Shown one piece after another: positions 1 to 64,000 of a stretch of DNA of 64,000 bases. Each line of letters starts with the position of its first letter. Positions within the stretch are counted from its first letter, which is position 1. The stretch spans positions 459,261 to 523,260 of the forward strand of contig JACKBI010000001.1 in assembly GCA_020634615.1 (NCBI GenBank). Direction: 5' to 3'. The notes below the pieces were generated by a model. It made no database searches. It was not told the origin of the DNA and saw only the letters and a program-made list of their open reading frames with translations. The position numbers and the translations under genes were made by a program. Origin of the DNA: Anaerolineales bacterium (GTDB lineage: Bacteria; Chloroflexota; Anaerolineae; JAAEKA01).

Positions 1-25
1 CGGCGGTCTGGAACACTGGCAAAAG

Positions 26-1981
26 GTGCGCCGGCAGTGCGAGGACAAGTTCGGCGCCGACCAGATCGACGTGCTGTTCCCCGACTCTGCCTACCAGCTG
101 ACCCACAACGCGTTCTTCCCCAAGGACTGCATCCACGTCGAGAACCTGGGCGGCAGGATCGGCGCGCCGGAGTTGCAGAACCGGCGGCTGACGCTGGGCG
201 TTCCCGTGGCTCTTCAAGGGCGGCGAGGCAGCATTCTGCCGCGCGGTCGGGTTCGTAGAAGACTGATGTCCAGCGTACACGAAATCCGCCGCGGCGTCTA
301 TTACGACTCCGTCGTGTTGATGCAGTTGCAGCGCGCGTTGGCGGCCCTGCCCGAGGTGGAGGACGCGGCGGTGGTCATGGCGACGCCTTCCAACCGCGAC
401 GTGCTGGCATCCACCGGTTTCGATGTTACGGGTATCGAAGCCAAGCCAGAGGACCTGCTGATCGTGGTTAAGGCCAGCAGCCAGCAGGCCGCCGAAGCAG
501 CCCTGGCGCAGGTCGACGCCTTGCTGATCCGCAAGCAGTCCAGCGCCGGCAGCGATTATCGGCCGCGCAGTCTGCGCGCCGCGGCATCGGCGCTGCCCGA
601 CGCCAACTGGGTGCTGATCTCCGTGCCGGGCCGCTACGCCGCCGGCGTGGCGCAGGAAGCGCTGAACCTTGGCAAGCACGTCTTCCTTTATAGCGACAAC
701 GTCACACTGGCCGACGAAATCAAGCTCAAGCAGCAGGCGCGCGCCAGAGGGCTGCTGGTTATGGGGCCAGACTGCGGCACCGCGATCGTCAACGGCGTCG
801 GGCTGGGCTTCGCCAATCGCGTGCGCCGCGGCAAGGTCGGCATCGTCGCAGCGTCGGGTACCGGCCTTCAGGCCGTCAGCAGCGCCGTCCACGAGCTGGG
901 TGCGGGCGTCTCGCAGGCCTTTGGCACCGGCGGCCGCGACCTGAAGGCTGACGTGGGCGGCATCACCGCCTTGCAAGGGCTGGACCTGCTGGCCCGTGAC
1001 CCGCAGACCAAAGTCATTGTGCTGGTCTCCAAGCCGCCGGCCGCGGGCGTCGCCACGACGCTGCTGAACGCCGCCCAATCGACGGGCAAGCCGGTGGTCG
1101 TCAACTTCATCGGCTATCCGCCGCCCGCGCGCCGCCTGGACAATCTGCACTTCGCCGTCAACCTCGATGAAGCAGCTCAACTTGCAGTGGCGCTAAGCGC
1201 AGATTTGCCAAGCATTTCGCCAAGTGCCCAATCTACCAATCTACCAACCTACCAATCTCCCTCCTACCTGCGCGGCCTCTTCTCCGGCGGTACGCTGGCC
1301 GTTGAGGCGTTGCTGGGCTTGCAGGCGACCCTATCGCCGCTTTACTCCAATGTGCCCTTGCACCCGGAGCAGCGGCTGGCCGACAGCTTCCACAGCCAGG
1401 CGCACACGATCCTGGATCTGGGCGAGGACGAGTTCACCCAGGGCCGGCTGCACCCGATGATGGACAACGATCTGCGGCTGCGGCGTATGCGCCAGGAGGC
1501 CGCTGATCCAGAGGTCGGTCTGATCCTGCTGGACGTGGTGCTGGGCGAAGGTTCGCATCCCGACCCGGCCGGCGAGCTCGCCCCGGCCATCGCGCAGATC
1601 AAGGAGAACCGGCCGGAGTTGGAAATCGTAGCGACCGTTGTCGGCACCGACCTGGATCCGCAGGACACTGACGGGCAGGTTGGCAGGCTGGCCGAGGCCG
1701 GTGCGACTGTTTTCCGCACCACCAGCGACGCAGTGGCCTTCATCAGCCAACGGCTGCGCCAGCCGTACAGTTACGACTACCCGGCCCTGCCGCTGGCCCA
1801 TTTTGGCGACAGTCTGGCAGCCATCAACGTCGGGCTGGAAAGCTTCCGCGACAGCCTGGTTGCGCAGAACGCGTCGACCATCCAGGTCGACTGGCGACCG
1901 CCGGCCGGCGGGAACGAATCGATGATGGCCATTCTCGCCAGGATGAAGGGCGGGAAATCACCCGAAGGGAAAGCATCATGA
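26..1981 (+). CDS. fdrA: FdrA-like acyl-CoA synthetase/CoA-binding domain protein. The frame is open to the window start; a probable internal start is at 266 (MSSVHEIRRGVYYDSVVLMQ).
   Basis: Family recall of motifs VRRGVYYDSVVLMQ and a succinyl-CoA-synthetase-alpha-like Gly-rich region. 266..1981 gives 571 aa, about FdrA length. TGA overlaps the ATG of the next gene. Confidence 0.6.
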   Translation: MRRQCEDKFGADQIDVLFPDSAYQLTHNAFFPKDCIHVENLGGRIGAPELQNRRLTLGVPVALQGRRGSILPRGRVRRRLMSSVHEIRRGVYYDSVVLMQLQRALAALPEVEDAAVVMATPSNRDVLASTGFDVTGIEAKPEDLLIVVKASSQQAAEAALAQVDALLIRKQSSAGSDYRPRSLRAAASALPDANWVLISVPGRYAAGVAQEALNLGKHVFLYSDNVTLADEIKLKQQARARGLLVMGPDCGTAIVNGVGLGFANRVRRGKVGIVAASGTGLQAVSSAVHELGAGVSQAFGTGGRDLKADVGGITALQGLDLLARDPQTKVIVLVSKPPAAGVATTLLNAAQSTGKPVVVNFIGYPPPARRLDNLHFAVNLDEAAQLAVALSADLPSISPSAQSTNLPTYQSPSYLRGLFSGGTLAVEALLGLQATLSPLYSNVPLHPEQRLADSFHSQAHTILDLGEDEFTQGRLHPMMDNDLRLRRMRQEAADPEVGLILLDVVLGEGSHPDPAGELAPAIAQIKENRPELEIVATVVGTDLDPQDTDGQVGRLAEAGATVFRTTSDAVAFISQRLRQPYSYDYPALPLAHFGDSLAAINVGLESFRDSLVAQNASTIQVDWRPPAGGNESMMAILARMKGGKSPEGKAS

Positions 1982-3225
1982 TTGACATCGAACGAGCCAA
2001 CGAAATAGCGGTCGAGCGCATGACCTCGGCGCGGCCGATACTGACCGGCGTTGCCTCGGCGCGCGACGTAATTCCCGGCATGCGCGACAACCTGCTGCTG
2101 CACGCCGGCCCGCCCATCACCTGGGACCGGGCGTCCGGTCCGCTGCGCGGCGCAATCATCGGCGCACTGATTTTCGAAGGACTGGCCACCGACGAGGCCA
2201 GCGCCGAGGCGCTGGTGCGTTCTGGCGAGGTGACGCTGGAGCCGTGCCACGAGCACGACTCGGTTGGTCCCATGGCCGGCGTGACCTCGGCGTCGATGAT
2301 GGTCAACGTGGTCGAGAATGTCTCCGGCGGCAACCGCGCCTTCTGCAACCTCAACGAGGGTTACGGCAAGGTGCTGCGCTACGGCGCCTACAGCCCCGAG
2401 GTGATCGCCAAGCTGCGCTGGATGAACGATGTGCTGGGATCGGTGCTGGCCGAGGCGCTGGCGCTGACCGGCGAGGGCGTGGACATGCGTGCCCTGCTGG
2501 CCGAGTCGCTGCAGATGGGCGACGAGGGCCACAACCGCAACAAGGCCGGCTCGATCCTGTTCACCGCCAAGCTGGCGCCCTCCATCGTGCGCACCCGTGC
2601 CAGCAAGGAGGAGATCGGCCAGGTCTTGCAGTTCATGGTCGACAACGCGCTGATCGTGCTCAACCCGGTGATGGCGGCGTGCAAGGCGATGGCCGACGCC
2701 GGCCACGGCGTCGAGGGCAGCACCATCATGACCGCGATGGCCAGGAACGGCACCGACCTGGGCATTCGCGTCAGCGGGCTGGGGAACCGTTGGTTCACCG
2801 GCCCGTCGCAGGTGCCCGACGGCCTCTACTTCCCCGGTTTCACCAGCGCCGACGCTAACCCCGACATCGGCGACAGCACCATCACCGAGACGGCCGGGAT
2901 CGGCGCGTTCGCGATGGCCGGCGCGCCCGCGATTGTCTCCTTCGTCAGCGGCACGCCGCAGGACGCGGTCAACACGACGCTGGAGATGTACGAGATCACC
3001 ACCGCCGAGCATCCTTTCTTCAAGATGCCCGCGCTGGACTTCCGCGGCACGCCGGTGGGCGTGGACATCCGCAAGGTGATCGAACTTGGCATCTTGCCGC
3101 GCATCAACACCGGCATCGCCCACCGCGAGGCGGGCGTCGGCCAGGTCGGCGCCGGACTCGCGCTGCCGCCGGTGGAGGCGTTCGAGAAGGCGCTGATGGC
3201 GTACGCGGAGATGTATCTGGCGTGA
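1978..3225 (+). CDS. DUF1116 (YlbE-like) protein
   Basis: ATGA overlap with the upstream fdrA-like gene, mirroring the E. coli fdrA-ylbE order. LLHAGPPI motif recalled from this family. Confidence 0.6.
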   Translation: MIDIERANEIAVERMTSARPILTGVASARDVIPGMRDNLLLHAGPPITWDRASGPLRGAIIGALIFEGLATDEASAEALVRSGEVTLEPCHEHDSVGPMAGVTSASMMVNVVENVSGGNRAFCNLNEGYGKVLRYGAYSPEVIAKLRWMNDVLGSVLAEALALTGEGVDMRALLAESLQMGDEGHNRNKAGSILFTAKLAPSIVRTRASKEEIGQVLQFMVDNALIVLNPVMAACKAMADAGHGVEGSTIMTAMARNGTDLGIRVSGLGNRWFTGPSQVPDGLYFPGFTSADANPDIGDSTITETAGIGAFAMAGAPAIVSFVSGTPQDAVNTTLEMYEITTAEHPFFKMPALDFRGTPVGVDIRKVIELGILPRINTGIAHREAGVGQVGAGLALPPVEAFEKALMAYAEMYLA

Positions 3226-3345
3226 CTCGTGAACCTGGAAGCGTGCGCTGAGTTCTGCGTACGCCTCCAGGTTTCGATGGTCTCGGTTCACCTCAAAGGG
3301 TGGGGTCTTGGCGTCGCGCATCGGAAGCGAAGAAAGAGAGCTGCC

Positions 3346-3693
3346 ATGAAACGACAACGGATAGCCAGTCTTGCCAGCTTGAGACCAACTGCAACGGTTC
3401 TCGGACTCTTGATTGCCGGCGTGGCAGTTGCTGCTTGCTTTGCGCCGTCAGAAGTCACATCACGACCTACGGCTGTTGTTGCTGTTGCAACAGACACAGA
3501 TGACTCGCATGCTGATGCAGCGACTGTAGTACCGGTTGCCGACGCAGACCCTGTAAGAGCCGTGATGCCGACCTCGGTCATCACGGCCAACGCTTCAACA
3601 GACTTCAACATCCTTGCGGGAACCTGGGGGTCAGAGGACTACTTCACGCCGATTATCGAGATCGATGCAACCGGCGCCTTCACATCCACTTAG
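3346..3693 (+). CDS. hypothetical lipoprotein or secreted protein
   Basis: Start MKRQRIASLASL follows a GAAAGAGAG RBS-like run. Hydrophobic signal ending ...VAVAAC (lipobox-like). GC is lower than the flanks. Confidence 0.4.
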   Translation: MKRQRIASLASLRPTATVLGLLIAGVAVAACFAPSEVTSRPTAVVAVATDTDDSHADAATVVPVADADPVRAVMPTSVITANASTDFNILAGTWGSEDYFTPIIEIDATGAFTST

Positions 3694-3766
3694 GCCAACG
3701 CAGGAAAATGTTTATACGGGTGTGAACACGAATAGAAGGATTTACCAGTGTGACAACACTCGTCGA

Positions 3767-4522
3767 ATGTGTTCTTGTATACTTAGATTCGTGCATTGGC
3801 CTTACAACTTTGATAAAATAGTTGATCCTGATGTGGAGTATCCAAGCTTGGTGTTCACGGGCGTAATATGGATTGAAGACGGCCAGTATCTCGTGAACGC
3901 TCCTTTCACCACATCGTTGATCCCTCAGGCAAACCTGCTGCTGGTCGACGGCTACTTCGACTATGTCATGCACAAAGGTGAGGCTGACGGCGGCTTTCAG
4001 CCCTATGACCCCGCCAACGCGACAAGACTGCCTCCTGTTGAATCCAGTACCGTCATCTCGGCTTCCATCGTCGACTTCTGGACTGGCCTATCGCCGCTCG
4101 CGCCAGTTGAGTCGCAGTACGAGTTGCACGCCGCGGAAGAAGGGCTCGTGGGAATGGCATTCTTCTCGGTAGCCGGATATGAAAACCCAATTACGGCAAC
4201 CACAGCTATCAGTGTGCCGCCGGCAGTTTGGCAAGAAGCTCTCGCAGTCGTTGCTGACATGCCTCTTGAAACCGGCCCTTATCTGCCGGCCTTCTACGTT
4301 ACTGACGACTATCCTTCGGTCGCGCTAGTCATCAAGACCGCTGACAACGAGTTTCGTTTCGAGTCACAATCTCAGGGTCAGGATTACGTGCCATGGAAGG
4401 TGTTAGTCAATGACCAGGAATTCGTGACCTATTCAGACTATCCCGCCAAGGCATTGCAGGTGCTCGAACCCTATCTGGCACGCCAGGTCTTGGAAGGACT
4501 CAAGGAACAAGCCTGGCCGTAG
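3767..4522 (+). CDS. hypothetical protein (start uncertain)
   Basis: Long ORF in a lower-GC patch. The first ~150 nt of the ORF-track frame is an AT-rich probable promoter region, so a later Met was chosen. Confidence 0.35.
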   Translation: MCSCILRFVHWPYNFDKIVDPDVEYPSLVFTGVIWIEDGQYLVNAPFTTSLIPQANLLLVDGYFDYVMHKGEADGGFQPYDPANATRLPPVESSTVISASIVDFWTGLSPLAPVESQYELHAAEEGLVGMAFFSVAGYENPITATTAISVPPAVWQEALAVVADMPLETGPYLPAFYVTDDYPSVALVIKTADNEFRFESQSQGQDYVPWKVLVNDQEFVTYSDYPAKALQVLEPYLARQVLEGLKEQAWP

Positions 4523-4694
4523 ATCTGTCGATGTCGTGATTCAGTGACTGCCAATCCGCCACTTCCACGAAAGCGGAAATCCAGATCTATGGCCTGTGTT
4601 TCTTGCTTCGGCGCATGCCGTCGCTAGGCATGGGGAACTTGGCGGGAATGACAGGTGGGCGTTGTCAAACACAAATAGTCGTGAGGATGTAGTG

Positions 4695-4925
4695 ATGGAA
4701 ACAATGACGTTAGATCAGGTGCCCGACGCCGCGATGGAACTGTCGTTTGACCAGCGGGAGATGCTGCTGGAGATTATCCTCAGCCGGCAGATCGATACAC
4801 GCCGCAGCGAAATCGTGACTGATGCCGAGACGTCCCTGGCCGAGTACCGTGCCGGCAAGCTTAAGCCCCAGATGGCGGAAGAGGTCATCAACAAGTTGCG
4901 TCGGGAGCTTGAAGACTCTGAATGA
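4695..4925 (+). CDS. small addiction-module-component-like protein (tentative)
   Basis: 76 aa charged helical protein (…LSFDQREMLLEIILS…AEYRAGKLK…). GAGGATG RBS 6 nt upstream. Its stop overlaps the next start. Confidence 0.3.
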   Translation: METMTLDQVPDAAMELSFDQREMLLEIILSRQIDTRRSEIVTDAETSLAEYRAGKLKPQMAEEVINKLRRELEDSE

Positions 4926-5446
4926 GAGGACCCAACATGCCAAGAGTAGCCCCTGTATTGGACCACACCCTCCACATGATCGAAGACCTGCGCGGGCAGG
5001 TGCGTGACCTGATTGCTGACCTGCCGGCGGAGGCGTTGAACTGGCTGCCGCTGCCGGAGGCGGAGGACCACTCGATGAACTCGCTGGCCGTCATGGCCGC
5101 GCACGTAGCCGGCGCGGAGCATTTCTGGATCGCCGAGGTGATCGGCGGCTACCCGGCCACGCGCGACCGGCCCGCCGAGTTCGTCACCGAGGTGGACGGG
5201 CCGGACAGCCTGCTGGCCCGGCTGGACGAAGTTGGCGCGGAGACGCGCGAGGTCTTCGCGCGCCTGACCGCCGCGGATCTGGACGAGATCCGCCAGGCGC
5301 ACGAGCGGGCGGTGACGACGCGCTGGGCCATTCTGCACGTCATCGACCACACGGCGCTGCATCTGGGCCACATGCAGATCACCTACCAACTGTGGATGGG
5401 CGGCGGCAGCAAGCCCTCGCCGCGCTGGTACGAGCGTTTGCCGTAA
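4922..5446 (+). CDS. DinB/DUF664 (DinB_2) family metal-dependent protein
   Basis: His-containing helices (AAHVAGAEHFW, HVIDHTALHLGH) typical of the DinB_2 four-helix-bundle family. ATGA coupling to the upstream small ORF. Confidence 0.55.
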   Translation: MRGPNMPRVAPVLDHTLHMIEDLRGQVRDLIADLPAEALNWLPLPEAEDHSMNSLAVMAAHVAGAEHFWIAEVIGGYPATRDRPAEFVTEVDGPDSLLARLDEVGAETREVFARLTAADLDEIRQAHERAVTTRWAILHVIDHTALHLGHMQITYQLWMGGGSKPSPRWYERLP

Positions 5447-5468
5447 TCAATAAGGAGACCCTGCCGGC

Positions 5469-6317
5469 ATGACCCAACACATCTATTGGCACGCTCCAGT
5501 CTGGGAAGTGCTGCTCTTGGGGTTGACCGGCTTGGCGCTTCTGGCGTGGCTGGTGTGGCGTGCTGTGCGTCGTCCTCATCCGTCAGCGGCACTCTCGGCC
5601 ATCGATCCCGCGCTGAACGACCAACCCCTTTTCTTCTTCGACCGGGTACATGGCATCGTGGCTCTCAACGATGGCGCCCAACAGGTGTTGAATACACTGT
5701 CTGCATCTCAAGATTCGCACTCTCTGGACATTCTAACTGATGCACTGCTGGAGGCGCAGGAAGAATCGCGCCTTGTCCAGCAGGCAGGATGGCCGAAGCC
5801 GGGCTATAGTCTGATAGCAGCTCCCGTTGCCGGCCAGGCGGGGAGCGTCACCGGCGTCTTCGCGTTGGTCGCGCCGGAACCGCCCCTTCTGCCGGCAGAG
5901 CGCCGTATCGATGAGCCGGCCATGCCGGCGACGGACTGGATCGAGATCGGCGCGACGTTGCGACTGCACCGGCAGCGGCCTGCGGTGCGCGTCGAGCGGA
6001 TCGATCCCACGACGACGGGGCAAGCAGCCATGGCCTGGCAGGAAAACCAGATCAGCCCCACGGAAGAGGCGCTATTGCGGCACTTGCTAACGCATTCCAA
6101 TGAAGTGCAGGCTGCGGAAGCGTTGTTTAGCGCTGTATGGCCCGACGATGAAGTGGGCACGTTCGGCTTGCGTCCTGACCAGAAGGACCGCCTACGCCGT
6201 CTGGTCTTTCAACTGCGCCAGCACGTGGAACCCGACCCGCGCGCGCCACGCTACGTGCGAACGGCTCACGGCGCGGGCTACGTGCTGTATTCGAATGGGG
6301 AGCTGGCTCTCCCATGA
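5469..6317 (+). CDS. membrane-anchored transcriptional regulator with a C-terminal OmpR/PhoB-type winged-helix DNA-binding domain
   Basis: N-terminal TM helix (VLLLGLTGLALLAWLVW). C-terminus LTHSNEVQAAEALFSAVWPDDEV…RLRRLVFQLRQHVEPDPRAPRYVRTAHGAGYVL matches the trans_reg_C pattern. Confidence 0.6.
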   Translation: MTQHIYWHAPVWEVLLLGLTGLALLAWLVWRAVRRPHPSAALSAIDPALNDQPLFFFDRVHGIVALNDGAQQVLNTLSASQDSHSLDILTDALLEAQEESRLVQQAGWPKPGYSLIAAPVAGQAGSVTGVFALVAPEPPLLPAERRIDEPAMPATDWIEIGATLRLHRQRPAVRVERIDPTTTGQAAMAWQENQISPTEEALLRHLLTHSNEVQAAEALFSAVWPDDEVGTFGLRPDQKDRLRRLVFQLRQHVEPDPRAPRYVRTAHGAGYVLYSNGELALP

Positions 6318-7870
6318 AACGCTCCAGACGTTGGCTCTCGCTGGCCGGATCGCGCCGGCTGATCGTTAGTCTCACGCTGGTTTGGCTGATGCTCATGCTG
6401 GGCTGGCTGGCGGCGCGCAGCGATGGGGTGGGCGGGCGACCGCTGGTCATCGTGTGGGGTGCCGATCCGGGCAGCTACGACCCGCAGCAGACGTCGAATC
6501 CGGTGGCTCAGGACGTTTTTCGCCACGTCTGCCAGCCCTTGTTCTATGAGGACGAGGGCGGGGCGGTGCGCGGGTTGCTGGCGGAGGATGGGTTTCAATA
6601 CAGCGATGACGGGCGGCGGCTGAGCATTCAACTACGGCCGGACATCACCTTTCACGACGGCGCCGCGCTGACCGCCGAAGTGGTGCAGTCCAGCTTTGAA
6701 CGCTTGCAGCGATTGAGCGTTTCACCCCTGCTCGCCGATCTGCGCGGTGTCGCGGTGACGGCGCAGCCCGACGGACGCACCGTGTTGTTTGACCTGCCGT
6801 CGCCCGACTTCGATTTCGTACGACTGGTGCTGGCCAATCCCTACGCAGCTATCGTGTCGCCGCTGACTCAGGAAACAAATGGACCAGGCTTCGTCGCTTG
6901 CACTGGTCCGTACCAGTTTGCAGCCAGCCTCTATCGTCCCGGCCATTCGTTGACGCTGGTGCGCTTCGCCGATTATCGTTGGCCGCCGGCGCTGTTCGCG
7001 AACCGGAGCGCGCCGCGCATCGCCCGTATTCGCTTTGACTTCATTGCCGATCGCGCTGAACGCCTCGATGCGCTGGTCGACGGCCAAGGCTGTGTCTTAA
7101 GTCTGAGCGCAGAGGATGTGAAGCAGGTAGCGGATATCCCCCGGTTTCGACTCTACGAGGCCACGGGAGGCGTCACCTATCTGGGCTTCAACTTCCAACG
7201 GGGCCGCTGGCAGGATGTGCGGGCGCGTCAAGCTGTCGCCATGGCATTGGATAAAGCCAGCCTGGCGGGTGACGGCCCTTTCCTGGTAGCTGACACGCCG
7301 CTGACGCCCAACACCGTCGGCTACGACCCCAGTGTAGCAGTTGCCGGCTATGGCTATGCTCCAGAGCGAAGTCGGAAGCTGCTGGCTGAGGCCGGTTTCG
7401 ACAGCGACGCCGAGGTGGTGCTGCTGATCCCCGAAAGCAGCACCTATCGCCAACTGGCCGCCGCCGTGCAGCAGCAGTTGCAGGCTATTGGGTTGAGCCA
7501 GATCCGGCTGCGTGAGGTTGCGCGCTCCGATATCTTGACACAGCGCCAGGATTTCGATCTGCTGTTGTTCGATTACGCCTGGGGAGACTATACAGCGTTG
7601 GGCATCTTCCTCGGCCCGGGGCCGCGCAACCTGCTCAACTACTCCGGCGGTGACGTGGCTCACCTGGTGAACCAGGCGCGCCTGACAGCGGATCTCAACC
7701 TGCGCCAGCAATACGTGAACGAGGCGCAACGGGCTGTGCTGGAACAGGCCGTCTGGCAGCCATTGCTGGTGCGGCAGATCACCTTCGCCGTGGATGGCGA
7801 GTGCGTGCAGGGCGAGCGCCAGTCTCCTTATGGAGAACTCCTCTTCTACGATGCTGACACTGCTCCCTGA
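6314..7870 (+). CDS. ABC transporter substrate-binding protein, family 5 (oligopeptide/nickel type)
   Basis: N-terminal signal/TM then a typical SBP_bac_5 architecture (…LVIVWGADPGSYDPQQTSN…, ~518 aa). ATGA overlap with the upstream regulator gene. Confidence 0.6.
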   Translation: MKRSRRWLSLAGSRRLIVSLTLVWLMLMLGWLAARSDGVGGRPLVIVWGADPGSYDPQQTSNPVAQDVFRHVCQPLFYEDEGGAVRGLLAEDGFQYSDDGRRLSIQLRPDITFHDGAALTAEVVQSSFERLQRLSVSPLLADLRGVAVTAQPDGRTVLFDLPSPDFDFVRLVLANPYAAIVSPLTQETNGPGFVACTGPYQFAASLYRPGHSLTLVRFADYRWPPALFANRSAPRIARIRFDFIADRAERLDALVDGQGCVLSLSAEDVKQVADIPRFRLYEATGGVTYLGFNFQRGRWQDVRARQAVAMALDKASLAGDGPFLVADTPLTPNTVGYDPSVAVAGYGYAPERSRKLLAEAGFDSDAEVVLLIPESSTYRQLAAAVQQQLQAIGLSQIRLREVARSDILTQRQDFDLLLFDYAWGDYTALGIFLGPGPRNLLNYSGGDVAHLVNQARLTADLNLRQQYVNEAQRAVLEQAVWQPLLVRQITFAVDGECVQGERQSPYGELLFYDADTAP

Positions 7871-7958
7871 CACCATGGATCGATTGGCCATAGATCAACA
7901 GCAGGCCTATATCTTGTGGTGTTGGCGAAAAGAACTCTGTATATCGCGTAATACCTTT

Positions 7959-8063
7959 GGGGTAGCCGCCGGAAATCACAAACAATCATGAAAAATCACA
8001 AAGTATCATGAAATCTGGGGCGGTTTTGTAGTATGGTGGAGAAGCCACCGAGGCGTTCGGTGA
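7959..8063. promoter_or_regulatory. conserved upstream element, copy A: tandem 20-bp direct repeats AATCACAAACAATCATGAAA / AATCACAAAGTATCATGAAA, then TTTTGTAGTATGGTGGA and a conserved leader
   Basis: Near-identical sequence also at 8676-8826 and 14764-14915. Each copy ends 27-35 bp before an AGGAGG RBS and the ATG of a secreted-protein gene. Confidence 0.5.
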
Positions 8064-8093
8064 ACGGAGCTTGGAAATAGAGGAGGTTTCACT

Positions 8094-8498
8094 ATGTTGA
8101 AGCGAGGCATTGGGTTGGTCGTCGTGTTTGCGCTGTTGGGCGTGTTGTTCGTGGCTGCCATAGCGTCTGCCCAGGACGGTGAAGAAGGCCCCATCCAGCC
8201 ATGGGAGATTGCACAGAAGGGCGGATACAACGTCATCGCGATTCACGAGGAAGTAGGCATAGACACATTGGACCGTGTTCATGCCTTGTTGACACAGGAA
8301 TATGGCGACAAGGTGCTGTACTGGACGGTTCAAGAAATTGATGGTGTCCAACATGTTTATGCCTACCCATACAGAGAGGGGGAAGACGCCAAGACATTCG
8401 TTGAGCTAATCGAGAGAACTGTGAATGACGATTTGGCTGTGACGTACTGGAAGCGACTACACCTTCCTGCTTGCACCAGGAGTTCTATGCGCTGCTAA
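8094..8498 (+). CDS. secreted hypothetical protein, first of two homologous ~75 aa domains. Frame ends prematurely (…VTYWKRLHLPACTRSSMRC*).
   Basis: AGGAGG RBS at 8081-8086. Signal peptide MLKRGIGLVVVFALLGVLFVAAIASAQD. Domain 1 (…LTQEYGDKVLYWTVQEIDGVQHVYAYPY…) is homologous to the product of the overlapping downstream ORF. Confidence 0.45.
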   Translation: MLKRGIGLVVVFALLGVLFVAAIASAQDGEEGPIQPWEIAQKGGYNVIAIHEEVGIDTLDRVHALLTQEYGDKVLYWTVQEIDGVQHVYAYPYREGEDAKTFVELIERTVNDDLAVTYWKRLHLPACTRSSMRC

Positions 8499-8728
8499 AC
8501 AATCGTTTCGGCGAGAAGTTGTTGACATGGAGCGTCCAGGAATTGGATGCTCTACACTATGTCTATGCATTTCCCCCCTATCCTGATCGTGATCAGAACA
8601 TGGCGTTCGCGGAGGAACTGGAGAGTTTCGTGGAGGGCTACGCCGAAGATACAACTTGCAGCAGGATAGAGGACTTCGACGCTCACTTTCCGATGATCGA
8701 CAACACGCAGGGATCACTTGGGCAGTAG
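8471..8728 (+). CDS. second homologous domain (TTG-start ORF in a shifted frame). Probably the frameshifted 3' part of the same gene.
   Basis: LLNNRFGEKLLTWSVQELDALHYVYAFPPYPD aligns with domain 1. No own signal peptide and no RBS. Overlaps the upstream ORF by 28 nt. Confidence 0.35.
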   Translation: MHQEFYALLNNRFGEKLLTWSVQELDALHYVYAFPPYPDRDQNMAFAEELESFVEGYAEDTTCSRIEDFDAHFPMIDNTQGSLGQ

Positions 8729-8826
8729 CCGCCGAAAATCACAAACAATCATGAAAAATCACAAAGTCTCATGAAATCTGAGGTGGTTTTGTAGTATGAT
8801 GAATGTGTCGCCGAGGAGTTCGGTGG
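8676..8826. promoter_or_regulatory. conserved upstream element, copy B. Includes the 3' coding end …DAHFPMIDNTQGSLGQ* of the preceding ORF, the direct repeats and the TAGTAT box.
   Basis: About 88% identical to copy C across ~150 bp. Direct repeats at 8737-8776, TAGTAT at 8792-8797. Confidence 0.5.
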
Positions 8827-8857
8827 ATGTTGAATGCCTTACGCAGGAGGTAATGAA

Positions 8858-9637
8858 ATGAGACGAACAAAATTGGAAGCCGCGTTAGCCATCTTGCTGG
8901 CGCTAACTGTGCTTCTTCAAGGTGTACAGCAAGCGTCGGCGAGCGATACGAAGCCGGGGTCTTCCTTGACACAGTATACGGTTGAAACCATAACAACCGA
9001 GTTCAGGAGACTGGATCCCTTTGTTTCCTCCGGGGATGGGAAACAGGTGTTAGATATAGAAGAAGCTAAGAAAGCTGGTTTTTCTGACACCATTCTTGCT
9101 CTCGCAGGTGAGGTGATTGATTATCAGAATGAGGTGCGTGAAATTGCCCAACAAGGCGAAAAAGCAGATGTGCGGCAAATTGATATTCCAGTGACAGGCT
9201 ATCCGTTACTTACGGAGTTTGAAGCTATGTTGAGCCGCTATCAGCCCGTCGACCAGGGAGCAACTAGAGCCCCTGACACTCACGCTTGCGGGACGTATGC
9301 CCATCCAGTTCCAAATTATACCCCTCCTCGCTCTCCCATGGGATGGTATCCTAATGCGCACAACACTTTGTTGAGCTGGGGCTTTCATCAAACGGCAGGG
9401 TATGCATGTGGAGGCGATCCCTTCGTCCCATGCGAGCGAGATTACACACGAGGACGGGGATACTCTAGCCAATACGGTTATTGCGATTCCCCCCGTTTTC
9501 GCGATCACGGAACTCGGGATGCGGCAAATCATGACATATGGATTCAATATGGAGAACCAAATCCTGAGATATTTTCCTATGGGTGGCCCTATTGGGACTG
9601 GGGATGGTATGCAGAGTGGTGGCATGACACTTACTAG
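8858..9637 (+). CDS. secreted hypothetical protein with a Trp/Tyr-rich C-terminus (…YGWPYWDWGWYAEWWHDTY)
   Basis: GGAGG RBS 7 nt upstream. Signal peptide MRRTKLEAALAILLALTVLLQGVQQASA. Cys-containing mid region (HACGTYAHP…YACGGDPFVPCERDY…GYCDSP). Confidence 0.55.
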   Translation: MRRTKLEAALAILLALTVLLQGVQQASASDTKPGSSLTQYTVETITTEFRRLDPFVSSGDGKQVLDIEEAKKAGFSDTILALAGEVIDYQNEVREIAQQGEKADVRQIDIPVTGYPLLTEFEAMLSRYQPVDQGATRAPDTHACGTYAHPVPNYTPPRSPMGWYPNAHNTLLSWGFHQTAGYACGGDPFVPCERDYTRGRGYSSQYGYCDSPRFRDHGTRDAANHDIWIQYGEPNPEIFSYGWPYWDWGWYAEWWHDTY

Positions 9638-9785
9638 TACAGCCGGGCGTAAGCAAGGTGAGGGTTGCCCGCACGATGTTATGCCTTCGACTGGCTCAGG
9701 CCAGGACTGAACGGGTCTAACACGAAAACTCGCTAGGAAACGAGGGTTATTGCTGTCAATCCAGCATCCATTCGAGCATCCAACA

Positions 9786-9829
9786 TCAGTGAAGCATCTC
9801 GCCTCACATGCGCAGCGAGATGCTTCACT
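9786..9829 (+). terminator. perfect 16-bp stem hairpin (CAGTGAAGCATCTCGC … GCGAGATGCTTCACTG) downstream of the 8858..9637 gene
   Basis: Inverted repeat seen directly, followed by a T-containing tract (ACGTATCTTGT). Confidence 0.5.
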
Positions 9830-9931
9830 GACGTATCTTGTCGTAAGGGTTGTGTACTCTCGACCCGTTTAGCATGGCAACTGTCTGGGTATTTACGCCC
9901 ACAAGTCGCTGACCAAGTTTACTGGCTTCAA

Positions 9932-10330
9932 GTGAATCATACGACTATGAATCGCAGAAAAAATGCTATCATCCTTATCGTTGTTTTCTTGATGATAGGT
10001 TGCGCCAGCGGTTTGATACTGGCAAACAGCAGAGTTGTCAAGAGACTGTTCGTAAATAACGTTTACGATAATAGGGAGCACTTTCTCAGTTGCGAAGAAC
10101 TACCTTCTCAGACCGAAGTAATGAAAATAGTAGAGGAGCACAAAGATGTAATCCGCGCAATCGAGCAAGTCCATCCAGGATTTGTCGATATAGAAATTGA
10201 CACCGCGAGTTGTCCAGGAAAAGCAGATATTGGAATCTGGTATCCGTCTCATCGAGATAGACTGGCTATTGAAGAACTCATTGACGGCGATACTTTCTTT
10301 GGAATACCGTACAGGTTACGAAATTACTAA
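9932..10330 (+). CDS. hypothetical membrane-anchored or lipoprotein-like protein
   Basis: Low-GC ORF with an N-terminal hydrophobic segment (AIILIVVFLMIGCASG). An alternative start is at 9947. Confidence 0.4.
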   Translation: MNHTTMNRRKNAIILIVVFLMIGCASGLILANSRVVKRLFVNNVYDNREHFLSCEELPSQTEVMKIVEEHKDVIRAIEQVHPGFVDIEIDTASCPGKADIGIWYPSHRDRLAIEELIDGDTFFGIPYRLRNY

Positions 10331-10561
10331 CGACGTAACCGATTTTGTCCTGTCAAGCATGATTTGATAGAAATAAATCCCCTTTCGCTTTGCCGTTTCT
10401 CCTGCTTGGCGGTTTGCTTTTCCGTGCTGCCCGACTAAAGAGAGGGTAGGCGAATTGCTACTACTGGTGTTCGCCGAGACATGAACATTATCTTTGGAAT
10501 AACACTTCTGCCGAAGTTCTTCCAGCAACTTGTACGTAATGAGGACGGCCAAAAGGGAGAA

Positions 10562-11251
10562 ATGACCATGAGAAGAAAGATCATCGTCCTATGTACAGTA
10601 TTGTCAGTGGCCATAGGAAGCACGCTGATTGTCAAAGGTCTAGAGGAAATTGCTGGTGCGGCATCCACAGCCTCGGTGTCACCTAACGAGTGGCCTTCAT
10701 TTACGATGGTGTACGAGGATTGGAGGCTTGGTTCCAACGACGAGCAGCCCCAAGTGCAAGCCGTCAAGCTGATCTACCACGACAAACGGCATTGGAAGAC
10801 TGAGCTACTAGCTCACAACGATGCCGTGGACGTCGTTGGGACATGGGCAGAATATCATGGCGCGGAAATGCGTAGCTTTGACCCGCGTACCGGAGAGCTG
10901 CGTGTGGATCAACAGGATATTCCTGAAGATGCTGTGTATGTTCCCGAGCAGTGGCTCATTCCGGGTACCATTCCCAGGTTGCTCACGCAACAAAATGCTG
11001 AGCAACTCTCCGGATCGAGTGGAGGGCTGGCTGTATTGGTGCTTGAGGAGAATTTGCCGTGTCAGGCGCCTACAGAGGCAATGTTCCGCGCTGGTATACA
11101 GCCTTGTGATAGCGAATATCGAGTATCTCGACGCGAGATCACCTATCGCGAATCTGATTTCTTGCCGGTTGGGATTGTCGATAGCCTTGATGGCGTAGAG
11201 GTTCATAGGGTAACTGTAACCGAGTTGGTCATGAAGAACGGGGAGGAGTAA
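10562..11251 (+). CDS. hypothetical secreted or membrane-anchored protein
   Basis: GGGAG RBS. Signal-anchor MTMRRKIIVLCTVLSVAIGSTLIV. Confidence 0.45.
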   Translation: MTMRRKIIVLCTVLSVAIGSTLIVKGLEEIAGAASTASVSPNEWPSFTMVYEDWRLGSNDEQPQVQAVKLIYHDKRHWKTELLAHNDAVDVVGTWAEYHGAEMRSFDPRTGELRVDQQDIPEDAVYVPEQWLIPGTIPRLLTQQNAEQLSGSSGGLAVLVLEENLPCQAPTEAMFRAGIQPCDSEYRVSRREITYRESDFLPVGIVDSLDGVEVHRVTVTELVMKNGEE

Positions 11252-11257
11252 TGCTTA

Positions 11258-12193
11258 ATGTCTATGCTTACCCATACAGAAAGAGGGACACTACTGTGCG
11301 ATTGCGAAAGCGAAGCTGCACAATTGGATAACAATAACGTGGCTTACAGCTTCAACCGTTGGTGGCTATTGCTGATCGGCATCGGCTTGGCTGCCATCCT
11401 GTTGCTTGCATTGCCCGCTTCCCAGATGCCTGAGGTGGATGCATGGTCGTTGGTCAACAAAACGCCAGACGGGTCCGCCTTTCTAGTGGATGCTGACCAT
11501 GTGGGCTATGCACGAGCTACTGTCTATCGACGTGCGAATCCCGATCAACAGGAGCCTGCCGATTCATATCACAGTCCCGTTCTTCCTCTCTCTTCCGACA
11601 CCTTTCTTTCTGAAACCTGGGCTCGCGGCGGCAACACTGGCCAAACACGAGCTACCTTTCGGGATAAAGAATCGGGGCGTTTGATTTCAATGATGATCGA
11701 CACTGGGGAGAGTGTGTTCCTTTTTGATGAAACGACTGAAAACGGGATGTGGATACCGTCGTCAGGCGCCGCTGGAGCGGACGGGCAGCGGGGGCCATCG
11801 TCTGAAGTGCCGTTGGCTGAAGGAGAAAGGGAAGGATATGCGGTGACGGACGTGGTTATCTCTTCCTGGGGGCGGCCAGCCTGGGTGGTACAACACCGCT
11901 TTGATCCTGCCTCAATGGAGGCGGACCGGCCAGGACCCAATTTCCCTTCCGACCTGGATATTCAGGCCCTCGAAACCAGGTGGGTAGTAGACAAGGAGAC
12001 CGGGCAGTTTGTTCGAACAGAACAATGGGCCAATACGCCCGCCGGCTCCGTGCTTCTCGAACGTGTCGAAACCGAGCCGTTGGAGATCTTGCCGCTGGAT
12101 AGCCTGCCCGCTACATGGCTTGAAGCGCCTGAAGATGTGCCCCAGGCCACACTGCCGGCGCTGGTGGCGCCCACCATACGCAGCGCAAACTGA
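11258..12193 (+). CDS. hypothetical single-pass membrane protein
   Basis: TM helix WWLLLIGIGLAAILLLAL after a ~35 aa cytoplasmic N-terminus. Abuts the stop of the upstream gene. Confidence 0.45.
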   Translation: MSMLTHTERGTLLCDCESEAAQLDNNNVAYSFNRWWLLLIGIGLAAILLLALPASQMPEVDAWSLVNKTPDGSAFLVDADHVGYARATVYRRANPDQQEPADSYHSPVLPLSSDTFLSETWARGGNTGQTRATFRDKESGRLISMMIDTGESVFLFDETTENGMWIPSSGAAGADGQRGPSSEVPLAEGEREGYAVTDVVISSWGRPAWVVQHRFDPASMEADRPGPNFPSDLDIQALETRWVVDKETGQFVRTEQWANTPAGSVLLERVETEPLEILPLDSLPATWLEAPEDVPQATLPALVAPTIRSAN

Positions 12194-12241
12194 ATCAACC
12201 TCAAGTTGGTGATTGTATGCAGACCTATCTGAGGAGCAACG

Positions 12242-12496
12242 ATGCAAGAATCAACCAGACATATACGTGATTCGATAAATATAGAACAGCATTGGGCGTC
12301 TCTGACCAGGCGCGAGCGTGAGGTGTTGGCGCTGGTAGCGCAAGGCAAGAGCAATCGAGAAATTGCTCAGAAACTTAGCATTACTGACAAGACGGCGGGG
12401 CATCATGTTGGTCATATCTTGAGGAAGTTGGAAGTGTCGTCCAGAACCCAAGCCGCCTTATGGGCGATCTGGACAGGTACAGCAGAAATGGGATAG
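12242..12496 (+). CDS. LuxR/GerE-family HTH transcriptional regulator (stand-alone DNA-binding domain)
   Basis: LTRREREVLALVAQGKSNREIAQKLSITDKTAGHHVGHILRKLEVSSRTQA is the classic LuxR-type HTH signature. Confidence 0.6.
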   Translation: MQESTRHIRDSINIEQHWASLTRREREVLALVAQGKSNREIAQKLSITDKTAGHHVGHILRKLEVSSRTQAALWAIWTGTAEMG

Positions 12497-12623
12497 GGAC
12501 AAGTCCCTATAGAAATAGGGAATTCTCCCGATGACAGCCCAAAGCAGAAGTGCTACAATATTGGCATCGGTGGAAAGTCCTACGAGTAAATCACCAAATA
12601 TGGTCGTAAAAGGAGCATATACG

Positions 12624-13277
12624 ATGAAATCCACAAAGTTCGTTTCCCTCTTGGTCCTTCTGGCATTGCTGACCATGGGGATCCAACCAACGTTCGCCCA
12701 CGTAATCGGTCCTAACTCGCCAATTTCGCACATCCCCCTTGCAGACGAACCAATAGTCGATGAGCCCGTAATCAGCACCGTAGAAACCCAAGAGTGGGTG
12801 CAAGGACCAGGTGAACTGGGAGGCAGATACGTAACAGTTACAAAGGTGCTGTTGTCTCAGACCGCGACTGTGCGTGTGCCTCAACCAGGATTGCCTGCAA
12901 TCCAAACTAACGTACAACCTGATTGGGTTGTTTATTCCGGGGACTACGTTATGACAATGGAGAGGTGGCTGCGAAATTCCCCTGATTGGCTAGGTAGACC
13001 TTGGGTAGATGCAGGTGGCTCCACGGCCACCAACGTCACTGCACAGGAGATACGCGTCTCTGGAACCCACTGGTATGGCGGAAGTGGTTGCAATAGCCAA
13101 GGCCCCAACTTTAGTGGGACCAATTACAACACTACCTCAGTTTCGGCACAGACGGCTCAGAATTTGTTTGGTGGCAATCAGTATCACTGCGTTAAATCAG
13201 GTACACACCAGGCAAAGATCAACGGTTCTTGGCCATTCTGGGTAACAGGTCAAGAAGGGCCCACTGCTTATTGGTAG
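12624..13277 (+). CDS. secreted hypothetical protein
   Basis: AAAAGGAGC RBS. Signal peptide MKSTKFVSLLVLLALLTMGIQPTFA. Confidence 0.5.
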   Translation: MKSTKFVSLLVLLALLTMGIQPTFAHVIGPNSPISHIPLADEPIVDEPVISTVETQEWVQGPGELGGRYVTVTKVLLSQTATVRVPQPGLPAIQTNVQPDWVVYSGDYVMTMERWLRNSPDWLGRPWVDAGGSTATNVTAQEIRVSGTHWYGGSGCNSQGPNFSGTNYNTTSVSAQTAQNLFGGNQYHCVKSGTHQAKINGSWPFWVTGQEGPTAYW

Positions 13278-13435
13278 CCTGAATTCACGAAAGACAAGTC
13301 TCGGCACGATGCAGTAGATAAAGTAGAGACGCTACCAGGGTATCGAAACTCAGGTCGAATGGTTGTGCAACGTATTAGAAATCGCTGGACTTGCTTGCTC
13401 AAAGTTCTTACGTGAGTTTGGCAATGTGTCTTCGA

Positions 13436-13470
13436 GAATGTACCAGGCAGTTGCACCGCCTGGTACATTC
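13436..13470 (+). terminator. rho-independent-like terminator hairpin (GAATGTACCAGGC…GCCTGGTACATTC, then ATTT)
   Basis: Perfect 13-bp inverted repeat with a 9-nt loop, downstream of the 12624..13277 gene. Confidence 0.5.
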
Positions 13471-13548
13471 ATTTGGTAGGCTACTATCCGCAGAGTTTTG
13501 GCCGAGTGAACCTATTGTTGTGACAAAACTTCCTCAAGGTGTATATCA

Positions 13549-14757
13549 ATGGCGCTACTGTCACCTGACAAACTCTCTGGCAAGGTAGTTATCTTGTTTA
13601 TCCTGATAGCTTCTTCATTGGGGGTCGTATTGTTGGATGATTTGGTTCTCTCGAAAAACTGTACTGGCCCCTATGTTCTTTCTCGCAGAGATTGCATGTT
13701 ACTGCGTTCTCCGTTGATATGGCTCGCGCCCGACCGTACAGTTGTATTCGCAGAGCCCGAAATTCTGCCGACGCCGGTCATTCCTATAGGGGTCAATCCA
13801 ACAGAGATTAAGGAGAATAGCCCTGAGGAGCAAATGGAAGTTGTAGGAATAGCGCAAACGAATGAAGGAGGCTATGTCAGTCTTCAAGGAACCTGGTTGG
13901 AGCAAGGAAGCGGTGATAACGCACTCTACGTCGTCGAAAACGGAGCACCGTTTATCGGGCAGCTAGAACTTGGATCTTTTGAGTCCAAACCTCGCTCTTA
14001 TATCATCAATTGCTTGATCGACTTCATCCAGTTGCCATGCGGCCCGGCGGCGCCGCTCCTACAGTTCATCACACTAGATTATGGCCAAGTCGTCAAGATA
14101 CCCATCCATATCACTGGACTAGAACCTGGGCTGCACGACCTCACGGTGGTCTTTGATCAAGATTTGGGTGTAGATCGCGACAATCCGCAGGCCGAGGCAC
14201 GTTTGCTTTCCAAAGTAATGGCAATTCGTGCAAGCATAGCTGTTGGTCGTGATACAACCCCTATCGCCCGATCGTTCCAAAGCTTGCCCATACCGCTTCA
14301 TACAACTGGTCTGGATGGGCTGGCGGTGAGTACGAAGATAATGCCGTGGGATCGGTACGGTGGGATACAGCAGAAGACGTTTCTTCAAGCTGACCCTGGG
14401 CAGAAGATCACCCTGTATCTCCACCTCTCGAATAGTCAGCCCGTCCAGGTTGATTATGCACTGTCTGCGTTTTTGGATCATCAGCAGATCCCTCTGGTCC
14501 GTCGCGGCCAAGGCCATGTACCGCTGTATGTCTCCGCCAAGTCGCAAGCGCTGTATGTGATTCCTATTGAGTTTACGTCTCCTTCCCAGCCTGGTCATTA
14601 CGAATTCGTCGTTTACGGCGAGCCATTTCCCCAGGCGCGAATGGATCTGACGAGGCAAACGTTTGAAGGACAATTAGACTACGGCCTGGGGATCGACATG
14701 TGGTCATCGTCTAAGATCTATCTCGATGTGAACGACCACAAATTGCCGCGTGAGTAA
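13549..14757 (+). CDS. hypothetical membrane-anchored protein
   Basis: Long ORF with an N-terminal hydrophobic segment (VVILFILIASSLGVVLL). No recognisable family. Confidence 0.45.
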   Translation: MALLSPDKLSGKVVILFILIASSLGVVLLDDLVLSKNCTGPYVLSRRDCMLLRSPLIWLAPDRTVVFAEPEILPTPVIPIGVNPTEIKENSPEEQMEVVGIAQTNEGGYVSLQGTWLEQGSGDNALYVVENGAPFIGQLELGSFESKPRSYIINCLIDFIQLPCGPAAPLLQFITLDYGQVVKIPIHITGLEPGLHDLTVVFDQDLGVDRDNPQAEARLLSKVMAIRASIAVGRDTTPIARSFQSLPIPLHTTGLDGLAVSTKIMPWDRYGGIQQKTFLQADPGQKITLYLHLSNSQPVQVDYALSAFLDHQQIPLVRRGQGHVPLYVSAKSQALYVIPIEFTSPSQPGHYEFVVYGEPFPQARMDLTRQTFEGQLDYGLGIDMWSSSKIYLDVNDHKLPRE

Positions 14758-14763
14758 GAGGTT

Positions 14764-14915
14764 TTGACGCTCACTTTCCTATGATCGACAGCACGCGGGG
14801 ATCACATGGGCAGCAACCGCCGAAAATCACAAACAATCATGAAAAATCACAAAGTCTCATGAAATCTGGGGCGGTTTTGTGGTATGGTGGATGTGTCGCT
14901 GAGGAGTTTGGCGAT
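14764..14915. promoter_or_regulatory. conserved upstream element, copy C (direct repeats at 14825-14864, TGGTAT box, conserved leader)
   Basis: About 88% identity to copy B, including the non-coding remnant DAHFPMIDSTRGSHGQ. Precedes the AGGAGG RBS and ATG of 14950. Confidence 0.5.
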
Positions 14916-14949
14916 GAATCTATCAGCCTAATTTGCGAGGAGGATCAAG

Positions 14950-16395
14950 ATGGCAAAACGCGCGATTTCTGGACTGTTATTGGTCTTAATTGTAGTTGCC
15001 TCGGCCCGCTCGGTCGCGGCTTCTCCCGCAGCTCAACCGATACCACCACATTGGCAATTGTCCGGTTGGTATTCTCCTGGGTTCTGGGACAACACGGTTC
15101 CAAATGGCCAGTACGCTCCTACAGGGTATCGCCACGGCCATTGGTTCTACGATGGAGGTGGCCCTCCCGAGTACGTCTTTGGCAGCATTATGGACTGGAC
15201 TCAAGCCAGAGCAGATAACGTCAGATACTACAGCAACAATCTGCGGTTCTGGTGGTGTGATTTGGTCTACATGTATTACACCCATGACCACACTGACATG
15301 AGCGGGAAACTGAATGGAGTGGGAGCCGGGACCAATATGCCCAATCCTACGTTTGATCGAGATGATGACGCACCGGCGGATGGCAGATATGAGGAATACG
15401 AGGTCGTTAGTGTCAACCAATCGTTCCCTCAGAGTAGTCCATTCTTCTATTCGTTTGTCTCATATTACGAGAAGCAAGTTTCTGGACCCGGCTACCTTTT
15501 GGAGACTCCTGCGCTTTCTGCAAAGCCGTGGTGTATGAGCGAATACAACACCTGGCGCTATGATGATCATCCTCAAAGGCTGGACTACAATGACGTAGAA
15601 CTGGGAATGGTATTGGACAGAGATACTGATAGTGTTGCTCAAACACAAAGCAATTTGTATCCGATCAGTCCTGTTAGTGGGACTATCTCTGCTGGTCCAA
15701 TACAGTTGCATACAGTAACCGATTATAGAGTACCACGTATTCTGATTGGAGCCGCATATCCTGTGAGCACCAGAAGCGATCTCGATGCCTATGTCGACTT
15801 TGTGAAGTCTGGCTTGATGACACCGTTGCGTCACGAAGATGTAAACAACGTGCTGACAATTGTGACTTTCAATGAGCCCGTGTCTCGAAAAGTTCTTGAA
15901 GAAATACTCGGCCTATCAGACGCATCTCAAATCGAGATGATCAAGGCAGTGTATTCTGACGTGAATGATCCAAACTCGGCCACTAATACCTGGACCTTGG
16001 AAGCTCATCCCGAAGGAAATTCAAACTACACTGACGGCTTAAGTACACTGGCATCAAGCATCAGTTCTATGGAATTGATGCCAAACCGAGAGGAAGCTGC
16101 CGATACTCTTGGTGAGGTTCCATTGTCACCTCGCCTGGAGATGATTGGCTTTGTCGCGATCGAACTCTGGCTTCCCATCGAACAAATTGATTATCTTAAT
16201 GAACACGAGATGATCTTCCTGGCTGATCCCCTACCAACCTATGCTCGCATGCTCGTATCTCATACAGATGAGGCTGTTCGCATCCGATCGATGAATGATG
16301 ACCTATATCAGCTGCCAGACGGCATCGAAGCATTCATCATTGCTGATTTCACCGATCTCTATTCAGAGATGCAATTCCTTTCACAAGAAAGGTAG
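14950..16395 (+). CDS. secreted hypothetical protein (481 aa)
   Basis: GAGGAGG RBS. Signal peptide MAKRAISGLLLVLIVVASARSVAASPAAQP. Confidence 0.55.
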   Translation: MAKRAISGLLLVLIVVASARSVAASPAAQPIPPHWQLSGWYSPGFWDNTVPNGQYAPTGYRHGHWFYDGGGPPEYVFGSIMDWTQARADNVRYYSNNLRFWWCDLVYMYYTHDHTDMSGKLNGVGAGTNMPNPTFDRDDDAPADGRYEEYEVVSVNQSFPQSSPFFYSFVSYYEKQVSGPGYLLETPALSAKPWCMSEYNTWRYDDHPQRLDYNDVELGMVLDRDTDSVAQTQSNLYPISPVSGTISAGPIQLHTVTDYRVPRILIGAAYPVSTRSDLDAYVDFVKSGLMTPLRHEDVNNVLTIVTFNEPVSRKVLEEILGLSDASQIEMIKAVYSDVNDPNSATNTWTLEAHPEGNSNYTDGLSTLASSISSMELMPNREEAADTLGEVPLSPRLEMIGFVAIELWLPIEQIDYLNEHEMIFLADPLPTYARMLVSHTDEAVRIRSMNDDLYQLPDGIEAFIIADFTDLYSEMQFLSQER

Positions 16396-16445
16396 ATACT
16401 GCTTCAAATCGGCCTCGGCAGCTATACAGCCCGATACATATACAA

Positions 16446-16474
16446 GGAGCGAGGCCACAATGTGTGGCCTCGCT
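16446..16474 (+). terminator. palindromic hairpin GAGCGAGGCCACA-AT-TGTGGCCTCGCTC
   Basis: Perfect 13-bp inverted repeat about 50 bp after the stop of the 14950..16395 gene. Confidence 0.45.
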
Positions 16475-16698
16475 CGCGATCTTAAGGTAACAACTCCTAA
16501 GCCAGAGACTGCATACACCTATGAGAGAACCAAATGCAACTCTCGACATCATCGCAGTAACCGGCAAACTCCCCCTGATTCTGAGAACCTCGAACTACTT
16601 ACCTGGGCATTTGCCAGGCAAGACCGAGGCACAAAACTGGCGCGAATGATCTTCTTTGTCTTCCATGATCGCAACATCCTTGGTCTGGGAAAGGCGAT

Positions 16699-17220
16699 TT
16701 GATCGGACCAACAGGTCTTAGGAGTTCCACAGTGAGCAAACGACGTTCCGTTGCACTAACGCTTGCATTGGTCACGATTGCGGCCGGCTATCTGGCAGTG
16801 CTCTTTATTGTCTCCCAGATCTACTACAGCTCGTCCATCGGAATCGATCCTCGCAGCGCTGCTTCCTTCGCGGTTTCCCTCGTCATCTTGCCCTACGTGG
16901 TTGGGGGCGTCTTTCTGGGTCTGTTCAGCAAGAGCTATGATCCCAAACTGGCGCTGGCCGCCGGCCTGATCGCCACCATCGGCGAACGGCTGCTGATTCT
17001 GGGGTTGGCGGCCTGGACGCTGGGCGGTTTTCGCCAGCTGAACTCCGCCGGAGAGGTCTACTACGTGGAGGGCGGGCCGGACCTGCTGGGAGCCATCCAA
17101 TCTGAAGCCCTCCCCTACTTTACCTGGGTCTACATCCTGCTGGGCATCCTCGTGAGCATTCTGGCCCTGCTGGTTGCTTACAAGGCCGTGGCGTGGTTGA
17201 GGCAGCGACAGCGGGGATAG
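16699..17220 (+). CDS. hypothetical integral membrane protein (4 predicted TM helices)
   Basis: Hydrophobic segments (LTLALVTIAAGYLAVLFIV; FAVSLVILPYVVGGVFLGLF; LIATIGERLLILGLAAW; WVYILLGILVSILALLVAY). Confidence 0.4.
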   Translation: MIGPTGLRSSTVSKRRSVALTLALVTIAAGYLAVLFIVSQIYYSSSIGIDPRSAASFAVSLVILPYVVGGVFLGLFSKSYDPKLALAAGLIATIGERLLILGLAAWTLGGFRQLNSAGEVYYVEGGPDLLGAIQSEALPYFTWVYILLGILVSILALLVAYKAVAWLRQRQRG

Positions 17221-17271
17221 CAAGGTAACCAGACGATTGCCCTACCGTTGTACTCATGCTACAATGCCCCC

Positions 17272-17595
17272 ATGAAGCCGATACCGATCAACGAGAAGCT
17301 GGTCTGGGATTACGACATCCCGGAGGATGCGCAGGAGAACGAGGCGTTTCGCCGGTGGTACCTGGCGCGGGTGTTGTCACATGGCGGTGACGCTGATCTG
17401 CGAGCGATCGGCTTCCAGACCATCCATGATTATCTTCCCGAACTCAACCTGCCCCGCGAGATCAGGGAATTCTGGTATTGGTACTTCGGCCAGCCGCACG
17501 CCAGGGAACGCTATGGCGAGCTTGACTCCACTCAAGTTGACTATGGTTATCGAACCAGCGAGTTGATGCAAGACGTGACCCATCCTAGAACGTAG
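17272..17595 (+). CDS. hypothetical protein
   Basis: ORF with the start MKPIPINEKLVWDYDIPEDAQ. No family assignable. Confidence 0.35.
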   Translation: MKPIPINEKLVWDYDIPEDAQENEAFRRWYLARVLSHGGDADLRAIGFQTIHDYLPELNLPREIREFWYWYFGQPHARERYGELDSTQVDYGYRTSELMQDVTHPRT

Positions 17596-17627
17596 CGAGG
17601 GCAAGCAACGCGACGGAGAGTCAAAAC

Positions 17628-17656
17628 GGCCGGGAACTGTACGACAGTTCCTGGCC
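17628..17656 (+). terminator. hairpin GGCCGGGAACTGT-ACG-ACAGTTCCTGGCC after the 17272..17595 gene
   Basis: 13-bp near-perfect inverted repeat in a convergent intergenic region. A second hairpin lies at 17681-17700. Confidence 0.4.
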
Positions 17657-17764
17657 GTTACGCGTAGCGGCCCCATGTAAGGCGGCTTGGGAAAGCCGCC
17701 GGCTCCTCACCGGCAGACAGCGCGCCGGCAACCACTGCCTGTTGGCCCCAATTGCGTTGCCAGC

Positions 17765-17867
17765 TTCGACGCCGGTTCGCATCGGAGGATGCGAACTCCG
17801 CGGGGTCGTCTTTGCAGGTCTTCGACATCGCAGCCGGTTCGCATCGGAGGATGCGAACTCCGCGGGG
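17765..17867. repeat. two ~41-bp direct repeats (CTTCGAC…GCCGGTTCGCATCGGAGGATGCGAACTCCGCGGGG), each with an internal 9-bp stem GTTCGCATC/GATGCGAAC, separated by ~17 bp
   Basis: Seen directly. Located between convergent genes (17595 end and 17899 end). Confidence 0.5.
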
Positions 17868-17898
17868 CGCTACCACACTATCGAACTACCGCACTAAC

Positions 17899-18774
17899 TC
17901 ACCCCTTCACATACGGCTCGCCCAGCGCTTCCGGTTTGGCTGATCCCCATTTGGCGCGGAACCACTTGGTTGACATCACCAGCAGCACCAGCAACGTGAT
18001 GACGAAGGGGACGGTGCGCCAGATGTAGCGCGAGAAGACGCCCGGCAGGAAGAGCTGCGGGTTGAGCGAAAGCTGCCAGAGGAAGCCGAAGAGCAGCGAT
18101 CCGCCCAGCAAAATCCAGGGGTTCCACAGCGAGAAGAAGACCAGCGCCAGCGCGATGAAGCCCCAGCCCATCAGGAAGTTGTAGTTCCAGACCGGGTTGT
18201 AGTCCAGTGAGTAGACCGCGCCAGCGAAGCCCATCAACATGCCGCCGACCACCACGCACATGTAGCGCGTCCGGGCGACGTTGATGCCCGACACCTCGGC
18301 TACCGATGGATTCTCGCCGACTGAGCGGATGCGCAGCCCGAGGCTCGTCTTCGCCAGCACGAACCACATCACTGCCACCAGGACGACGCTCAGGATGAAG
18401 AAGGGGGAAAAACCGGCGATCGTCGGTATCCGGTCCATTCCCAGCGGCCCGGTGTAGGGGTTGCCGATGAAGGTGGTCAGGCCAAAGCCCAGAATCCAGA
18501 TGCCCATGCCGCTGACCACCTGATCGACGCCCAGCGTGATGGAGAAGAAGCCGTGCAATGATCCCAGCAGCGCGCCGACCAGGATGGCGACCGCGAAGCC
18601 GACCGCGTAGCTGTCGCTGTTCTGCGCGGCCATGAAGCCAAAGGTCGCGCCGAACAGCATGATCCCCTCGATGCCGACGTTGAGGATGCCTGACCGCTGG
18701 CCCAGCAGCTCACCCAGGGCAGCCAGGGTGAAAATCGTCGAAGCCTCAAGACTCCGGGCTATGAACTCCCACAT
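17899..18774 (-). CDS. ABC transporter permease (BMP/nucleoside-type, YufQ-like)
   Basis: Multi-TM protein. Operon partner of a BMP-family SBP and a two-domain ATPase. Confidence 0.7.
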   Translation of the reverse strand: MWEFIARSLEASTIFTLAALGELLGQRSGILNVGIEGIMLFGATFGFMAAQNSDSYAVGFAVAILVGALLGSLHGFFSITLGVDQVVSGMGIWILGFGLTTFIGNPYTGPLGMDRIPTIAGFSPFFILSVVLVAVMWFVLAKTSLGLRIRSVGENPSVAEVSGINVARTRYMCVVVGGMLMGFAGAVYSLDYNPVWNYNFLMGWGFIALALVFFSLWNPWILLGGSLLFGFLWQLSLNPQLFLPGVFSRYIWRTVPFVITLLVLLVMSTKWFRAKWGSAKPEALGEPYVKG

Positions 18775-19896
18775 CTAAGCTCTCCTCCTTGGACGACTCC
18801 CGGTTGCTCTTCAGCACGATCTGGTTGTTATAGAAATACTGGAACCCCACCAGGGTGATCATCAGCACGCCCAGCAGCGCGTAGTCCACGCCAAAACTCA
18901 TGTGCAGCTTGCCCTGGATGTAGCGGCCGCCGATGGACAGCCCGCCAAACAGCAGCGCCACCGGGATCGAAGCGATGGGATTGCCCATGGCGATCAGGCC
19001 GCAGATGATGCCGTAGAAGGCCAGATCGCCGTAATAGCCGTAGTTGCCCGTGATCTTGTAGACGCCCGGCACCGCGGCGAAGTAGTGATAGCCAGCCAGG
19101 CCGGCCATGATGCCGCCCAGCGCGAACACCAGGATTGGCAGCCGCACCGGGTTGATGCCGGCATAGCGGGCCGCCGCCGGACTCTTGCCGTAGGCCCTGA
19201 TCTGAAAGCCGAGCTTGGTGCGTGCGAACATGAAGTTAAGCAGCAACGCCAGACCCAGCGCCACGAAGAGCGTGAAGGGAACGCCGGCAATCAGCGGCGC
19301 ATTGATGTTCGCAGGCAACTGGAAGCTCTCGCCCTCGCCGCCGCGCCCCATAAACGCGCCGCCTTCCTTGATCATGAACGACACCAGCCAGAAGGCGATG
19401 AAGTTCATGATCATGGTGATCACGATCTCGTTGATGTTGTACTTGCCCTTCAGCCCGCCGGCAATGGCTGCGTAGGCCGCGCCGCCCGCGGCGGCTACCA
19501 CCAGCAGGATGGGAATGACAACCAGCGGCGGCACGGCCACCGCGCCGTTGCGTCTCGCGCCCAGCAGCGCCAGCACACCGAACACAGCCAGCGCGCCCAT
19601 GTAAAGCTGGCCGGTCATGCCGATGTTCCACAGGCCGGCGCGGTAGGGAATGATGAACGCGTTGGTGCACAGCAACAGAAAGATGAAGCGGTTGATCGTC
19701 AGCGGCAGGCCGAACTGGTTGAGGAACGCGTAGGAGATGATGCCTTTATAGGCTTCCAGCGGATCGACCCCGGACACGATGAACAGGATGCTGAACAGCA
19801 GCAGGGCCACCAGCAGCGCGGCGATGGAGATCAGCGCCGCATGCCAGCCGGAGAGCGACGGGCGTTTTTCTACCTTGAGTTCGCGTGCGCCGATCT

Positions 19897-19900
<4 letters not shown>
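18746..19900 (-). CDS. ABC transporter permease (BMP/nucleoside-type, YufP-like)
   Basis: Multi-TM protein overlapping both neighbours by 4-29 nt. Confidence 0.7.
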
Positions 19901-21453
<1,553 letters not shown>

Positions 21454-21516
21454 GAGTGCTTCTTTTCCGGGATAGTTCGCCCGTCACGGGCGTTGGAGCG
21501 ATGAACGTGGAAAAAT

Positions 21517-21660
21517 GAGGCTCTCACCAAGGGAAACATATTCCGGTCGGTGAGAGCCTCGCTAACAGGATCCAGACTTCGGAAGTCGCCGGGTTCAGAA
21601 CCAGGGCTGGTTCGTTTGCTGCCAGCTAATTGTGACCGCCAACTGGCGACTTCCGAAGTC
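21517..21660. promoter_or_regulatory. intra-operon structured region: 12-bp stem-loop (GAGGCTCTCACC…GGTGAGAGCCTC), then a perfect 16-bp inverted repeat GACTTCGGAAGTCGCC … GGCGACTTCCGAAGTC
   Basis: Seen directly between the SBP stop (21674) and the ATPase start (21453). Confidence 0.4.
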
Positions 21661-21673
21661 TTTTCAAATCAAC

Positions 21674-22990
21674 CTACTCGAGGACGGTGGTGCCTTGCAG
21701 GTCGAAGCCGAACAGCGACAGCAGGAATGCGTCGGTCGGCACTTCACCAGCCGGCTTGACCTCGGTGCCAGCCGGGGGCACCGCCATGTCCGGCAGATCC
21801 AGACCAGTGCCGTTGCTGATGAATGCGTGCTCGGTGAAGGGGTCCCACTCGCCCGCCATCATCTGCTCGCGGCGCTGCTTGACCAGATCGACGATCTCCT
21901 GCGGGATCAACGGCAGCGCCTTGGGGCTGATGGCATCCACGCCGATCTTGCCGTCGTTCATGATGTCCACGGTGGCTTCTTCGGTGCCGTCGGCCAGCGT
22001 CATCGACTTGTCCATGCCGTAGTACAGCACAGGGTCAGTGGCCTTGCCGGCCATGCGATCCTGAATGATCTGGTCGTACAACACTTCCCAGCGAGTGTCG
22101 AAGGAGACGGCGACCGTGTCGGTGCTCGACCAGCCGTACTCGCCGACCACGTCCATGTCCTTGCCGACGTACCAGATGCCTTTCTCGGTCGCCACGTCCA
22201 GCGGCGAGCCAGAGTCGGTCTGCTGGGTCAGCACATCGACGTTGTACTGGTCGACCAAGGTCGTGGCAATTTCCCGCTCCTCGGGCGGCAGGAACCAGTC
22301 GCCGGCGTACTTGACGTAGACGTTGATGTCCTTGCCCAGGATCTCAGCGGCATCCTGCACACCCAGCACGAAGCCGGCGGTGCGCCGGATCACCTGTACC
22401 GTGGGGAAGGCCGACACGACGCCGATGTTGCCTGTCTCAGTCAACGCGCCGGCGATCAAGCCCTCCAGGTAGAGCGCCTGATACTGGCGCGGGAAGAGGC
22501 GGATGAAGTTTTCCTTGGTGCTCAGGTCGCTGGCGACGATGGACACGAAGTCAACATCGGGGTATTTGTCGGCGATGTCCTTGAGGGGCAGGCCCATGAA
22601 CTCGGCGTTGCCGACTACGATATCAGCGCCTTCGGAGATCATCTCTTCGGCATAGGGGACCGAAAGATCGGGGCTGACCTGCTCGCGATAGACGTAATCG
22701 ACGTTGGGGTACTTCTCAGCCAGCCGCTTGCCGGCCCGGTCATGCGCGCCGGACCAGGTGGTGCCTTCGATAATGCTGAAATGCTCGATGGCCAGTGTGA
22801 TGCTGTCATCGGCCGGCGCGGCATCAGCCGGCGCCTCGGCGGTTGGTTCTGCTGCCGGCTCGCTGTCAGCAGCGGCAGGCGCAGCGGTCGGTTCCGCGGC
22901 CGGGGCAGGCGCGGCGGCTGGCTGGCATGCCGTTGCCAGCATACTCGCAAGGATCAGCAGCACCAGCAGCAGACTGAGCTTCTTGTTCAT
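21674..22990 (-). CDS. BMP-family (PnrA-like) ABC transporter substrate-binding lipoprotein
   Basis: GGAG RBS. Signal plus lipobox MNKKLSLLLVLLILASMLATAC, then an Ala/Pro/Glu-rich linker and a BMP-type fold. Heads the operon. Confidence 0.7.
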   Translation of the reverse strand: MNKKLSLLLVLLILASMLATACQPAAAPAPAAEPTAAPAAADSEPAAEPTAEAPADAAPADDSITLAIEHFSIIEGTTWSGAHDRAGKRLAEKYPNVDYVYREQVSPDLSVPYAEEMISEGADIVVGNAEFMGLPLKDIADKYPDVDFVSIVASDLSTKENFIRLFPRQYQALYLEGLIAGALTETGNIGVVSAFPTVQVIRRTAGFVLGVQDAAEILGKDINVYVKYAGDWFLPPEEREIATTLVDQYNVDVLTQQTDSGSPLDVATEKGIWYVGKDMDVVGEYGWSSTDTVAVSFDTRWEVLYDQIIQDRMAGKATDPVLYYGMDKSMTLADGTEEATVDIMNDGKIGVDAISPKALPLIPQEIVDLVKQRREQMMAGEWDPFTEHAFISNGTGLDLPDMAVPPAGTEVKPAGEVPTDAFLLSLFGFDLQGTTVLE

Positions 22991-23375
22991 GGGGTCCTTC
23001 TCCTTTTCGTGGCGTGCAAATGGGTAGATCAACAACCGAACGATTATACCAAACTGCCGCGGAACGGGCTATCTCGCCGGGCACATTGAGAAAAGACCGT
23101 TTCGCTGCAATCGAGCCGAGGACAGGACGGGCCTTCGAAGCGTTCAGCGACAAGTGGCGGGGGACAGAGCGTGTGCAAGCCGACATTGACGCTGACGATA
23201 AGCCCCGAAGAAGGCAATGTGATTATAAGCAATCGCATAGAGGTTGTCAATCACGTTTCACAATGAATGAAGCAACCGTATAACCTCAGACTTCCGAAGT
23301 CTGCGGGAATGCAAACGCCCGCACACGTTGCAGTGTATGCGGGCGTTGTATGGCAACAACGTGTCGCAGCCAGGG

Positions 23376-23687
23376 CTAGCGTTCGCTGCTGGCGACCACT
23401 TCGAACATCTCGAACTGGTTGCGGCCGCTGTAAGCCTCCGGCGGCAAGCTGCCCGATCGGGCGTGGCCTTGCTTGAACGCGTCCGAACTGACCCAGGCGT
23501 CGAAATGTTCCCTGGACTCCCAGTAGGTCAGGACGACGTAGGGCGTATCAGGCGTGGCCGGGCGCAGCACATCGTTCGAGATGAAGCCGGGCATGGTGTC
23601 CACAAGGCCGGCGCGGTTGGCGAAACGGGCCTCAAAGGCCTCGGCGTATTCAGGGTTTACGGGAATGCGGTTGGCAGTAACTATCAT
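23376..23687 (-). CDS. antibiotic-biosynthesis-monooxygenase (ABM) domain protein
   Basis: ~100 aa protein with a ferredoxin-like ABM pattern (…VVLTYWESREHFDAWVSSDAFKQGH…). GGAGA RBS 5 nt upstream of the ATG. Confidence 0.5.
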   Translation of the reverse strand: MIVTANRIPVNPEYAEAFEARFANRAGLVDTMPGFISNDVLRPATPDTPYVVLTYWESREHFDAWVSSDAFKQGHARSGSLPPEAYSGRNQFEMFEVVASSER

Positions 23688-23753
23688 GTGGTCTCCTTCA
23701 TTCAATTCGACAATTACCGCTGCGGCCGGTCTTCGACCGCAGCGTGAGGGTGG

Positions 23754-24803
23754 CTAGTTCAACGCGCCGACTTCCTGCAGCAGCGTCAGCGTGCCTTGCA
23801 GGTCATCGAGATTGGTCAGGTCGATTCCCGGCGCGTTGATCTCGCTCAACGGCTTGACCGCCGGGTTCAGCGGGATGTCCTTGCCGGCCAGCGGATATTC
23901 ATAGGTCGTGCTGGCAAAGTAGTTCTGTGCCTCGTCCGACAGCAGGAAGGTCACGAATTGCTCGGCTGCAGCCTGGTTGTCGCTGGTATTGATGACGCCC
24001 GCGCCGGCGACGTTGACCAGATTGCCCGCGCCGCCCGCCGGGAAGTAGTAGTTCTGTGCGGGAAAATCATCGCCTTTTTCAGCTTTGAACTCCAACAGGT
24101 AGTAATGATTGACCAGTCCTGCGGGTATTTCACCGCTGCCAACGGCCGTCACGATAGAGTCGTTGTTGGGATAGGCTTTCACGTCATTGGCGAGCATCGC
24201 TGTCAGCCACTCGCGCGCCCGATCTTCACCTTCGATACGTCGCAGTGCGGTGACAAACGCCTGGAAGCTGCCATTGGTGGGCGCCCAGCCGATCTTGCCG
24301 CGCCACTGCTCTTCGGTCAGGCCCCAGATGTCAGCCGGCAGGTCTGCCTCGCTCAACTCATCGGTGTTGTACACCAACACACGCGCCCGCCCGCTAGAGC
24401 CGACCCACAGGTCATCGTCGCTGCGAAACCGGCTGTCGACGCGGTTGAGGATGTCGGCCGGCAGCTTGGCCAGCCGGCCTTCCTTGGCCAGTGCGCCCAG
24501 CGCGCCGGCATCCTGCCCGTAAAACACGTCGGCAGGCGAGTTGGCGCCCTCCTCAAGAATCGTCGACGCCATCTCAGCGGTCTCGCCGTAGCGCACTTGT
24601 ACGTCCTGGCCGGTGGACTCCCGGTACTGCTCGATCAGCGGCCCGACCAGATTCTCGTTGCGGCCGGAATATATCACCAGCGGCTTCGCGGCCGTGTCGC
24701 CGGATTGCTGGTTGTCAACCAGAACGGGGTCGCCTGCGCAGCCTGCCAGCGCGGCGAGAAAGAGAACTGAAACACTAAGCGTTAAGCGTTTCTTCAAGGT
24801 CAC
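23754..24803 (-). CDS. ABC-type substrate-binding lipoprotein, ferric-iron (FbpA/AfuA-like) family
   Basis: Lipobox LAALAGCAG. Typical SBP pattern (PLVIYSGRNENLVGPLIEQY…). Directly downstream of a DtxR-family regulator. Confidence 0.55.
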   Translation of the reverse strand: MTLKKRLTLSVSVLFLAALAGCAGDPVLVDNQQSGDTAAKPLVIYSGRNENLVGPLIEQYRESTGQDVQVRYGETAEMASTILEEGANSPADVFYGQDAGALGALAKEGRLAKLPADILNRVDSRFRSDDDLWVGSSGRARVLVYNTDELSEADLPADIWGLTEEQWRGKIGWAPTNGSFQAFVTALRRIEGEDRAREWLTAMLANDVKAYPNNDSIVTAVGSGEIPAGLVNHYYLLEFKAEKGDDFPAQNYYFPAGGAGNLVNVAGAGVINTSDNQAAAEQFVTFLLSDEAQNYFASTTYEYPLAGKDIPLNPAVKPLSEINAPGIDLTNLDDLQGTLTLLQEVGALN

Positions 24804-24954
24804 TGTGTGCGTCTCCTTAGTAGTGATGATGTGAGTTTGGTCTGTTAGCGCCGGTCGAGTGCAGGGTAACCCGGAGTGGCTTTGCAGGTTCGGGCGCCCC
24901 AGGTCTCATGCAGCAATCGACCACCAACGTAACGAATCGGTTTCAGTCAGGCCC

Positions 24955-25686
24955 TCATGAACTGAGATCGTCAGGTTCCGCTGGCTCAACCGGCGAATCT
25001 CCCGGTTCAGGCGGGCGGACACGGGTCACCTCGATCAGTTGCACCAGCTCGGCAGCCAGCGCGATCTGCCCGGTCGCCGCGTGCAACAACATCGAGCCGT
25101 CAGAGGCGGTTGCCAGCGTGCGCAAAATCACGCCGATGCTGATCCCTTGCATGCGCAGAAATGTGCGTGTCGTCTCGTCGCCGCCGATGCTGACGACCTG
25201 GCCGCAGTGGCCAGCCGGAATCTGCATCAACGCCATGCGCGGCCGGCGGACTGCTGACCCGACACTGGCCGGGATCGGCTCGCCTTGTGGACTGAGCGCC
25301 GGGTTGCCAAGATAGCCGGCCAGCCGCTCAGCCAGCAAATCGGGCGTGACATGTTCAAAGCGGCAGGCCATTTCCTCGGCCAGGTGCGGCTCCATGCCGA
25401 GCTTTTCTGCCAGGAAGACCTCCCATAGACGACGCTTGCGCAGGACCCGCAATGCGACCGCCTCGCCTTGCAGCGTCAACGTGACGCCGCGGTAGGGTTC
25501 GTAGGTCACAACGCCCCGGTCTGCCAGCTTACGGCACATCTGATTGGCAGAAACCGGCGATACAGCCAGTTCTTCGGCCAACGTGGAGATAGGAACTGGC
25601 TTATCGTCCTCCTGCAACAGAGCGATACGCAGCAAATACATCTCCACGCTCTCGCTCAACGGCTCAGATGTGTTATGGTCATCCAT
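24955..25686 (-). CDS. DtxR/IdeR/MntR-family metal-dependent transcriptional regulator with a C-terminal FeoA/SH3-like domain
   Basis: N-terminal HTH (ESVEMYLLRIALLQEDDKPVPISTLAEELAVSPVSANQMCRKLADRG). Metal-binding/dimerisation region. C-terminal …GHCGQVVSIGGDETTRTFLRMQGISIGVIL. Confidence 0.7.
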   Translation of the reverse strand: MDDHNTSEPLSESVEMYLLRIALLQEDDKPVPISTLAEELAVSPVSANQMCRKLADRGVVTYEPYRGVTLTLQGEAVALRVLRKRRLWEVFLAEKLGMEPHLAEEMACRFEHVTPDLLAERLAGYLGNPALSPQGEPIPASVGSAVRRPRMALMQIPAGHCGQVVSIGGDETTRTFLRMQGISIGVILRTLATASDGSMLLHAATGQIALAAELVQLIEVTRVRPPEPGDSPVEPAEPDDLSS

Positions 25687-26047
25687 AAAATAAGCACCTC
25701 AAGTGTTTAGGCTGGCCTTCATGTTACTGTCTTGTGCATTGTGTGTCAAATCTTGAGCGGATGAAACGAATGGCGGCGCTGATTGATTAGTCTGTAAGGT
25801 GTCCTTCGCCGCAGGATTTGCGGCCGGTGGCATGTCCATGGCCGGCCGGTGAACATTTGCGGCGCGGCAGGCATGTAAGAATCGGATGCACAACCGGCCG
25901 GTCCGCGCTGCCTTCAACGCAGCAAAAGTCGTCCCACACGCGCCCGGGCCACCGTTTGAGCAGCCGCATTTATTGAAACCGTTTGTTCGGGGCATTTGAA
26001 CCCTGCGAAGCCGGGCAAGCCGGCAACGCCCATAGGATTGGTGAACG

Positions 26048-28594
26048 ATGACAACCAACAGACCATTGTTCTATGTTCTGCTGATCGCCGCTTTCACTGT
26101 ACTCATCATCGCTGTCGCACTGGTCGGCTACAATCTGCTTTCGCTGGCGTTCGGCCAACCGCCGACGCCGACGCCCATCGCCACAGCGGCGCCCGGAGCG
26201 ACGCTGACTGCGACAGCTTCTATAACCGCTGTTCCCTCGACGACCGCGTTACCGGCGACTGTCACCCCTACCGCGTCGCCACTGCCTGGCACGCCCGATG
26301 TGCCGGCGGTGACGGTAGTCGCTGATCTGCTCAATGTGCGCTCGGGACCGGGCCTGACCTTCGACATCATCGCCACTGTGCCGGCTGGCACAGCTTTTCG
26401 CGCCGAGGGCCGGACGGAAGACGGTCTCTGGCTGCTGATCTGCTGCGTCGGCGAGCAATGGGGATGGGTGGCCAACACGGCAGAGACAGTTTCGATCAAT
26501 TTCAATCTGCTAAACCTGCCGGTGGTCACGTTCCCCGCGCCGATTGCCACCAATACGCCGCTGCCCATCTGGACCCCCGTCCCGCCGCCCTTGCCGACCT
26601 GGACGCCCATCCCGACGTGGACGCCGTGGCCGACTCCGACGCCGGTTCCACCACCTCAACCGACTGCGACGCCGGTTCCTGGCGGCGCATGGCTGGGCGA
26701 ATATTACAACAACAGCGACCTGCTCGGCGCGCCGGTGATGGTGCGCTACGATGCGGCGATTCGCTTCAACTGGGGTTTTGGCAGTCCCGCGCCCAACATC
26801 AATCCTGACTTCTTCAGCGTTCGCTGGACCACCAATCAGTGGTTCGACGCGGGCGATTACCTCTTCACGGCGCGCGTTGACGACGGCGTACGCGTTTTTG
26901 TGGACAACGTGCAGATCATCAACGCCTGGCAGGACGGCGGCGTCCGCAACGTTTCCGGGACACGCACCCTGGCTGCCGGCTGGCATGCCGTGCGTGTCGA
27001 GTACTACGAGCGAACCGGCGAGGCGCTGATCGACTTCTCCTGGCAGCGCCAGCAATATTTCCCTGAATGGAAGGGCGAGTATTACAGCAATCCTGATCTG
27101 GCCGGTGCGCCGACCGTGGTGCGCAACGATCTCGTGATTGCGTTCGATTGGGGCCTGGGCAGCCCGGCGCCCGGCATTCCAGTGGACAACTTCAGTGTGC
27201 GCTGGACGCGCAACTTCTACTTCCTGGAGTCCGCGACCTACCGCTTTGTGGTGCGCGTCGACGACGGCGCGCGTGTGCTGGTGGACGATGTCGTCGTTAT
27301 GAACGGCTGGACCGACGGGCCGGCGCGCGACTATGTTGTGGAGCGCTGGTACAACGCCGGCTGGCACAAGATCGAGGTGCAGTATTACGAACGTGTTGGC
27401 ACCGCGCTGATCTTCTTCAACTGGGCGTCGGTTCCGCCCACCGTCATGCCGGTGACTGCCACACCGACGGCGACCGCTGTGCGCACGGCGACGCCTGTGC
27501 CGACGTGGACTCCGACGCGGACGCCAACTCGCACACCGACACGCACTCCAACGGCTACACCGACCAGCACGGCAACCAGTACCGCCGTTGTTACTGCTAC
27601 CGCAACGCCAACCGCTACCGGAGGCGGCAGCGAGCCAACCGCGACACCAACGCCATCGGTAACCGCGACTGCAACAGCAACCAGTACCGCGACGCCAACC
27701 AACGTTCCCGGTGAGACAGCCACGCCGACGCCCACCGATGCTGGCAGCGAGCCCAGCGCGACGCCTACCGCCACTGCTACCGACGAACCAACCGGCACGC
27801 CAACCCCGACGCGCACCGCGACCGCAACCGTCACCGAGGAAGCGACGGCCACGGCTTCGCCAACGCTCACCACGACGGCAACCGCCACGGATGAGCCCAC
27901 CGCTACTGCGACGCCAACGCGCACGGCAACCGCAACTGCTACTGATGAACCCACCGCTACCGCGACGCGCACGGCGACTGCAACTGCCACGGAAGAGCCC
28001 ACTGCTACTGCGACGCCAACGCGCACGGCAACCGCAACTGCGACTGATGAACCCACCGCTACCGCGACGCGCACGGCGACTGCTACCTACGAGCCAACCG
28101 AGACGTCCACGCCGACACCGACGCGCACCCCAACTTCGACGCCCTTCATCACGACCCGACCAACCCGAACGCCGACGCCGGTCGTCAAGCCAACACAGCC
28201 CGCCATTCGCGCCAGCATAGCAATCTCACCGACCGCCGGCACTGTCGGCACATCGATCGTAGTGACCGGCACCAACTGGACGCCGCGTGACCGTATCGTC
28301 ATCACGATGGTGGCGGCAGATGCTGATACCACTGAACAACCGCCGGTCCTGGCTCGTGTAAGAAGTGATCGATCTGGCCGGTTCAGCGTGACCATCGTGG
28401 TGCCCAGAGACCGCAATCTGTTGAGCCAACGGCTGGTGTGGGTGGTGGCGACCAGCAGCACGGACCGCATGACCGCCACAGCGCCTTTTGCTATCCGTCA
28501 GGCCGGCGGCGGCGACGTGGCGCCGGTGGATACGCCGCCACCTGACAGCGGAATTCCGCCCGACAGCGAGCCGCCGACCTCGAGTGATGGCTAG
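26048..28594 (+). CDS. large secreted multidomain protein: signal anchor, SH3b domain, two PA14 domains, Thr/Ala/Pro-rich tandem-repeat region, C-terminal domain
   Basis: SH3_3-like ([40 protein letters not shown]). Two PA14-like blocks (GEYYNN/SNPDL…VRWT…VDDG…YYE). Repeats [18 protein letters not shown]. Confidence 0.6.
27870..28100 (+). repeat. in-frame tandem DNA repeats (~51-54 bp units) encoding [18 protein letters not shown]-type repeats
   Basis: At least 4 near-identical units visible in both DNA and protein. Confidence 0.5.
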
Positions 28595-28699
28595 ATCGGC
28601 AGGAAAGACAGGCCTGCCAGCGATTGTGATCAGTGAACAATTTCAAGCGAGAACTGACTGTCCTCGCTGAGCGAATTCGGCAAGAGTGAAATCGACAGA

Positions 28700-30247
28700 G
28701 TGAGTGCTATGCGACCAGCGAATATTGTACAACGAATTGGACTTGGTATTGCGGCAGCCAGCCTGCTGCTGATTGGCTTGAGCGCGGCCCCGGCCCGAGC
28801 GCAGGAACTAACGCCGCCCGCGGCCGCGGACATCGTGGCGGTTTCCCCTTCACAGCCTGAGGTTGCCTTTGCGGCCGCCGGTACAATGATCTATCGCACC
28901 GATGACGGCGGCATGACGTGGCAGGATGCCGGGCAGTTGGCCAGCCCGGCTCGCTCGCTGACGGTTACAGCCGGCGACGCACCTGCACTGCTGGCAGGAA
29001 CGGCCACCGCCGGTCTCTTTCGCAGTTTCGACGGCGGTGCTACCTGGCAGGCGGTGAACGATGGGCTGGGCATGACACCCGGCACGATCCTGGAGGTCAA
29101 CGCGTTGGGCGCGGACCCGCAAGACCCGCGCATCGTCTATGCAGCAACGGGCTACAGGCTGGGCACGTCCACGGTGCATTTCACACCCGTGGCGCTGCTG
29201 GTCAGTGTGGACAGCGGCGCATCCTGGCTCCCGCTGACCTCGCTGCCGCTCAACAGTCCGCGTTTCACCGATCTGCAAGCCGTGTCAGGCCAGCCGCTCA
29301 CTGTCGCGGCAACCAGCCAGGACGGCAACTCGTTGACCTATTCTGTTGATGGCGCTGTCCTGGCTACCATGCTGGAAACCACTGACACTTCCGCCGCACG
29401 GCAGGCTGCAGCCGCGCGCGCGTTGGGAATGTTGGGTGACACGAACGCTGTCCCGGCGTTGCTGACGGCGGCCCAGGGCAACGATCCACAGGTGGCGACT
29501 GCGGCTGTTGAGGCGCTGGGCGTCATGCGTGCGGACAGCGCGGTCCCGACCCTGGCCGGCTTGCTGATGGAGCCGCAGGCGGCTTCTCTGGCTACGGTCG
29601 CCGACGCGCTGGCGGCCATCGGCACGCCTGATGCGTTTGTTGCGCTGCATGTTGCTCTGGCCAGCGATGATCTGACTCCCGCCCGCCACGCGGCCATGGG
29701 CGCACTGGAACAACTGGGCAGCGCTGCTGTGCCTGGTCTGCTGGAGCAGGCCGGCAGCGAAAGCGCCGTGGTCCAGCGCAACGCCATCGAGATGCTGGGC
29801 TGGATCGCCGACCCGGCCGCGACCGACACGTTGGCGCTGGCCTTGCAGGCATCCGATCCGGCCGTGCGCTCACAGGCAGCCTGGGCGCTGGGTGAGACCC
29901 TGGCAACGATAACCGAGCCGGACGCGGTTCAGATCGCAGCCCAGCAGGCGCTGGCGGCTGCCGCTGTTGGCGACCTGAGCCCGGACGTGCGGCTGCACGC
30001 CACGCAGTCGCTGGCCCGCCTGCCGCAGCAGCCGGTAGTTGGAGTTGATACAGCAAACGTTGGTGCGGTAGCGACCGCCAATTACGCGCCGGTCGGACAG
30101 GAATCGGGTTTGCAGTTGCCAGGCTGGCTGGCCGCTGCCATGCCAGCGTTGCGATGGCTGGTGCTGGGCTTGGCGCTGGCGGCAATTGGTGCGCTGCCCT
30201 GGTTGCAGAACGTCCGCGACCACAGACGGCGCCGACGACAGAATTAA
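28700..30247 (+). CDS. secreted/membrane protein with BNR (Ycf48-like) repeats, HEAT/PBS-lyase-like repeats and a C-terminal TM anchor
   Basis: Signal peptide. BNR motifs DGGMTWQ, DGGATWQ, DSGASW. HEAT-like DPQVATAAVEALG / DPAVRSQAAWALG. C-terminal hydrophobic helix plus RRRRRQN. Confidence 0.5.
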   Translation: MSAMRPANIVQRIGLGIAAASLLLIGLSAAPARAQELTPPAAADIVAVSPSQPEVAFAAAGTMIYRTDDGGMTWQDAGQLASPARSLTVTAGDAPALLAGTATAGLFRSFDGGATWQAVNDGLGMTPGTILEVNALGADPQDPRIVYAATGYRLGTSTVHFTPVALLVSVDSGASWLPLTSLPLNSPRFTDLQAVSGQPLTVAATSQDGNSLTYSVDGAVLATMLETTDTSAARQAAAARALGMLGDTNAVPALLTAAQGNDPQVATAAVEALGVMRADSAVPTLAGLLMEPQAASLATVADALAAIGTPDAFVALHVALASDDLTPARHAAMGALEQLGSAAVPGLLEQAGSESAVVQRNAIEMLGWIADPAATDTLALALQASDPAVRSQAAWALGETLATITEPDAVQIAAQQALAAAAVGDLSPDVRLHATQSLARLPQQPVVGVDTANVGAVATANYAPVGQESGLQLPGWLAAAMPALRWLVLGLALAAIGALPWLQNVRDHRRRRRQN

Positions 30248-30260
30248 CGGCGTTCACGCG

Positions 30261-30301
30261 AAAAACGAGGCTCCTGGCACATGCGAGGAGCCTCGTTTTA
30301 T
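30261..30301. terminator. bidirectional rho-independent terminator (AAAAACGAGGCTCCT-loop-AGGAGCCTCGTTTTATTG) between convergent genes
   Basis: 12-bp perfect stem flanked by an A-tract and a T-tract. Confidence 0.65.
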
Positions 30302-30314
30302 TGTGAAACCGTTG

Positions 30315-32150
30315 TCAACTGTCCAGCTGGCCGTTGGGCAGACGAACACTGGGGGCAGCCAGACGCCTGCGCACCCGGGTGGTGAAGAGAATAAGTCCAA
30401 CCATGACCAGCAGGACCAATATGCCCAGACTGGCAGCGTAGGCAGGGAATGCCACGGCAAAGTCGCGCAGGATGCCCACTTCGGCGTTGATCGATGCCAC
30501 GATCTGGAAGTCGTGGTCGTGCAGATAATCATAGAGCAGCGCGATCCCGATCCCGATTAGCACCAGCCGGGCAATGCTGAAGAGCACGCTGAGGAAATAA
30601 GCAACCTTGGTTTGAGCACCCTGGAACATGATTGCCTGCCGGCGCAGACTGTCGGAGACGTAGGAGGCCGACTCGGTGATCTCGCTGGCTGAGTTGTAGA
30701 TCGTTCTGAACGCCTGTTTGCGCAACTGCGCCACTTTGCGCCGGGCGGCCTCACGGAAGTATCTGCGAGCGATCTTGTTGGGATTGGCGTTGCCCAACAG
30801 CGCGCTCACGTTGGCATCCATGGTGTTCAGCGAACGTGCAACCCGCAGGAATTGCCAGTTAGGGTTGACTTTGTATTTGCGGGCAATGTCGGAAAGCTGA
30901 ACGGCAGCGCCGCCGGTAAACGAGCGTTCGTAGTAACTCAGTCCTTCCAGATGGCTGCGTGCTTCCCATTCGCGCATCACTTCCACCATTTCGACCCGGT
31001 ATTCCGTCAGATCGAAGACGGGGATGGAGTCTGACAGTTGCAGATATGCATCCACCGCTTTGGTATATTCTCCCTGGGAGAAGAAGCGAACCAGCGTACC
31101 ATAGGTTCTGACAAAACGTGCTTCCAGATTGCCGATGGTGCCAAAGTCGATCAGACAAAAGCGGCTGTTGCGCAGCAAGATAATGTTGCCCGGATGGAGA
31201 TCGCCGTGGAACAGATTGTCCTCGAACAGTTGCCGGTAAAACGAGCGCATCAGGCGCGACCCAACGCGAAACGGCTTGACGTTGTTCTCTTTGCACCAGG
31301 CCTTCAGGCGAGCGGGATCGTCGCGATGGGCGCGTAGATAGTCGGTCATCAGGACGCCCGTGATGTATTCCATCGTCAGGATCCGCCGCGTGCTCGCCTT
31401 GCGGTAGATCTTTGGTACGTAGACCTTGTGATCTTTCAGCAGCTTGCGCATCCGCCGCAGGTTGGCCGTCTCGTAGCGGTAATCGACCTCTTCGGTCATC
31501 ATGCGTTCCAGCTCGCGGATCATGCCGTCCCAGGTGATGAAACCCAGGCCCGGCATTCGTTTCATCATGCGCAGGATCCGCGATATCAGCTTCAGGTCGC
31601 GCGCGAAGACCTGTTTGATCCCTGGCCGCTGCACTTTGACGGCTACCCAGACGCCGTTACTGCGCAGCCGGGCGCGATGGACCTGCGAAATCGACGCAGC
31701 TGCAAACGGATGCGCATCCCAGACGTCGAACACGTCTTCGATCGGCCGGCCGAGCTCGTCCTCGACGACCTGGCGCGCAATGTCGGGCTCAAACCCGTTC
31801 GTCAGGTAGGTAAGCTGGGAAAGTTCGTTGGCCATCTCGCGCGACAACAGGTCGGTGCGCAACGAGATAAGCTGGCCGGCTTTGATCCACATCCCGCCCA
31901 GGCTTTCCAGAAACTCGCGGGTTTGTACCGCCCGTTCAGCCGGTGTCCCGCGTCGCAGCAGATTGCCCCAGAACATTCCCATGGCAAAACCAAGCAGGCG
32001 CGCGACCAGGGTCAAGGACGAAAAACGCCCCAGCTTTTTGGTTGGAACGATGGTGATGGGGGAAACGCTGGCAGAGTCGACCAGCGGTGTTGGGATCAGT
32101 CGCGATTTCAGCATAGTGCAAAGAGGCGCGTGACAAGGGACGAGATGCAA
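30315..32150 (-). CDS. ubiB: UbiB/ABC1-family protein kinase (AarF domain)
   Basis: ABC1 signature region (…FEPDIARQVVEDELGRPIEDVFDVWDAHPFAAASISQVHRARL…VAVKVQRPGIKQ…DLHPGNIIL). C-terminal TM helices. The start may be the internal Met at ~32114. Confidence 0.7.
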   Translation of the reverse strand: MHLVPCHAPLCTMLKSRLIPTPLVDSASVSPITIVPTKKLGRFSSLTLVARLLGFAMGMFWGNLLRRGTPAERAVQTREFLESLGGMWIKAGQLISLRTDLLSREMANELSQLTYLTNGFEPDIARQVVEDELGRPIEDVFDVWDAHPFAAASISQVHRARLRSNGVWVAVKVQRPGIKQVFARDLKLISRILRMMKRMPGLGFITWDGMIRELERMMTEEVDYRYETANLRRMRKLLKDHKVYVPKIYRKASTRRILTMEYITGVLMTDYLRAHRDDPARLKAWCKENNVKPFRVGSRLMRSFYRQLFEDNLFHGDLHPGNIILLRNSRFCLIDFGTIGNLEARFVRTYGTLVRFFSQGEYTKAVDAYLQLSDSIPVFDLTEYRVEMVEVMREWEARSHLEGLSYYERSFTGGAAVQLSDIARKYKVNPNWQFLRVARSLNTMDANVSALLGNANPNKIARRYFREAARRKVAQLRKQAFRTIYNSASEITESASYVSDSLRRQAIMFQGAQTKVAYFLSVLFSIARLVLIGIGIALLYDYLHDHDFQIVASINAEVGILRDFAVAFPAYAASLGILVLLVMVGLILFTTRVRRRLAAPSVRLPNGQLDS

Positions 32151-32284
32151 CCCGCGGCAACGATGCGCGACCAGCGCAGCAAAAGCCGCTCAACCAACAA
32201 GGTGCTCGGTTACAGGAGGAAAACAAAGCGGCGAACACAGAATCGCCGCTTGCAAATCAATCCAGATCGTTGCCGCCGCCCGGC

Positions 32285-32614
32285 TCACCACACACTGATC
32301 TTCATGCGCTTGATCCCCTTGCGCTGAGCGCGCATCACGTTCTTGCCCAGATCGCGCACGGCGCCGTTCTTCTTGCGCCGGTTGGATCGTTCGTGGCGCT
32401 TGCGGTACTCAGTGGCGGCCGTTTCCTGCGCCTTGCTCATGCGAAAGAGCGCTTTGTCGAATTTGCGCCACTTCTTGGACACACGTCGCTTGCGTTTCGA
32501 GCCGCCAAGGACGGTTCGCGTGACGCTGCCATCGTCGGCAGTCTCGATTTTGGTCACCGAGCGGACCGGGAAACGCTTCTGGCCGCCGCTGGAATAAACG
32601 GTTCGTACTTCCAT
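32285..32614 (-). CDS. small highly basic hypothetical protein
   Basis: 109 aa, Lys/Arg-rich (…GGSKRKRRVSKKWRKF…RKRHERSNRRKKNG…). In tandem with another small basic ORF. Confidence 0.35.
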   Translation of the reverse strand: MEVRTVYSSGGQKRFPVRSVTKIETADDGSVTRTVLGGSKRKRRVSKKWRKFDKALFRMSKAQETAATEYRKRHERSNRRKKNGAVRDLGKNVMRAQRKGIKRMKISVW

Positions 32615-32657
32615 AAGTCTGTCTCCTTCAGCTATTCACTAACCTCTGGCGAAACGA

Positions 32658-32900
32658 TTACCACCAGCCGCGCTTGCGGTCCCGCTGCTTGACAACTACC
32701 ACCACCACCTGGCTGTTTTCGTCGATCTCGCCGTCAGCTTTGAGGTCTTCGATGGTGCTGTTGATCCGGTTCAACAACTTGCCGCGGCCCTTGCGCAGGC
32801 GGCGGACGTTCTTCTTGCTTTTGGTGCCGAGGTCGAGAAGCAGCATGCTCTTCTGCTCAACAACCGCAGTGCCATTTCCATTCTTGGTAGCTTCCGCCAT
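32658..32900 (-). CDS. small hypothetical protein (80 aa)
   Basis: ORF with …KNVRRLRKGRGKLLNRINSTIEDLKADGEIDEN…. Confidence 0.35.
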   Translation of the reverse strand: MAEATKNGNGTAVVEQKSMLLLDLGTKSKKNVRRLRKGRGKLLNRINSTIEDLKADGEIDENSQVVVVVVKQRDRKRGWW

Positions 32901-33297
32901 GGTAAAACCTCCTGGAGAATAGGGCCGTTGCTTGACATTGTGATTGGCCCACGGGAGTTAAGATTACACGACAAAGTATAATTGCTTTTGTAACGAAATG
33001 CAATCAAGAATCACGAATTTGACCGACCAACTGCAAAATTTGTACGATCAGCGGCTTTGATGCAAGCCGTGAGCGCCTGCTATCGATTCTTGTATGCGGC
33101 GATCCGAAGTGATATACTCGCCAAGCTAGTTTTTCCATTTTGCTGCAGATGTGGGGACACAAGGACAGCACAGTGACATCAACCGTATGTGACGTGCCGT
33201 CCTACGGGTTCTGCAAAATCGAAGAGGGTTGGTCATCGCTCGCTCAACAGCCCGAACCGTTGAGCAATTCTTTCGGTCGCGCAAGGAGAGTTTTTTT

Positions 33298-35328
33298 GTG
33301 AGAAAACACCTGTTTTTGGTAGTTCTGGGAGCCGCATTCGCTCTTCTCTCAGGGTTGTTCGTGTTGATGAGCCATGGCAGTGTGCTACCAGTGCATGCCG
33401 CTTCTGGTCCCGCCACCACGTTCACCATCGCACCTGGCGATGCTGAGCGTGTGCCGCTTGACCGCAACGACGGAGTCTGCACTTTGGCCGAAGCGGTGGA
33501 AGCCGCCAATGACCAGGGCGTCTCGAACCCGCCGCTCAATGACTGTGGCAGCGGCAGCCCGGGATTGAACATCATCGAGTTGCAGGCTGGCGACTACAAC
33601 TTGACCGCTCAGGTTGCTGTCATCAACGGCGGCAATACGGCAACGTTCAATGTCGTCACGCCAATCATCGTGCGCGGCGTTACCTCTGACACGACCACGA
33701 TACGCCGCGATCCATCTTCGCAAGATCAGTTCCGTTTCTTCCATGTGGGATCGAACGGCTTCCTGACCCTTGAGAACCTGGGGCTGGCTGGCGGCTACGC
33801 TAACGGTGGCACAGGCGGCGGCGCGGCCTACGTATCACCCAACGGTACGATGCTGGTGACACGCACGCAGATGCTGTCCAACACGGCCCGCTACGGCGGC
33901 GCGTTGTACAACGGCGGTTCGACCACCGTCATCGACAGCGCTTTCCTGGGCAACAGCGCCAGCGAGGACGACGCCAGCCAGGGTGGCGCCATCTACGCCA
34001 CCAACAATATGACCGTTACCGCTTCGTCGATTACGGCCAATGAAAGCACCGACAGCGGTGGCGGAATCTACGTCAGCGGCACCGGCAGCGGCGCTTTCTG
34101 GATTTCCCTGAGCAACATATCGACCAACGTTGCCAACTCCGATGTGGCCAACGGCGGCAGCGGCGGCGGCATCTATCACAGCAGCGGCGTTGTCACCAGC
34201 ACGCTAAACAGCATCACGCTGAATGCTGCGCTGCCCTCGGCGCCGATCGGCCACGGCTCGGCAGTGGCTGAAGGCGGCGGCGTCTATGCGGCTGACAAAA
34301 TGAACCTTTTCTTCACGCTGGTCGATGGCAACGCGGCGGAAAGCGGCGCGGGACTGTTCAACAGTCCTGCCGCCAGTACAACCGTTACTTCGACGCTGTT
34401 CATCGGCAACCTCGCTTCGGCGACCGGCGCCGGCATCGCAAACCGAGGTGCGCTCGATTTGTACAACGCGATCCTCTGGGCCAATGTGGCAGAAGGCAAC
34501 GGCGGCGGTCTGTACAACGAGACGCTCAGCGGCGCATCCGCCAACGTCCGCAACAGCACGATCGTCCAGAACCAGTCACTGGCAGGCGACGGCGGCGGCG
34601 TCTTCAACCTGACCGGCTCCAGTGCCTGGACGGCGCTGAGCAATGTCACGGTAGCCAGCAACAATGCCAACGGTGACGGCGGCGGCATCGCCAACGGCAA
34701 CGACGGCCAGATTGTCGTCGCCAGTTCGACGCTCGCCAACAACACCGCAGGCGGCAACGGCGGCGGCATTGCCAGCTCTGATCCGATCACCAATCATGTC
34801 CGAATCCGCAACACGATCCTGACGGAGAACAACGGCGGCAACGTCGAGACCACAGAAAACTGTAGCGGCGCGCTGACGTCCCAGGGGTACAACCTGGACA
34901 GCGGCACGGGCTGCGCGTTCGTTGAGCCGGGCGACATCAGCGGCGGCAACGCGGCGCTGGACTCGCTGGCGCCGGCCGATCCGCTCCAGGTGCTGCAAGG
35001 CAACATCACGCCGGCCTATGACCTGCTGCCCGACAGCCAGGCCATCAACGCCGCCAATCCAACCGCTTGCTACGACGCCCGCAACGTCAACAACAACGGG
35101 ATGCCGCTGGAAACTGACCAGTGGGGCGAGGCGCGCGTCAAGCAACTGCGCTGTGACATCGGCGCCATCGAGACCGACAACACACCGACCGCAGTGACGC
35201 TGACCGGTCTCGTCGCATCGTCACCAACCCATACTGCGCTTCCGGCCGGATTGGTCGCTGCGTTTGCGCTGCTTGCACTGCTGGCAGCAATAGCCGGAGC
35301 GCGGCGTCTCGTCAGTCCGATGAAGTAA
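33298..35328 (+). CDS. secreted right-handed beta-helix repeat protein with an N-terminal CSLREA-type module and a C-terminal TM anchor
   Basis: GTG start after a CAAGGAGAG RBS. Signal peptide. CTLAEAVEAANDQGVSNPPLNDCGSGSPGLNIIELQAGDYNL. Many G-rich pectin-lyase-like repeats (GGGIY…, NGGGL…). C-terminal …LVAAFALLALLAAIAGARRLV. Confidence 0.5.
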   Translation: MRKHLFLVVLGAAFALLSGLFVLMSHGSVLPVHAASGPATTFTIAPGDAERVPLDRNDGVCTLAEAVEAANDQGVSNPPLNDCGSGSPGLNIIELQAGDYNLTAQVAVINGGNTATFNVVTPIIVRGVTSDTTTIRRDPSSQDQFRFFHVGSNGFLTLENLGLAGGYANGGTGGGAAYVSPNGTMLVTRTQMLSNTARYGGALYNGGSTTVIDSAFLGNSASEDDASQGGAIYATNNMTVTASSITANESTDSGGGIYVSGTGSGAFWISLSNISTNVANSDVANGGSGGGIYHSSGVVTSTLNSITLNAALPSAPIGHGSAVAEGGGVYAADKMNLFFTLVDGNAAESGAGLFNSPAASTTVTSTLFIGNLASATGAGIANRGALDLYNAILWANVAEGNGGGLYNETLSGASANVRNSTIVQNQSLAGDGGGVFNLTGSSAWTALSNVTVASNNANGDGGGIANGNDGQIVVASSTLANNTAGGNGGGIASSDPITNHVRIRNTILTENNGGNVETTENCSGALTSQGYNLDSGTGCAFVEPGDISGGNAALDSLAPADPLQVLQGNITPAYDLLPDSQAINAANPTACYDARNVNNNGMPLETDQWGEARVKQLRCDIGAIETDNTPTAVTLTGLVASSPTHTALPAGLVAAFALLALLAAIAGARRLVSPMK

Positions 35329-35472
35329 TACCGGTCCATCGAAACCTGAACTGAAAACGGGCCGCTGTGCAGGTGCACAACGGCCCGTTTTTCATTTTCG
35401 AATTGGAACGCGGCGTGGATTAGCTGCCGCGATGGATAGATTGCGCCGCAGACGCACAGCTGATTGTGTCGA

Positions 35473-35955
35473 TCAGGCGGTCTGCGCGGTGGCGTTTGAT
35501 TCTGTGGAGGCTACGTCGGTTCGGGCAACCGCCAGAGCCGGGTGGTAGTAGGTTGCAGCCAGAGCCAGGAGCGCACCGAAGGCCAGAATGCCGGGCGCCA
35601 GCATCGGACTGGCGCCCTTGAGGGCATCCAGTAAGACATCCGCAGCAACGGCGTTCGGCCGGATATCCAGCTCGAAGGCCATGTTGTTGGCCAGGTGCTC
35701 GTAGATGCCCAGCAGACTGCCCAGTATGATCACGACCGCCGCGCCGCGCAGGCCGATTATCGTTCCCCGCCGCGGCGCCAGCAAGACCAACACCACAGCG
35801 ATCAAGCCCAGCGCACAGAGAACAAAGGGTATGAACTGGACCGGCGTGTCGAAATGTTCGGTCAGCCATAGCTCTACCGGCGTGACGAGGAAGACCAGGC
35901 CGGCCAGCGCCAACAGGAACAGGCGCAAGCGTCGAAGTATCGTGCTGTCGTTCAT
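35473..35955 (-). CDS. hypothetical integral membrane protein (4 TM)
   Basis: Hydrophobic helices (LRLFLLALAGLVFLV; FIPFVLCALGLIAVVLVLLA; AAVVIILGSLLGIY; ILAFGALLALAATYY). Confidence 0.4.
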   Translation of the reverse strand: MNDSTILRRLRLFLLALAGLVFLVTPVELWLTEHFDTPVQFIPFVLCALGLIAVVLVLLAPRRGTIIGLRGAAVVIILGSLLGIYEHLANNMAFELDIRPNAVAADVLLDALKGASPMLAPGILAFGALLALAATYYHPALAVARTDVASTESNATAQTA

Positions 35956-36024
35956 GATGCGTTTCCGGTGGCGGGCACTGCCGGGCCCGCATTCTGCCGG
36001 CAGTGCCATCGCTATTTCAACGCC

Positions 36025-36699
36025 CTATTGCGCCTGCAAGTAGCCGGCAGCTGCCGCAGCGTCATCGGCGGAGACCAGTTGCGTCAACTGCGCCAGGAAC
36101 GCTTCGTTGGAGTCGTACGGCCGGCCGGCGATCAGATCGGCAGCGACGGCATCGTCTACTCCCGACAACTGCATCAGCGAGTCGGCGTCAGACTGATTGA
36201 CGTCCACCGGCACGTAGACATACTGCTCGTAGCCAGCGACGGTCGCATCGTCCACATATTTGCCGATCTCGCGGCGGAACTGCTGGATGCTGACGTAAGG
36301 GCGGTATTCCTGAAATTCGCGCACCATGCGGCTGCTGAAGCCGGGGATCATGCTGGTGAGTTCATCGGCGGTCACGGTGTTCAGGTTGAGCTTCGTGTTG
36401 GCAACCGCGACCGGCGCTGCTGCATTCGTATCGCTCACGGTTGGTTCTGTCGCCGTCGCTTCTGTTGGTGCAGACGTCGGCTGTTCGACGACCTCTGTCG
36501 GCTGCGCAGGCTCAGCGGTTGGCTGGACGTTAGCCTCGGCGGCCGGTGCGGTCGTCGCAGTCGGTTGCGCAACCGGCACACTGGTTGCCTGAGCGGCTGT
36601 CGCCTGCGGTGCTGCCGATTGGGTCGCACCCCCGCACGCGGCTACTATCAGCGCGGAAACAAGGACTGTGGCGAATAATACAAATCTCTTCATATTCAA
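36025..36699 (-). CDS. ComEA-like helix-hairpin-helix DNA-binding lipoprotein
   Basis: Lipobox LIVAACGG. Pro/Thr/Ala-rich linker. HhH-type segments (LNLNTVTADELTSMIPGFSSRMVREFQEYRPYVSIQQF; …LMQLSGVDDAVAADLIAGRPYDS). Confidence 0.5.
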   Translation of the reverse strand: MNMKRFVLFATVLVSALIVAACGGATQSAAPQATAAQATSVPVAQPTATTAPAAEANVQPTAEPAQPTEVVEQPTSAPTEATATEPTVSDTNAAAPVAVANTKLNLNTVTADELTSMIPGFSSRMVREFQEYRPYVSIQQFRREIGKYVDDATVAGYEQYVYVPVDVNQSDADSLMQLSGVDDAVAADLIAGRPYDSNEAFLAQLTQLVSADDAAAAAGYLQAQ

Positions 36700-36975
36700 T
36701 GGTCATTCCTTCTCGTTTGGTTTCGTCAAGACAGCGTTAGTGTAAATCATTGATGTTCAGAAGATGTTAAGATACGCTTTGGATTTGGTTGGGGGAGAAG
36801 GGTGAAACCCGACCCGGATGGTCGTGCTGATGGGCATCGCGATTGCAAGGGCTGACCCGACCATGTCGTCCCCCGGCGATAAACGAGATGTAGACGGCGA
36901 TGCCGGCTGTTCGATCAAACAAAACGGCGCCGGTTCAGGTGCTGAACCGACGCCGTTCATCCAAATCAACGCACT

Positions 36976-38169
36976 CTACTTGTCGTCCAGCGCTGCCACG
37001 CCGGGCAGTTCCTTGCCTTCCAGGTATTCCAGGCTCGCGCCGCCGCCGGTGCTGATGTGGCTCATCTTGTCGGCCAGACCGGACTGGTGCACCGCGGCTG
37101 CCGAATCGCCGCCGCCGATGATGGTGATGGCATCGAGGCCGGCCAGAATGTCGGCCACGGCAAAGGTGCCCTTGGCGAACGCCGGGAACTCGAAGACGCC
37201 CATCGGACCGTTCCACACCACGGTTTTTGCGGCTGCCAGGCGGTTGGCGAAGTGGGCTACGGTGGCCGGCCCGATGTCCAGCACCCGCCAGCCTGGCTCC
37301 ACTTCATCCGCACCGACGACCTTGCTGGGCGCGTCGGCTCCGAATGTGTTGGCCACCACCACATCTACCGGCAGGACCAACTTGTCGCTGCCCTGCGCCA
37401 ACAGTTCCCTGGCGGTGTCCACGCTGCTCTCTTCCACCAGCGAGTCGCCCATTTCGTAGCCCTGCGCCTTGAAGAAGGTATTGGCCATGCCGCCGCCGAT
37501 GAGCAGACTGTCCACCTTGGTCAGCAGGTTCTGAATGACGCCGATCTTGTCGGAGACCTTCGCGCCGCCCAGGATCGCGACGAAGGGTCGCTCGGGGTTC
37601 TCGACTGCGCCGCCCAGGAACTGGATCTCTTTTTCCATCAGGAAGCCGGCGACCGAAGGCCGCCCATGCGAGCGCATCACCGCGGGCACACCGGCCACGC
37701 TGGCATCGGCCCGGTGCGCGGTGCCGAAAGCGTCATCGACGTAAACATCCATCCAGTGGGCCAGTTGCACGGCGAACGCGTGATCGCCCTTTTTCTCGGC
37801 GTCATGGAAACGCAGATTCTCCAGCACCAGCACCTGGCCAGGCTTCATTTCCGTCTTCATGTCGTTGACGGCTTCACCTACACAGTCGAACGCCATGAAA
37901 ACCATGTTGCTGTCCAGCAGCTCTTGCAGGCGATTGGCGACCGGCTCCAGGCTGAACTTCGGATCGCGCCCGCCCTTCGGCCGGCCGAGATGCGACGCCA
38001 GAACCACTGCCGCGCCTTCGTCCAACAAATGCTGGATCGTGGGCAAAGCCGCCTGGATGCGGGTGTCGTCGGTGATCTGCTGATTTTCATCCAGCGGCAC
38101 GTTGAAATCGACGCGCACAAAGACGCGCTTGCCTTCCACGTTGATGTCGTGCAGGGTTTTCTTGTTCAT
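36976..38169 (-). CDS. pgk: phosphoglycerate kinase
   Basis: Unmistakable PGK sequence ([28 protein letters not shown]…ASHLGRPKG…, ~397 aa). Confidence 0.9.
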
Positions 38170-38297
38170 CGAATGCTCCTCAAAAAACGTGATGCGTGAT
38201 GCGCAAAACGTGACCGGAAATCAGAAGTGATCTTGGTCACGTTTCACGTTTCACGCATCACGAAGCGATGCTCGCCGGGAGGCAAGAGTCGGTGCGG

Positions 38298-39386
<1,089 letters not shown>

Positions 39387-39451
39387 TTACTTGTTACCAC
39401 AAGCTCAAGTATATCATAAATGCCGCCGAATCGCATATGATGCAGCGCATG

Positions 39452-40747
39452 TTATACAACCGGTTCAGCGTAGATGTCCAGTATGACCTTGGCCAGCTTG
39501 GCCGAGTCGTGGCGCCATGGTCGCGCCTCGTCGATCACATCCGCAGTAAGCAGCGTGTAATCGGTGGGAGACTGGGGCGGCAGGGCAACCGGCTTGAGGT
39601 GCGCTTGTTCACCGGTGCTGGCGATGATCCGGTCGTTGGCCAGCACTTCGGGGAAGAGATTGCCGACGTGCCGCTGCAGCGCCCGGACATGGTCTTCGAC
39701 ATCGAAGTCCTCGGTTTCTCCCGGCTGTGTCGCCACGTTGCAGATATAGAGCTTGCGTGCAGTTGAGGCACGAATGGCAGCCGCAACGCTGGGCACCAGC
39801 ACGTTGGGCAGCACACTGGTGAACAGGCTGCCCGGACCGGCGACAATGAAGTCAGCCTGCAAGATCGCTTTGATCGCCTCCGGGTAGGCTGGCACCGACT
39901 CCGGTTCCAGATAGACCCGCTCGATGCGGCTGCGGGCGGCCGGTATCGCCGACTCACCCACTACCCGCTGCCAGCCATAGCCGTTGGTTTCCGACTCGAC
40001 CCGCACATCGGCTGCCAGCGTGACATCTTTCAGCGTGGAAGGAATCACGCGGCCGCGCACGGCCAGAACCCGGCTGGACTCGACGACACCCTGCTCGAAA
40101 CTGCCGGTGATTTCAGCCATGGCGGCGATGAACAGGTTGCCAAAGTTGTGGCCCGCCAGCCCGTACTCATCGGAGAAGCGATACTGAAACAGGTGTCCCG
40201 TGAGGTTTTCAGCCTCGGACAGAGCGACCAGGCATTGGCGGATATCGCCCGGCGGCGGCATGCCAGTTGCCTGTCGCAGCCTGCCCGAACTGCCGCCGTC
40301 ATCGGCAACCGATACGATGGCGGTGATGTTATCGGAATGAACTTTGAGCCCTCGCAGCAGGGTGGACAACCCGGTGCCGCCGCCCATCACCACGATCCGC
40401 GGCCCGCGCCGCCGCTGGTGATGGCGAAAAACCCGCTCGCCGACGTTCTCCTGATTGGGCGCGAGAAAGGGGCGCAGCAGCGACTGGTTGATCTTCAGCA
40501 TGGCCAGCACGATCAATCCGATGCCGAAGCTGCCCAACAACACCGCGCGCGCGGGCCGGCTGATGAACTGCAACGTCAGCCAATAAGAGATCGTGGGAAA
40601 AGTCAGGTCGCTGTAGAGATGCCGCAGCAGGTATGCCAGCCCCAAGCTGACCAGCACGATGCCGAGAATCAGGACAAACAGCCACCGTTTGACGTGCATA
40701 CCTGGCCGCAGCCAGATGAGTGGGGAATTCTGTCCGGGATTGCTCAT
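39452..40747 (-). CDS. YvcK/CofD-like gluconeogenesis factor (UPF0052) with an N-terminal TM extension
   Basis: VVMGGGTGLSTLLRGLK…ITAIVSVADDGGSSGRLR… hallmark. Two hydrophobic helices precede the domain. The start Met was chosen at 40747. Confidence 0.6.
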   Translation of the reverse strand: MSNPGQNSPLIWLRPGMHVKRWLFVLILGIVLVSLGLAYLLRHLYSDLTFPTISYWLTLQFISRPARAVLLGSFGIGLIVLAMLKINQSLLRPFLAPNQENVGERVFRHHQRRRGPRIVVMGGGTGLSTLLRGLKVHSDNITAIVSVADDGGSSGRLRQATGMPPPGDIRQCLVALSEAENLTGHLFQYRFSDEYGLAGHNFGNLFIAAMAEITGSFEQGVVESSRVLAVRGRVIPSTLKDVTLAADVRVESETNGYGWQRVVGESAIPAARSRIERVYLEPESVPAYPEAIKAILQADFIVAGPGSLFTSVLPNVLVPSVAAAIRASTARKLYICNVATQPGETEDFDVEDHVRALQRHVGNLFPEVLANDRIIASTGEQAHLKPVALPPQSPTDYTLLTADVIDEARPWRHDSAKLAKVILDIYAEPVV

Positions 40748-41122
40748 TGACGCCTCCCACTCGAATGTCGAGGGTTCTGGCAGGATTATAGCCGATGCCA
40801 GAGGGCAAGTCAAAGACAATTGTGAGAACCGGTACGGGCCAGCTATAATGAGCGAATGGCGACCGCCAAGGCAACGATTGATGAAAGTTCAGAGTCAATT
40901 TCGGAATTCCGTCGTTCCCGCGCAGACGGGAACCCAGGACGGTGAAGAGTAGATTCCCGCCTACGCGGCGCAAAGCGTGACGAACCACGCCTCCTATCCG
41001 AGTTAAATGCTTAAGGTGTAAGCAGCGTACTTTGAGTGCCATACACCGACACTTGCACATGCGGCGCACGTGCAAGTGTTTCAATCGGTGGATACGGCCA
41101 GAGACCATCCGAACACGAACCT

Positions 41123-41665
41123 ATGCTCCCCACCGGACACGTTGAATTTACCTGGGCTGCGCTGAACGCGATGCAACGCAGCGCCGGGCTTTTCGAAGAT
41201 GTTGACTATCGCCTGATGGCACTCTGCGCAGTGCTACCCGACGCGATCGACAAACCGCTGGCGACCTTTGTGATGACCGACTCTGAAGCCGCGCTGCTAT
41301 TCGGCCACACGGCGCTGCTGCATGGTGGTGTCTGGCTGGCCGTGGCGGCTACCGGTCAGTTGCCGCGTGCTCTGCCCTATCTGCTGGCTTTCTCCGGCCA
41401 TCTGCTGGCCGACCGGATGTGGAGTTTCTCGCAGACGCTGCTGTGGCCGCTGCGTGGCCGCCGGTTTCACCACTGGAAGCATGTCGGATCGCCGTCAGCG
41501 ATCCTGAACGCGTATCTGAAGGTCATCCGCGACGAACCGCTGCTGGTGACGTTCGAAGTTATCGGCGCGGGCTTGCTGGCCTGGTTTGTCATCGACCGCC
41601 AGCTTTGGCAAGCAGAGCAGGTGGCGGAACTGGTGAAAAGCGGGCGCGTGAACGGAAGGAAATGA
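41123..41665 (+). CDS. putative membrane-associated metal-dependent hydrolase (YdjM/DUF457-like, tentative)
   Basis: Spaced His residues (TGHVEFTW, FGHTALLHGG, FSGHLLADRMW) and hydrophobic stretches. Family assignment is by recall only. Confidence 0.35.
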   Translation: MLPTGHVEFTWAALNAMQRSAGLFEDVDYRLMALCAVLPDAIDKPLATFVMTDSEAALLFGHTALLHGGVWLAVAATGQLPRALPYLLAFSGHLLADRMWSFSQTLLWPLRGRRFHHWKHVGSPSAILNAYLKVIRDEPLLVTFEVIGAGLLAWFVIDRQLWQAEQVAELVKSGRVNGRK

Positions 41666-41717
41666 GAGAAATGAGAGAAAGAAGGGGAACTTCGGCAAGC
41701 GAGAGTTCGTTGGATGG

Positions 41718-42305
41718 TTGGCTATGCGGGTGATTGCCGGCACGGCTAAGGGGCGGTCGCTGCTGAGTGTGCCGGGCGACTCGACTCGCCCCATCACCGA
41801 CCGAGTCAAGACGGCGGTGTTCAGCATCCTCGTGTCACAGGGTGTCGTTGTTGGCACGCGCTGGCTGGATCTGTTCGGCGGCACCGGCGCAGTGGGCATC
41901 GAGGCGCTCAGCCGCGGCGCGGCCGAGGTTGTCTTTGTGGAACGCAGCAACCAGGCCATTCGCGTCCTTGGGCAGAACCTGAGCCAAACCGGCGTCTCCG
42001 ACCGCTCCCATGTCGTCCGTGGCGACGCATTCGACTACCTGCGCAAACCCGCCCTCGCGCCCTTCGACCTGATCTACGTTGCGCCACCCCAGTATCAATC
42101 ACTTTGGCAAAAGGCCTTGCTGCTGATCGACAGCCGGCCCGACCTGCTGACGGCAGGCGGGCAGGTGGTGGTGCAGATCCACCCCAAAGAAGATGACCCT
42201 GAGCTGTCGCTGATCAATCTGGTGCGCTACGATGAGCGGCAGTACGGCTCGACCCGACTGATGTTTTACGAACCGGCACAGGAAGGCAGCCAACTACCAG
42301 ATTGA
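41718..42305 (+). CDS. rsmD: 16S rRNA (guanine966-N2)-methyltransferase RsmD
   Basis: MRVIAGTAKGRSL…DRVKTAVFSIL…LDLFGGTGAVGIEALSRGA…VFVERS… is a typical RsmD sequence of ~190 aa. Confidence 0.7.
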   Translation: MAMRVIAGTAKGRSLLSVPGDSTRPITDRVKTAVFSILVSQGVVVGTRWLDLFGGTGAVGIEALSRGAAEVVFVERSNQAIRVLGQNLSQTGVSDRSHVVRGDAFDYLRKPALAPFDLIYVAPPQYQSLWQKALLLIDSRPDLLTAGGQVVVQIHPKEDDPELSLINLVRYDERQYGSTRLMFYEPAQEGSQLPD

Positions 42306-42577
42306 CCCACATTTGGTAGACTGAGAATTGCTTCTGCTTCCCTTGTGCGCGGCAGTCAGGCTATTTATGGCCTGGCTGCCGTGTGTTTTGTTGGCCAGCA
42401 ACCTCGCTGCGCCGCTCCAGCAAGACCACATCACGCCAGACACCGGCTATTTGCCCCAGGCGCGCGCGAACGCCGCCTGACCGCTGGCAACTCCCTCCGA
42501 ATGTATTACCCTGACCGCAGGCCGGTCCTCTGGACAGTGAATACGCGTGACGATCACGGGGTGAAATCGGTGCGTGA

Positions 42578-42973
42578 CTATGCAGGCGCCTCGGACTCAA
42601 CAGCCTGATCATCGAATGGGTTGATGACATCAAGATTTTGTATCCACGCGAAATCAGAAATATTGCGAGTTAGCAACGGCACGGCCTGCTTCAGCGCCGT
42701 TGCTGCAATCAGAGAATCAGCTAGTCCCATCTTGCGCTGCTGGCGAAGTGCAATGGCAAGCTCAATTATGGGCGGCGTCACAGGAATCTGATGTATGACG
42801 TCGAAGACACCCTGGAACATGTCCTGTTCAGCGGACGTAAGCCTGTGGTATCCCAACACTTCCAGCTTGGTGATGACAGAGACAGATACAGAGCGATCCA
42901 GCATCATATCGCGAATAAACGCATTCTCTGGTTGAGCGGCATAGATCACGATGTTGGAGTCGAGAAGCATCAT
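42578..42973 (-). CDS. vapC: PIN-domain toxin VapC
   Basis: MMLLDSNIVIY… with conserved acidic residues (D5, E, D near the C-terminal NISDF). 4-nt overlap with the upstream antitoxin gene. Confidence 0.65.
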   Translation of the reverse strand: MMLLDSNIVIYAAQPENAFIRDMMLDRSVSVSVITKLEVLGYHRLTSAEQDMFQGVFDVIHQIPVTPPIIELAIALRQQRKMGLADSLIAATALKQAVPLLTRNISDFAWIQNLDVINPFDDQAVESEAPA

Positions 42974-43239
42974 GTGTCTTCGCGCCCCGGCAGCGGTCTG
43001 TCGCTCCGCTGACCACGCTGCCAGGCTACAGGATCTTCAATGCTCGCAATGCCACCAGCCTCCGCCATTTGCTGAAGCAACCTGGCTAACTCTGTGCCGT
43101 TGGACGCCACGTCTCGCCAATTCCCATTCTCTTCGATAGGCACTATGGTAACCTCGACCTGTCGATCCATGAATTCGACCGGCACTGGAATCGTAACCGT
43201 ATCACCGGTCACCGTAGTGAAAGTTGTTAGTGCTACCAT
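42970..43239 (-). CDS. vapB: AbrB/MazE-type antitoxin VapB
   Basis: 89 aa with a swapped-hairpin-like N-terminus (TVTIPVPVEFMDRQVEVTIVPIEE). ATGA overlap with vapC. Confidence 0.5.
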   Translation of the reverse strand: MVALTTFTTVTGDTVTIPVPVEFMDRQVEVTIVPIEENGNWRDVASNGTELARLLQQMAEAGGIASIEDPVAWQRGQRSDRPLPGREDT

Positions 43240-43357
43240 CTATTGCCTCCATCAAGATCTCACGAAGTGTCGATGACAACCAGGCAGAATCTTACCGTAA
43301 TTGGCCGAAAATGCCAAGCATTGCGGCTTTCGTACCGCTGGTTGTTGGTCACACAAG

Positions 43358-44149
43358 TTATCGCCCGCGCCACCAATCTTTGCGTGAGCGGGGATCCATG
43401 AATGTGCCCGAGTCGCGGATGGCTACGCCAATGGCTGTCGAGGCTGCACGGGCGAAGGGCTGTCCCGGCCGCAAAGCTGGCAGGCGACTGCGCCCCGCGG
43501 CATCCATCGTCTCGTAAAGCGTCAACAGCTCCGGGTCAACACAGATGTCTTCCAGGTGCAGCGTAAATCCGTGAACCACGTTGTCATTGCGCGTGTACTT
43601 GAGCGTTATGCGCTCCGGCGTCGCGTAGAGAACCAGCACTTCGTAGCCGCTGCCGATGGTATAGCCAGAGTCAGGGACACGGATCAACTCGCCGGGCACG
43701 GTTGCCAGCTCGGCCAGCGTTACCGGCGGGTAGGCCAGCAGATCGCCGCGGCAGTTGCATGCCCAGTTCCAGTCGTAGACGCGGTGCAGGCTGGTGAATT
43801 CCCCCGTGCGCTGGTCGCTGAACAGGCCGTAAAGCTGCGGCGCGAGCGGGTCTGTGGCTCCGCCGTAGTCCACCAGACCCAGCGCGCCGCTGGTCGGCGC
43901 GTAGCTGCGCAGCGCCAGGTTGAGGTCGGCGTGCTCGGCGGCCGGCCGGTCGGTCGGCGGCGGCTCAACGGTGATGGCGGCATAGCTTTCGCCCGTGTCA
44001 GCCGGGCAGCGAGTCGAAGTGGTGATCAGCGGCAGGAAAAGCTGTGGTGGGAGGACTTCCTGCGCACGAATGCTGCCGGGACTTGGGATGATAAGCAGCA
44101 GGAAGACAGCCAGAGCAGCTCGCCGGCGTGTCACCCTCAATCGTCCCAC
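43358..44149 (-). CDS. secreted hypothetical protein
   Basis: Signal peptide (RRRAALAVFLLLIIPSPGSIRAQE). Cys-containing mature region. No family recognised. Confidence 0.45.
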   Translation of the reverse strand: MGRLRVTRRRAALAVFLLLIIPSPGSIRAQEVLPPQLFLPLITTSTRCPADTGESYAAITVEPPPTDRPAAEHADLNLALRSYAPTSGALGLVDYGGATDPLAPQLYGLFSDQRTGEFTSLHRVYDWNWACNCRGDLLAYPPVTLAELATVPGELIRVPDSGYTIGSGYEVLVLYATPERITLKYTRNDNVVHGFTLHLEDICVDPELLTLYETMDAAGRSRLPALRPGQPFARAASTAIGVAIRDSGTFMDPRSRKDWWRGR

Positions 44150-44910
44150 TCCTCGTCGCCCTCGTCCTCGTCGTCTTCGTCGTCCTCCCAGTCCGCGTAT
44201 TGCGGTGGTGCTTCGCCGATCGCTTCCACGATACGCGGATATTCGACGCCTGGCTCACCCTCGTCGTTGATCTTGTGTACTTTCACCTCGAACCGCCACT
44301 CATCGCCGTAATCGAACAGATACATGAATGACTGGCCAGGAACAAGTTCCAGCGAAGCCACAGTGGCTTCACGCGCATCGCCCTGGATGTCCTCATCGTC
44401 ATCGAACATGCCTTCCAGCATGCCTTCGGGCAGCATTCCCATCAACGAGTCGGCGTTCTTGAGCATCATGTCGGCCATCAATGCAGGGATGCCGGTCTGC
44501 TCGGACATCAGTTTCACCATCTGCCCGCGCAGCTCAGCGTTGGTGCTGATCATGCTGAGCATCTCCTCAAACGACTGCGGAGGTGGTGTGTCGCCCAGCG
44601 ACTTGCGCAGGGCTTCAGCAGCCTCAGCATCGATCTCAGCTTCGAAGTCGTCATACTCTTCGTCGGGATCGATGGTCTCGGTCTCATCAGGGGAATCGAC
44701 TTCGAAGGCATCTTCCGGCAGTGAATATTCGCTGGAGCGATCCCAGGCTTTGCCACTCATAAAGAACGAGTAGAGGTGGTCCCCGTCAAAGTCGAACGCT
44801 TCCTGGATCGCCCAGTGCAGGTCATCGAGGGTCTGGCCCTCGGCGACCTCGATCTTGCGCCATACGCGTCCGGTGCCGGGAATGCTGACGTGGAAGGTGT
44901 AGGTTTTCAT
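44137..44910 (-). CDS. pRiA4b ORF-3-like (PF07929-like) protein with a long acidic insert and tail
   Basis: N-terminal YTFHVSIPGTGRVWRKIEVAEGQTLDDLHWAIQEAFDFDGDHLYSFF and C-terminal LVPGQSFMYLFDYGDEWRFEVKVHKI fit the split PRiA4_ORF3 fold. Poly-acidic C-terminus. Confidence 0.45.
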   Translation of the reverse strand: MKTYTFHVSIPGTGRVWRKIEVAEGQTLDDLHWAIQEAFDFDGDHLYSFFMSGKAWDRSSEYSLPEDAFEVDSPDETETIDPDEEYDDFEAEIDAEAAEALRKSLGDTPPPQSFEEMLSMISTNAELRGQMVKLMSEQTGIPALMADMMLKNADSLMGMLPEGMLEGMFDDDEDIQGDAREATVASLELVPGQSFMYLFDYGDEWRFEVKVHKINDEGEPGVEYPRIVEAIGEAPPQYADWEDDEDDEDEGDEEWDD

Positions 44911-45004
44911 CGCGTTCCTCGTGTATGTGAATCAAAGAGACGAGACACGTCTCCCATGAGATGTCTCGCCTCCTGTTATACTGAATTTGACGCGCTGGTC
45001 AAAC

Positions 45005-45850
45005 TTACCGCTCGATGGGAACTCCCACCAGATTGCCCCACTCGGTCCAGCTCCCGTCGTAGTTGCGCACGTTGGGGTAGCCCAGCAGGTAGGTCAACAC
45101 GAACCAGGTGTGGCTGGAGCGCTCGCCAATGCGGCAGTAGGCCACGACGTTGTCATCGTGATGCAAGCCCTGCTCCTCTTCATAGATCGCGCGCAGCTCG
45201 TCGGCCGACTTGAAGGTGCCATCGGCGTTGGCAGCCCGACTCCAGGGAACGCTCTTCGCGCCGGGGATGTGCCCGCCGCGCATCGCGCCTTCCTGCGGAT
45301 AGTTGGGCATGTGCAGCATCTCGCCGCTGTACTCGCCCGGCGAACGGACATCCACCAGCGGCTGGCCGGCCAGCACGTGCGCCATGACCTGATCACGGAA
45401 GGCGCGGATCTTGTAATCGGCGCGCGCCTGGGCATGGTAGGAAGCAGCGGGGTAGCTGGGCACGTCCTTGACCATGGGACGCCCTTCGGCTTCCCATTTG
45501 GCGCGCCCACCGTCCATCACCTTGGCGTTGACATGGCCGAAGAGGTTGAACACCCAGAACGCATAGCAAGCCCACCAGTTGTTTTTATCGCCGTAGAACA
45601 CGACCGTGGTGTCGTTGCCGATGCCGTTTGCCGACAACAGCGCTTCGAACTTCTCGCGTGTCAGGTAGTCTCGTCGGACGGCGTCGTTGAGATCCTTCTG
45701 CCAGTCGATCTGCACCGCGCCGGGGATGTGCCCAATGTCATACAGTAAGATGTCTTCGTTGGACTCAACGATACGAACCGACGGATCCTTCAGGTGTTCG
45801 GCGACCCAATCGGTCGTCACCAGCACCTCGGGATGAACGTAACCCTTCAT
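45005..45850 (-). CDS. sseA: thiosulfate/3-mercaptopyruvate sulfurtransferase (tandem rhodanese domains)
   Basis: Two rhodanese modules with the catalytic [11 protein letters not shown] motif. 281 aa. Confidence 0.7.
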
Positions 45851-45874
45851 TCTTACACTCCCTTTTCTCGGAAA

Positions 45875-46004
45875 GTAATCGGTAATCAGTGATCAGTAAC
45901 AAGCAATCTGTGATCAGCAACCGGACATCCACAATCTCCGTCAGCTTGCCGCTAATCACTGGCTACTGGTTACTGATCACCGATCACTGATTACCGATCA
46001 CCGG
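45875..46004. repeat. heptamer tandem arrays in inverted orientation (GTAATCG GTAATCA GTGATCA GTAACAA… and …GTTACTG ATCACCG ATCACTG ATTACCG ATCACCG) flanking a ~45 bp spacer
   Basis: 7-bp periodicity and arm complementarity seen directly, between the rhodanese gene start and the sufD stop. Confidence 0.5.
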
Positions 46005-46005
46005 T

Positions 46006-47327
46006 CTACATGTGGATCTTGCGCGCGATGACTTGTTCGAGCTTGCGCCGCACGCCTTCGACCGGCACGCGGTTGAGCACTTCCTCGAAGAAGCCGGTGA
46101 CGATCATCTGCTCGGCCTGGAACTTGCTCAGCCCGCGCGCCATAAGATAGAAAAGGTACTCCGGTTCGATCTTGCTGATAGTCGCGCCGTGCGTACAGCG
46201 CACGTCGTCAGCTTCGATCTCCAAACCGGGGATGCTGTCGGCGCGCGCACGCCGGTCCAAAACCAGATTGTTGTTCTTCTGGTATGCATCGGTCTTCTGG
46301 GCATGCGGCCAGACCTTGATGCTCCCTGAGTAAACCGAGCGAGCACGGTCGCGCAGCGCGCCCTTGAAGAGCAGGTCGCTGGTGCAGTGGTCGGCGAAGT
46401 GGTTCTGCATGGTGTGGTGGTCGATGTGCTGGCGCCCGCTGGGGAAGTAAAGTCCCAGCAACTCGCCGTGCCCCCCGCGCTCCAGCATCTGCATCTCCAG
46501 GTTGATCTTGCTGAGCTTGCTGCCCCAGGAGCTGAGAATCCAGGTCAACTGGGCGTCGCGCAACATCTGCGCCTGCTGGGTGCTGAAGTGCCACGTGTTG
46601 GTATTCCAGTCCTGACCGTGCATGTAGCGCACGACTGCACCGGGGCGGGCGAAGATCTCGACCACGCCGCTGTGGAAAGCTGCGCCGTTGTCCTTGCTGA
46701 TCAGGTCATCGACGTAGGTGACCTGGCTGTTTTCTTCGGCGATGATGAGCGTGTGCGCAAAGTCTGCCACACCGCTGCTGATCGAGGTGACGCCATGAAA
46801 TGGCAGTTCGATCTGCACATTGCGCGGCACGTAGAGCACCGTCCGCCGGTGACCGGCGCGGCATGCAGTGCAGTGAACTTGTTCACGTCCACCGCGACAT
46901 TGTCAGTCATGAAATGCTTCTGGATCAGCTCAGGATGCTGACGAATGGCGGTGTCGAGGTCGGTGAAGATGACACCCTTGGCCGTCAGCTCGTTGTCGAT
47001 ACCGTGGTAGCGCACGGCGCCGTCTTCGGTCACCAGCGCCGCGGCAGCGTTGATCGACTCAAGCTCTTCCCGCAGCGCAGGCGTCAGATCAGCGACATCA
47101 CCGCGCATGTCGTCAGCGGTGGCTGCCAGCTTGAATTTGGCGATGTCCAGCCCGGTCAGCCGGGTGCGCCGCCATTCCTCTTCCTCGCCGGTCGGCCACG
47201 GAATCTCTTCAAAGAAACGCCAGGCGCGATGACGAAGGTCAGTGAACCAGATCGGTTCCTGTTTCTGCTGCGAGAGCGAGCCAACGGCCGCCGCGCTGTC
47301 CAGTCCGATCTCACTCTTAGTTAGCAC
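46006..47327 (-). pseudogene. sufD: Fe-S cluster assembly protein SufD, disrupted by a frameshift near 46845
   Basis: Two overlapping ORF fragments (47327-46701 and 46839-46006) both match SufD. The junction …ALHAAPVTGG / VLYVPRNVQIELPFHG needs 1 nt restored at GGCGGAC-GGTG. Confidence 0.6.
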
Positions 47328-47361
47328 TTGTAGCAGTCATATCTGTATCTCAAATGGGCAA

Positions 47362-47466
47362 GGAATGGAAGTGGACGGGTAGACAGGTGAACAAGTAAAC
47401 AGGTTTACAGGTCGCTTCTCGGTTTCCCTGTCTACCTGTTTACTTCCGTTTCCTTGTTTCCTTTTT
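47362..47466. repeat. octamer tandem arrays in inverted orientation (GGTAGACA GGTGAACA AGTAAACA GGTTTACA … CCTGTCTA CCTGTTTA CTTCCGTT TCCTTGTT)
   Basis: 8-bp periodicity seen directly, in the sufB-sufD intergenic spacer. Confidence 0.45.
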
Positions 47467-47472
47467 CCAATA

Positions 47473-48877
47473 CTACCTTCCATCTGCTGGCTGGATCAGC
47501 CGGTTCATCTCGACCGCGTATTCCATGGGCAGTTCCTTGACCATCGGCTCGATGAAGCCGCTGACGATCATGGTGGCCGCCTCTTCCTCGTTCAGGCCGC
47601 AGCTCATCAGGTAGAAGATCTGCTCTTCGTTGACCTTGCTGACGCTGGCCTCGTGGCCGACTTGCACGTCCTGCTCGTCGATCTCGATATACGGGTAGGT
47701 GTCGGAGCGGCTGTGGTCATCCAGCAGCAGCGCGTCGCAGACGACCGTCGACTTGGAGCCGGTGGCGCCCTTGGCGACCTTCAGCAGGCCGCGATAGCTG
47801 GCCCGCCCGCCGTTCTTGCTGATCGACTTGGAATGATCTTGGACGAGGTGTCCAGGCGCGCCGTGCACCACCTTGCCGCCGGCGTCCGGGTCTGGCCCTG
47901 GCCGGCGAACGCGATGGACAGGATCTCACCATGGGCGCGGCCCCATCATGTAGACTGCCGGGTACTTCATGGTCACCTTGGGCCCAGATTGGCATCGATC
48001 CACTCCATGGTCGCGTCCTCATAGGCCATGGCGCGCGGTCACCAGATTGTTGTAAACGTTGTTGGACCAGTTCTGAATGGTCGAGTAGCAGCAGCGCAAC
48101 CGCCTTTTTGACCACGATCTCGACGACGGCGCTGTGCAGCGAGTCGCTGGCGTAGATCGGCGCGGTGCAGCCTTCGACGTAGTGGACGTTGGCGCCCTCT
48201 TCGACGATGATCAGCGTGCGCTCGAACTGGCCCATGTTTCTGGGCGTTGATGCGGAAGTAGGCCTGCAAGGGGGAATGTCAACCGTCACGCTTTCGGCAC
48301 GTAGACAGAAGCTGCCACCCGACCAGACGGCCGAATTCAGCGCTGCAAACTTGTTGTCTGACGGCGGGATGATCGAGCCAAAGTACTCGCGGAAGATGTC
48401 TTCATGTTCGCGCAGGCCACTGTCGGTGTCCAGGAAGATGACGCCCAGATTGGTCCACACTTCCTGCAGCGAGTGGTAAACCACTTCGGACTCGTACTGC
48501 GCCAACGCCGGCCAGGAAGTTGCGCTCCGCTTCGGGAATGCCCAGACGCTCAAAGGTGTTCTTCATGCTGTCTGGCATGTCATCCCAGCTCGTGCCAGCC
48601 TTTTCGGTGGGCTTGAGGTAATAGTAGATGTCGTCGAACTGGATCTCGCTCAGGTCAGCGCCCCACGTGGGCATTGGCTTGGACAAGAAGATGTCCAGCG
48701 AGCGGTGGCGAAGTCACGCATCCACTCCGGTTCATTCTTCATGACCGAAATCTGATCCACGATCTCGTGATCGAGACCCCTGCGCGACTTGAAGACGTAC
48801 TCCTCCGGCATGCTGAAGCCGTACATGTACTCGTCTTTTACGCCAGCCAGTGCTTCGCGGTCACTTGTTGTTGCCAT
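47473..48877 (-). pseudogene. sufB: Fe-S cluster assembly protein SufB, fragmented into at least 4 ORF pieces by multiple frameshifts
   Basis: Fragments carry the SufB N-terminus (…YGFSMPEEYVFKSRRGLDHEIVDQISVMKNEPEWM…), middle (…[29 protein letters not shown]…) and C-terminus (…DEQDVQVGHEASVSKVNEEQIFYLMSCG…), with nonsense stretches between them. Confidence 0.65.
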
Positions 48878-48938
48878 GGTGTTCTCCTATGGAATCAGGC
48901 CCGGTTTGTGCGGCGCCTGGATTACTCGTCGTGTGTCG

Positions 48939-49047
48939 CCAGTAAACAGTGAACAGTGTCCAGTAAACAGTTTTCAGAAGATCTCTTGCAAAACAGTGAC
49001 CTCTGGTTCCGGTCACCGATTACTGATCACTGGTTACCGATTACCGT
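48939..49047. repeat. heptamer tandem arrays (CAGTAAA CAGTGAA CAGTGTC CAGTAAA CAGTTTT … TCACCG ATTACTG ATCACTG GTTACCG ATTACCG) in the sufC-sufB spacer
   Basis: Same repeat family as 45875-46004 (shared TTACCGATTAC / TGATCAC modules). Confidence 0.5.
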
Positions 49048-49048
49048 C

Positions 49049-49874
49049 CTACGCCGCCACCAGCTCCGGCTCGCCAAACTCATCGCGCACCGACTGGTAG
49101 CCCTGGGCTTCCAGTTCGTGAGCAACTTCGATACCGCCGCTCTTGACGATGCGGCCGTTGTAGAAGACGTGGACGAAGTGCGGCTGCACATAGTTCAGGA
49201 TCTGCTGATAATGGGTGATCAGCAGAATGCCGAGGTTCGGTCCGGCCAGCTTGTTGACCCCCATCAGAGACAACACGCAGCGCGTCGGATGTCCAGCCCG
49301 CTGTCGGTCTCGTCCATGATGGCGATCTTGGCTGAAGCATGGCCATCTGCGGGGATCTCGACCCGTTTCTTCTCCGCCGCCGCTGAACCCTTCGTTCAGG
49401 TAGCGCTTGGCGAAGTCGCGATCGACGTGGAACTCGTCCATCTTGTCCAGCAGCTCGCGGCGAAAATCGCGCATCGGCATCAAATTGGAACCGATGACAC
49501 CCTGGCGGCCATCGCCGTCGGCAGGCTTGTCGGTGAAACCGCGCATGTTGCTGACAGCAGTGCGCAGGAAGTTGGCCATGCTGACGCCAGGGACGGCGAC
49601 AGGGTACTGGAACGCCAGAAACAGGCCCTTGCGCGCCCGCTCGTTAGGCTCCATATCCAGAACGCTTTCACCGTCCAGCAGAATATCGCCCTCGGTCACT
49701 GTGTAATGGGGTGACCCATGATAGCGTAGGACAGGGTACTCTTGCCGGAACCATTGGGACCCATCAATGCGTGGATCTCGCCCTGGCGGACGGTCAGATT
49801 GACGCCCTTCAACACTTCCTTCCGCCGTCGTTGACCGCCACGTGAAGGTTCTGAATAACTAGCTCACTCGTCAT
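49049..49874 (-). pseudogene. sufC: Fe-S cluster assembly ATPase SufC with several frameshifts
   Basis: The true N-terminus [18 protein letters not shown]… is out of frame with Walker [12 protein letters not shown], with …[13 protein letters not shown]… and with MAMLQP…DALRVVS. Each shift falls at a C- or G-homopolymer. Confidence 0.65.
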
Positions 49875-49939
49875 GGAAACGTATCTCCTTGAAAAAATTT
49901 TGTCTTGCTTACCTGGTAGATTGAAATTTGGTAGATCGG

Positions 49940-50627
49940 TTACGTGGCAGGCTGGAAGCTCGTCGCGTGGCGATTGCCGCCTGCCGCAGGAATTGCGTTG
50001 ACCACGAACTGACAACTGTTGTGGCCGTCGTGGATGCAGTTGCCCAATGTCACATCCGCTCCCAACACCTGGGAGAACGTGTCACGCTCCATCTCGCATA
50101 CGTCACGGTGCACAGAAGACAGGTCGTGATACGGGCAGTTGTACTCGTGCAGGATCATGACCCCGTTGGCATCCTCGATGTCGGCGCGGATGCCGCGGCG
50201 ATCCAGCAGGACCGAAAGTTCGGGAATCCTGTCGCCCAGAGCAACGCCCTTGATCTGACGGCTGTACTGCATCGCCAGTTTGTCGCCCACCCGGCTCAGC
50301 AGGTAGCGCAGCTTGGCCGTGCCCTCGGTCTCCAGCAGCTCGTGGATCAGGTCCAGCGCCAGCTCATCGGAATAGCAGGCAAACAGGCTCTGCGACCGTT
50401 CGGTGAGCTTGTAGACGTTGCGTGGGCGGCCAACGCCCTGTCGCTCTCTGGTCATGATAACCAGGCCTTCGGCCGACAGGCTGGCCAGTTGCTGGCACAG
50501 CGGTCGCGGTGACGCCCAACATGTCTTCCAGGTCTTTGATGCCAGCGGTTGTGTTGCGCAGGAGGTATTCGAGAATTTGCCCAGCGGGGGTTGAACTGTT
50601 TTGAATGCCCTGAGTCGCCATGGTCAC
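49940..50627 (-). pseudogene. sufR: SufR-like ArsR-family HTH regulator, frameshifted
   Basis: N-terminal HTH fragment (…AGQILEYLLRNTTAGIKDLEDMLGVTATAV…) and C-terminal fragment (IMTRERQGVGRPRNVYKLTE… with CPYHD…C…C Cys ligands) lie in different frames. Confidence 0.5.
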
Positions 50628-50667
50628 TTACTCTTTCAATAAATCGTCGTTCCGGCTAACAAGTGGA

Positions 50668-50715
50668 AGTATATGCCAGCAAAGTAATTTTGTCAAATTA
50701 ATCTGCGAAAATTAC
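50668..50715 (-). promoter_or_regulatory. near-consensus sigma70-type promoter for the sufR operon (-35 TTGACA, 17-bp spacer, -10 TATACT on the minus strand), overlapped by the inverted repeat GTAATTTT-N16-AAAATTAC
   Basis: Hexamers and spacing read from the sequence. The inverted repeat at 50684-50715 overlaps the -35. Confidence 0.45.
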
Positions 50716-51181
50716 CAATATGCCAACCACCCCAACGAAGTCCGGCTTTGCAGCAAAGCCGGACTTCTGGCTGTTACGCGTGCCGTTCATGAAAACAGAA
50801 GCTCACCTTTGCCGAAAAAGTCGAGCTTCTTATAAAACGTTGCCGGACACGTCCAACTCAAAGCGCCGAACCTGTGGGCAGATCCGGCGTTTCTTCAGTC
50901 AATCTCGTGTGACGTTAGCTGATGCGCATCCGCTTCACATCCACGAAGCCGGCCAGCACATTTCGCCCAGAGCTTTTCAAAAGTCGAGATCAAGCTCATC
51001 TCGGTCACCCGGAACGGGTCTGACGAACAACCTGCGCAGGCATTCGAGGCAGGTGAAGGGTCTCTCATGGAGTACGCGAGATGTCTCGCTGCGCAATGTG
51101 AACGTGCTTGTTGCCTTATCGAGCCGCTCAACATGACACATGCGGGACTTATGAGAAGCCCTGCATTTCGCCTTGCTGAGA

Positions 51182-51210
51182 TTGACCGCGTCTATCTCCG
51201 GTGGTATAGT
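51182..51210 (+). promoter_or_regulatory. sigma70-type promoter (TTGACC, 17-bp spacer, TATAGT) for the gene starting at 51245
   Basis: Hexamers and spacing seen directly. GGAG RBS 7 nt before the ATG. Confidence 0.45.
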
Positions 51211-51244
51211 AGTTCTTCGCACTACCATACCGTCTGGAGTCAAC

Positions 51245-52396
51245 ATGCCCGAAAACACCGCGATGGACACAATGCGTGATGAATACGAAATTGACACCTT
51301 GATCGAGCAGGCGACGCCGATATTGCGCCGCTACATCCTGACGCTGGAACAGGAAAACGCGCGCCTGCGGCAGGAACTGATGGATGCGCAAGGCACGGCG
51401 GCACGGCGGGAGCGCGCCGCGTTGGCCCGCGAAAGCCGCGAGCCGTCGGCCAACACCAGTGTGCCCACGCCGCGTTACGGCGACGATGTGATGGTGATCA
51501 CCGTCACTGCTCAGGGGCTGTGCAAGCGCACACCAGTCAACGAATACTCGGCACAGCGGCGGGGCGGCGTGGGCGTCTTCGACATCCAGACCAGCCGTGA
51601 TGACCAGGTGGCGCATGTGCTGGTCGCGCGCGAGGCCGCTGCCCTGCTGGTATTGAGCAGCCGCGGGCGCGCGTTTCGCGTCCCGGTCGAGACGTTGCCG
51701 CTGACAGAGATCCGCGGCCGTGGCGCCTCATTGCCCGAGCGTCTGATGTTCACCGGCGGTGAGACCATTGGCGCGCTGTTGGCGCTGGACGAGGAGCAGG
51801 ATGATCGCCCCAACGTACTGATCGCCACAGCCAGCGGCTTGCTGCGCTCGTTCCATCGCAACTACGTCGGTCCCCGCCTGCAACCCGGCACGTTGTTGGT
51901 TGAACCGGCCCGGGGCGGCTCACCGGCCGCGGCAACCCTGTCCCATGGCGGCGGCGACGTGCTGGTCGCGCTGCGCAGCGGCGTCGCCTACCGCTTCGCC
52001 GAGCAGCTGATTCGCCGGGAGGGGGTGCGCGGCATCCAGGTCCGCCCGGACGACGCAGTGGTCGGTCTGGCCGTCCTCGCGGCCGATGGCAGCGATGCCA
52101 TCTTCCTGGCCAGCGGCGAAGGACTGGGCACCCGCCGCGGCGATGATACTTTCTCCGCCAACAAATCGCCGGGCGGGCAAGGCAAGGTCATCATGAAGAC
52201 CGACGCACTGGCCGGACTTGCTGCCGTCACAGAGCAGAGTGAAGTGTTCTGCGTCAGCGGCCTTGGCAAGATCATCCGTTTTGCCGTGGCTGAAGTGCCG
52301 CCCAAGGCCGGCAATGTTCAAGGTGTCAACATCATGGATTGCCGCGGCGACCAACTGACCGCCATCACTGTCAGCACGCCACCTGCCCAGGATTGA
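51245..52396 (+). CDS. stand-alone DNA gyrase A C-terminal-domain (beta-pinwheel) like protein with an N-terminal coiled coil
   Basis: GyrA-box-like QRRGGVGV, then repeated blades (…GRGASLPE…, …PGGQGKVIMKT…, …GNVQGVNIM…). ~80 aa charged helical N-terminus (…LTLEQENARLRQELMDAQ…). Confidence 0.5.
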   Translation: MPENTAMDTMRDEYEIDTLIEQATPILRRYILTLEQENARLRQELMDAQGTAARRERAALARESREPSANTSVPTPRYGDDVMVITVTAQGLCKRTPVNEYSAQRRGGVGVFDIQTSRDDQVAHVLVAREAAALLVLSSRGRAFRVPVETLPLTEIRGRGASLPERLMFTGGETIGALLALDEEQDDRPNVLIATASGLLRSFHRNYVGPRLQPGTLLVEPARGGSPAAATLSHGGGDVLVALRSGVAYRFAEQLIRREGVRGIQVRPDDAVVGLAVLAADGSDAIFLASGEGLGTRRGDDTFSANKSPGGQGKVIMKTDALAGLAAVTEQSEVFCVSGLGKIIRFAVAEVPPKAGNVQGVNIMDCRGDQLTAITVSTPPAQD

Positions 52397-53196
52397 TGCC
52401 CATGTCTGCTACACCACACAGCGCGTTGGTACGTCCACCTGACCTCTCGTTTGTCGATGCGTTGGGACAGGTCGAGGGCGCACCCGCGATCGATTTCGAA
52501 TTGGCGTTGGCGCAACACCGCCTGTATGTGGCGGCGCTGGAGGCAGCGGGTCTTTCGGTTACGGTATTGCCGCCCGCAGAGGGCTTGCCCGATGCTTGCT
52601 TTGTGCAGGATGTCGCGCTGGTGCTGCCGGAACTGGTCTTGCTGGCCCGTCCGGCCATGCCGTCGCGGCAGGCGGAGATTGCCGCGATTCGAGCGTATTT
52701 GCCTCCCGACCGGCCGGTGGCAGCGGTCGAGGAGCCGGGCACGCTGGAGTGGGGCGACGTGTTGCGCATCGGCAACACGCTGTATGTTGGTCTGTCGGAG
52801 CGCACCAATGCGGCCGGTGCAGAGCAAGTGCGCGCTGCCGTGACGCCGCTGGGGATGGACGTTGAAACGGTTCCCGTGCCGGCCGGCTTGCATCTGCTCA
52901 GCGGGCTAAACTACCTGGGACGCTCGCCGCGCAACGCCGACGGCCCCGGGGTCGTTCTGGCGTGGCCGGCATACCGCGACCTGCCGATACTGGCCGGGCT
53001 GGATGTGATCGTCGTGCCGGAGAGCGAAGGCCCGGCCGCCAACGTACTGGCCCTTGGTGAAACGGTGCTCGTTCCTGCAGTGTACCCGCGCACCGCGGCC
53101 GAGCTTTGGCATCGCGGCTGGCGCGTGTTGTCGGTGCCCATCAGCGAGTTTGCCAAAGCGGATGGCGGCCTGACCTGTCTCAGCCTGCTGATGTGA
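52396..53196 (+). CDS. N(G),N(G)-dimethylarginine dimethylaminohydrolase / amidinotransferase-superfamily protein
   Basis: Start overlaps the upstream stop (TGATG). DDAH-like N-terminus …ALVRPPDLSFVDAL… and catalytic-Cys-type C-terminus …DGGLTCLSLLM. Confidence 0.6.
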   Translation: MPMSATPHSALVRPPDLSFVDALGQVEGAPAIDFELALAQHRLYVAALEAAGLSVTVLPPAEGLPDACFVQDVALVLPELVLLARPAMPSRQAEIAAIRAYLPPDRPVAAVEEPGTLEWGDVLRIGNTLYVGLSERTNAAGAEQVRAAVTPLGMDVETVPVPAGLHLLSGLNYLGRSPRNADGPGVVLAWPAYRDLPILAGLDVIVVPESEGPAANVLALGETVLVPAVYPRTAAELWHRGWRVLSVPISEFAKADGGLTCLSLLM

Positions 53197-53302
53197 AAGG
53201 CTGATTGGCCGTTTGAAGTCGGTTGTTCCTTCGCACTCGACCTGCTCTGACCAACCAGCTTTCGACACACCGACCTGAAACCTTGATACCATTGGAGGAG
53301 CT

Positions 53303-53944
53303 ATGCCGCGCGATCCATTGATCGATCGCAGCCAGGCCGCGCGTCTGGCCTTTTTTGAACAGGAACGGGATCTGTTTCACGATCTGGTGACCCACGGGCA
53401 GTCGCCAGAGGCGCTGCTGATCGCGTGCAGCGATTCGCGCATCGTCGGCGCCGGGCTGCTGGGGACACTGCCAGGTGAGGTCTTCGTGGTGCGGACGGTA
53501 GGCGCTGTTGTGCCGCCCTATGGCATCGGCCAACGATCGGTAGGCGCGGCGCTGGAGTTTGCGCTCGACAAACTGCGCGTGCGTCATGTGATCGTCTGCG
53601 GCCACACCGACTGCGGCGCGATCGAGGCGCTGGACGCGACCGTGGACATGCAGAAAACGCCGAACCTGGCACTGTGGCTGGAGAATCTGCGGCCGGCCAA
53701 GACCTCGGTCGACGCGCACCAGACATTTGCTGACCCCTATGCGCGCCAGCTTGCCATCCTCCAACAGAGCGTGCTGCTGCAGATGCGCAATCTCGAAACT
53801 TATCCGGTCGTACAATACGCCCTGAAGAATCAGACTGTCAGCCTCCACGGCTGGGTATACAGCCTGGAAAGCGGGCGCTTGAGCTACTACGATTCGGACG
53901 CAGGACGGTTCGTCGTGGAAGACGCTCAAGACAGGCAACCGTAA
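53303..53944 (+). CDS. can: beta-class carbonic anhydrase
   Basis: CSDSRIV … HTDCGAI zinc-ligand motifs. ~213 aa. Confidence 0.75.
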   Translation: MPRDPLIDRSQAARLAFFEQERDLFHDLVTHGQSPEALLIACSDSRIVGAGLLGTLPGEVFVVRTVGAVVPPYGIGQRSVGAALEFALDKLRVRHVIVCGHTDCGAIEALDATVDMQKTPNLALWLENLRPAKTSVDAHQTFADPYARQLAILQQSVLLQMRNLETYPVVQYALKNQTVSLHGWVYSLESGRLSYYDSDAGRFVVEDAQDRQP

Positions 53945-54263
53945 GCAAGCGCAAGACGCATCCGGGCGCCCTGCGCCTGCCGGACGGACGGAATGGGGTG
54001 GCGTAGCCAGCGGGCCGACTTTCCGGTAAGGGAAGCGTCGGCGCGCTGGCTTGCAGACTGGGAAAATCGTATTGAGGAAATGCGGCCTGCTCGCTGGATA
54101 CCCTGTCTGCGGGGGCTATGACAGTGTAGTGCGTACGCGCAGAAGTGCGCACCGACGCACTGGCATTTCCTCATTTGACCGTTTTTCTGACCCTCTTTTC
54201 ACCAAATTCTCCAATTTATCGCGTAGTCTTCGTGAAATTTCTATCAGGGGTACCAAAGTACTA

Positions 54264-54293
54264 TTGACCGCGCCTGTTCTTCCCCACTAAAAT
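54264..54293 (+). promoter_or_regulatory. candidate sigma70-type promoter (TTGACC, 17-18 bp spacer, TAAAAT) in the AT-rich 700-bp leader upstream of the giant-protein genes
   Basis: Hexamers seen directly. No experimental support. Confidence 0.3.
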
Positions 54294-54414
54294 AGGTTTG
54301 TTAGACCTTCGAATCGCCATCAACGCAGCCAGATTGTTTCCAATTTCAAATCGTTTTTCGTCCAGCAACCGGATCAGGTTTTCGATCAGGGGTGCAGTAA
54401 AAGGACAGGCTTTT

Positions 54415-54657
54415 ATGGATCGCTTGGGATCAGCGCACCTTTTTCCTACCACGTCCCGCCGCCAGATGGCGCAGAACGAGGTGCTGCTGGCTGCCCGGGT
54501 GACATGTTGGGCTGGCGCGCGCTGCCAGTGTCGGGGCGGCGCCATTGGCGGACGGACGTTTAGTCGCAATGCAGTCGTCTATGGGAACGGCGAGGCCAAG
54601 GCAATCAGCTCCTGGCCTCGCTTTTTCGATGCCAGGGAGCAAGAGGAGTTTTCATGA
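54415..54657 (+). CDS. small Cys-containing ORF (80 aa) translationally coupled (ATGA) to the giant gene; possible leader peptide
   Basis: High-GC coding-like codon usage. The stop overlaps the ATG at 54654. Contains CWAGARCQC. Confidence 0.25.
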   Translation: MDRLGSAHLFPTTSRRQMAQNEVLLAARVTCWAGARCQCRGGAIGGRTFSRNAVVYGNGEAKAISSWPRFFDAREQEEFS

Positions 54658-57600
54658 ACCGCGTTAAACAGGCAATCTTCAAGACATGTCCGAAATCGGG
54701 TAAGGTCGTGGGCCTGCGCCGGCCAGAAGGTTGGCGCCGGATATTCATTCCGCTGATTGGTTTTGCGGCGCTGGTGTGGTTTCTCGTGCGAGTGGTTCCC
54801 AAACCGAGCCGGGCTGCCTATCCCTGCCAGCGGGTTGCGATGCCACTGGCGTCCGGGTTCGTTCTCTGGCTTGCAGGCATGGCCGGGGCAACCGTTGCGT
54901 TTGGAAAGGCGCGCAATCGCTTCCAGCAGGCGCGGTTCGCGACCGGCGCTCTGGCAGTGGTGGTCGCTGTCGTGGGTGTTGGTTGGGGCGTATTGACGTT
55001 GCAGGCGCCGGCAGCGGCTGAAACGGTTGCGTATACGGCCCATCCGGCCAACCAACCCATCGGTGTTGCCAAGGGATTGGCGCCCGGTCGTGTGGTCTGG
55101 GTCCATGACCCTGATCTGACCGACTGGGCCGGACCGGGAACCGGCGAGCGGTGGTGGCAGCACGTCAGCCAGTCGGTTGCGAATCAGGTGATGTCGCAGG
55201 CGCTGCGCAGCTATGCCAACACTACGTCCGACGCCGCGGCCTGGGATGCAATCTTCCGCAGTTACAACGGCGGCGCTCCCTACCAATCCAACCAGAAAAT
55301 CGCCATCAAGATCAATCTGACGACTTCGAACGCTGGCTCAGGCACTGCCAACATCGACAGCAACTACAACTGGGTTCCAGGCGGCGGTCTGAACTACGAC
55401 GCGATCGGTGAGTCGCCGCAGTTGATGCACGCGCTGCTGGATCAACTCGTGAACAAGGCCGGTGTGCCACAGGCCAACATCACTATCGGTGATCCGACCG
55501 GTCTGTGGATCAACGAGTTGTACGTGCCGCTGCACAACGATTTCCCCAACGTGGTTTACCTGGACAACTATGGTCAGCAGGGGCGAACTCGGGCCTCGTT
55601 CAGCTCAGTTCCGATGTACTGGAGCACTTCTGAGGCCAACGGCAAGACGCAGGACTATGTGCCGAACTATTTTGCCCAGGCTGACTATATGATCAATCTG
55701 GCGATCCTGAAGACCCACGATCGCAACGGCATTACTCTGACCGCCAAGAATCACTTCGGCTCGATGCTGCGAACGCCGGTGGCGCAACTGCGCGGCGTGA
55801 GCGGCAACTGGCTGGAGTTGCACCACTTGCTGCCCAGCGCGCCCTCGGCCAGTGAACCCAAGGTGCCGACCATGGGCAACTACCGGCCTCTGGTGGATCT
55901 CAACGGCAACCGAAACCTGGGCGGCAAGACTCTTCTCTATATGGTAGATGGCATCTTTGGCGGCAAGAACTGGAACTCCACGCCGTACACCTGGGCGATG
56001 ACTCCGTTCAACGGCGACTGGCCGTCCAGCCTCTTCCTTTCCATGGACCAGGTGGCCATCGACTCGGTGGGTTTCGACTTCCTGAGCCAGCAATGGCCTG
56101 ATCAGGCGCTGGTCAATGAGGGTGTGCAGGACTATCTGCACGAGATGGCGCTGGCCAATAACCCACCTTCGGGCACATGTTACGATCCGGAACACGATCA
56201 GACGTGCCAGCAGAGCATGGGCGTCCACGAACACTGGAACAACCCGATTGACAAGCAGTATACCCGCAATCTCGGCACGGGCAACGGCATCGAATTGATG
56301 TACATCAATCCGTTGACACCGACGCCTACACCAACGGCAGTGCCGCCGACTGCCACCAATACACCGGTGCCACCCACGGCCACCAACACAGCAGTGCCGC
56401 CGACCAACACGCCAGTGCCACCGACGGCCACCAACACAGCCGTGCCGCCAACCAATACACCGGTGCCGCCGACGGCCACCAACACAGCGGTGCCGCCGAC
56501 CAACACGCCAGTGCCACCGACAGCTACCAACACAGCAGTGCCGCCGACCAACACGCCAGTGCCACCAACGGCTACCAACACAGCAGTGCCGCCAACCAAT
56601 ACACCGGTGCCACCGACGGCCACCAACACAGCAGTGCCGCCGACCAATACGCCGGTGCCGCCGACGAGCACACCGGTGCCACCCACCGCGACGCCGACAC
56701 AATCGGTCTGCGGCGTACAGACCGTGCTGTTCGTTGGTTCCACCAATCCGCTGCCGGCCCGCGATCAGGTCCTGGTGAATCGTCTTACCGGGCAGGGCTA
56801 CGCGGTGGTTGTGCGCAGTGAGAGCCAGGCGGTGTCGTCCGATGCCAGCGGCAAGGCGCTGGTGATCATCTCGGATTCGGTCACTTCTGGCAATGTCAAC
56901 ATCAAGTTCCGCGATGTGGCGGTGCCTGTGATGACCTGGGAACCCGCTTTGCTGGACGACATGATGATGACCGGGACAGCCTACGGAACCAACAGCGGCG
57001 ATGCATCGAACCAGACGCAACTGGTCGTTAACAGCGGCCATCCGCTGGCAGCCGGCCTCAGTGGAACGGTGACGACCAGCAACGCCGCGCAGATGTACTT
57101 CTGGGGCGTACCCTCGGCCAGCGCTGATATCATCGCGACGATCGTCGGTCAGTCGGGACATGCGGCAATCTTTGCCTACGAGCCGGGCGACGCGATGATC
57201 GGCTTGACGGCGCCGGCCCGCCGGCTTGGCTATTACAATGGCTACGGCGCCGACTTTACCGCCGCCGGCTGGGGGCTGTGGGACGCCGCGGTGACATGGA
57301 TGGTTAACTGCCAGGCGCCGACCGCTACTCCGATCCCGACTAATACACCTGTGCCGCCGACAGCGACTCCGACCTACACGCCGACGCGGACACCAACCGC
57401 CACGCCGGTGCCGCCCACTGCGACGCCGATCCCGACCAATACACCGGTGCCGCCGACAGCCACTCCGACCTACACGCCAACGCGGACACCAACCAATACG
57501 CCGGTGCCGCCCACTGCGACGCCGATCCCGACCAATACGCCAGTGCCACCGACAGCGACTCCGACCTACACGCCGACGCGGACACCAACCGCCACGCCGG

Positions 57601-59216
57601 TGCCGCCAACTGCCACGCCGCTTCCAACTAACACCCCGGTGCCGCCAACAGCGACTCCGCTTCCAACCAACACACCAGTTCCGCCAACAGCGACTCCGGT
57701 GACCGTTGATGGTGTCGTGCTGCGCACCGATCTTGCGCCGGTAATCGACGGAACAATCGACCCGGTCTGGAGCGGCGCCAACCAGTATCCCATCCAGAAC
57801 GTGATCATCGGCAGTGCTGTGCCGGCGGCTGATCTTTCAGCTTCCTACCGGGCGCTATACGACGCCACCAACCTCTACCTGCTGGTGACCGTCAGCGATG
57901 AGACACTGATCAACGACAGCGGAACTTCCTGGTATTTCGATGACGGCGTCGAGCTATTCGTGGACGGCGATCACAGCCAGGGCGCCAGCTATGATGCCAA
58001 CGACTTCCAGTTTGGTGTGCGCTGGAGCGATGGCAACACGATCATTGCCGGCGCGAACTCAGCGCCGGTGCCCACTGGCGCGGTGGCCAGCCTGGCTTCT
58101 GCGCCCGGCGGTTACCGGCTCGAGATGCGGCTGCCTCTGTCGGGGCTGTCCATCAACCCGACGGCTGGCTACCAGTTTGGACTGGAAGTGCAGGTCAACG
58201 ATGACGATGACGGTGGAGATCGGGACACCAAGATCTCCTGGCACAGCCTGGATGACAACACCTGGATGTATCCAAGCCAGTTCGGAAGCGTAGCGCTCAG
58301 CAGCAGTACGGTACCAACACCGGTGCCGCCAACTGCCACCAACACACCAGTGCCGCCGACAGCAACACCTGTGCCGCCGACAGCGACGCCAGTCCCGCCG
58401 ACAGCGACGCCAGTGCCGCCGACACCCACACCGACTACACCTCCTCCCACAACCAACATGATGTACGTCAGTTCGACCACGGCTGGCAATGTTGGCGGGG
58501 TGGCGTTCAACGACGAGGATATCCTGGCATACAACAAGACGACCGGAGCATGGAGCATGCTGTGGGACGGCTCAGACGTTGGCATCACTGCCGATGTGAT
58601 CGCTTACTCGGTGCGGACTGACAACTCCATTCTGATGAGCTTCGCCAGCGCCATCACTGTATCCGGCCTCGGTACCGTGGATGACTCCGACATCGTGCGC
58701 TTCGTGCCCACGTCGTTGGGAACAAACACGGCTGGCAGCTTTGAGTTCTACTTCGACGGTTCCGACGTTGGACTGTCCAACAGCAGTGAGGACATCGACG
58801 CCATCACCTTCACGGCTGACGGTAAGCTGGTCATCAGCACGGCCGGATCGTACAGCGTGCCGGGTGTGTCCGGCGCCGATGAGGACTTGCTGGTCTTCAC
58901 TGCTTCCCAGCTTGGCCAGACTACCAGCGGAACCTGGGCGATGTACTTCGACGGATCTGACGTTGGCCTGAGCCAGTCATCGTCTGAGGATGTCAACGGC
59001 GCCTGGTTGGACGTGACCACTGGCAAGCTCTATCTGACGACCGTCGGAGCTTTTTCGGTGACCGGCGTGAGCGGTGACGGCGCAGATATCTTCATCTGCA
59101 CGCCGACATCCCTGGGATCGAACACCGCCTGCACGTACGGCCCTGGTCTCTATTGGGACGGTTCGGCCAACGGCTTCGCCGGCGAGATAGTTGATGGGTT
59201 TACCATCGTCCCATAA
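54654..59216 (+). CDS. giant cell-surface multidomain protein (1520 aa): N-terminal 3-TM anchor, DUF362-like domain, PT-repeat linker, class-I-glutamine-amidotransferase/ThuA-like domain, PT linker, CBM9-like domain, PT linker, C-terminal YFDGSDVGL-repeat domain
   Basis: N-terminal 550 aa is ~65% identical to the product of 59301..62375. Motifs AIKINLTT, AILKTHDRNGITLTAKNHFGS. CBM9-like block (…LYLLVTVSDETL…FDDGVELFVDGDH…). 4 internal repeats of (F/Y)xDGSDVGL. Confidence 0.65.
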   Translation: MNRVKQAIFKTCPKSGKVVGLRRPEGWRRIFIPLIGFAALVWFLVRVVPKPSRAAYPCQRVAMPLASGFVLWLAGMAGATVAFGKARNRFQQARFATGALAVVVAVVGVGWGVLTLQAPAAAETVAYTAHPANQPIGVAKGLAPGRVVWVHDPDLTDWAGPGTGERWWQHVSQSVANQVMSQALRSYANTTSDAAAWDAIFRSYNGGAPYQSNQKIAIKINLTTSNAGSGTANIDSNYNWVPGGGLNYDAIGESPQLMHALLDQLVNKAGVPQANITIGDPTGLWINELYVPLHNDFPNVVYLDNYGQQGRTRASFSSVPMYWSTSEANGKTQDYVPNYFAQADYMINLAILKTHDRNGITLTAKNHFGSMLRTPVAQLRGVSGNWLELHHLLPSAPSASEPKVPTMGNYRPLVDLNGNRNLGGKTLLYMVDGIFGGKNWNSTPYTWAMTPFNGDWPSSLFLSMDQVAIDSVGFDFLSQQWPDQALVNEGVQDYLHEMALANNPPSGTCYDPEHDQTCQQSMGVHEHWNNPIDKQYTRNLGTGNGIELMYINPLTPTPTPTAVPPTATNTPVPPTATNTAVPPTNTPVPPTATNTAVPPTNTPVPPTATNTAVPPTNTPVPPTATNTAVPPTNTPVPPTATNTAVPPTNTPVPPTATNTAVPPTNTPVPPTSTPVPPTATPTQSVCGVQTVLFVGSTNPLPARDQVLVNRLTGQGYAVVVRSESQAVSSDASGKALVIISDSVTSGNVNIKFRDVAVPVMTWEPALLDDMMMTGTAYGTNSGDASNQTQLVVNSGHPLAAGLSGTVTTSNAAQMYFWGVPSASADIIATIVGQSGHAAIFAYEPGDAMIGLTAPARRLGYYNGYGADFTAAGWGLWDAAVTWMVNCQAPTATPIPTNTPVPPTATPTYTPTRTPTATPVPPTATPIPTNTPVPPTATPTYTPTRTPTNTPVPPTATPIPTNTPVPPTATPTYTPTRTPTATPVPPTATPLPTNTPVPPTATPLPTNTPVPPTATPVTVDGVVLRTDLAPVIDGTIDPVWSGANQYPIQNVIIGSAVPAADLSASYRALYDATNLYLLVTVSDETLINDSGTSWYFDDGVELFVDGDHSQGASYDANDFQFGVRWSDGNTIIAGANSAPVPTGAVASLASAPGGYRLEMRLPLSGLSINPTAGYQFGLEVQVNDDDDGGDRDTKISWHSLDDNTWMYPSQFGSVALSSSTVPTPVPPTATNTPVPPTATPVPPTATPVPPTATPVPPTPTPTTPPPTTNMMYVSSTTAGNVGGVAFNDEDILAYNKTTGAWSMLWDGSDVGITADVIAYSVRTDNSILMSFASAITVSGLGTVDDSDIVRFVPTSLGTNTAGSFEFYFDGSDVGLSNSSEDIDAITFTADGKLVISTAGSYSVPGVSGADEDLLVFTASQLGQTTSGTWAMYFDGSDVGLSQSSSEDVNGAWLDVTTGKLYLTTVGAFSVTGVSGDGADIFICTPTSLGSNTACTYGPGLYWDGSANGFAGEIVDGFTIVP
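56344..56690 (+). repeat. in-frame 48-bp tandem repeat (about 6.5 units) encoding TNTPVPPTATNTAVPP
   Basis: Near-identical DNA units seen directly inside the giant gene. Confidence 0.6.
57321..57700 (+). repeat. in-frame 96-bp tandem repeat (about 3.5 units) encoding [32 protein letters not shown]
   Basis: Seen directly. A second Pro/Thr linker of the giant gene. Confidence 0.55.
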
Positions 59217-59227
59217 GCGACAATTTC

Positions 59228-59264
59228 CCGGTCCCGGATGGCCGATATGGCCATCCGGGACCGG
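59228..59264 (+). terminator. perfect 16-bp palindromic hairpin (CCGGTCCCGGATGGCC-GATAT-GGCCATCCGGGACCGG) between the two paralogous giant genes
   Basis: Seen directly, 12 bp after the stop of the first gene. No U-tract. Confidence 0.45.
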
Positions 59265-59300
59265 CTAACTGGCGATGAAGATCGCCTTGGAAGGTGAACG

Positions 59301-62300
59301 ATGAACGAGATCAAGAACAAGGTGTTCAAGGTCTGTCCCAAGACGGGAAGGGTTATTGCTGTGCGCCGGCCAGAGGGTTGGCGCCGGGTTTTTCTGCCGC
59401 TTGTGGGATTTCTGGCGCTGGTATGGTTTCTGATCCGCGTCGTGCCAAAGCCTGCCCGCGCGGCCTATCCCTGCCAGCGCGTTGCAGCGCCACTGGCGTC
59501 AGGGTTCGTCCTGTGGCTGGCAGGCATGGCCGGTGCGTCAGTTGCCTTCAGGCACGCACGTGGCCGCTTCCAGCAAGCCCGCTACCTGACCGGCGCGCTG
59601 GCGGTGTTGATCGCACTGATCGGTGTTGGCTGGGCAGCCGCAACCCTGCCACAAGGCGCGCAGGCCGGGCAGGCCCCCGAACATATCGAGTATACGCCAC
59701 ATCCAGCCAACCAGCCCATCGGCGTCGCCAAAGGCCTGTCACCGGGCCGCGTAGCCTGGTCCTATGATCCTCCTGTCACCGTTTGGAACGGTACCAGCAC
59801 GACAGCCGGCCAGCGCTGGTATGACCAGATCAGCCAGCCGAAGGCCAATGAAATGATGGAGTGGGCGCTGACCGGTTACGCTGGCGCGGGTACCAGCAGC
59901 TCAGCCTGGGATGCGATCTTCCGCTATTTCAACGGCGGCGCGCCCTACCAGGCCGGCGAAAAGGTGTTCATCAAGATCAACCTGACCACGTCCTATTCCA
60001 ACAGTTGTGCCGACAGCAACTACAACTGGACCATCAGCTGCATTGGCTCATCGCCGACAAGCTGGACCTACATCGGGCAATCGCCGCAACTGATGATCGC
60101 CTTATTGAATCAGCTGGTCAACGTCGCGGGGGTCGCCCAGGCCAACATCACTATCGGCGACTCGACCGGCCTGTGGGTCAACGAGCTGTACAACCCGGTC
60201 CATACTGCATTTCCCAACGTTCACTACATGGACGCGCGCGGCACGCTGGGTCGCACAGCGGCCGCCAGAAGCAACGTGCCGCTTTACTGGAGCACCAGCG
60301 AGGCCAACGGCAAAAACCAGGACTACATCCTGCAAGCCATTGCCGACGCGAAGTACGTGATCGACTTTGCCATCCTCAAGGTGCATGAACGCAACGGCAT
60401 TACAGTCACTGCCAAGAACCACTTCGGCTCGCTCAGCGGCGGCAACTCCGATGAGCGCAAACCGCCCACGACCAACTACTACAATATTCATCTGCGGCTG
60501 CCGCTGGAGACCGATTCCAACGCCTGGCCGCAGCGCGGCCAGATGGCGCAATACCGGCCGCTGGTAGACCTCAACGGCCACCAGCAGATGGGCGGCAAAA
60601 CGCTGCTGTACATGATAGACGGCATCTATGGCGGCAAGGGATGGAATGGTGTGCCGTCCAAGTGGGCCATGGCGCCATTCAACGGCCAGTGGCCGGCCAG
60701 CCTGTTCCTGTCCATGGACCAGGTGGCCATCGACTCGGTGGCCTTCGACTTCCTCAGCCAGCAGTGGCCCGATCTGGCCCTGGCCAACGAAGGCGTGCAG
60801 GACTACATGCACGAAATGGCGCTGGCCGACAACCCGCCATCTGGAACATTCTATGACCCAGAGCACGATGGTGTGCGTATGACCAGCCAGGGCGTGCATG
60901 AACACTGGAACAACCCGGTAGACAAGCAGTACACGCGCAATCTGGGGACCGGCAACGGCATCGAGTTGGTCAGAGTTCAGCAGTCTGAAGCATGCGGCCA
61001 ACAGACGGTGCTCTTCATCGGCAGTACAAACCCGCTGGAGAATCGCGATCAGATCCTTGTCAACCACCTTGCCACATCCGGTTACGGGATTACTGTGCGC
61101 AGCCAAACCCAGGCCACTGCTGCCGATGCCCTCGACGCTGACCTGATCATCATCTCAGATTCGGTCGATTCTACCAATGTCAACACGAAGTTTCGCGACT
61201 TAAGTATCCCCGTGATGGTTTGGGAGTCCTCGCTATTTGATGACATGAACATGACGGGCACTGTGAGCAATACGGACTACGGTAGCCAGGCCAGCCAGAC
61301 ACAGGTCAATATCGTGAGTTCCGGGCATCCACTGGCGGCTGGTCTGCCAGCCGGGCTGGTGACGACAACCGCCGCATCCCAGTCCTACCTGTGGGGCAAG
61401 CCGTCCGCCACGGCAGCCGTCGCCGCCCGCATCGCCGGCTCCCCCGACCACGCCGCAATCTTCGGATATGACGCAGGCGATTCTATGGTAGGCATGAAAG
61501 CGCCGGCACGCCGGGTAGGCTTCTTCAACGGCTACGGTTCCGACTTCACAGCAAACGGCTGGGCGCTCTACGACGCGGCTGTCAAATGGGCGCTGGAATG
61601 CGGATCGGTCAGCGGCGGCTTCTCGGTGGTCAACGCCGACACCGGTGAGGTCGTACGATCCCTCAACAACGGCGACACGCTGGAACTGACGACGTTGCCG
61701 GCCAACATCGCTTTCCGGGCCAACACCGATCCGGCGGTCACCGGCAGTGTCGTCTTCAACTTCGACGGAAGCTCGTCCACCGACAACAGCGCGCCTTACC
61801 AGTACGGCGCGGTGCCGCTAGAATGGACTCCGGACGTTGGACAACATACGATCAGCGCCCAACCCTTCTCAGCAGCTGACGGCGGCGGAACGGGAGGCGA
61901 GGCCCTGAGCCTCAGCTTCACTGTCACTAACACGCCGCTGGCCGTCGCGTTGGCTGGCTTCGATGCAACACCGGCCGGGGATCACGTGCTTGTCACGTGG
62001 GAAACCGTGTCGGAGATCGACAATGCCGGCTTCAACCTCTATCGCAGCGCGACTGATGTCGCACCAGAGGAACTTCTGGTCAACATGCCCAGCCAGGCGC
62101 CCGGCAGTGCTCAGGGTGCGCACTACACCTATCAAGACTTCGCCGTTCAGAACGGCCAGAGTTGGTACTACTGGCTGGAAGCCGTCGACCTGCAAGGCGG
62201 CACGTCGTTGCACGGTCCGGTGAACGCGACCGTACAAACGCCGACGGCCGTCACGATCCGTGACCTGCAGGCCGGCGTTGAGCCGCAACCCACTGGCGGA

Positions 62301-62375
62301 CTCTGGCTCGCGGCGCTGGCCGCACTGGTAGTGCTGGCTGGCGCAGTATGGCAAGGCCGACGCAAGCTCACTTGA
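59301..62375 (+). CDS. paralogous giant surface protein (1024 aa): the same 3-TM anchor, DUF362-like and GATase1-like domains, then a distinct C-terminal module ending in a hydrophobic helix plus RRK (sorting-signal-like)
   Basis: N-terminus MNEIKNKVFKVCPKTGRVIAVRRPEGWRRVFLPLVGFLALVWFLIRVVPKPARAAYPCQRV… is nearly identical to the upstream paralog. C-terminus …EPQPTGGLWLAALAALVVLAGAVWQGRRKLT. Confidence 0.65.
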   Translation: MNEIKNKVFKVCPKTGRVIAVRRPEGWRRVFLPLVGFLALVWFLIRVVPKPARAAYPCQRVAAPLASGFVLWLAGMAGASVAFRHARGRFQQARYLTGALAVLIALIGVGWAAATLPQGAQAGQAPEHIEYTPHPANQPIGVAKGLSPGRVAWSYDPPVTVWNGTSTTAGQRWYDQISQPKANEMMEWALTGYAGAGTSSSAWDAIFRYFNGGAPYQAGEKVFIKINLTTSYSNSCADSNYNWTISCIGSSPTSWTYIGQSPQLMIALLNQLVNVAGVAQANITIGDSTGLWVNELYNPVHTAFPNVHYMDARGTLGRTAAARSNVPLYWSTSEANGKNQDYILQAIADAKYVIDFAILKVHERNGITVTAKNHFGSLSGGNSDERKPPTTNYYNIHLRLPLETDSNAWPQRGQMAQYRPLVDLNGHQQMGGKTLLYMIDGIYGGKGWNGVPSKWAMAPFNGQWPASLFLSMDQVAIDSVAFDFLSQQWPDLALANEGVQDYMHEMALADNPPSGTFYDPEHDGVRMTSQGVHEHWNNPVDKQYTRNLGTGNGIELVRVQQSEACGQQTVLFIGSTNPLENRDQILVNHLATSGYGITVRSQTQATAADALDADLIIISDSVDSTNVNTKFRDLSIPVMVWESSLFDDMNMTGTVSNTDYGSQASQTQVNIVSSGHPLAAGLPAGLVTTTAASQSYLWGKPSATAAVAARIAGSPDHAAIFGYDAGDSMVGMKAPARRVGFFNGYGSDFTANGWALYDAAVKWALECGSVSGGFSVVNADTGEVVRSLNNGDTLELTTLPANIAFRANTDPAVTGSVVFNFDGSSSTDNSAPYQYGAVPLEWTPDVGQHTISAQPFSAADGGGTGGEALSLSFTVTNTPLAVALAGFDATPAGDHVLVTWETVSEIDNAGFNLYRSATDVAPEELLVNMPSQAPGSAQGAHYTYQDFAVQNGQSWYYWLEAVDLQGGTSLHGPVNATVQTPTAVTIRDLQAGVEPQPTGGLWLAALAALVVLAGAVWQGRRKLT

Positions 62376-62573
62376 GCCTGCCGATTCAGCCCATCGGTGT
62401 CGGGTGAGCAGCAGTCGCCGGAGCATGACTCCGGCGACTGCGCGCCTCGTGCGACCTGGAAATTGATCTTGTGTTTGACGACGTCTGTGCGCGATAATCC
62501 CGACAATCGCCAGCCGGTTTCCTGACATTGATTTTCGGACAGGATAACAATTGATATTTACTGTGGAGGACTC

Positions 62574-64000
62574 ATGAGAGCGTTGAAGTGGTCGGTTTTG
62601 TTGGCAGTTCTGTTTGTTCTGATTGCTGTTTCCATGGCCAGAATCGCGGGAGCCAGCGGCGGCGGGCGAGTTGGTTTTTCGGGCAACCCGGCCACCAACG
62701 CCGGGCAAAACTGCACGTCATGTCACACTGCGGGCGCCGCCACGCCCGCAGTCGTTATCGCGGGACCGGCGGTAGTGAATGCCGGCGCCACCAACAGCTA
62801 CGTCGTGACCATCACCGGCGGGCCGGGCGTGACCGGCGGGTTCAATGCGTCAACCAGCGGATTTCTGGGCCAGTTCAGCACGGTCGATGCTGAGACCGAG
62901 GTGCTGGCAGGCGAGATCACGCACAACGATCCCAAGTTCTTCAGCGGTGGGCAGGTGCAGTTCACCTTTGACTGGACCGCGCCAGCCAGCGATAGCGTCG
63001 TGACCATGTACGCGGCCGGCAACTCGACCAACGGCGGGGGCAACACGGCCGGCGATGGCGTCAACACCACGTCCATGGCGATCACGGTGCAGAACGGCAA
63101 CCCCAACCCGACCCCCACACCGCCGCCGCCGCCCTCGTCCATCTCTTTGCAGCAAGTGGCCAGCGGTCTGTCGCAGCCGGTAGTGATCACCAACGCCTTC
63201 GACAAGCGGCTTTTCGTCGTCGAGCGCGCCGGGCGGATCCGTATCATCGACGCCAATGGAACGCTGCTGGGGACGCCGTTCCTGAATATCACCGGCCAGG
63301 TCGATAGCACTGAAGGCGAGCAAGGGCTGCTGGGGCTGGCTTTTCATCCCAACTACGTCAACAACGGCTACTTCTACGTCTATTACACCTACGATCCGCC
63401 GGGGACTAATCTGGATCGCACGCGTATCTCGCGCTTTACCCGCAGCGCCGGCAACGCGAACCTGGCCAACGCTGCCAGCGAGCTGATCCTGATGGAATAC
63501 GAGCAGCCCTTTGGCAACCACAACGCGGGTGACATGCACTTTGGCGAAGACGGCTACCTCTACATCGCCTCCGGCGACGGCGGCGGGTCCTACTGGGCCA
63601 GCGTCGGCCAGGTGCCGCCGATGATGTTTAGCCAGGGACCGGGCGATCTGCTGGGCAAGATATTGCGCATCGATGTCAATACGCCGGCCGGTCCTGATAC
63701 CGGTCCCGACTGCACCATCGCCGGCGGGACGAATTACAGTATCCCGCCCGGCAACGCATTCAGCAACGGGACGGGCAACGGCTGCGACGAGATCTGGGCC
63801 TTTGGCGTGCGCAACCCCTGGCGTTTCAGCTTCGACCGCGCCGACGGTTCCGGCTGGATCGCAGACGTGGGGCAGAGCCAGTGGGAGGAGGTGAATCGCT
63901 TCGCCGCCGGCACGGTGGGCGGACTGAACTACGGCTGGTCATGTTTCGAAGGCACGCACGCCACTGCCGAATACTACAACTATTTCGATAACACGGCCTG
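62574..64000 (+). CDS. PQQ-dependent (soluble glucose/sorbosone dehydrogenase-like) sugar dehydrogenase, partial at the window end, with an N-terminal signal and a Cys-containing extension
   Basis: GGAGGA RBS. Signal peptide MRALKWSVLLAVLFVLIAVSMA. GSDH-family blocks (…LLGLAFHPNYVNNGYFYVYYT…NHNAGDMHFGEDGYLYIASGDGG…GKILRIDV…EIWAFGVRNPWRFSFD…). The ORF is open to position 64000. Confidence 0.6.
   Translation, partial: MRALKWSVLLAVLFVLIAVSMARIAGASGGGRVGFSGNPATNAGQNCTSCHTAGAATPAVVIAGPAVVNAGATNSYVVTITGGPGVTGGFNASTSGFLGQFSTVDAETEVLAGEITHNDPKFFSGGQVQFTFDWTAPASDSVVTMYAAGNSTNGGGNTAGDGVNTTSMAITVQNGNPNPTPTPPPPPSSISLQQVASGLSQPVVITNAFDKRLFVVERAGRIRIIDANGTLLGTPFLNITGQVDSTEGEQGLLGLAFHPNYVNNGYFYVYYTYDPPGTNLDRTRISRFTRSAGNANLANAASELILMEYEQPFGNHNAGDMHFGEDGYLYIASGDGGGSYWASVGQVPPMMFSQGPGDLLGKILRIDVNTPAGPDTGPDCTIAGGTNYSIPPGNAFSNGTGNGCDEIWAFGVRNPWRFSFDRADGSGWIADVGQSQWEEVNRFAAGTVGGLNYGWSCFEGTHATAEYYNYFDNTA

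Follow-up and report, generated by a model that had tools for sequence, protein, structure and literature searches.

The low-GC block at positions 7871 to 16700 of the window (the whole stretch of 64,000 nucleotides that was analysed) probably represents the exchangeable cargo compartment of a conserved Chloroflexota sensor-regulator cassette, which has a dedicated promoter. The block follows a gene pair encoding a membrane-anchored regulator and a solute-binding protein (SBP), and a promoter/operator element is found behind this pair at a fixed position and in a fixed orientation across species. The cargo turns over, repeats flank part of it, and it was recently exchanged between lineages.

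The gene pair is located directly upstream of the block and consists of:
5469 to 6317, + strand: OmpR/PhoB-type winged-helix regulator, membrane-anchored, 282 amino acids (Pfam Trans_reg_C, 4.3e-11, residues 192-273)
6314 to 7870, + strand: SBP_bac_5 solute-binding protein, 518 amino acids, with an N-terminal transmembrane (TM) anchor (Pfam SBP_bac_5, 4e-54)

The regulator has a single N-terminal TM segment, which starts at residue 9 and is followed by RAVRR, and a C-terminal Trans_reg_C domain. It contains no receiver domain, and its nearest solved relatives are the DNA-binding domains of response regulators (RpaA, WalR, OmpR, PhoB and KdpE). The start of the SBP gene, whose product carries a TM-like segment at residue 14, overlaps the stop of the regulator gene by 4 nt, and both genes are predicted to be translationally coupled. 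Relatives of the SBP in the PDB are peptide, nickel and glutathione binding proteins, and no gene for an Opp-type permease adjoins the SBP gene. SBP relatives are present in 16 loci of species-representative genomes. The regulator gene adjoins the SBP gene in 13 of these and additionally in locus L008; the remaining three lack the upstream sequence, as the contig or the match to the SBP starts too near a contig end. Alternatively, the SBP gene might itself head the cargo, or the SBP might belong to a transporter whose permease is encoded elsewhere.

Three copies of an element of about 70 nt are found in the block, ahead of gene A, ORF2 and ORF9. In each, TCAY repeats phased by 10 nt are followed by an extended -10 box and a 5' stem-loop:
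7970 to 8038, + strand: element copy 1 (profile E = 1.2e-10; motif search; alignment), repeats AATCAC/AATCAT/AATCAC/TATCAT at 7973-8016, -10 box TATGGT at 8032-8037
8046 to 8062, + strand: leader stem-loop 1, CACCGA GGCGT TCGGTG (covariation count)
8733 to 8801, + strand: element copy 2 (nhmmer E = 1.3e-10), repeats at 8736-8779, -10 box TATGAT at 8795-8800
8809 to 8825, + strand: leader stem-loop 2, CGCCGA GGAGT TCGGTG, one G-U pair
14821 to 14890, + strand: element copy 3 (nhmmer E = 6.9e-12), repeats at 14824-14867, -10 box TGGTATGGT with the hexamer at 14883-14888
14897 to 14913, + strand: leader stem-loop 3, CGCTGA GGAGT TTGGCG, two wobble pairs

A promoter scan identified ATGAAA-18-TATGAT at 8771-8800, within copy 2. 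The exact element motif has three matches versus zero expected, and the remainder of the 64 kb contains no copy. A profile derived only from 11 other species recovered exactly these three sites (E = 7e-12 to 1e-10), with no further match in the window at E <= 10. No further matches were found elsewhere in 320 kb of related loci, and true sites score 25 to 56 compared with a best score of 19 in 725 kb of control loci. The element is located directly 3' of the SBP stop codon in 13 other Chloroflexota species-level genomes (14 including the window lineage); it follows the SBP stop on the same strand in L015-L021, L023, L024, L026, L028 and L029, and also in L008-L010. L029 and L155 have three promoter copies each, the second and third of which are preceded by SBP 3'-end fragments. 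Between the window and L007, the 109 nt upstream of ORF9 are around 92% identical, whereas 55% of the synonymous sites of the gene differ. The first-pass annotation had overlooked both the triplicated element and its tie to the two genes just 5' of position 7871.

OmpR/PhoB-family activators bind direct repeats with a period of 10 to 11 nt beside the -10 box, and the architecture of the element fits this habit. Binding of the regulator to the repeats is predicted on two grounds, the conserved adjacency and the habits of the family. In L015, the repeats read CTGTCAGAAA three times, and a species with a divergent repeat core is also substituted in the recognition-helix region of the regulator (KNRLQQLVYRLRQ versus KDRLRRLVFQLRQ; a single case). 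The phased A-rich repeats could also contribute to the promoter in a factor-free manner, through intrinsic DNA bending or an UP-like effect.

The block itself differs strongly from its surroundings. Its GC content is 50.1% versus 61.3% in the rest of the window, and the edges are sharp (around 7800-7870 on the left and 16700-17000 on the right). The first-pass annotation had described a drop from ~65% to ~50%; the drop and the lower value hold, and the upper value is slightly high for flanks of 60-66%. GC3 ranges from 0.41 to 0.65 in the block genes versus 0.70 to 0.91 in the flanking genes. The tetranucleotide L1 distance between block and rest is 0.438, around 19 SD outside the reference of 47 same-size pieces of the rest (0.116 +/- 0.017, maximum 0.163), and the GC-normalised tetranucleotide correlation is 0.70 (reference pieces: mean 0.93, minimum 0.88). 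The atypical composition is thus confirmed. As the annotation had stated, every plausible gene of the block lies on the + strand, and nearly all products are exported or anchored: nine out of ten block genes have an N-terminal signal peptide or anchor by hydropathy reading. A, ORF2-ORF5 and ORF7-ORF9 possess a single N-terminal hydrophobic segment preceded by K/R (best 15-residue Kyte-Doolittle means of 2.3 to 3.2), and ORF10 and ORF6 have four and zero TM-like segments, respectively. Searches of the block genes against Pfam, NCBIfam, PHROGs and PADLOC returned no family except GerE for ORF6; the annotation had likewise recognised no family among its nine hypothetical proteins. Three strong hairpins are present:
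9783 to 9834, + strand: hairpin after ORF2, 20-nt arms 95% complementary (-33.5 kcal/mol, z = -5.1)
13436 to 13470, + strand: hairpin between ORF7 and ORF8 (-27.9 kcal/mol, z = -5.6)
16447 to 16475, + strand: hairpin after ORF9 (-26.9 kcal/mol, z = -5.5)

These had been taken for terminators. The hairpins are real; however, a U-tract is absent 3' of all three on the + strand, and a terminator role is only plausible. For the hairpin at 9783-9834, termination and 3' stabilisation are both conceivable.

At its left end, the block contains the remains of two genes and the first of two direct repeats:
8094 to 8443, + strand: gene A, truncated, 98% identical to residues 1-117 of the 219-aa form
8444 to 8728, + strand: gene B, 3' remnant, 89-95% identical to B of L006 and L002 (blastp/tblastn)
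8675 to 8823, + strand: left copy of the 149-nt direct repeat, B 3' end plus promoter copy 2 (repeat search)
14763 to 14911, + strand: right copy of the 149-nt direct repeat, relic of the B 3' end plus promoter copy 3 (repeat search)

In the window, gene A is cut back to its first 117 codons (the complete exported protein has 219 aa) and runs out of frame into B sequence at 8443/8444, a junction almost without microhomology. L002 and L006 have 576 nt more at this site, and relatives with this extra sequence encode A (219 aa) and B; in L005, a scaffold gap falls on the site. The B protein of relatives is lipoprotein-like, has 125 to 133 amino acids and is a paralogue of the N-domain of A. The annotated 'ORF1' (8094-8498), together with an overlapping ORF at 8471-8728, is thus a deletion chimera of A and B and not one gene. 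The two repeat copies are 90.6% identical, gap-free over 149 nt, and flank ORF2-ORF8 (5.9 kb). L006 has one repeat copy and lacks window positions 8824-14769, with the junction inside the repeat.

The cargo between the repeats comprises seven genes, for which the more likely starts were used (ORF2 8858, ORF3 9947, ORF4 10568, ORF7 12624):
8858 to 9637, + strand: ORF2, 259-aa exported protein (homologue search, AF2 model)
9947 to 10330, + strand: ORF3, lipoprotein-like, 127 aa, LMIGC lipobox (ORF list, hydropathy; no family)
10568 to 11251, + strand: ORF4, exported, 227 aa (ORF list, hydropathy; no family)
11258 to 12193, + strand: ORF5, type II membrane protein, 311 aa (ORF list, hydropathy; no family)
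12242 to 12496, + strand: ORF6, stand-alone GerE/LuxR-type HTH, 84 aa (Pfam GerE 3.8e-21, residues 20-75)
12624 to 13277, + strand: ORF7, exported, 217 aa (45% identical homologue in L031-L033)
13549 to 14757, + strand: ORF8, membrane-anchored, 402 aa (family of five clusters)

ORF2 has a helical N-terminal portion and a beta domain rich in Cys and aromatic residues. Its confident AF2 model (pLDDT 87.5, pTM 0.80) has no structural neighbour in PDB or BFVD (Foldseek), and the family comprises about 52 clusters. ORF2 relatives are found under the same promoter element in L029 and L155, and one in Brevibacterium occurs without the regulator pair. ORF5 starts 6 nt past ORF4 and has a cytoplasmic head of 30 residues, one TM segment and an external domain. 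In L031-L033, the ORF7 homologue is located directly 5' of the ORF8 homologue, so that both genes travel together. ORF3-ORF8, including the small GerE-type ORF6, have no element copy and are probably expressed on their own.

ORF6 had been annotated as a LuxR solo; the 84-aa protein, however, consists of the GerE HTH only and has no autoinducer-binding domain. As the sole DNA-binding protein inside the block, it might regulate the block through binding to the element copies or to the palindromic DNA of the stem-loop (CACCGG-N5-CCGGTG). Inverted repeats are known targets of GerE-type proteins, and several species have a palindromic leader. This possibility is nevertheless improbable, because all the other species keep the element and the stem-loop, yet no ORF6 homologue is found beside the element there, and ORF6 sits in a lineage-specific segment without an element of its own. 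Moreover, the G-U wobbles in copies 2 and 3 preserve an RNA helix but disrupt a DNA palindrome. Among 13 stem-loop sequences, 94.9% of cells are paired, two of the six pairs show changes between AU and GC, and 0 of 500 shuffles match the observed covariation value.

The right end of the block contains the cargo gene most often linked to the regulator-SBP pair and is followed by ORF10:
14950 to 16395, + strand: ORF9, exported, 481 aa (family profile; omega = 0.20 versus L007)
16729 to 17220, + strand: ORF10, 4-TM membrane protein, right flank of the slot (host-like composition, GC3 0.75)

ORF9 contains the invariant motif YYT.D..D...D.DDD..G..E.E, its profile finds 191 representatives, and nothing matched in Pfam or PDB; the AF2 model is poor. 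Relatives of ORF9 follow the gene pair even in species whose proteins are only 27-37% identical. ORF10 has a dS of 0.32, similar to the flanking genes, and L007 encodes a 63% identical homologue after its ORF9 orthologue. The low-GC ORFs might in principle be decaying or non-coding DNA with signal-peptide-like starts that arose by chance. Family matches are missing, A and B are broken in the window, and ORF9 has an omega of 0.70 versus L006, where divergence is very low. This view is largely refuted and can hardly be correct: purifying selection is evident for ORF9 versus L007 (omega = 0.20 at dS 0.98) and for gene A of L006 versus L011 (omega = 0.17), the 52 clusters of ORF2 come with a confident predicted fold, and the number of ORF9 representatives and the maintenance of ORF7 and ORF8 as a pair also argue against it.

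Comparison of the lineages reveals how the cargo turns over. ORF2-ORF8 are found in near-identical strains only; L006/L022 and L025, sister lineages with an SBP gene 94-98% identical to that of the window, lack them. A, B and ORF9 are present in sister lineages. The block content therefore differs among relatives, and a part of it is not strain-specific. dS between lineages is 0.02 for A and ORF9 versus 0.25 to 0.42 for flanking genes, and identity falls from 96-99% between mid-SBP and the ORF9 end to 77-93% outside, which indicates that the block was exchanged recently between lineages. The genes behind the element vary by species and nearly always encode exported proteins, including Peptidase_M23, Amidase_6 and PA14 proteins. 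A and ORF9 relatives occur without the element in L011-L014 and, together with the ORF7/ORF8 pair and the Brevibacterium ORF2 relative, which lack the regulator pair, show that the cargo is not bound to the cassette.

A horizontally acquired secretome island had been suggested. The block is indeed atypical, exported, variable and recently moved; however, it is not a classical island, because no integrase, tRNA or att-type ends were found for it. A plain island between the SBP gene and ORF10, functionally unlinked to its neighbours and with the repeats as insertion scars, would account for the atypical GC, GC3 and tetranucleotides, the lack of ORF2-ORF8 in sister lineages, the recent exchange and the cargo relatives in other contexts, even in another phylum. 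We consider it unlikely, since, apart from the missing island hallmarks, the 'scar' is a promoter-like element, which lies at the same place behind the same gene in the 13 other species-level genomes with different cargo and is conserved beyond synonymous sites, and ORF9 relatives are still linked to the gene pair at high divergence. Furthermore, GC drops by 3 to 11 points downstream of the SBP gene in other species examined, with one species lacking the drop; this recurrence in most species makes lower GC a property of the slot rather than of one recent event.

In the favoured cassette model, the binding protein would sense an extracellular ligand, which we guess from the SBP family to be peptide-like, and signal to the regulator within the membrane. 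Since hardly any of the regulator lies outside the cell, its coupling to the SBP would need to pass through the two TM helices. The regulator would then bind three to five direct TCAY repeats, 10 nt apart, and activate transcription; these repeats would abut or stand in for the -35 region before the extended -10 box, in a pho box-like manner. The 5' ends of the transcripts would carry the short conserved stem-loop, probably as a 5' stabiliser. As the promoter is present three times, three units, gene A (here broken by deletion), ORF2 and ORF9, are expected to respond to one signal. The cargo would be an exchangeable lower-GC pool of genes for exported proteins, and new cargo appears to enter via homologous recombination with the end of the preceding gene and the promoter as the arm. 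Such recombination would leave direct repeats, e.g., those at 8675-8823 and 14763-14911 around the lineage-specific ORF2-ORF8. Activation, ligand sensing and the role of the cargo are likewise predictions.

Our best guess is that the cargo acts extracellularly on the envelope of other cells or of the own cell. With the same cassette and promoter, the cargo might instead serve nutrient acquisition or maintenance of the own envelope rather than antagonism; the SBP would then report a breakdown product, and secreted hydrolases and binding proteins would be the response. SBP_bac_5 proteins bind peptides and oligosaccharides, the PDB relatives of the SBP include peptide binding proteins, and the PA14, M23 and Amidase_6 cargo elsewhere is compatible with turnover of cell-wall material. 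The ChiS-CBP precedent also switches on a utilisation programme (10.1101/2020.01.10.902320). This reading of the function is possible but less likely, as fast turnover, reduced GC, frequent inactivation by deletion (8443/8444; L025) and small genes for membrane proteins or lipoproteins behind larger cargo are more typical of antagonistic or surface-variation loci, and a recognisable enzyme family was found in none of the window cargo proteins.

The cassette resembles several known systems. In the co-component systems VtrA/VtrC and ToxR/ToxS, a membrane partner steers a membrane-bound DNA-binding regulator (Kinch et al. 2022, PMC9214523). Shared features are the membrane-tethered OmpR-type winged-helix factor, the neighbouring, partly overlapping gene that encodes an extracytoplasmic sensor partner with a membrane anchor, the control of genes for exported products and the fast evolution of the cassettes. 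However, these systems belong to enteric Proteobacteria and not to Chloroflexota, sequence kinship is apparent for the winged helix only, and their partner is small and lipocalin-like, whereas it is a 518-aa SBP_bac_5 protein here. The layout of the regulator is also opposite, with an N-terminal TM segment, a C-terminal winged helix and almost no external part in our case. In Vibrio cholerae, the solute-binding protein CBP steers the membrane-bound DNA-binding regulator ChiS (bioRxiv 10.1101/2020.01.10.902320). There too, a solute-binding protein controls a membrane-acting DNA-binding regulator and a dedicated promoter is switched on, but ChiS is a hybrid sensor kinase whose periplasmic domain is large and whose DNA-binding domain is non-canonical. 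In addition, CBP works for a neighbouring ABC transporter, and the output is one catabolic operon instead of a variable set of exported proteins.

The element is reminiscent of the pho box, whose direct repeats with a TGTCA core and an 11-nt period replace the -35 hexamer upstream of a normal -10 box. TCAY-core repeats in the place of the -35 region and a DNA-binding domain of the same family are common to both; in contrast to PhoB, the regulator has neither a receiver domain nor a partner kinase, the period is 10 nt instead of 11, there are three to five repeats, and binding is predicted. The peptide-regulated bacteriocin loci blp of Streptococcus pneumoniae and pln of Lactiplantibacillus plantarum have conserved regulatory genes beside a hypervariable region, and several units, encoding exported products and small membrane proteins, share one direct-repeat promoter. 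The window locus shares this arrangement, but the histidine kinase, LytTR regulator, peptide pheromone, dedicated ABC exporter and small double-glycine-leader peptides of blp and pln were not found there. With classical genomic islands, the block has atypical composition, accessory content and patchy presence among relatives in common. Unlike such islands, with their integrase, tRNA target and att repeats, it is bounded by promoter-region copies, and different species have the slot as such in common.

The block at 7871-16700 is best described as the variable part of a conserved cassette of regulator, SBP and promoter, whose organising features are two genes just outside the block together with intergenic DNA. 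The first-pass annotation, which had suggested a low-GC, horizontally acquired island of secreted proteins, was half right. The sequence stems from a metagenome-assembled Anaerolineales genome (896,788-bp contig; island proteins MCB9129656-63). The GC content is 50.1% for the block versus 61.3% for the remainder of the window, and the boundaries are sharp, lying at around 7800-7870 on the left and 16700-17000 on the right. GC3 values range from 0.41 to 0.65 for the island genes and from 0.70 to 0.91 for the flanking genes (DinB, regulator, SBP, ORF10, ORF11 and ABC transporter genes). The tetranucleotide distance between the island and the rest is 0.438, compared with 0.116 +/- 0.017 (maximum 0.163) for 47 equal-size pieces of the rest, and the tetranucleotide correlation normalised for base composition is 0.70 for the island and on average 0.93 elsewhere. 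Calculation of GC, GC3 and tetranucleotide usage thus bore out the proposed lower-GC block. All credible island genes are located on the plus strand, as had been stated, and the hydropathy reading agrees with the suggested signal peptides or anchors: nine out of ten genes begin with a hydrophobic stretch preceded by basic residues, with one segment in each gene and four in ORF10.

The claim that none of the proteins matches a family holds for all except ORF6, whose match to GerE (3.8e-21) is the sole family match among the island genes in Pfam, NCBIfam, PHROGs and PADLOC; informative PHROGs, NCBIfam or PADLOC matches for the island ORFs were not obtained. The three hairpins that had been annotated as terminators are indeed very stable (-33.5, -27.9 and -26.9 kcal/mol; z ~ -5), but none of the three is followed by a U-tract. 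A second, smaller patch of lower GC is found at 3001-5000 (56% GC; GC3 of 0.57 for the ORF at 3614-4522). It consists of the ORFs 3229-3693 and 3614-4522, both of which lack a Pfam family and one of which has a lipoprotein-like start, and sits between an AllG/CoA-ligase-type gene pair and DinB. To the right of the block, two 40-nt direct copies (17766-17805 and 17828-17867; 95% identical), each with the palindrome GTTCGCATCGGAGGATGCGAAC, are placed between ORF11 and a convergent permease operon and resemble REP-type hairpin repeats.

A word-indexed search for relatives of ORF9 returned six clusters. In the Chloroflexota loci L008-L010, an ORF9 relative with 37% identity lies directly behind a Trans_reg_C and an SBP_bac_5 gene, and this is the same pair as the regulator gene (5469-6317) and the SBP gene (6314-7870) of the window. 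When the SBP was used as anchor, with one genome per species, 16 loci were retrieved; the regulator precedes the SBP in 13 of them, and the other three end too close to the gene to judge. The regulator contains one N-terminal transmembrane-like segment (approximately residues 9-30 in the hydropathy reading), which has about eight residues in front of it and is followed by RAVRR. Its C-terminus is a Trans_reg_C winged helix (Pfam, 4.3e-11) with OmpR, PhoB, WalR, KdpE and RpaA as PDB relatives. A receiver domain was not detected, with no Response_reg match even at E <= 1, and residues 1-190 comprise the transmembrane segment and an unassigned region; no histidine kinase gene is adjacent to the regulator. 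The SBP possesses an N-terminal transmembrane anchor, its start overlaps the regulator stop by 4 nt, and no Opp-type permease gene is adjacent to it. A sensory role of the SBP would fit with these features, as anchor, gene overlap and missing adjacent permease are all consistent with it. Directly after the anchor, all species examined share the strongly conserved juxtamembrane motif W..(R/W)(S/C)(D/E)G.GG(R/P)PL (6314-6460 and homologues), at which the SBP may contact the regulator.

A repeat search revealed a 149-nt repeat family, one copy of which precedes each of A, ORF2 and ORF9. Each copy contains a promoter/operator-like element, whose positions in the window are as follows (E values from a profile built from 11 other species):

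7970-8038, plus strand, element copy 1, before A (E = 1e-10)
8733-8801, plus strand, element copy 2, before ORF2 (E = 1e-10)
14821-14890, plus strand, element copy 3, before ORF9 (E = 7e-12)

The shared core consists of four AATCAY direct repeats with a 10-nt period, followed after 22 nt by TATGGT or TATGAT; in copy 3, TGG stands just before this -10 box. The window contains the 44-nt core three times, with zero occurrences expected, and the profile of the 11 other species alone finds exactly these three sites in the 64 kb and no others at E <= 10. In 320 kb of related loci, profile matches were confined to the expected places, and the top score in unrelated control loci (725 kb) was 19 versus 25-56 at true sites. 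A degenerate motif pattern searched in metagenomes matched at least 120 loci, and none of those listed has the regulator, the SBP or the cargo; this pattern was too loose, and its loci served only as a negative control for the profile.

Across species, the element comprises three to five TCAY repeats that recur every 10 nt, and a distance of 22 nt separates the final repeat from TATGGT or TATACT; this spacing is conserved, and TG precedes the -10 box in most species. The intergenic DNA of L008-L010, for example, carries three AATCAY repeats with the same period and the same distance to the -10 box. In each sufficiently long locus, the element is found behind the SBP stop and in the same orientation, with the exception of L027 and L030 (weak or no match). 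The element is evidently under selection, because the 109 nt upstream of ORF9 are about 92% identical to those of the more distant lineage L007, although synonymous sites differ by 55% and the proteins are 69% identical. In L015, the repeats read CTGTCAGAAA, three times, and this is also the sole species that deviates in the recognition-helix region of the regulator (KNRLQQLVYRLRQ versus KDRLRRLVFQLRQ); this co-variation is suggestive, as a single case. The element does not behave as a MITE, since it lacks terminal inverted repeats and has a fixed position and orientation, and it is not a known RNA family, as an Rfam search of 7000-18000 gave no match at E <= 1. The best sigma-70-like match of the island is found elsewhere, at 12531-12559 (ATGACA-17-TACAAT with an upstream TG; 10 of 12 positions), just before the likely ORF7 start at 12624, and is a candidate for an independent ORF7 promoter.

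A 6-bp stem-loop is located about 9 nt downstream of the -10 box. In 13 sequences from nine lineages, the six stem pairs are formed in 94.9% of the cells, and two of the pairs switch between A-U and G-C with G-U intermediates present. None of 500 shuffles matched the observed pairing or covariation, and shifting the partner by one to three columns lowers the stem pairing to 22-49%. The G-U pairs retain an RNA helix and break a DNA palindrome, and a role at the RNA level, such as protection of the 5' end, is therefore moderately favoured for this short helix over that of an operator for a dimeric repressor.

The gene originally annotated as a single ORF1 turned out to be a chimera of A and B sequence. 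L002, a near-identical strain, and the sister lineage L006 contain 576 additional nucleotides at window position 8443/8444. In their full-length versions, A is an exported protein of 219 amino acids and B a lipoprotein-like protein of 125-133 amino acids, and the N-terminal domain of A is common to B. In the window allele, codons 1-117 of A run out of frame into the final third of the B sequence, and microhomology at the junction is nearly nil. The 134-aa chimera exists in several distinct variants on many contigs, and one scaffold has a gap at the exact junction. Pure misassembly is unlikely in view of these variants; the variants and the gap together indicate that 8443/8444 is most likely a real deletion allele alongside the intact form, and both alleles may coexist. 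A second, independent inactivating deletion in the slot is seen in L025 (HK-STAS-CHLO-19 genome), in which B is fused to ORF9 at about residue 267 (12572-13386), thereby deleting a promoter copy and the N-domain of ORF9. The end of full-length A (...NDKASSVWGYY) resembles I36/beta-gamma-crystallin-type domains; this assignment was dropped, as Pfam is silent at E <= 1.

The genes behind the element differ between species. ORF9 relatives follow it in L008, L021, L023, L024 and L026, and ORF2 relatives in L028, L029 and L155. In L020 the cargo is a PA14 protein, in L029 and L155 a promoter copy is immediately followed by an Amidase_6 gene, and in L026 a Peptidase_M23 protein comes after the ORF9 relative; the remaining cargo is unannotated. 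A signal peptide or lipobox is present at the N-terminus of almost all cargo proteins. In most other species examined, GC behind the SBP gene lies 3-11 points under that of the upstream DNA and recovers further on, and the drop is absent in one species that is already low in GC. A reduced GC content is therefore a lasting feature of the slot.

The sister lineage L006/L022 carries A, B, one promoter copy, ORF9, ORF10 and ORF11 and lacks window positions 8824-14769, with the junction inside the 149-nt repeat. The suggested comparison with relatives shows variable presence for ORF2-ORF8, which are missing in L006/L022 and L025, and not for A, B and ORF9, which are present there. The right-hand repeat (14763-14911) retains a remnant of B from its 3' end, which gives the layout B - promoter - [ORF2...ORF8] - B relic - promoter - ORF9. 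A comparable arrangement is seen in L029, with three promoter copies (8606-8676, 10611-10682 and 12312-12383), and likewise in L155: SBP 3'-end fragments of 30 and 129 codons stand in front of the second and third copies, which are followed by the Amidase_6 gene and the ORF2 relative, respectively. The simplest reading would be insertion or unequal exchange via homologous recombination, in which the promoter, along with the end of the gene before it, would act as homology arm. Nucleotide identity to L006 is 96-99% from about 6900, within the SBP gene, to 16700 and 77-93% outside, and dS rises towards the flanks.

dS between the window and the sister lineage L006
ORF9: 0.022
A: 0.026
SBP: 0.098
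Regulator: 0.25
ORF10: 0.32
Permease gene: 0.42

The low cargo dS and the 96-99% identity compared with the flanks show that the two lineages shared the cargo, together with the 3' half of the SBP gene, long after their divergence. A phage or plasmid origin of the island was rejected: ORF2 relatives are absent from IMG/VR, ORF2 and ORF9 relatives are absent from PLSDB, and the island DNA has no match among phage records.

Purifying selection on the cargo is clearly indicated at useful distances, with omega values of 0.20 for ORF9 (versus L007) and 0.17 for A (L006 versus L011). The ORF2 family (8858-9637 in the window) comprises about 52 clusters and is characterised by four near-invariant cysteines and a W/Y-rich C-terminus. 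Its confident AF2 model (pLDDT 87.5, pTM 0.80) has no structural neighbour in Foldseek searches of PDB and BFVD, and ORF2 may thus represent a new fold. One cluster belongs to Brevibacterium, in another context; in Brevibacterium sp. ZH18, three small ORFs lie behind the family member. For ORF9, a profile search in full HMMER mode found 191 representatives, many of which consist of the N-domain alone, and these relatives have no Pfam or PDB match. The ORF9 model is poor (7 sequences, pLDDT 46, N-domain not modelled), its Foldseek matches in PDB are meaningless, and a deeper alignment of 44 sequences gave no PDB sequence match. Adjacent homologues of ORF7 and ORF8 (45% and 38% identical) occur in L031-L033 (e.g., L031 9298-11200) within a five-gene unannotated run of 56-59% GC in an unrelated organism of about 67-71% GC; neither the regulator-SBP pair nor the element is found around them.

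ORF6 had been called a LuxR solo, which it evidently is not in the usual sense, because the protein has 84 amino acids with GerE at residues 20-75, no autoinducer-binding or other domain and no room for one. An anti-sigma/sigma pair of ORF5 and ORF6 was also discarded, as ORF6 is only a region-4-like HTH. ORF10 follows ORF9 in L007 as well and is host-like in composition and divergence; it marks the right flank of the slot. ORF11 (17269-17595; 107 aa) belongs to no family; in L006 (12454-13351), a homologue with 75% identity stands immediately ahead of an AbiEii toxin gene (Pfam, 4.4e-18). Since the window lacks AbiEii, ORF11 might be an antitoxin-like gene left without its partner; L025 has a further ORF11-like copy (8691-8936), which is located upstream of the regulator. 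As to the role of the cargo, the cell-wall hydrolase families in other species, the small membrane or lipoprotein genes after larger cargo, the fast turnover and the frequent inactivation lean weakly towards antagonism or envelope remodelling. A substrate-induced role in feeding is a serious rival.

Anaerolineae and related bacteria abound in activated sludge, sediments and soils; their genetics are almost intractable, and most of their exported proteins are unannotated. No description of the element or of the regulator-SBP gene pair was found in the literature. Tentatively, and with somewhat less than even confidence, the locus can be read as an undescribed cassette widespread in Chloroflexota, in which a membrane-anchored OmpR-type regulator of reversed topology, coupled to a likewise anchored SBP_bac_5 co-sensor, would act on a promoter that is both a switch and, along with the end of the gene before it, a homologous landing pad for swapping and stacking exported effectors. 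It would constitute an integrase-free, integron-like arsenal locus with at least two uncharacterised families, ORF2, possibly with a new fold, and ORF9. All mechanistic steps past the sequence architecture are ones that we infer. If true, the cassette would provide a defined promoter-regulator pair, and hence a possible inducible expression tool, for Chloroflexota, and would exemplify a membrane-bound one-component regulator coupled to a binding protein outside Proteobacteria. Moreover, one short DNA motif would find co-regulated secreted proteins and turn orphan genes into a testable regulon, and a promoter region would serve as homology arm for the exchange and stacking of accessory genes without a dedicated recombinase.

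Among known systems, a classical genomic island shares the deviating composition and, through ORF2-ORF8, the variable presence among relatives. The genes are accessory, exported and laterally exchanged, as had been proposed, yet they do not form a classical island: Pfam, NCBIfam and PHROGs detect no integrase, recombinase or mobility gene among the island ORFs, there is no tRNA in the 64 kb, and instead of att repeats, the 149-nt promoter-region copies bound ORF2-ORF8. An integron array needs IntI, attI and attC, whereas here a recombinase is missing and the repeats are promoter copies rather than attC-like imperfect palindromes. For an anti-phage defence island, the PADLOC matches are restricted to the generic HTH of ORF6. 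Members of the OmpR/PhoB family bind direct repeats with a period of 10-11 nt, and pho-box repeats replace the -35 hexamer. The element has the same shape as pho-box promoters, with direct repeats, a 10-nt period and a fixed spacing to the -10 box. OmpR/PhoB response regulators share Trans_reg_C with the regulator; however, a receiver with a phospho-acceptor Asp and a partner kinase were not found here. ToxR-like regulators likewise have a winged helix tethered by a single transmembrane helix (hydropathy reading for the regulator), but their order is winged helix, transmembrane helix and periplasmic sensor, while the regulator is reversed, with the transmembrane segment at the N-terminus. VtrA/VtrC and ToxR/ToxS each pair a tethered winged-helix protein with a membrane-anchored sensor partner whose gene overlaps its own (PMC9214523); here, the candidate co-component would be the anchored SBP with its 4-nt overlap, and the adjacency is conserved wherever upstream sequence exists, but the fold of VtrC/ToxS is unlike that of the SBP. 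In the CBP-ChiS system, a binding protein steers a membrane-bound DNA-binding regulator (10.1101/2020.01.10.902320). Neither CBP-ChiS nor the co-component systems have the domain layout or the partner of the cassette. Of the known kinds, co-component or ToxR-like transmembrane regulators come closest to the cassette, which differs from them in topology, partner and phylum.

What the first reader, a model, noticed from the sequence alone, without database searches (positions are those of the whole stretch)
7959..14915. Three copies of a 105-150 bp conserved promoter/leader element, each wired to a different secreted-protein gene
The copies at 7959-8063, 8676-8826 and 14764-14915 share two adjacent 20-bp direct repeats (AATCACAAACAATCATGAAA / AATCACAAAGTCTCATGAAA), a G-rich spacer, a TAGTAT/TGGTAT -10-like box and a ~35-nt conserved leader with a small CCGA…TCGG hairpin. 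Each ends 27-35 bp before an AGGAGG RBS and the ATG of an unrelated signal-peptide protein (8094, 8858, 14950). Copies B and C also carry upstream of the repeats the last ~17 codons (…DAHFPMID-T-GS-GQ) of an ORF; in B these are coding (8471..8728), in C a non-coding remnant with TAG mutated to CAA. This suggests a portable expression cassette, or recombination that repeatedly places new secreted-protein genes behind one regulated promoter. The tandem direct repeats look like a response-regulator/LuxR-type binding site, and a LuxR solo regulator (12242) and a membrane winged-helix regulator (5469) are nearby. No known element family comes to mind.
Basis: seen in the sequence. Interest (0 to 1): 0.8.

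Follow-up and report, generated by a model that had tools for sequence, protein, structure and literature searches.

The report
Repeated regulated promoter driving swappable secreted-protein genes
The three repeats are copies of one regulated promoter plus mRNA leader, most likely controlled by the neighbouring membrane-anchored DNA-binding protein and its sensor partner, and recombination between the copies changes which uncharacterised secreted-protein genes a strain carries.

Summary
**Observation:** confirmed. There are exactly three copies, all on the + strand, each 30-40 nt upstream of a signal-peptide gene.

**Anatomy of each copy:**
- four 10-nt phased direct-repeat boxes (wATCAyrAAn)
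- an 18-nt spacer
- a 6-8 bp hairpin about 2-4 nt after the predicted start site

**Regulator link:** the same layout follows a conserved, overlapping gene pair in six further Anaerolineae lineages retrieved by protein only. The pair is a TM-anchored OmpR/PhoB-type winged-helix protein (window 5469-6317) and an orphan SBP_bac_5 protein (6314-7870). The phased TCAY triplet occurs nowhere else in 233 kb (0.12 expected). The LuxR solo is not conserved with the element.

**Hairpin:** it keeps pairing through compensatory and G·U changes, so it is read as an RNA structure.

**Recombination:**
- Copies B and C bracket a 5.9-kb, seven-gene segment that is absent from a 94-98% identical genome. That genome's single copy is B-like on the left and C-like on the right.
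- Other strains join the same element to a third gene.
- One distant lineage independently built three copies.

**Verdict:** an uncharacterised regulon operator-promoter-leader module that multiplies locally and serves as a recombination site. It is a new variant of known kinds, and binding and transcription are untested.

The parts
5469..6317 (+). Gene for the presumed regulator (282 aa): short N-terminal ectopeptide, one TM helix (residues 11-33), an alpha/beta middle domain, and a C-terminal OmpR/PhoB-type winged helix.
   Evidence: Pfam Trans_reg_C, E 4e-11. A PDB profile search hits the WalR, RpaA, KdpE, OmpR, PhoB and ToxR DNA-binding domains. AF2 model pLDDT 82; Foldseek target-normalised TM 0.8 to VicR/YycF/KdpE DNA-binding domains. 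The family has 71 clusters in Anaerolineae/Chloroflexi, with Y6 and W7 invariant.
6314..7870 (+). Gene for an orphan, N-terminally anchored SBP_bac_5 solute-binding protein. It overlaps the regulator gene by 4 nt and is the presumed extracytoplasmic sensor partner.
   Evidence: Pfam SBP_bac_5, E 4e-54. The same pair, overlapping by 1 or 4 nt in six loci and 23 nt apart in L065, occurs in L046-48 and L061-L065. There is no ABC permease or ATPase gene next to it in the window.
7959..8063 (+). Element copy A: boxes 7974-8013, spacer 8014-8031, -10 TATGGT 8032-8037, hairpin 8046-8062 (CACCGA ggcgt TCGGTG).
   Evidence: The syntenic copy is present in L002, L004, L015 and L033.
8094..8498 (+). Truncated gene A1. 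The signal peptide and N-domain are intact up to 8443, and the reading frame is lost after the deletion junction.
   Evidence: L004 has an intact 219-aa A1, 98% identical over residues 1-117. The 575-bp deletion is seen against L002, L004 and L025.
8444..8728 (+). 3' remnant of lipoprotein gene A2. Its last ~50 nt form the 'tail' that is duplicated together with the element.
   Evidence: L004 1916-2317 encodes an intact 133-aa A2 with a lipobox-like LLSAGGC; it is 90% identical to window ORF 8471-8728.
8676..8826 (+). Element copy B: A2 tail 8676-8736, boxes 8737-8776, -10 TATGAT 8795-8800, hairpin 8809-8825.
   Evidence: (ATGAAA-18-TATGAT, 9 of 12 matches).
8858..9637 (+). Cargo gene behind copy B: a 259-aa secreted protein of unknown fold, followed by a 16-bp-arm palindrome at 9787-9830.
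   Evidence: Its 44%-identical homolog in L061 (14277-15053) also sits behind an element copy. The family has 52 clusters. AF2 pLDDT 86.8, with no PDB neighbour.
8827..14763 (+). 5.9-kb strain-variable segment bracketed by copies B and C. It holds seven genes: 8858, 9932, 10481, 11258, the LuxR solo 12242, 12531 and 13549.
   Evidence: It is absent from L004, where one hybrid copy directly precedes the gene C homolog, and from L002. It is present in L021 and L024. L025/L033 lack 8827-11287.
14764..14915 (+). Element copy C: non-coding remnant of the A2 tail 14764-14824 (TAG to CAA), boxes 14825-14864, -10 TATGGT 14883-14888, hairpin 14897-14913.
   Evidence: It starts 6 nt after the stop codon of gene 13549-14757.
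14950..16395 (+). Cargo gene C behind copy C: a 481-aa secreted protein with no known family, followed by a terminator-like hairpin at 16447-16475.
   Evidence: A 37%-identical homolog sits directly behind the regulator-SBP pair and its boxes in L046-48.

Best explanation
Each copy is an activator-dependent promoter with its operator and 5' leader.

**Operator and activation (inferred).** Four 10-nt phased direct-repeat boxes (core TCAY) cover about -70 to -31. They are the binding array for the membrane-anchored OmpR/PhoB-type winged-helix protein encoded at 5469, binding head-to-tail as this family does. That protein is paired, by overlapping genes, with an orphan anchored solute-binding protein (6314). 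The partner probably senses an extracellular ligand and signals through the regulator's conserved ~10-residue ectopeptide and TM helix.

**Transcription and leader.** Bound regulator compensates for the poor -35 (ATGAAA) and recruits RNA polymerase to the TATGGT/TATGAT -10 (inferred). Transcripts begin about 7 nt later. They open almost at once with a conserved stem-loop, most likely a 5'-end protective hairpin, and continue to an AGGAGG site and a signal-peptide gene. The stem-loop's pairing is shown by covariation; its function is inferred.

**Origin and consequence of the copies.**
- The copies arose by segmental duplication that carried along the tail of the upstream gene (shown).
- Because they are near-identical direct repeats, homologous recombination between them, and with related DNA from other strains, deletes, inserts or swaps the low-GC cargo genes. 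Different strains therefore place different secreted proteins under the same signal (shown by strain comparison).
For: **Anatomy.** Sixteen copies from 8 lineages line up without gaps: 3-4 boxes, a 10-nt spacer, then TAnnnT at element positions 59-64.

**Specificity.** TCAY-N6-TCAY-N6-TCAY occurs only in these elements in 233 kb (both strands searched). It is always on the gene strand. Shuffles give 0.12 expected.

**Link to the regulator.**
- Six lineages fetched by protein, not by DNA pattern, all have the boxes right after the wHTH-SBP pair: L046, L061, L062, L063, L064 and L065, with regulators 45-58% identical in the five fetched through it.
- Gene C homologs that lack the pair in the short contigs held (L049, L055, L056-58) lack the boxes.
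- The DNA-binding domain is OmpR/PhoB type. That family binds direct repeats, for example the ToxR box TNAAA-N5-TNAAT (PMC7496328).
- In the high-GC lineages the A-tracts are gone but TCAC/TCAT stays.

**Promoter.** ATGAAA-18-TATGAT is listed by the consensus scan.

**Hairpin.**
- RNAalifold predicts 7 pairs, 3 of them with compensatory changes.
- 97.8% of cells are paired, against 23-44% when the partner is slid.
- The covariation score is reached by 0 of 500 shuffles.
- 17 of 90 cells are G·U, which pair only on the mRNA strand.

**Conservation.** In L045 the element is 90.5% identical while the adjoining gene is 76.6%.

**Recombination.**
- L004 lacks window 8827-14763, and its single copy is B-type at the 6 left and C-type at 7 of the 9 right sites that tell B from C.
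- L033 is 99.7% identical to the window up to 8801, then switches to another leader and gene.
- L061 has three ~330-nt copies carrying a remnant of the SBP 3' end.
Against: - No binding, transcription-start or expression data exist, so the regulator-operator link rests on co-occurrence in seven lineages.
- The first copy always lies next to the regulator pair. Adjacency alone cannot separate 'target of this regulator' from 'promoter that happens to follow it', although copies B, C and L061-2/3 keep the boxes away from the pair.
- Whole-leader folding energies are not better than shuffles (z -1.7 to +0.8), so the hairpin rests on conservation and covariation in 13 related sequences.
- Promoter rules for Chloroflexota are poorly known, and copies A and C fall below the scan threshold.
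- The direction of the B/C event cannot be decided: deletion in L004 or insertion in the window lineage.
- The genome and metagenome scans required an exact 28-nt pattern, so diverged copies elsewhere in those genomes could have been missed.
Confidence: 0.7

Rival explanations
1. The repeats are bound by the LuxR/GerE-type solo protein encoded at 12242, or by another dimeric HTH protein. It would recognise the two TCATGA palindromes, which sit 20 bp apart on one face of the helix.
For: TCATGA is a perfect 6-bp palindrome present twice per copy. A GerE-family gene lies inside the island.
Against: The LuxR gene sits in the 5.9-kb segment that L004 lacks, yet L004 keeps two intact elements. No GerE-family gene is called in L046-48 or L061-65, which all have the boxes. 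In L046, L061, L063, L064 and L065 the TCATGA palindrome is replaced by TCATAA, TCACAA or TCACGG, while the direct-repeat phase is kept.
Confidence: 0.07
2. The copies are ordinary relics of local segmental duplication. They are working promoters, but with no dedicated regulator link and no role in gene exchange, and the strain differences are simple deletions.
For: B and C carry a duplicated tail of the upstream gene, the signature of plain DNA duplication. No recombinase is encoded nearby. The pattern in L004 fits a single B-by-C deletion.
Against: The box array is kept in phase and position next to the regulator-SBP pair across lineages with regulators only 45-58% identical and very different GC. 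The 11258 homolog joined to the element in L025, whose junction L033 shares, is only 88.7% identical to the window gene, although L033's left flank is 99.7% identical. That points to exchange with other strains rather than only internal deletion. A second lineage multiplied the module independently.
Confidence: 0.15
3. Control acts mainly on the RNA. In this reading the conserved leader hairpin is a sensor or attenuator (thermometer, protein- or ligand-binding element), and the upstream A-rich repeats are only curved, UP-like DNA.
For: The hairpin is conserved with covariation. The boxes in the AT-richer lineages place A-tracts every 10 nt.
Against: There is no Rfam match. The hairpin is 17-19 nt long, lies 20 nt or more upstream of the ribosome-binding site, and does not sequester it in the predicted folds. 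Loop sequences are not conserved (GGCGU, GGAGU, ACGUC, AGG). The high-GC lineages lose the A-tracts but keep TCAC/TCAT.
Confidence: 0.08
4. The element is a mobile or replicative DNA element: a MITE, a transposon end, an integron-type site or plasmid iterons.
For: It is multi-copy, has sharply bounded repeats, and has 20-nt tandem direct repeats that resemble iterons.
Against: There are no terminal inverted repeats or target duplications. All copies share one orientation, 30-40 nt before a start codon. The flanks are duplicated gene tails. No transposase, integrase or Rep gene is present. Pattern scans of 185,579 species genomes, 241 million metagenome records and 2.9 million viral contigs found copies only at this locus type.
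Confidence: 0.02

Closest known systems
OmpR/PhoB-family operators (pho boxes, OmpR sites, ToxR boxes TNAAA-N5-TNAAT)
   Same: Direct repeats are phased at one helical turn, reach into the -35 region of a promoter with a poor -35, and are read by a winged-helix domain of this family that binds head-to-tail (PMC7496328; PDB hits 1GXP, 4KNY, 8B4B, 9JI5). The YRAAA-N5 periodicity here resembles the ToxR box.
   Different: The box sequence is different (wATCAyrAAn, core TCAY), with four (or three) contiguous boxes. The protein has no receiver domain. Binding has not been shown.
Co-component and transmembrane transcription regulators (VtrA/VtrC, ToxR/ToxS, CadC)
   Same: A membrane-tethered winged-helix regulator is encoded by a gene overlapping that of an extracytoplasmic partner. 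The pair lies next to fast-evolving target genes (PMC9214523, PMC10269533).
   Different: The domain order is reversed: here it runs ectopeptide, TM helix, alpha/beta domain, C-terminal wHTH, with only ~10 residues outside the membrane. The partner is a 518-aa SBP_bac_5 protein, not a lipocalin-like fold. The hosts are Anaerolineae, not enteric bacteria.
Sensor systems that use a solute-binding protein (LuxP/LuxQ, TorT/TorS, MBP/Tar)
   Same: An SBP with no transporter of its own is encoded beside a signalling protein, so it is likely to be the ligand sensor (general knowledge; introduction of PMC9214523).
   Different: In those systems the partner is a kinase or chemoreceptor with a sizeable periplasmic domain. 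Here it would be a one-component DNA-binding protein contacted through a tiny ectopeptide or within the membrane. This is untested.
Surface-protein gene families with a shared 5' expression region (Mycoplasma vlp/vsp families; integron Pc with cassette arrays). Comparison from memory.
   Same: One conserved expression module is reused for many divergent exported proteins, and gene content is changed by recombination at conserved sequence.
   Different: There is no site-specific recombinase, no inversion and no attC sites. Each copy has its own promoter. Exchange appears to be by general homologous recombination.
5'-terminal stabilising stem-loops (ompA 5' UTR in E. coli, aprE leader in B. subtilis). 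Comparison from memory.
   Same: A short stable hairpin lies within a few nucleotides of the predicted 5' end and well upstream of the ribosome-binding site.
   Different: The transcription start is only predicted and no decay data exist. The conserved CCGA/TCGG core could also be a protein-binding site.

Membership tests
OmpR/PhoB-type direct-repeat operator | Tandem direct repeats with about 10-11 bp (one helical turn) spacing | tested here: met
   Four 10-nt boxes are in exact register in the window, L062 and L063, and three in L046, L064 and L065. The phased TCAY triplet is unique to the elements in 233 kb, against 0.12 expected.
OmpR/PhoB-type direct-repeat operator | Array lies upstream of and overlaps the -35 of a promoter that lacks a good -35 | tested here: inconclusive
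   The proximal box ends 18 nt before the TAnnnT hexamer, and the -35 reads ATGAAA, ATAAAT or CACGGC. The transcription start is not mapped.
OmpR/PhoB-type direct-repeat operator | A cognate winged-helix protein of the family is present and co-occurs with the site | tested here: met
   Trans_reg_C, E 4e-11; profile and fold matches to WalR, KdpE, PhoB and ToxR DNA-binding domains. The boxes follow the regulator-SBP pair in 7 of 7 lineages.
OmpR/PhoB-type direct-repeat operator | Sequence-specific binding of the protein to the repeats | not testable with these tools
   Needs EMSA, footprinting or ChIP.
Two-component response regulator | N-terminal receiver domain with a phospho-acceptor aspartate, and a partner histidine kinase | tested here: not met
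   There is no Response_reg hit and only Trans_reg_C is found. The N-terminal part is a TM helix plus an alpha/beta domain with PAS-like strand/helix order. No kinase gene is adjacent.
Co-component / ToxR-like transmembrane transcription regulators | Membrane-tethered wHTH regulator whose gene overlaps that of an extracytoplasmic partner | tested here: met
   TM helix at residues 11-33. The regulator and SBP genes overlap by 4 nt in the window, L046, L062, L063 and L064.
Co-component / ToxR-like transmembrane transcription regulators | N-terminal cytoplasmic wHTH, then TM helix, then a periplasmic sensor domain; partner with a lipocalin-like fold | tested here: not met
   The wHTH is C-terminal (residues 157-273) and only ~10 residues precede the TM helix. 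The partner is SBP_bac_5.
Known RNA family (riboswitch, leader, thermometer) | Match to an Rfam covariance model at its gathering score | tested here: not met
   0 matches in the whole window.
Mobile element (MITE, IS end, integron cassette site) | Terminal inverted repeats or attC-type structure, target duplication, dispersed copies, and a recombinase | tested here: not met
   Only direct repeats are present and the flanks are duplicated gene tails. No transposase or integrase is found by Pfam. Copies occur only at this locus type.
LuxR-type lux box | About 20-bp inverted repeat, co-occurring with a LuxR-family protein | tested here: not met
   The repeats are direct, and the TCATGA palindrome is not conserved across lineages. 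A GerE-family gene is present only in the window's variable segment.

The most novel reading that the evidence does not exclude
The gene pair would be a new class of transmembrane signalling. An orphan solute-binding protein reports an extracellular ligand to a membrane-anchored PAS-like/winged-helix one-component regulator through a ~10-residue ectopeptide and the TM helix. Its operator-promoter-leader module would then double as a homology 'adaptor'. The adaptor lets Anaerolineae capture, duplicate and swap low-GC genes for secreted proteins of unknown fold from a shared pool. The result would work like an integron expression platform, but run by general recombination.
Probability: 0.25. Interest if true: 0.8.

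Novelty: new variant of a known kind. Interest (0 to 1): 0.62.

Why it matters
- **A rare regulatory foothold.** Anaerolineae and Caldilineales are abundant in activated sludge and sediments, but almost nothing is known about their gene regulation. Here sequence alone yields a testable regulator, its operator, a promoter with a predicted start site and a defined regulon.
- **An undescribed regulator architecture.** I found no description of an N-out TM anchor with a C-terminal OmpR-type domain and an overlapping orphan SBP gene in the literature I could search.
- **A population-level mechanism.** Duplicated promoter modules act as recombination substrates, so nearly identical strains come to express different secreted proteins under one signal.
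- **Uncharacterised cargo.** None of the cargo proteins matches a known family, and the one confidently modelled has no structural neighbour in the PDB.

Tried and rejected
**Searches that found nothing**
- Rfam on the whole window gave no match.
- Pfam and NCBIfam on the cargo proteins gave nothing except GerE for 12242, plus weak sub-threshold DUF hits.
- The scan of species-representative genomes gave only two relevant loci, both syntenic. The source genome itself is not a representative.
- In the metagenome scan, 35 of 40 loci were unrelated 10-nt satellites that share the pattern by chance.
- The viral contig scan gave 0 matches.
- The profile HMM found no degenerate copies upstream of the other island genes.
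- Literature searches found no description of this regulator family or motif. The ToxR paper by Goss et al. is not held, and the afdb50 fold library was unavailable.

**Analyses that were uninformative or negative**
- Thermodynamic z-scores of the leaders were not significant. My L064 and L065 stretches in that call started after their hairpins and tell nothing.

**Readings considered and dropped**
- TAGTAT as the -10. Position 2 varies between A and G across copies.
- CsrA-type GGA loop. The loop is not conserved.
- Iterons and MITE.
- Phased A-tract curvature alone. The high-GC lineages lose the A-tracts.

Full report
**1. Observation**

The three copies are real.
- The repeat finder reports one family at 7912-8060, 8675-8823 and 14763-14911, at 68%, 100% and 91% identity to copy B.
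- The 20-nt unit matches six times, all on the + strand, against 0.01 expected.
- The 30-nt core around the -10 matches three times against 0 expected.
- A profile HMM of 14 copies run at maximum sensitivity finds no weaker copy anywhere else in the window.
- There is no Rfam match.

**2. Anatomy**

Sixteen copies from eight lineages, written in 10-nt blocks from the first box, align without a single gap.
- Boxes: AATCACAAAC AATCATGAAA AATCACAAAG TmTCATGAAA. This is four direct 10-mers with a core TCAY, not two 20-mers.
- Spacer: the boxes are followed by a variable 10-nt block and 8 more nucleotides.
- -10: the hexamer sits at element positions 59-64, as TATGGT in copies A and C and TATGAT in copy B. 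A at position 2 and T at position 6 are invariant in all sixteen.
- -35: the consensus scan lists ATGAAA-18-TATGAT for copy B, so the -35 is poor.
- With a start site about 7 nt after the hexamer, the boxes span roughly -70 to -31.
- The hairpins (8046-8062, 8809-8825, 14897-14913) begin 2-4 nt into the transcript.

**3. Close relatives show that B and C bracket an indel**

The species-genome scan found two syntenic MAGs: L004 (Caldilineales ABC2.10, 94-98% identical) and L002 (Caldilineae HK-STAS-CHLO-19, ~88%).

- *A local deletion in the window.* Both MAGs carry 575 bp that the window lacks at 8443/8444. In L004 these encode the C-terminus of a 219-aa secreted protein A1, a terminator-like hairpin, and the N-terminus of a 133-aa lipoprotein A2. 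Window ORFs 8094-8498 and 8471-8728 are therefore remnants of two genes.
- *L004.* It has copy A and only one further copy, which directly precedes the gene C homolog. Window 8827-14763 (seven genes) is absent. That copy is B-type at all six diagnostic sites left of the boxes and C-type at seven of nine to the right. This is as expected if a crossover in the invariant boxes links the two states.
- *L002.* It lacks 8472-15753 altogether.
- *Metagenome contigs* add more states.
  - L021 and L024 match the window at more than 99.7%.
  - L033 is 99.7% identical over 6029-8801 and then switches, just after the -10, to a fourth leader variant.
  - L025 shares that junction (288 of 289 nt with L033). 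There the leader runs into a homolog of window gene 11258 that is only 88.7% identical.
- *Summary.* The same A2 tail plus element is joined to three different genes in closely related backgrounds.

**4. Distant relatives tie the element to the regulator pair**

- Gene C has only six homolog clusters.
- One of them (37% identical) lies directly behind a Trans_reg_C gene and an SBP_bac_5 gene in L046-48. The intergenic region there reads AATCATAAAC AATCACAAAC TATCATAAAT, then 18 nt, then TATCCT. This is the same layout with one box fewer.
- The regulator has 71 homolog clusters, all about 280 aa and named only from Anaerolineae or Chloroflexi.
- Five further contexts all show the overlapping or adjacent regulator-SBP pair followed, on the same strand, by phased boxes and a TAnnnT hexamer at the same offset. 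Regulator identities are 58%, 47%, 45%, 51% and 52%.
- In the two high-GC lineages the boxes read GTCATGCATC GTCACAAGCC GTCACGGCCG and GATCACAAAC GCTCACAACC GGTCACGGTC. The A-tracts are lost and the TCAY core is kept.
- Across 233 kb of window plus loci, TCAY-N6-TCAY-N6-TCAY occurs only in these elements and only on the gene strand. Shuffles give 0.12.
- Gene C homologs that lack the pair in the short contigs held have no boxes.
- The LuxR solo has no counterpart in any other locus.

**5. A parallel case**

L061 holds three copies of a ~330-nt unit. The unit consists of a remnant of the SBP gene's 3' end, the element, the ribosome-binding site and the signal-peptide codons. Each copy heads a different gene. 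One of these genes is a 44%-identical homolog of window gene 8858. Multiplication of the module together with a tail of the upstream gene has therefore happened independently at least twice.

**6. Hairpin**

- RNAalifold on 13 leaders predicts a 7-bp stem. Three pairs change on both sides: A-U/G-C 5:5, C-G/U-A, and A-U/G-C.
- With that structure 97.8% of cells pair, against 23-44% when the partner is slid.
- The covariation score of 0.438 is reached by 0 of 500 shuffles.
- Seventeen of 90 cells are G·U or U·G. These would be A·C on the other strand, which points to an RNA stem on the mRNA strand rather than a DNA palindrome.
- Whole-leader folding energies are unremarkable (z -1.7 to +0.8), and the sequences are related, so this is good but not conclusive support.
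- Its position at the very 5' end, far from the ribosome-binding site, suggests end protection. That is inference.

**7. The regulator**

- Pfam finds only Trans_reg_C.
- The family profile hits the WalR, RpaA, KdpE, OmpR, PhoB and ToxR DNA-binding domains.
- The AF2 model (pLDDT 82) shows a TM helix at 11-33, an alpha/beta domain at 38-136 with PAS-like order, a disordered linker, and the winged helix at 157-273.
- Foldseek agrees on the winged helix.
- There is no receiver domain and no kinase nearby.
- By the positive-inside rule (RAVRRPH after the helix) the first ~10 residues face outward. Y6 and W7 are invariant and A9, P10 and W12 nearly so across 54 sequences. This makes the ectopeptide a candidate contact for the anchored SBP, which is also inference.

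**8. Cargo**

- The genes behind the element have no Pfam or NCBIfam family.
- They recur in different orders among the loci.
- In the window, L061, L062 and L063 they are 9-13 GC points below the regulator pair and the flanks.
- The 8858 family (52 clusters) gives a confident model (pLDDT 86.8, pTM 0.78) with no PDB neighbour.
- In L045 the element is 90.5% identical to copy C while the gene is 76.6%.

**9. Interpretation and comparison**

The best reading is an activator-dependent promoter whose four phased boxes are the operator of the adjacent OmpR/PhoB-type membrane regulator.
- It works like pho boxes or ToxR boxes (TNAAA-N5-TNAAT, PMC7496328).
- The gene pair works like co-component or transmembrane regulators (PMC9214523, PMC10269533).
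- It fails membership of the ToxR/VtrA class on domain order and partner fold, and of response regulators on the missing receiver domain.
- The repeats are not a mobile element. They are products and substrates of ordinary recombination.

*Shown:* the copies, their register, their co-occurrence with the gene pair, stem covariation, and the strain-level rearrangements.

*Inferred:* binding, activation, the start site, hairpin function, SBP signalling, and the direction of the 5.9-kb event.

**10. Verdict**

This is a real, non-trivial regulatory module and a new variant of known kinds. Its interest comes from the undescribed regulator architecture, from a clean in-silico regulon in a poorly studied phylum, and from the recombination-driven turnover of dark-matter secreted proteins.

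Noticed in passing
window 8436-8455 (junction at 8443/8444): A 575-bp deletion relative to L002, L004 and L025 removes the C-terminus of secreted protein A1, a terminator-like hairpin and the N-terminus of lipoprotein A2. Two gene remnants are left in this genome. L033 shares the deletion.
   Followed up: yes
window 8000-16500; L061 10507-15632; L062 10652-13885; L063 10584-13637: The cargo region behind the element is 9-13 GC points lower than the regulator pair and the flanks in four lineages (for example 50.2% against 63% in the window). This suggests a horizontally shared gene pool or a distinct constraint.
   Followed up: partly
[not shown]
   Followed up: partly
L002 343-616 and about 5900-6165; window 17257-17529: In L002 a second, 81%-identical copy of the small gene at window 17248-17595 lies just upstream of the regulator gene. 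The whole regulator-SBP-cargo locus there is bracketed by direct repeats of that gene. In L004 and L059 an AbiEii gene follows the downstream copy.
   Followed up: no
window 17766-17805 and 17828-17867: Two copies (95%) of a 40-nt unit lie 62 nt apart. Each has an internal inverted repeat GTTCGCATC..GATGCGAAC. Their function is unknown.
   Followed up: no
window 27500-28110, 56300-56700, 57310-57700, 58310-58460: There are long tandem arrays of 21/27/48-nt and 12/54-nt coding repeats rich in ACC/CCG (Pro/Thr linkers). Two paralogous stretches at 54678-56297 and 59325-60968 are 72-86% identical.
   Followed up: no
window 9787-9830 and 16447-16475: A perfect 16-bp-arm palindrome follows gene 8858, and a 13-bp-arm GC-rich hairpin follows gene C. 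They are likely terminators that make each element-driven gene, or gene pair, its own unit.
   Followed up: partly
L049 1320-1420 compared with L063 13131-13637: L049 and L063 share two genes at 90-95% protein identity, but L049 continues with A1 and gene C homologs that L063 lacks. In L049 the A1 homolog keeps the leader hairpin and ribosome-binding site behind a different promoter that has no boxes.
   Followed up: partly
L003, L005, L007, L009, L012 and others: A 10-nt-period satellite (…TCATGAAATATCACAAAATATCATGAAAGA…) occurs nearly identically in many soil and plant metagenome contigs and in one 'Acidobacteriota' MAG contig. It shares the search pattern by chance and is unrelated to the element.
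   Followed up: no

Follow-up and report, generated by a model that had tools for sequence, protein, structure and literature searches.

Tandem arrays of 7 or 8 nt units, arranged as inverted pairs, occupy three spacers of a suf gene cluster (S1, S2 and S3) and the spacer between gap and pgk in a 64-kb stretch of DNA (the window, analysed over its full 64,000 nucleotides) from a Chloroflexota (Anaerolineae/Caldilineales) MAG. The closest proteins all belong to Anaerolineae, Caldilineales or other Chloroflexota MAGs. The architecture recurs at orthologous spacers of other Chloroflexota, where the unit sequence has turned over. These tandem-unit hairpins may be operon-internal palindromes that originate by slippage and template switching and that stabilise, process or attenuate mRNA, a reading to which we give about half of our confidence.

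Inverted tandem arrays in the suf and gap-pgk spacers

The suf genes lie on the minus strand in the order sufR-sufC-sufB-sufD-rhodanese. The first (49940–50621, 227 aa) encodes a putative HTH regulator that is SufR-like by position only, its ortholog giving weak matches to MarR_2 and HTH_11. The genes for the SufC ABC ATPase (49049–49875), SufB (47473–48877) and SufD (46006–47340; PF01458; 4514–5845 in L001) are frameshifted in the window, sufB at numerous points and sufD through indels at 46844 and 47292–47297, and encode proteins of 274, 471 and 443 aa, respectively, in other assemblies. The last gene (45005–45850) is an intact ORF for a rhodanese-type sulfurtransferase of 281 aa (PF00581), with 100% identical protein copies on 78 contigs. 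The sole strong promoter consensus match of the region, TTGACA-17-TATACT (11 of 12 consensus positions; 50668–50696, minus strand), is upstream of the first gene, and a scan of S1–S3 found neither promoter-like sites nor U-tract terminators.

The 155 nt spacer between sufD and the rhodanese gene (S1, 45851–46005, minus strand) reads in the mRNA as stop codon, 3–4 nt, hairpin, about 11 nt, GGGAG and start codon. Its 5′ arm (45951–46003) is made of RGTRAYC-family heptamers (CGGTGAT, CGGTAAT, CAGTGAT, CGGTGAT, CAGTAAC, CAGTAGC and CAGTGAT), and the 3′ arm (45874–45918) includes the complementary heptamers CTGATCA, CAGATTG, CTTGTTA, CTGATCA, CTGATTA and CCGATTAC. Tandem Repeats Finder reported period-7 arrays at 45874–45917 (6.3 copies) and 45975–46003 (4.1 copies). 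The arms, of 44 nt each, are 80% complementary and enclose a 32-nt loop; the transcribed (minus) strand folds at −69.7 kcal/mol (z −8.0), and 0 of 200 shuffles folded as well. Just UUU is present downstream of the stem.

The spacer between sufB and sufD (S2) carries octamer units. The true start of sufD is at 47338–47340, so that S2 extends over 47341–47472 (minus strand). Its 5′ arm in the mRNA reads AGGAAACA AGGAAGCA AGGAAACG AGTAAACA GGTAGACA GGGAAACC, and its 3′ arm CCTGTTTA CTTGTCTA CCTGTCTA CCTGTCCA CTTCC. A repeat search located four copies spaced 8 nt at 47369–47412, with a complementary array at 47419–47466, and inverted pairing gave 29-nt arms with 79% complementarity. The arms at 47362–47392 and 47422–47452 form the top ungapped hairpin of the window (score 28), and the transcribed strand folds at −46.8 kcal/mol (z −5.3; 0 of 200 shuffles as good).

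In the spacer between sufC and sufB (S3, 48878–49048, minus strand), five copies of RGTRAYC (49011–49046) form the 5′ array of the mRNA, and CTGTTTA, CTGGACA, CTGTTCA and CTGTTTA (48940–48971) the 3′ array. Tandem Repeats Finder detected period-7 arrays at 48940–48971 and 49015–49046, with 4.6 copies each. The 30-nt arms are just 73% complementary, and S3 is marginal as a single hairpin because the fold (−53.2 kcal/mol) has a z of only −2.3 to −2.8, with 4 of 200 shuffles as good. The arrays are followed by a second small hairpin and AGGAG, and a U-run after the stem is absent.

An element of this type, the fourth in the window, lies between the genes for GAPDH and PGK (38188–38262, minus strand). 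Its 5′ arm is CGTGATG CGTGAAA CGTGAAA CGTGACC, and its 3′ arm, GGTCACG TTTTGCG CATCACG CATCACG, is followed by UUUUUU and GAGGAG. The hairpin has a score of 21 and a fold z of −7.3.

Tandem Repeats Finder, the repeat search and the pairing thus bear out the preliminary description of inverted 7- and 8-nt arrays in the suf spacers, and the long imperfect hairpins that it predicted are clear for S1 and S2 and marginal for S3. It had placed them in every suf spacer, which holds for these three; the 65 nt sufR-sufC spacer (49876–49939, mapped from L001) is without an array and unstructured (L001 fold z +0.8), and the spacer between the rhodanese gene and the next gene has a non-periodic hairpin. 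The sharing of modules between spacers was also upheld: S1 and S3 have RGTRAYC in common, and S2 and S3 AGTAAACAG.

S2, S1 and the gap-pgk element are the top three ungapped hairpins of the window, which contains four tandem-unit hairpins in its 64 kb. Over this length RGTRAYCRGTRAYC, a pattern of two units, was counted 10 times (0.02 expected), always within S1 or S3. A strict array-pair detector, which missed S2 and S3, returned 0 pairs in 20 shuffles. An Rfam scan of the window gave zero matches at the gathering score, and the sub-threshold matches were generic miRNA-precursor hairpins only (E 0.07–0.8).

Nine-mers of each spacer recur just between S1 and S3 and between S2 and S3, and nowhere else in the 64 kb, which bears on the idea that these are mobile palindromes of REP or MITE type spread by a transposase. 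The elements resemble REP/BIME sequences in being extragenic palindromes downstream of genes, those of the REP/BIME type often lying between co-transcribed genes and being thought to affect mRNA stability; in addition, GTAG lies inside S2 units, including GGTAGACA, and REPs that bear a GTAG tag have been described from Chloroflexi (PMC3733652). However, REPs are near-identical multicopy sequences of 20–40 bp with a GTAG/CGTC tag and a transposase, whereas the present elements are unique and internally periodic, with their own mix of units and zero further spacer copies in the window, RGTRAYC being shared by just S1 and S3. Terminal inverted repeats and target-site duplications are not evident, and the occupation of orthologous positions across lineages disfavours recent insertion, so that mobility is a very improbable explanation.

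The window differs from other assemblies by indels at 43 positions between 46844 and 50496, and S2 is off by 6 nt, as might occur if low-complexity reads had been collapsed or had formed chimeras. An artefact of this kind has a negligible probability. Seven independent assemblies from different samples show the same spacers and intact suf genes, and related species have analogous elements. The suggestion that the repeats might be responsible for the poor quality of this region is not supported: 36 of the 43 indels are in the coding sequences of sufD, sufB, sufC and sufR and the other 7 in S2, and S1 and S3 are essentially identical in other assemblies. In the seven other assemblies, S1 is identical in five and has one substitution in two, and S3 has 1–2 substitutions; the gap-pgk element is identical in two other assemblies. 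These near relatives were chosen by exact-protein match, the best match of the contig scan being 86% identical. S2 has a 6-nt indel plus substitutions relative to the window, and its 5′ arm exists as two strain haplotypes. L001 and L006 differ there at 9 positions within 23 nt, compared with 0.46% over 12.8 kb, and retain spacer length and fold energy despite these differences.

Retained architecture and replaced units in related genomes

The suf spacers of related genomes carry analogous hairpins with differing units. In other Chloroflexota, the orthologous spacers have tandem-unit hairpins adjacent to the stop codon, and the unit varies by lineage and by spacer. RGTRAYC, the sufC-sufB unit in the window, corresponds to GGTAGATT in L087 and L088; at the sufD-rhodanese spacer, RGTRAYC in the window corresponds to CAGTTAT in L087 and L088 and to about 12 + 24 copies of CAAGTAGA in L007. 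TAGGGAT arrays are present in L009. The relatives of the gap-pgk element are heptamer-unit hairpins of other units, and across four lineages this spacer kept the hairpin architecture while the unit was replaced. When suf and gap-pgk spacers with such hairpins were folded, z was −2.8 or lower in 21 of 24. For 30 of the 33 elements, the stem begins 0–17 nt past the upstream stop codon; the 3′ arm ends a short distance 5′ of the Shine-Dalgarno sequence.

The 393 kb of Chloroflexota DNA that were scanned contained 59 long hairpins, of which 19 were periodic, with a period of 7 (13 cases), 8 (five) or 9 (one) and no others. Eleven of the classifiable periodic hairpins lie between co-directional ORFs, two between divergent and none between convergent ORFs; this co-directional share (11/13) compares with 49% of intergenic bases, the classes resting on crude longest-ORF calls at non-independent loci, with 7 of 20 periodic hairpins left unclassified. 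The non-periodic long hairpins were convergent in five cases and co-directional in one. At the ends of gene clusters, the genome of the window has perfect, non-periodic, G+C-rich hairpins with a U-tract.

Some relatives lack the suf hairpin: in L015 sufC and sufB overlap, and L016 has short spacers of 28 and 56 nt. It follows that suf function does not depend on the element.

The arms show little strand preference. Mismatches of the wobble type are strand-symmetric (61 G-U and 62 A-C), which suggests that arm complementarity is maintained at the DNA level, and the summed fold energies are about equal (−1270 kcal/mol for sense and −1239 kcal/mol for antisense), with antisense folding better than sense in the sufB-sufD spacers. 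The one exception is S1, which favours the sense strand (−69.7 vs −49.7 kcal/mol for antisense; 11 vs 3 G-U pairs). Taken together, the equality of G-U and A-C and of sense and antisense energies gives no sign that selection has acted on individual base pairs of the sense RNA. A G-U excess as a sign of such selection was considered and set aside: a tally based on minimum free energy folds was weakly positive (105 vs 76), but the unbiased count was flat. Nor could the order of arms, purine-rich first, serve as evidence of transcriptional orientation, this property being equal on both strands of a palindrome.

Slipped-strand mispairing could account for the gain, loss and swapping of whole units, and template switching from arm to arm would preserve the complementarity of the arms. 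By these two processes the architecture would persist at a spacer while its unit sequence turns over. The same processes could also yield a functionless by-product, in which 7- and 8-mer repeats expand by slippage in AT-richer spacers, are inverted by template switching and are simply tolerated. This alternative is unlikely on our assessment but carries real weight. It agrees with the symmetric mismatches and the similar folding of both DNA strands, with the fast unit turnover and strain differences, with the absence of elements from some relatives and with the many metagenomic (RGTRAYC)n arrays that have no inverted partner. Heptanucleotide repeats are reported as the most abundant 5–11-nt class in most bacterial genomes, which has been ascribed to slippage (PMC4679880). 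A by-product would not be expected, however, to keep its hairpin across lineages in each of the three suf spacers and in gap-pgk even after unit replacement, to retain complementary arms (z −3 to −11), to adjoin the stop codon or to show the co-directional skew.

Stop triplets are enriched in the 5′ arms (76 against 54.7 ± 5.0), with no enrichment in the 3′ arms (27 against 24.9), the counts being made non-independent by the repeats. A function as three-frame stop-codon traps was rejected, all three frames being covered by just 9 of 33 arms.

Comparison with known repeat systems

By analogy, the tandem-unit hairpins may be regarded as Chloroflexota representatives of the kind of element to which cyanobacterial STRR hairpins and, in Xanthomonas, inverted GGGAATC arrays belong. 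Cyanobacterial STRR heptamer arrays form hairpins between the co-transcribed genes hupS and hupL, with proposed roles in transcript stability, translational coupling or termination (PMC2670836), and for nif clusters the same paper cites the 'highly variable but structured intergenic regions' of Jackman & Mulligan (1995). The likeness extends to tandem 7-bp units in hairpin-capable spacers between co-transcribed genes, and to variation among close relatives with the structure kept. Three of the four elements (S1, S3 and gap-pgk) are heptanucleotide arrays, and S2 has a period of 8.

The term STRR-like, used in the preliminary description, is thus a good analogy for heptamer hairpins between co-transcribed genes, but the elements fall outside the STRR sequence families, one spacer is octameric and the host is a member of the Chloroflexota, not a filamentous or heterocystous cyanobacterium. 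The units here are RGTRAYC, ARGWAACA, CGTGAWR and CTGTTTA, unlike the STRR reference units (STRR1 CCCCAGT, STRR2 TTGGTCA and STRR3 CAACAGT, with about 100 STRR copies per genome); the nearest, AAACAGT and GAACAGT on the plus strand of S3, are one base from STRR3. The further remark that such repeats were not known from this lineage agrees with the literature searched, in which no paper combined Chloroflex* with heptanucleotide. Elements of this type occur commonly among Chloroflexota.

In Xanthomonas, GGGAATC heptamers are paired on opposite strands, and capable of forming stem-loops, in 70–75 cases per genome (Rehm et al. 2015, PMC4692102); their length varies between species and the single or inverted type is preserved (PMC4692102). 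Both systems have intergenic heptamer arrays with two close arrays in a convergent (inverted) pair. Xanthomonas, in contrast, has one G-rich family genome-wide with G-quadruplex potential, whereas here a single operon has several families, and G runs of at least three, as in the GGGAATC and GGGGAYT units (GGGNATC) of Xanthomonas and Nostoc, are absent from the S1–S3 units.

The TAACTGA repeats of Beggiatoaceae, Cyanobacteria and Bacteroidetes (MacGregor 2015, PMC4679880) are likewise intergenic and near start codons. Read on the other strand, (TAACTGA)n is (CAGTTAT)n, the sufD-rhodanese unit of L087 and L088 and one base from the CAGTGAT and CAGTAAT found here. They comprise 169 direct sets and one indirect set and are predicted to be unstructured (PMC4679880), unlike the inverted, stem-forming pairs of the present elements.

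The TAACTGA repeats have been proposed as regulator sites (PMC4679880). The arrays described here might likewise bind a sequence-specific RNA- or DNA-binding protein, such as CsrA (at GGA), ribosomal protein S1, a TRAP-like protein or a regulator that reads the repeats, or might tether ribosomes by mimicking the Shine-Dalgarno sequence. Short units repeated at regular intervals are characteristic of multimeric binders, AGGA occurs within S2 units and GGUGAUC can pair with the 16S rRNA 3′ tail. The unit differs, however, among the spacers of one operon and among close relatives at the same spacer, and most units would be sequestered in the stem, making this explanation highly doubtful. Mimicry of the Shine-Dalgarno or anti-Shine-Dalgarno sequence was rejected, as 5-mers complementary to the 16S tail were not enriched in the 5′ arms (24 observed vs 30.9 ± 6.5 in composition-matched shuffles).

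Possible roles within operons

S1–S3 are likely to be operon-internal stem-loops that modulate how long the mRNA survives or how far transcription reads through from one gene to the next. They would be transcribed within a sufR-sufC-sufB-sufD-rhodanese mRNA, each stem spanning from a few bases past the upstream stop codon to just 5′ of the next ribosome-binding site. A stem in this position could block 3′-to-5′ decay of the upstream segment, provide a double-strand processing site or cause leaky termination, and any of these would uncouple the levels of adjacent cistrons, an effect known from selective RNA processing and stabilisation (SRPS). As in SRPS, the folds put a stable stem-loop behind operon-internal cistrons, within their 3′ untranslated regions. 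Raised transcript stability or translational coupling has been proposed for the hupS/hupL hairpins (PMC2670836), and 3′-end stem-loops set operon stoichiometry in Clostridium, where the stable SRPS stem-loops of cip-cel also lie directly 3′ of cistrons in operons for multiprotein complexes (PMC4423207, PMC8219983). Those stem-loops are without tandem units and their role has been shown by experiment, in contrast to the role suggested here.

The elements are heterogeneous in one respect that concerns termination: gap-pgk and several metagenomic relatives have U-tracts and are terminator-like, and S1–S3 are without U-tracts. If all were leaky intrinsic terminators (attenuators), polymerase would stop in part after each cistron and expression would fall along the operon. 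The UUUUUU after the gap-pgk element, the U-runs in its relatives L213 and L215, and the metagenomic RGTRAYC hairpins L092, L163 and L169, which directly follow an ORF and precede a U-tract, all fit this scheme, as does the place of sufC first in the operon, given the excess of SufC within the SufBC2D complex. The G+C-rich stem with a direct U-tract that typifies intrinsic terminators was not found in S1–S3, where just UUU follows the S1 stem and no U-run the S3 stem, and their stems are long, A/U-rich and imperfect, in contrast to the perfect G+C-rich terminators of this genome. Attenuation as the general explanation is accordingly judged quite unlikely.

Tandem-unit hairpins were seen in Chloroflexota, Gemmatimonadota and Verrucomicrobiota, and cyanobacteria and Beggiatoaceae have related heptamers with a CAGT core. 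They might constitute a cross-phylum class of evolvable operon-internal 'rheostats', built and resized in 7–8-nt steps by a dedicated mutational mechanism of slippage and arm-to-arm templated copying and used specifically inside operons, with unit number and mismatch load setting read-through, processing or decay; this extension is speculative and rather unlikely to hold in full. If true, such elements would set the stoichiometry of complexes such as SufBC2D, and non-periodic perfect hairpins would mark operon ends.

To our knowledge, what STRR-type heptamer hairpins do has been a question since about 1990, and the evidence is almost all cyanobacterial, with one Xanthomonas study. The tandem-unit architecture is now seen in two housekeeping operons (suf and gap-pgk) of uncultured Chloroflexota and varies between co-occurring strains, offering a way to ask by comparison whether selection retains the structure or a mutational mechanism rebuilds it; the symmetry between G-U and A-C points to upkeep at the DNA level. 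Hypervariable, low-complexity palindromic spacers of this kind can mislead gene callers, predictors of ncRNA or miRNA hairpins and strain-resolved assembly. For the biology of these bacteria, they provide a means of asking whether tandem-unit hairpins may set gene-dosage ratios within operons.

The suf cluster and its spacers in independent assemblies

All genes of the suf cluster lie on the minus strand (45005-50621), in the mRNA order putative HTH regulator (SufR-like by position), sufC, sufB, sufD and a rhodanese-type sulfurtransferase. The source organism is an uncultured member of the Chloroflexota, annotated as Anaerolineae or Caldilineales. Frameshifts break the regulator, sufC, sufB and sufD in the window copy. 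The same population is represented by seven independent assemblies (ENA WANG18 metagenomes, ERZ27309139 and NCBI GCA_023957165.1) with ~98.9% identity over the locus; these carry intact genes of 227, 274, 471, 443 and 281 aa (regulator, sufC, sufB, sufD and rhodanese). Samples containing it, such as the WANG18 series, come from activated sludge or sediment. All 43 indel positions between the window and these assemblies fall within 46844-50496, and the flanks differ by substitutions only. The frameshifts of this stretch are probably a local consensus error or a mixture of strains, not true pseudogenes.

The spacers themselves are reproduced. The sufD-rhodanese spacer (S1, 45851-46005) is identical to the window in five of the seven assemblies and has one substitution in the other two; the sufC-sufB spacer (S3, 48878-49048) has 1-2 substitutions, and the sufB-sufD spacer (S2, 47341-47472, using the true sufD start) shows a few substitutions and an indel of 6 nt. 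Because independent assemblies with intact genes carry the same spacers, the arrays are not assembly artefacts, a possibility raised in the preliminary description; the feature is real and reproducible. Nor do the repeats account for the poor sequence of this patch, as had been suggested there, since 36 of the 43 indels are in coding sequence (the other 7 in S2) and S1 and S3 are nearly unchanged elsewhere.

Tandem-unit hairpins in the window

Tandem Repeats Finder (TRF) and a repeat search located arrays with a period of 7 in S1 and S3, and of 8 in S2. Read as mRNA, S1 consists of the stop codon, ACC, the units CGGTGAT CGGTAAT CAGTGAT CGGTGAT CAGTAAC CAGTAGC CAGTGAT, a loop, complementary units, UUUCCGAGAAAAGGGAGUGUAAGA and the AUG. 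The 5′ arm of S2 is AGGAAACA AGGAAGCA AGGAAACG AGTAAACA GGTAGACA GGGAAACC, followed by the loop and a 3′ arm of CCTGTTTA CTTGTCTA CCTGTCTA CCTGTCCA CTTCC, and S3 has five RGTRAYC units followed by CTGTTTA CTGGACA CTGTTCA CTGTTTA. Ten copies of the two-unit pattern RGTRAYCRGTRAYC are present in the window (expected 0.02), all confined to S1 and S3. Folding, proposed earlier as a check, gave strong RNA structures for S1 (-69.7 kcal/mol, z -8.0) and S2 (-46.8 kcal/mol, z -5.3) and a weaker one for S3 (-53.2 kcal/mol, z -2.3, with 4 of 200 shuffles equally good). Arrays had been described in every suf spacer; this holds for sufC-sufB, sufB-sufD and sufD-rhodanese, but the spacer between the regulator and sufC is without an array (z +0.8) and the hairpin after the rhodanese gene is an ordinary one. 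Rfam, searched with the window, gave no family match for these elements.

A scan of the whole window for ungapped hairpins ranked S2 (score 28), S1 (23) and an element at 38188-38262 (21) highest, all three with an arm periodicity of 7 or 8. The third lies between the GAPDH and phosphoglycerate kinase genes (gap-pgk), and its arms (CGTGATG CGTGAAA CGTGAAA CGTGACC and their complement) are followed by UUUUUU and GAGGAG. Gene clusters of the same genome end in perfect, non-periodic, G+C-rich hairpins with U-tracts. The perfect-stem hairpins found in the window scan, at 30262-30299, 35353-35392 (both bidirectional terminator-like, with flanking A/T runs) and 36923-36957 (downstream of pgk), are examples of this classical kind and show that the genome also employs ordinary intrinsic terminators. 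No promoter-like or terminator-like consensus was found in S1-S3, and the sole strong promoter match in the region is TTGACA-17-TATACT, upstream of the first cluster gene.

Other repeats of the window were also recorded. A short isolated stretch from the same family of units, TGTGATCAGTGAACAA, lies at 28620-28640 in a 105-nt spacer between two plus-strand ORFs and has no inverted partner. An element of ~75 nt (GCCGCCGAAAATCACAAACAATCATGAAAAATCACAAAGTNTCATGAAATCTGGGGCGGTTTTGTAGTATGGTGGA, with a 20-nt direct repeat inside it and a -10-like TAGTAT) occurs three times (~7965-8045, ~8728-8805 and ~14815-14895), each copy directly 5′ of a plus-strand ORF, and looks like a shared promoter or operator. 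Within long ORFs at 26048-28594 and 54654-59216 there are tandem repeats, Pro/Thr-rich and with periods of 24-144 nt, of a type characteristic of extracellular linkers.

Conserved design and replaced units

The suf spacers of related genomes bear out the design: tandem-unit hairpins recur, and the unit sequence changes. Three relatives, L087, L088 and L007 (rhodanese identity 93%, 91% and 86%), have them in all three spacers. In sufC-sufB of L087 and L088, GGTAGATT octamers replace RGTRAYC, and the ARGWAACA octamer family of sufB-sufD is common to all four lineages. The sufD-rhodanese unit is CAGTTAT in L087 and L088; in L007 this spacer is 301 nt long and holds ~12 + 24 copies of CAAGTAGA. 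More distant Chloroflexota show a like design with other units, namely TAGGGAT (L009), GTAGTCG (L011), GGAGATT (L015) and CGGAATG with AACGTAA (L035); L015 and a further genome, L016, also have short suf spacers without a hairpin. The gap-pgk spacers of three further lineages carry heptamer-unit hairpins (GTGAAAC, GCGCAAC and CGTAAYR); U-runs follow two of these. Among the folded suf and gap-pgk spacers bearing such hairpins, 21 of 24 had z ≤ -2.8. Two side observations concern these genomes. The gap-pgk spacer of a related Caldilineales MAG (L215, 2321-2500) has an array of GGTGATCGGTAATCGGTGACC, of the RGTRAYC family as in S1 and S3, followed downstream by a separate hairpin of CGTAAYR heptamers. 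The sufB gene of L035, a Thermoflexales MAG, contains an in-frame insertion of ~1.2 kb (~1830-3390) which, read by eye, looks like a Hint/intein that includes a homing-endonuclease region.

Replacement is also seen within the population, where S2 has two haplotypes (L001-L004 and L090 versus L005 and L006). A 23-nt stretch of the 5′ arm (L001 4396-4418 against L006; window ~47436-47452) contains 9 differences between them, against a background divergence of 0.46% between these strains over the 12.8-kb locus, yet the two are equal in length and keep the hairpin (-45.5 vs -46.3 kcal/mol). The L005/L006 version is nearer to the reverse complement of the 3′ arm, and the difference looks like replacement of whole units, not point mutation. 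A register search treating both transition mismatches alike found sense-strand G-U (61) and A-C (62) equally frequent; both DNA strands fold, and sense and antisense RNA are about equal in overall fold strength, with S1 as an exception (-69.7 vs -49.7 kcal/mol). This symmetry suggests that complementarity of the arms is kept up at the DNA level rather than by pair-by-pair selection on the mRNA. The symmetric mismatch spectrum also fits a non-adaptive origin, by slippage and template switching in tolerant spacers, which is a serious rival to any functional reading. The purine-rich arm came first in 25 of 27 elements by our own tally, and was rejected as a signal of orientation because this property is strand-symmetric for any palindrome. 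Stop triplets (TAA/TAG/TGA) in the 5′ arms of 33 tandem-unit hairpins of the window and the other loci numbered 76, compared with 54.7 ± 5.0 by composition, the counts being non-independent in repeats; the 3′ arms were not enriched (27 vs 24.9). At a period of 7 or 8 nt such triplets move through successive reading frames.

Of the 59 long hairpins detected in 393 kb of Chloroflexota DNA, 19 were periodic, with periods of 7 (n = 13), 8 (n = 5) and 9 (n = 1) and no others. Among loci retrieved through their rhodanese gene, eight from Chloroflexota carried periodic hairpins, as did two from Gemmatimonadota and one from Verrucomicrobiia, where the start mostly lay no more than a few bases from a stop codon, with co-directional ORFs on either side; the actinomycete loci retrieved in this way had none. 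A metagenome scan for (RGTRAYC)4 returned at least 120 contigs. In the 80 analysed (G+C 0.35-0.69), about one third of the arrays form the 5′ arm of a hairpin, some with a U-tract after it, and others are direct-only and long, with up to 20 units.

Position, possible role and published counterparts

The distance from the stop codon to the stem is 0-17 nt for 30 of the 33 elements, and the stem ends a little way 5′ of the next Shine-Dalgarno sequence, such that the spacer is in effect a hairpin plus a ribosome-binding site. With crude ORF calls and non-independent loci, co-directional ORFs flank 11 of the 13 classifiable periodic hairpins and convergent ORFs flank none, while long non-periodic hairpins are mainly between convergent ORFs. 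The best-supported reading is that the elements are operon-internal stem-loops of a polycistronic mRNA. They may shield the upstream mRNA segment against 3′ exonucleases; alternatively, they could supply double-strand processing sites or, where a U-run comes after the stem, allow leaky termination. Each of these would uncouple the levels of adjacent cistrons. There is precedent in Clostridium operons, where stem-loops fix subunit stoichiometry (PMC4423207, PMC8219983), and in the STRR (short tandemly repeated repetitive) hairpins between hupS and hupL, for which roles have been proposed (PMC2670836).

The nearest published counterparts include the cyanobacterial STRR hairpins (PMC2670836), the convergent GGGAATC heptamer pairs of Xanthomonas (PMC4692102) and the TAACTGA repeats of Beggiatoaceae, cyanobacteria and Bacteroidetes (PMC4679880). 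CAGTTAT, the unit of L087 and L088, is the complement of TAACTGA and one base off units of the window elements. The elements behave like these repeats but belong to none of their sequence families; the likeness to STRR noted in the preliminary description extends to behaviour and not to sequence. REP elements were rejected because a multi-copy identical palindrome is absent from the window. No paper joining Chloroflexota and heptanucleotide repeats was found in the literature searched, the coverage of which is incomplete, in agreement with the earlier remark that such arrays were not known in this lineage. They represent a kind of element that is known but little understood, here in a new phylum, with several unit families, octamers among them, in one operon. 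The finding surprises only to a limited degree, yet a long-standing question about STRR-like hairpins becomes more testable because of their comparative behaviour, in which the design is kept, the units are replaced and units are swapped even at the strain level.

Follow-up and report, generated by a model that had tools for sequence, protein, structure and literature searches.

In cyanobacteria, the sufR gene is divergent from sufBCDS, and the SufR-controlled suf operon places a helix-turn-helix (HTH) regulator with a C-terminal four-cysteine region beside sufB, sufC and sufD. A similar association is found in the 64-kb stretch of DNA analyzed here (the window), where the regulator aligns to positions 5-207 of the 208 positions of the SufR_cyano profile and its translation exhibits a CX12CX19CX7C cysteine spacing. 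Unlike in the cyanobacterial operon, the genes are co-directional, in the order sufR-sufC-sufB-sufD, and the cluster is devoid of sufS. As pointed out by a previous sequence-only reading, all four genes, located on the minus strand, are split into several ORF fragments. Adjacent genes which each carry several frameshifts are also encountered among the pseudogenes of Mycobacterium leprae and insect symbionts. The features of the locus are the following.

45005..45850, minus strand: rhodanese/sulfurtransferase, intact; exact protein on 78 contigs
46006..47340, minus strand: sufD (intact reference 443 aa; TIGR01981)
46845..50497, no strand: error-dense patch, from alignment to 7-10 independent same-population contigs
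47463..48877, minus strand: sufB (intact reference 471 aa; TIGR01980)
49049..49874, minus strand: sufC (intact reference 274 aa; TIGR01978)
49940..50621, minus strand: SufR-like HTH regulator (intact reference 227 aa; best NCBIfam match TIGR02702)

The reference proteins of the same population belong to the expected families. For the 274-aa SufC of the intact reference copy L082, the TIGR01978 score is 336 bits (cutoff 212.8), while SufB reaches 714.8 bits against TIGR01980 (cutoff 346.4) and covers profile positions 2-448 of 448. Similarly, SufD scores 271.4 bits against NCBIfam TIGR01981 (cutoff 222), and its 281.1 bits against the sufB profile remain under the sufB cutoff of 346.4. The regulator matches TIGR02702 (SufR_cyano) over its full length with 89.4 bits (E = 2.4e-25), below the cutoff of 178.8; it is best called SufR-like, and NCBI names the intact protein only helix-turn-helix transcriptional regulator. 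The rhodanese, which adjoins an intact suf operon in every locus fetched, served as the anchor for fetching same-population contigs. It is intact, as described earlier; the other neighbor is a GyrA-C-terminal-like protein and not, as in that description, an ABC ATPase. Scans of the window for tRNAs and Rfam families returned nothing relevant.

The window is part of an 896,788-bp contig of HK-STAS-CHLO-17, a Caldilineales MAG from activated sludge of Shatin, Hong Kong, and its proteins correspond to MCB9129688-98 on this contig. The published description of this MAG gives 896,788 bp as the length of the largest contig, with a GC content of 0.6176 and an assignment to the order Caldilineales (PMC8518188 supplementary table). 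It was assembled with Flye on Nanopore reads (86.7% accuracy) and subsequently, for each bin, with Unicycler v0.4.8 using Illumina reads "to bridge the gaps". Error-prone long reads are therefore part of the source assembly, as expected for a long-read artefact. In the public record, NCBI keeps a 270-aa 3' fragment of SufD (MCB9129690.1) and lists a 171-aa SufR remnant as a hypothetical protein (H6647_02030), both in agreement with the broken ORFs of the window. An artificial alteration of the window was consequently rejected, as NCBI proteins from the source contig show the same broken ORFs.

Across 7-10 independent contigs obtained from different samples, the window shares 99.3-99.9% identity, the values for the regions flanking the damage being 99.4-99.9%, and all of these same-population contigs encode intact SufR (227 aa), SufC (274 aa), SufB (471 aa) and SufD (443 aa). 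On record, the intact proteins are found on 88 (SufR), 73 (SufC), 59 (SufB) and 49 (SufD) contigs. The 171-aa SufR and 270-aa SufD pieces are on record solely from the source contig, and an exact protein look-up of the 277-aa sufD fragment of the window returned no copy on record elsewhere. In public protein records, the disabled allele was thus not found in independent samples. The project comprises two or more MAGs or strains that are close relatives (MCB91296xx and MCB91425xx), and within this accession batch a sibling MAG possesses intact SufR and SufB (MCB9142569 and MCB9142571).

Alignment to the same-population contigs delimited an error-dense patch of 3,653 bp (46845-50497), with one edge in the middle of sufD (46845) and the other inside sufR (50497). 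The patch edges disregard gene boundaries, and the damage does not extend over the whole 46006-50627 region, as previously assumed. The patch contains 29 indel events by comparison with L082 (approximately 1 per 126 bp) and about 30 window-private substitutions, which amounts to roughly 1.6% private differences. Over the approximately 50 kb compared, 27 of the 28 window-private indel sites are inside the patch, the sole exception being an intergenic site at 8497 (two references). If the 29 events were placed uniformly, the probability that all of them fall in the patch would be approximately 1e-33. References covered 55 of the 64 kb, and the statement that this is the only patch is valid for that part; the remaining 9 kb (1-1200, 17323-19757 and 29795-35003) have an ORF structure without obvious breaks. 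For coverage of the 29.8-35 kb stretch, an exact look-up of the 676-aa protein encoded at 33298-35328 found none on record.

By comparison with L082, 25 of the 29 indel events are frameshifting and located within coding sequences (1 in sufR, 7 in sufC, 15 in sufB and 2 in sufD). The sufR-like gene is interrupted by a 2-nt (GC) deletion at 50497 and carries a private Leu-to-Pro change at 50223, while the seven events in sufC are all single-base indels. In addition to its 15 frameshifting events, sufB contains one 3-nt insertion and has lost its stop codon (GGG TAA in the reference, GGA AAA in the window). In sufD, the frameshifts are an inserted T at 47332 and a missing G at 46845, along with an in-frame insertion of GCG at 47294.

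Miscalled homopolymers, as known from nanopore, 454 or Ion Torrent sequencing, were initially proposed to account for each of these shifts, over a patch of low coverage. As in such miscalls, the probability of an indel increases with run length: 3 of the 14 runs of at least 4 bases in the patch are miscalled (C5 to C4, G4 to G5 and A6 to A5), versus less than 1% of runs of 1-2 bases. Insertions and deletions are both present, as had been recognized, and the occurrence of over-calls as well as under-calls is in line with a flow-based or nanopore platform. Several individual calls were also accurate, namely those at 49712 (C5 to C4), 49332 (C3 to C2), 49263 (G4 to G5) and 49354 (an extra C). However, unlike in homopolymer miscalls, most events lie outside homopolymers: only 9 of the 29 are in reference runs of at least 2 bases, 20 being elsewhere, and substitutions and multi-base events (7 of 29) are numerous. 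GC/CG dinucleotide units are missing at 50497, 48503 and 47940, 3-nt duplications occur at 48053 and 47294, single non-run bases were lost at 49823 (A), 47982 (T), 47888 (T) and 47833 (C), and five insertions are unlike any adjacent base. Conversely, one T6 run and ten 4-base runs were called correctly. Two of the earlier reconstructions were wrong: in sufC, a lone A and not a G of a GGG run was lost at 49823, the true protein reading NDGEKEVLKGV, and in sufD the absent base is the G of GGG at 46845 and not a C. The effect of run length is thus real but minor, and the spectrum is that of a general noisy-long-read consensus (1-3 nt indels and substitutions). A model restricted to homopolymer errors is largely refuted and survives only as one component of this spectrum; as a complete explanation, it is improbable in the extreme. 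Programmed frameshifting or recoding was rejected as well, since 25 shifts occur in both directions without a common motif.

Substitutions are also concentrated in the patch. Using six references, 20 private substitutions were counted in the patch versus 2 in 17.2 kb of flanks. Among the 30 private substitution columns, 28 are without match in relatives at 82-89% nucleotide identity; these changes fall on positions that do not vary otherwise, and three Leu-to-Pro replacements as well as the sufB stop codon are among them. It could be envisioned that the assembler merged reads of co-occurring strains or paralogous suf operons into a mosaic combining spurious indels and mixed real alleles. The presence in the project of two or more MAGs or strains that are closely related is in line with such a consensus collapse, as are the 34 non-private substitution events of the patch, at which the references differ among themselves. 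Moreover, about half of the substitutions versus L082 are synonymous (19 synonymous and 15 non-synonymous), and for this reason a part of them are probably true strain polymorphisms rather than errors. Nevertheless, 28 of the 30 private substitutions do not correspond to any known allele, distant relatives included, a pattern which points to errors and not to borrowed alleles. In addition, two intact copies, when mixed, would yield 25 frameshifts only from noisy reads, and this scenario then amounts to a variant of an uncorrected long-read consensus; on its own, it is very unlikely. The lack of any matching relative for 28 of the 30 private substitutions, together with the inability of recombination to produce frameshifts, also led to the rejection of a patch recombined from a divergent strain.

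The possibility that the HK-STAS-CHLO-17 strain has genuinely lost SUF, through accumulated indels and with another Fe-S pathway encoded elsewhere, has to be weighed against the same data. Multiple frameshifts across the suf genes and the lost sufB stop codon are what pseudogenization would leave behind, and indel rates in real genomes also climb with homopolymer length, the trend observed here. Besides, the MAG is only 88% complete, which makes another Fe-S system conceivable. However, 1.6% of private change predicts dozens of synonymous private changes in the 17 kb flanks, where two were seen, and the density of damage (approximately 59 private events in 3.65 kb, versus 2 private substitutions in 17.2 kb of flanks) does not fit neutral flank divergence. 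Substitutions dominate natural mutation spectra, whereas the indel-to-substitution ratio in the patch is about 1:1. The damage ends in the middle of sufD, the 3' end of which (46006-46844, 839 bp) is free of errors, with 0 events observed versus 13.6 expected (P = 1.3e-6). Finally, the fragments originate from one contig, as opposed to 49-88 contigs for the intact proteins. Thus, unlike the decay known from Mycobacterium leprae or symbionts, the damage is found in a single assembly and has limits unrelated to the genes; it is far denser than flank divergence permits, and intact copies dominate the population. Genuine pseudogenization is therefore highly unlikely, and it is equally doubtful that the frameshifts are real in this strain following a localized mutation burst or a very recent relaxation of selection which destroyed SUF. 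If this were true, a free-living Caldilineales bacterium would have to assemble its Fe-S clusters by some other, unseen route or with a second set of suf genes located elsewhere in its genome.

Collectively, the intact population copies, the gene-blind patch edges, the hybrid source assembly and the repairability of the locus support the earlier view of low-quality sequence, and the broken suf genes are almost certainly a data-quality artefact and not the result of decay. Reverting the indels alone, using L082 as a reference, restores four full-length ORFs without internal stop, as had been anticipated for SufC, SufB, SufD and SufR, which makes correction preferable to an annotation as pseudogenes. 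After this indel-only repair, SufC of the window shares 98.9% protein identity with L082 (3 amino acid differences).

The patch very probably consists of a long-read consensus left uncorrected by short reads in a hybrid metagenome assembly. The bases of 46845-50497 would stem from long reads and would never have been corrected by short reads, the patch being a bridge of the Unicycler type at a point where the short-read graph was interrupted, or else a segment left unpolished. Long-read bridges and unpolished segments of this type are likewise sharply bounded and display percent-level, indel-rich errors within an otherwise short-read-accurate contig. In contrast to the typical bridge, the patch lies in single-copy genes across which short-read assemblies from other samples continue without difficulty. 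The approximately 1.6% of errors, composed of substitutions and of 1-3-nt indels which are enriched in longer homopolymers but mostly located elsewhere, would have broken the reading frames in the sufR-like gene, in sufC and sufB, and in the 5' third of sufD. The organism itself would possess undamaged genes for a normal SufR-like/SufC/SufB/SufD system. The initial proposal of homopolymer errors in a low-coverage region was thus right regarding the poor quality of the sequence; the broader error spectrum points to a long-read-only bridge or unpolished segment as the likely cause and not simply to low depth. Unicycler normally finishes with short-read polishing, and an extra reason for the missing short-read support must therefore be assumed. 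We infer that the short reads were possibly partitioned to the bin of a co-occurring sibling strain; alternatively, the highly conserved suf genes may have caused a tangle in the assembly graph.

Hybrid assemblies can conceal local patches of long-read quality in otherwise accurate contigs. In the public MAG HK-STAS-CHLO-17, a 3.65-kb unpolished patch deletes SufB and SufC from the proteome, leaves an annotation in which "SufD" is truncated and the regulator is listed as a "hypothetical protein", and lowers completeness estimates. False loss-of-SUF calls could thereby enter comparative or metabolic analyses. As far as the biology is concerned, the frameshifts are meaningless, the Fe-S assembly cluster of the organism being an ordinary SufR-like/SufCBD one.

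The suf locus lies upstream of a rhodanese gene, the two features being arranged as follows:

46006-50621, minus strand: four co-directional genes, encoding a SufR-like HTH regulator, sufC, sufB and sufD
45005-45850, minus strand: rhodanese gene, after sufD

All four suf-locus genes are broken into several ORF fragments in the window. The locus is placed in Caldilineales (Chloroflexota) by its relatives, two of which (L001 and L002) carry the same four genes, intact and in identical order, and the rhodanese protein is exactly matched on many independently assembled metagenome contigs. Six contigs of the same population, from different samples (L081-L086), share 99.35-99.44% identity with the window over 35005-55845, while a seventh (L097), aligned over 44659-64000, has the window's exact 1520-aa strain-variable protein. 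In all seven, SufR, SufC, SufB and SufD are 227, 274, 471 and 443 aa long, respectively. Intact SufC, SufB and SufD pass their NCBIfam equivalog cutoffs (336 bits vs 212.8, 714.8 vs 346.4 and 271.4 vs 222). The top NCBIfam match of the regulator is SufR_cyano, with a full-length alignment scoring 89.4 bits, under the 178.8 cutoff, and the protein is therefore named SufR-like. Judging from their study code, the comparison contigs labelled WANG18-1_SAMN083891xx probably derive from a 9-year series of Illumina HiSeq samples (PRJNA432264) taken at the plant that the window comes from.

The intact SufR-like protein (5225-5908 in L082, an intact reference copy; window 49940-50621) has C-terminal cysteines spaced CX12CX19CX7C, and its gene is co-directional with sufCBD in a cluster without sufS. 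Cyanobacterial SufR is encoded by a divergent sufR and has the spacing CX12CX13CX14C; both gene orientation and cysteine spacing thus differ here. The spacers after sufD (45874-46009), sufC (49011-49045) and sufB (47364-47450) are 7-nt periodic arrays that form long, imperfect hairpins, the longest arms measuring 44 nt. Two share the unit RGTRAYC (12 matches to a 3-unit pattern vs 0.04 expected), the sufB-sufD spacer has a GTAAACA/GGTAGAC-type unit, and unit number differs between strains (6-nt difference at 47445-47450). These arrays may represent a REP-like or terminator element family.

Compared with L082, the window shows 29 indel events, every one within 46845-50497, and 25 of them shift the frame in coding sequence (sufR 1, sufC 7, sufB 15, sufD 2). 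Sites were called private when the window disagreed with every covering reference among L081-L097, which cover 55 of the 64 kb, the 9 kb at 1-1200, 17323-19757 and 29795-35003 being without a same-population reference. The patch contains 27 private indel sites, each with 7-10 references behind it, vs a single one outside, at 8497, an intergenic position bordering a variable island (two references). Against six references, 20 private substitutions fall in the patch vs 2 in its 17.2 kb flanks. With seven close references, the patch has 30 private substitution columns, 28 of them absent even from relatives at 82-89% nucleotide identity; among these substitutions are three that turn Leu into Pro and those that abolish the sufB stop codon (GGG TAA to GGA AAA). 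About half of the patch substitutions vs L082 are synonymous, so some are probably true polymorphisms. The patch edges cut through genes, one lying within sufD, 839 bp before its stop, and the other 124 bp inside sufR; the clean 839 bp of sufD contain no event vs 13.6 expected at the patch rate (P = 1.3e-6).

Real decay of the suf genes is disfavoured on several grounds. A neutral 1.6% private change in the patch predicts dozens of private changes at flank synonymous sites, where 2 are seen; the indel:substitution ratio is about 1:1; the damage ends mid-gene; and the broken alleles occur in no other assembly, whereas intact alleles are found on 49-88 contigs. The confinement of the private indels, the intact population copies and the mid-gene edge bear out the proposal of the sequence-only reading that the sequence is bad rather than the genes decayed. 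Repair also succeeded: reverting the indels while keeping the substitutions gave four complete ORFs with no internal stops. Their proteins depart from the population copy at 14 amino-acid positions, the missing sufB stop counted among them.

That reading had further placed each shift at a homopolymer, which is correct only in part. A run-length effect does exist, since three of the 14 patch runs of at least 4 bases are miscalled (C5 to C4 at 49711, G4 to G5 at 49261, A6 to A5 at 48109) vs less than 1% of runs of 1-2 bases, one T6 run and ten 4-base runs being called correctly; however, only 9/29 events fall in reference runs of at least 2 bases. Eight affect single-base runs, among them the loss of a lone A at 49823, of a lone T at 47982 and 47888 and of a lone C at 47833; five are inserted bases without an identical neighbour, and seven are multi-base, with GC/CG unit losses (50497, 48503, 47940) and 3-nt duplications (48053, 47294). 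The earlier calls at 49712, 49354, 49332 and 49263 were correct; at 49823 the true protein reads NDGEKEVLKGV, not DGG(K)EVLKGV, and at 46845 the base concerned is a G of GGG instead of a C. The error profile is that of a noisy long-read consensus, which pure homopolymer miscalling does not fit.

In a related MAG (L012, CAVPPH010000002.1, MFD09779.bin.2.73), frames are broken at 6300-12900 in sufR, sufC, sufD, rhodanese and PRiA4-like genes, with indels scattered over all genes, unlike the single patch of the window; the 'contig_NNNN' form of its name suggests a long-read assembly.

Elsewhere in the window, a low-GC island (~8000-17300; GC 0.50 vs about 0.61 around) holds roughly ten ORFs without Pfam match save one GerE/sigma70_r4-like 84-aa protein, and its left border (8444-8499) is not the same in all population contigs. 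The tandem 20-nt x2 motif AAATCACAAACAATCATGAA occurs at 7973, 8735 and 14823, and in the latter two cases an ORF starts some 60-90 nt downstream. At 1520 aa, a giant DUF362/CBM9 protein (54654-59216; also 59301-62375) contains 48-, 96- and 144-nt Thr/Pro-rich tandem repeats (56340-56674, 57316-57698); it measures 1440, 1472, 1520 or 1552 aa among population contigs, some of which split the region differently. An 848-aa protein without Pfam match (26048-28594), adjoining an iron-dependent repressor gene, carries Thr/Ala/Pro-rich tandem repeats of 24, 54 and 102 nt at 27512-28128; its exact sequence occurs on only 2 other contigs.

The source MAG, HK-STAS-CHLO-17, comprises 24 contigs and 5,492,373 bp (largest 896,788 bp, GC 0.6176) and was assigned to Caldilineales (Liu et al., 2021, supplementary table, PMC8518188). 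Nanopore reads of 86.7% mean accuracy were assembled with Flye, and each bin was then re-assembled with Unicycler v0.4.8 from per-bin long and short read clusters 'to bridge the gaps' (Liu et al., 2021, PMC8518188). The suf frameshifts very likely stem from long-read consensus, an origin we infer, that short reads never corrected. Such a patch would be either an unpolished segment or a bridge spanning a gap in the short-read graph; short reads may have failed there because they were partitioned to a sibling bin that co-occurs, or because the graph was tangled in the highly conserved suf genes.

In NCBI, the window proteins are MCB9129688-MCB9129698 (locus tags H6647_*, contig of 896,788 bp), and the deposited record carries the frameshifts: the 171-aa 'hypothetical protein H6647_02030' (MCB9129693.1) is the window ORF 49940-50455, and the 270-aa 'Fe-S cluster assembly protein SufD' (MCB9129690.1) is the clean 3' fragment (46006-46839). 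Exact-sequence look-up of intact SufB and SufC gave no source-MAG accession (MCB91296xx) among the matches listed, which suggests that this MAG is without a full-length SufB or SufC product; a sibling MAG of the same accession batch has SufR and SufB intact. As a consequence of the patch, the SufD and 'hypothetical protein' labels on these remnants are annotation errors in the source MAG. The broken suf operon is a real observation, yet an assembly artefact and not a real biological feature.
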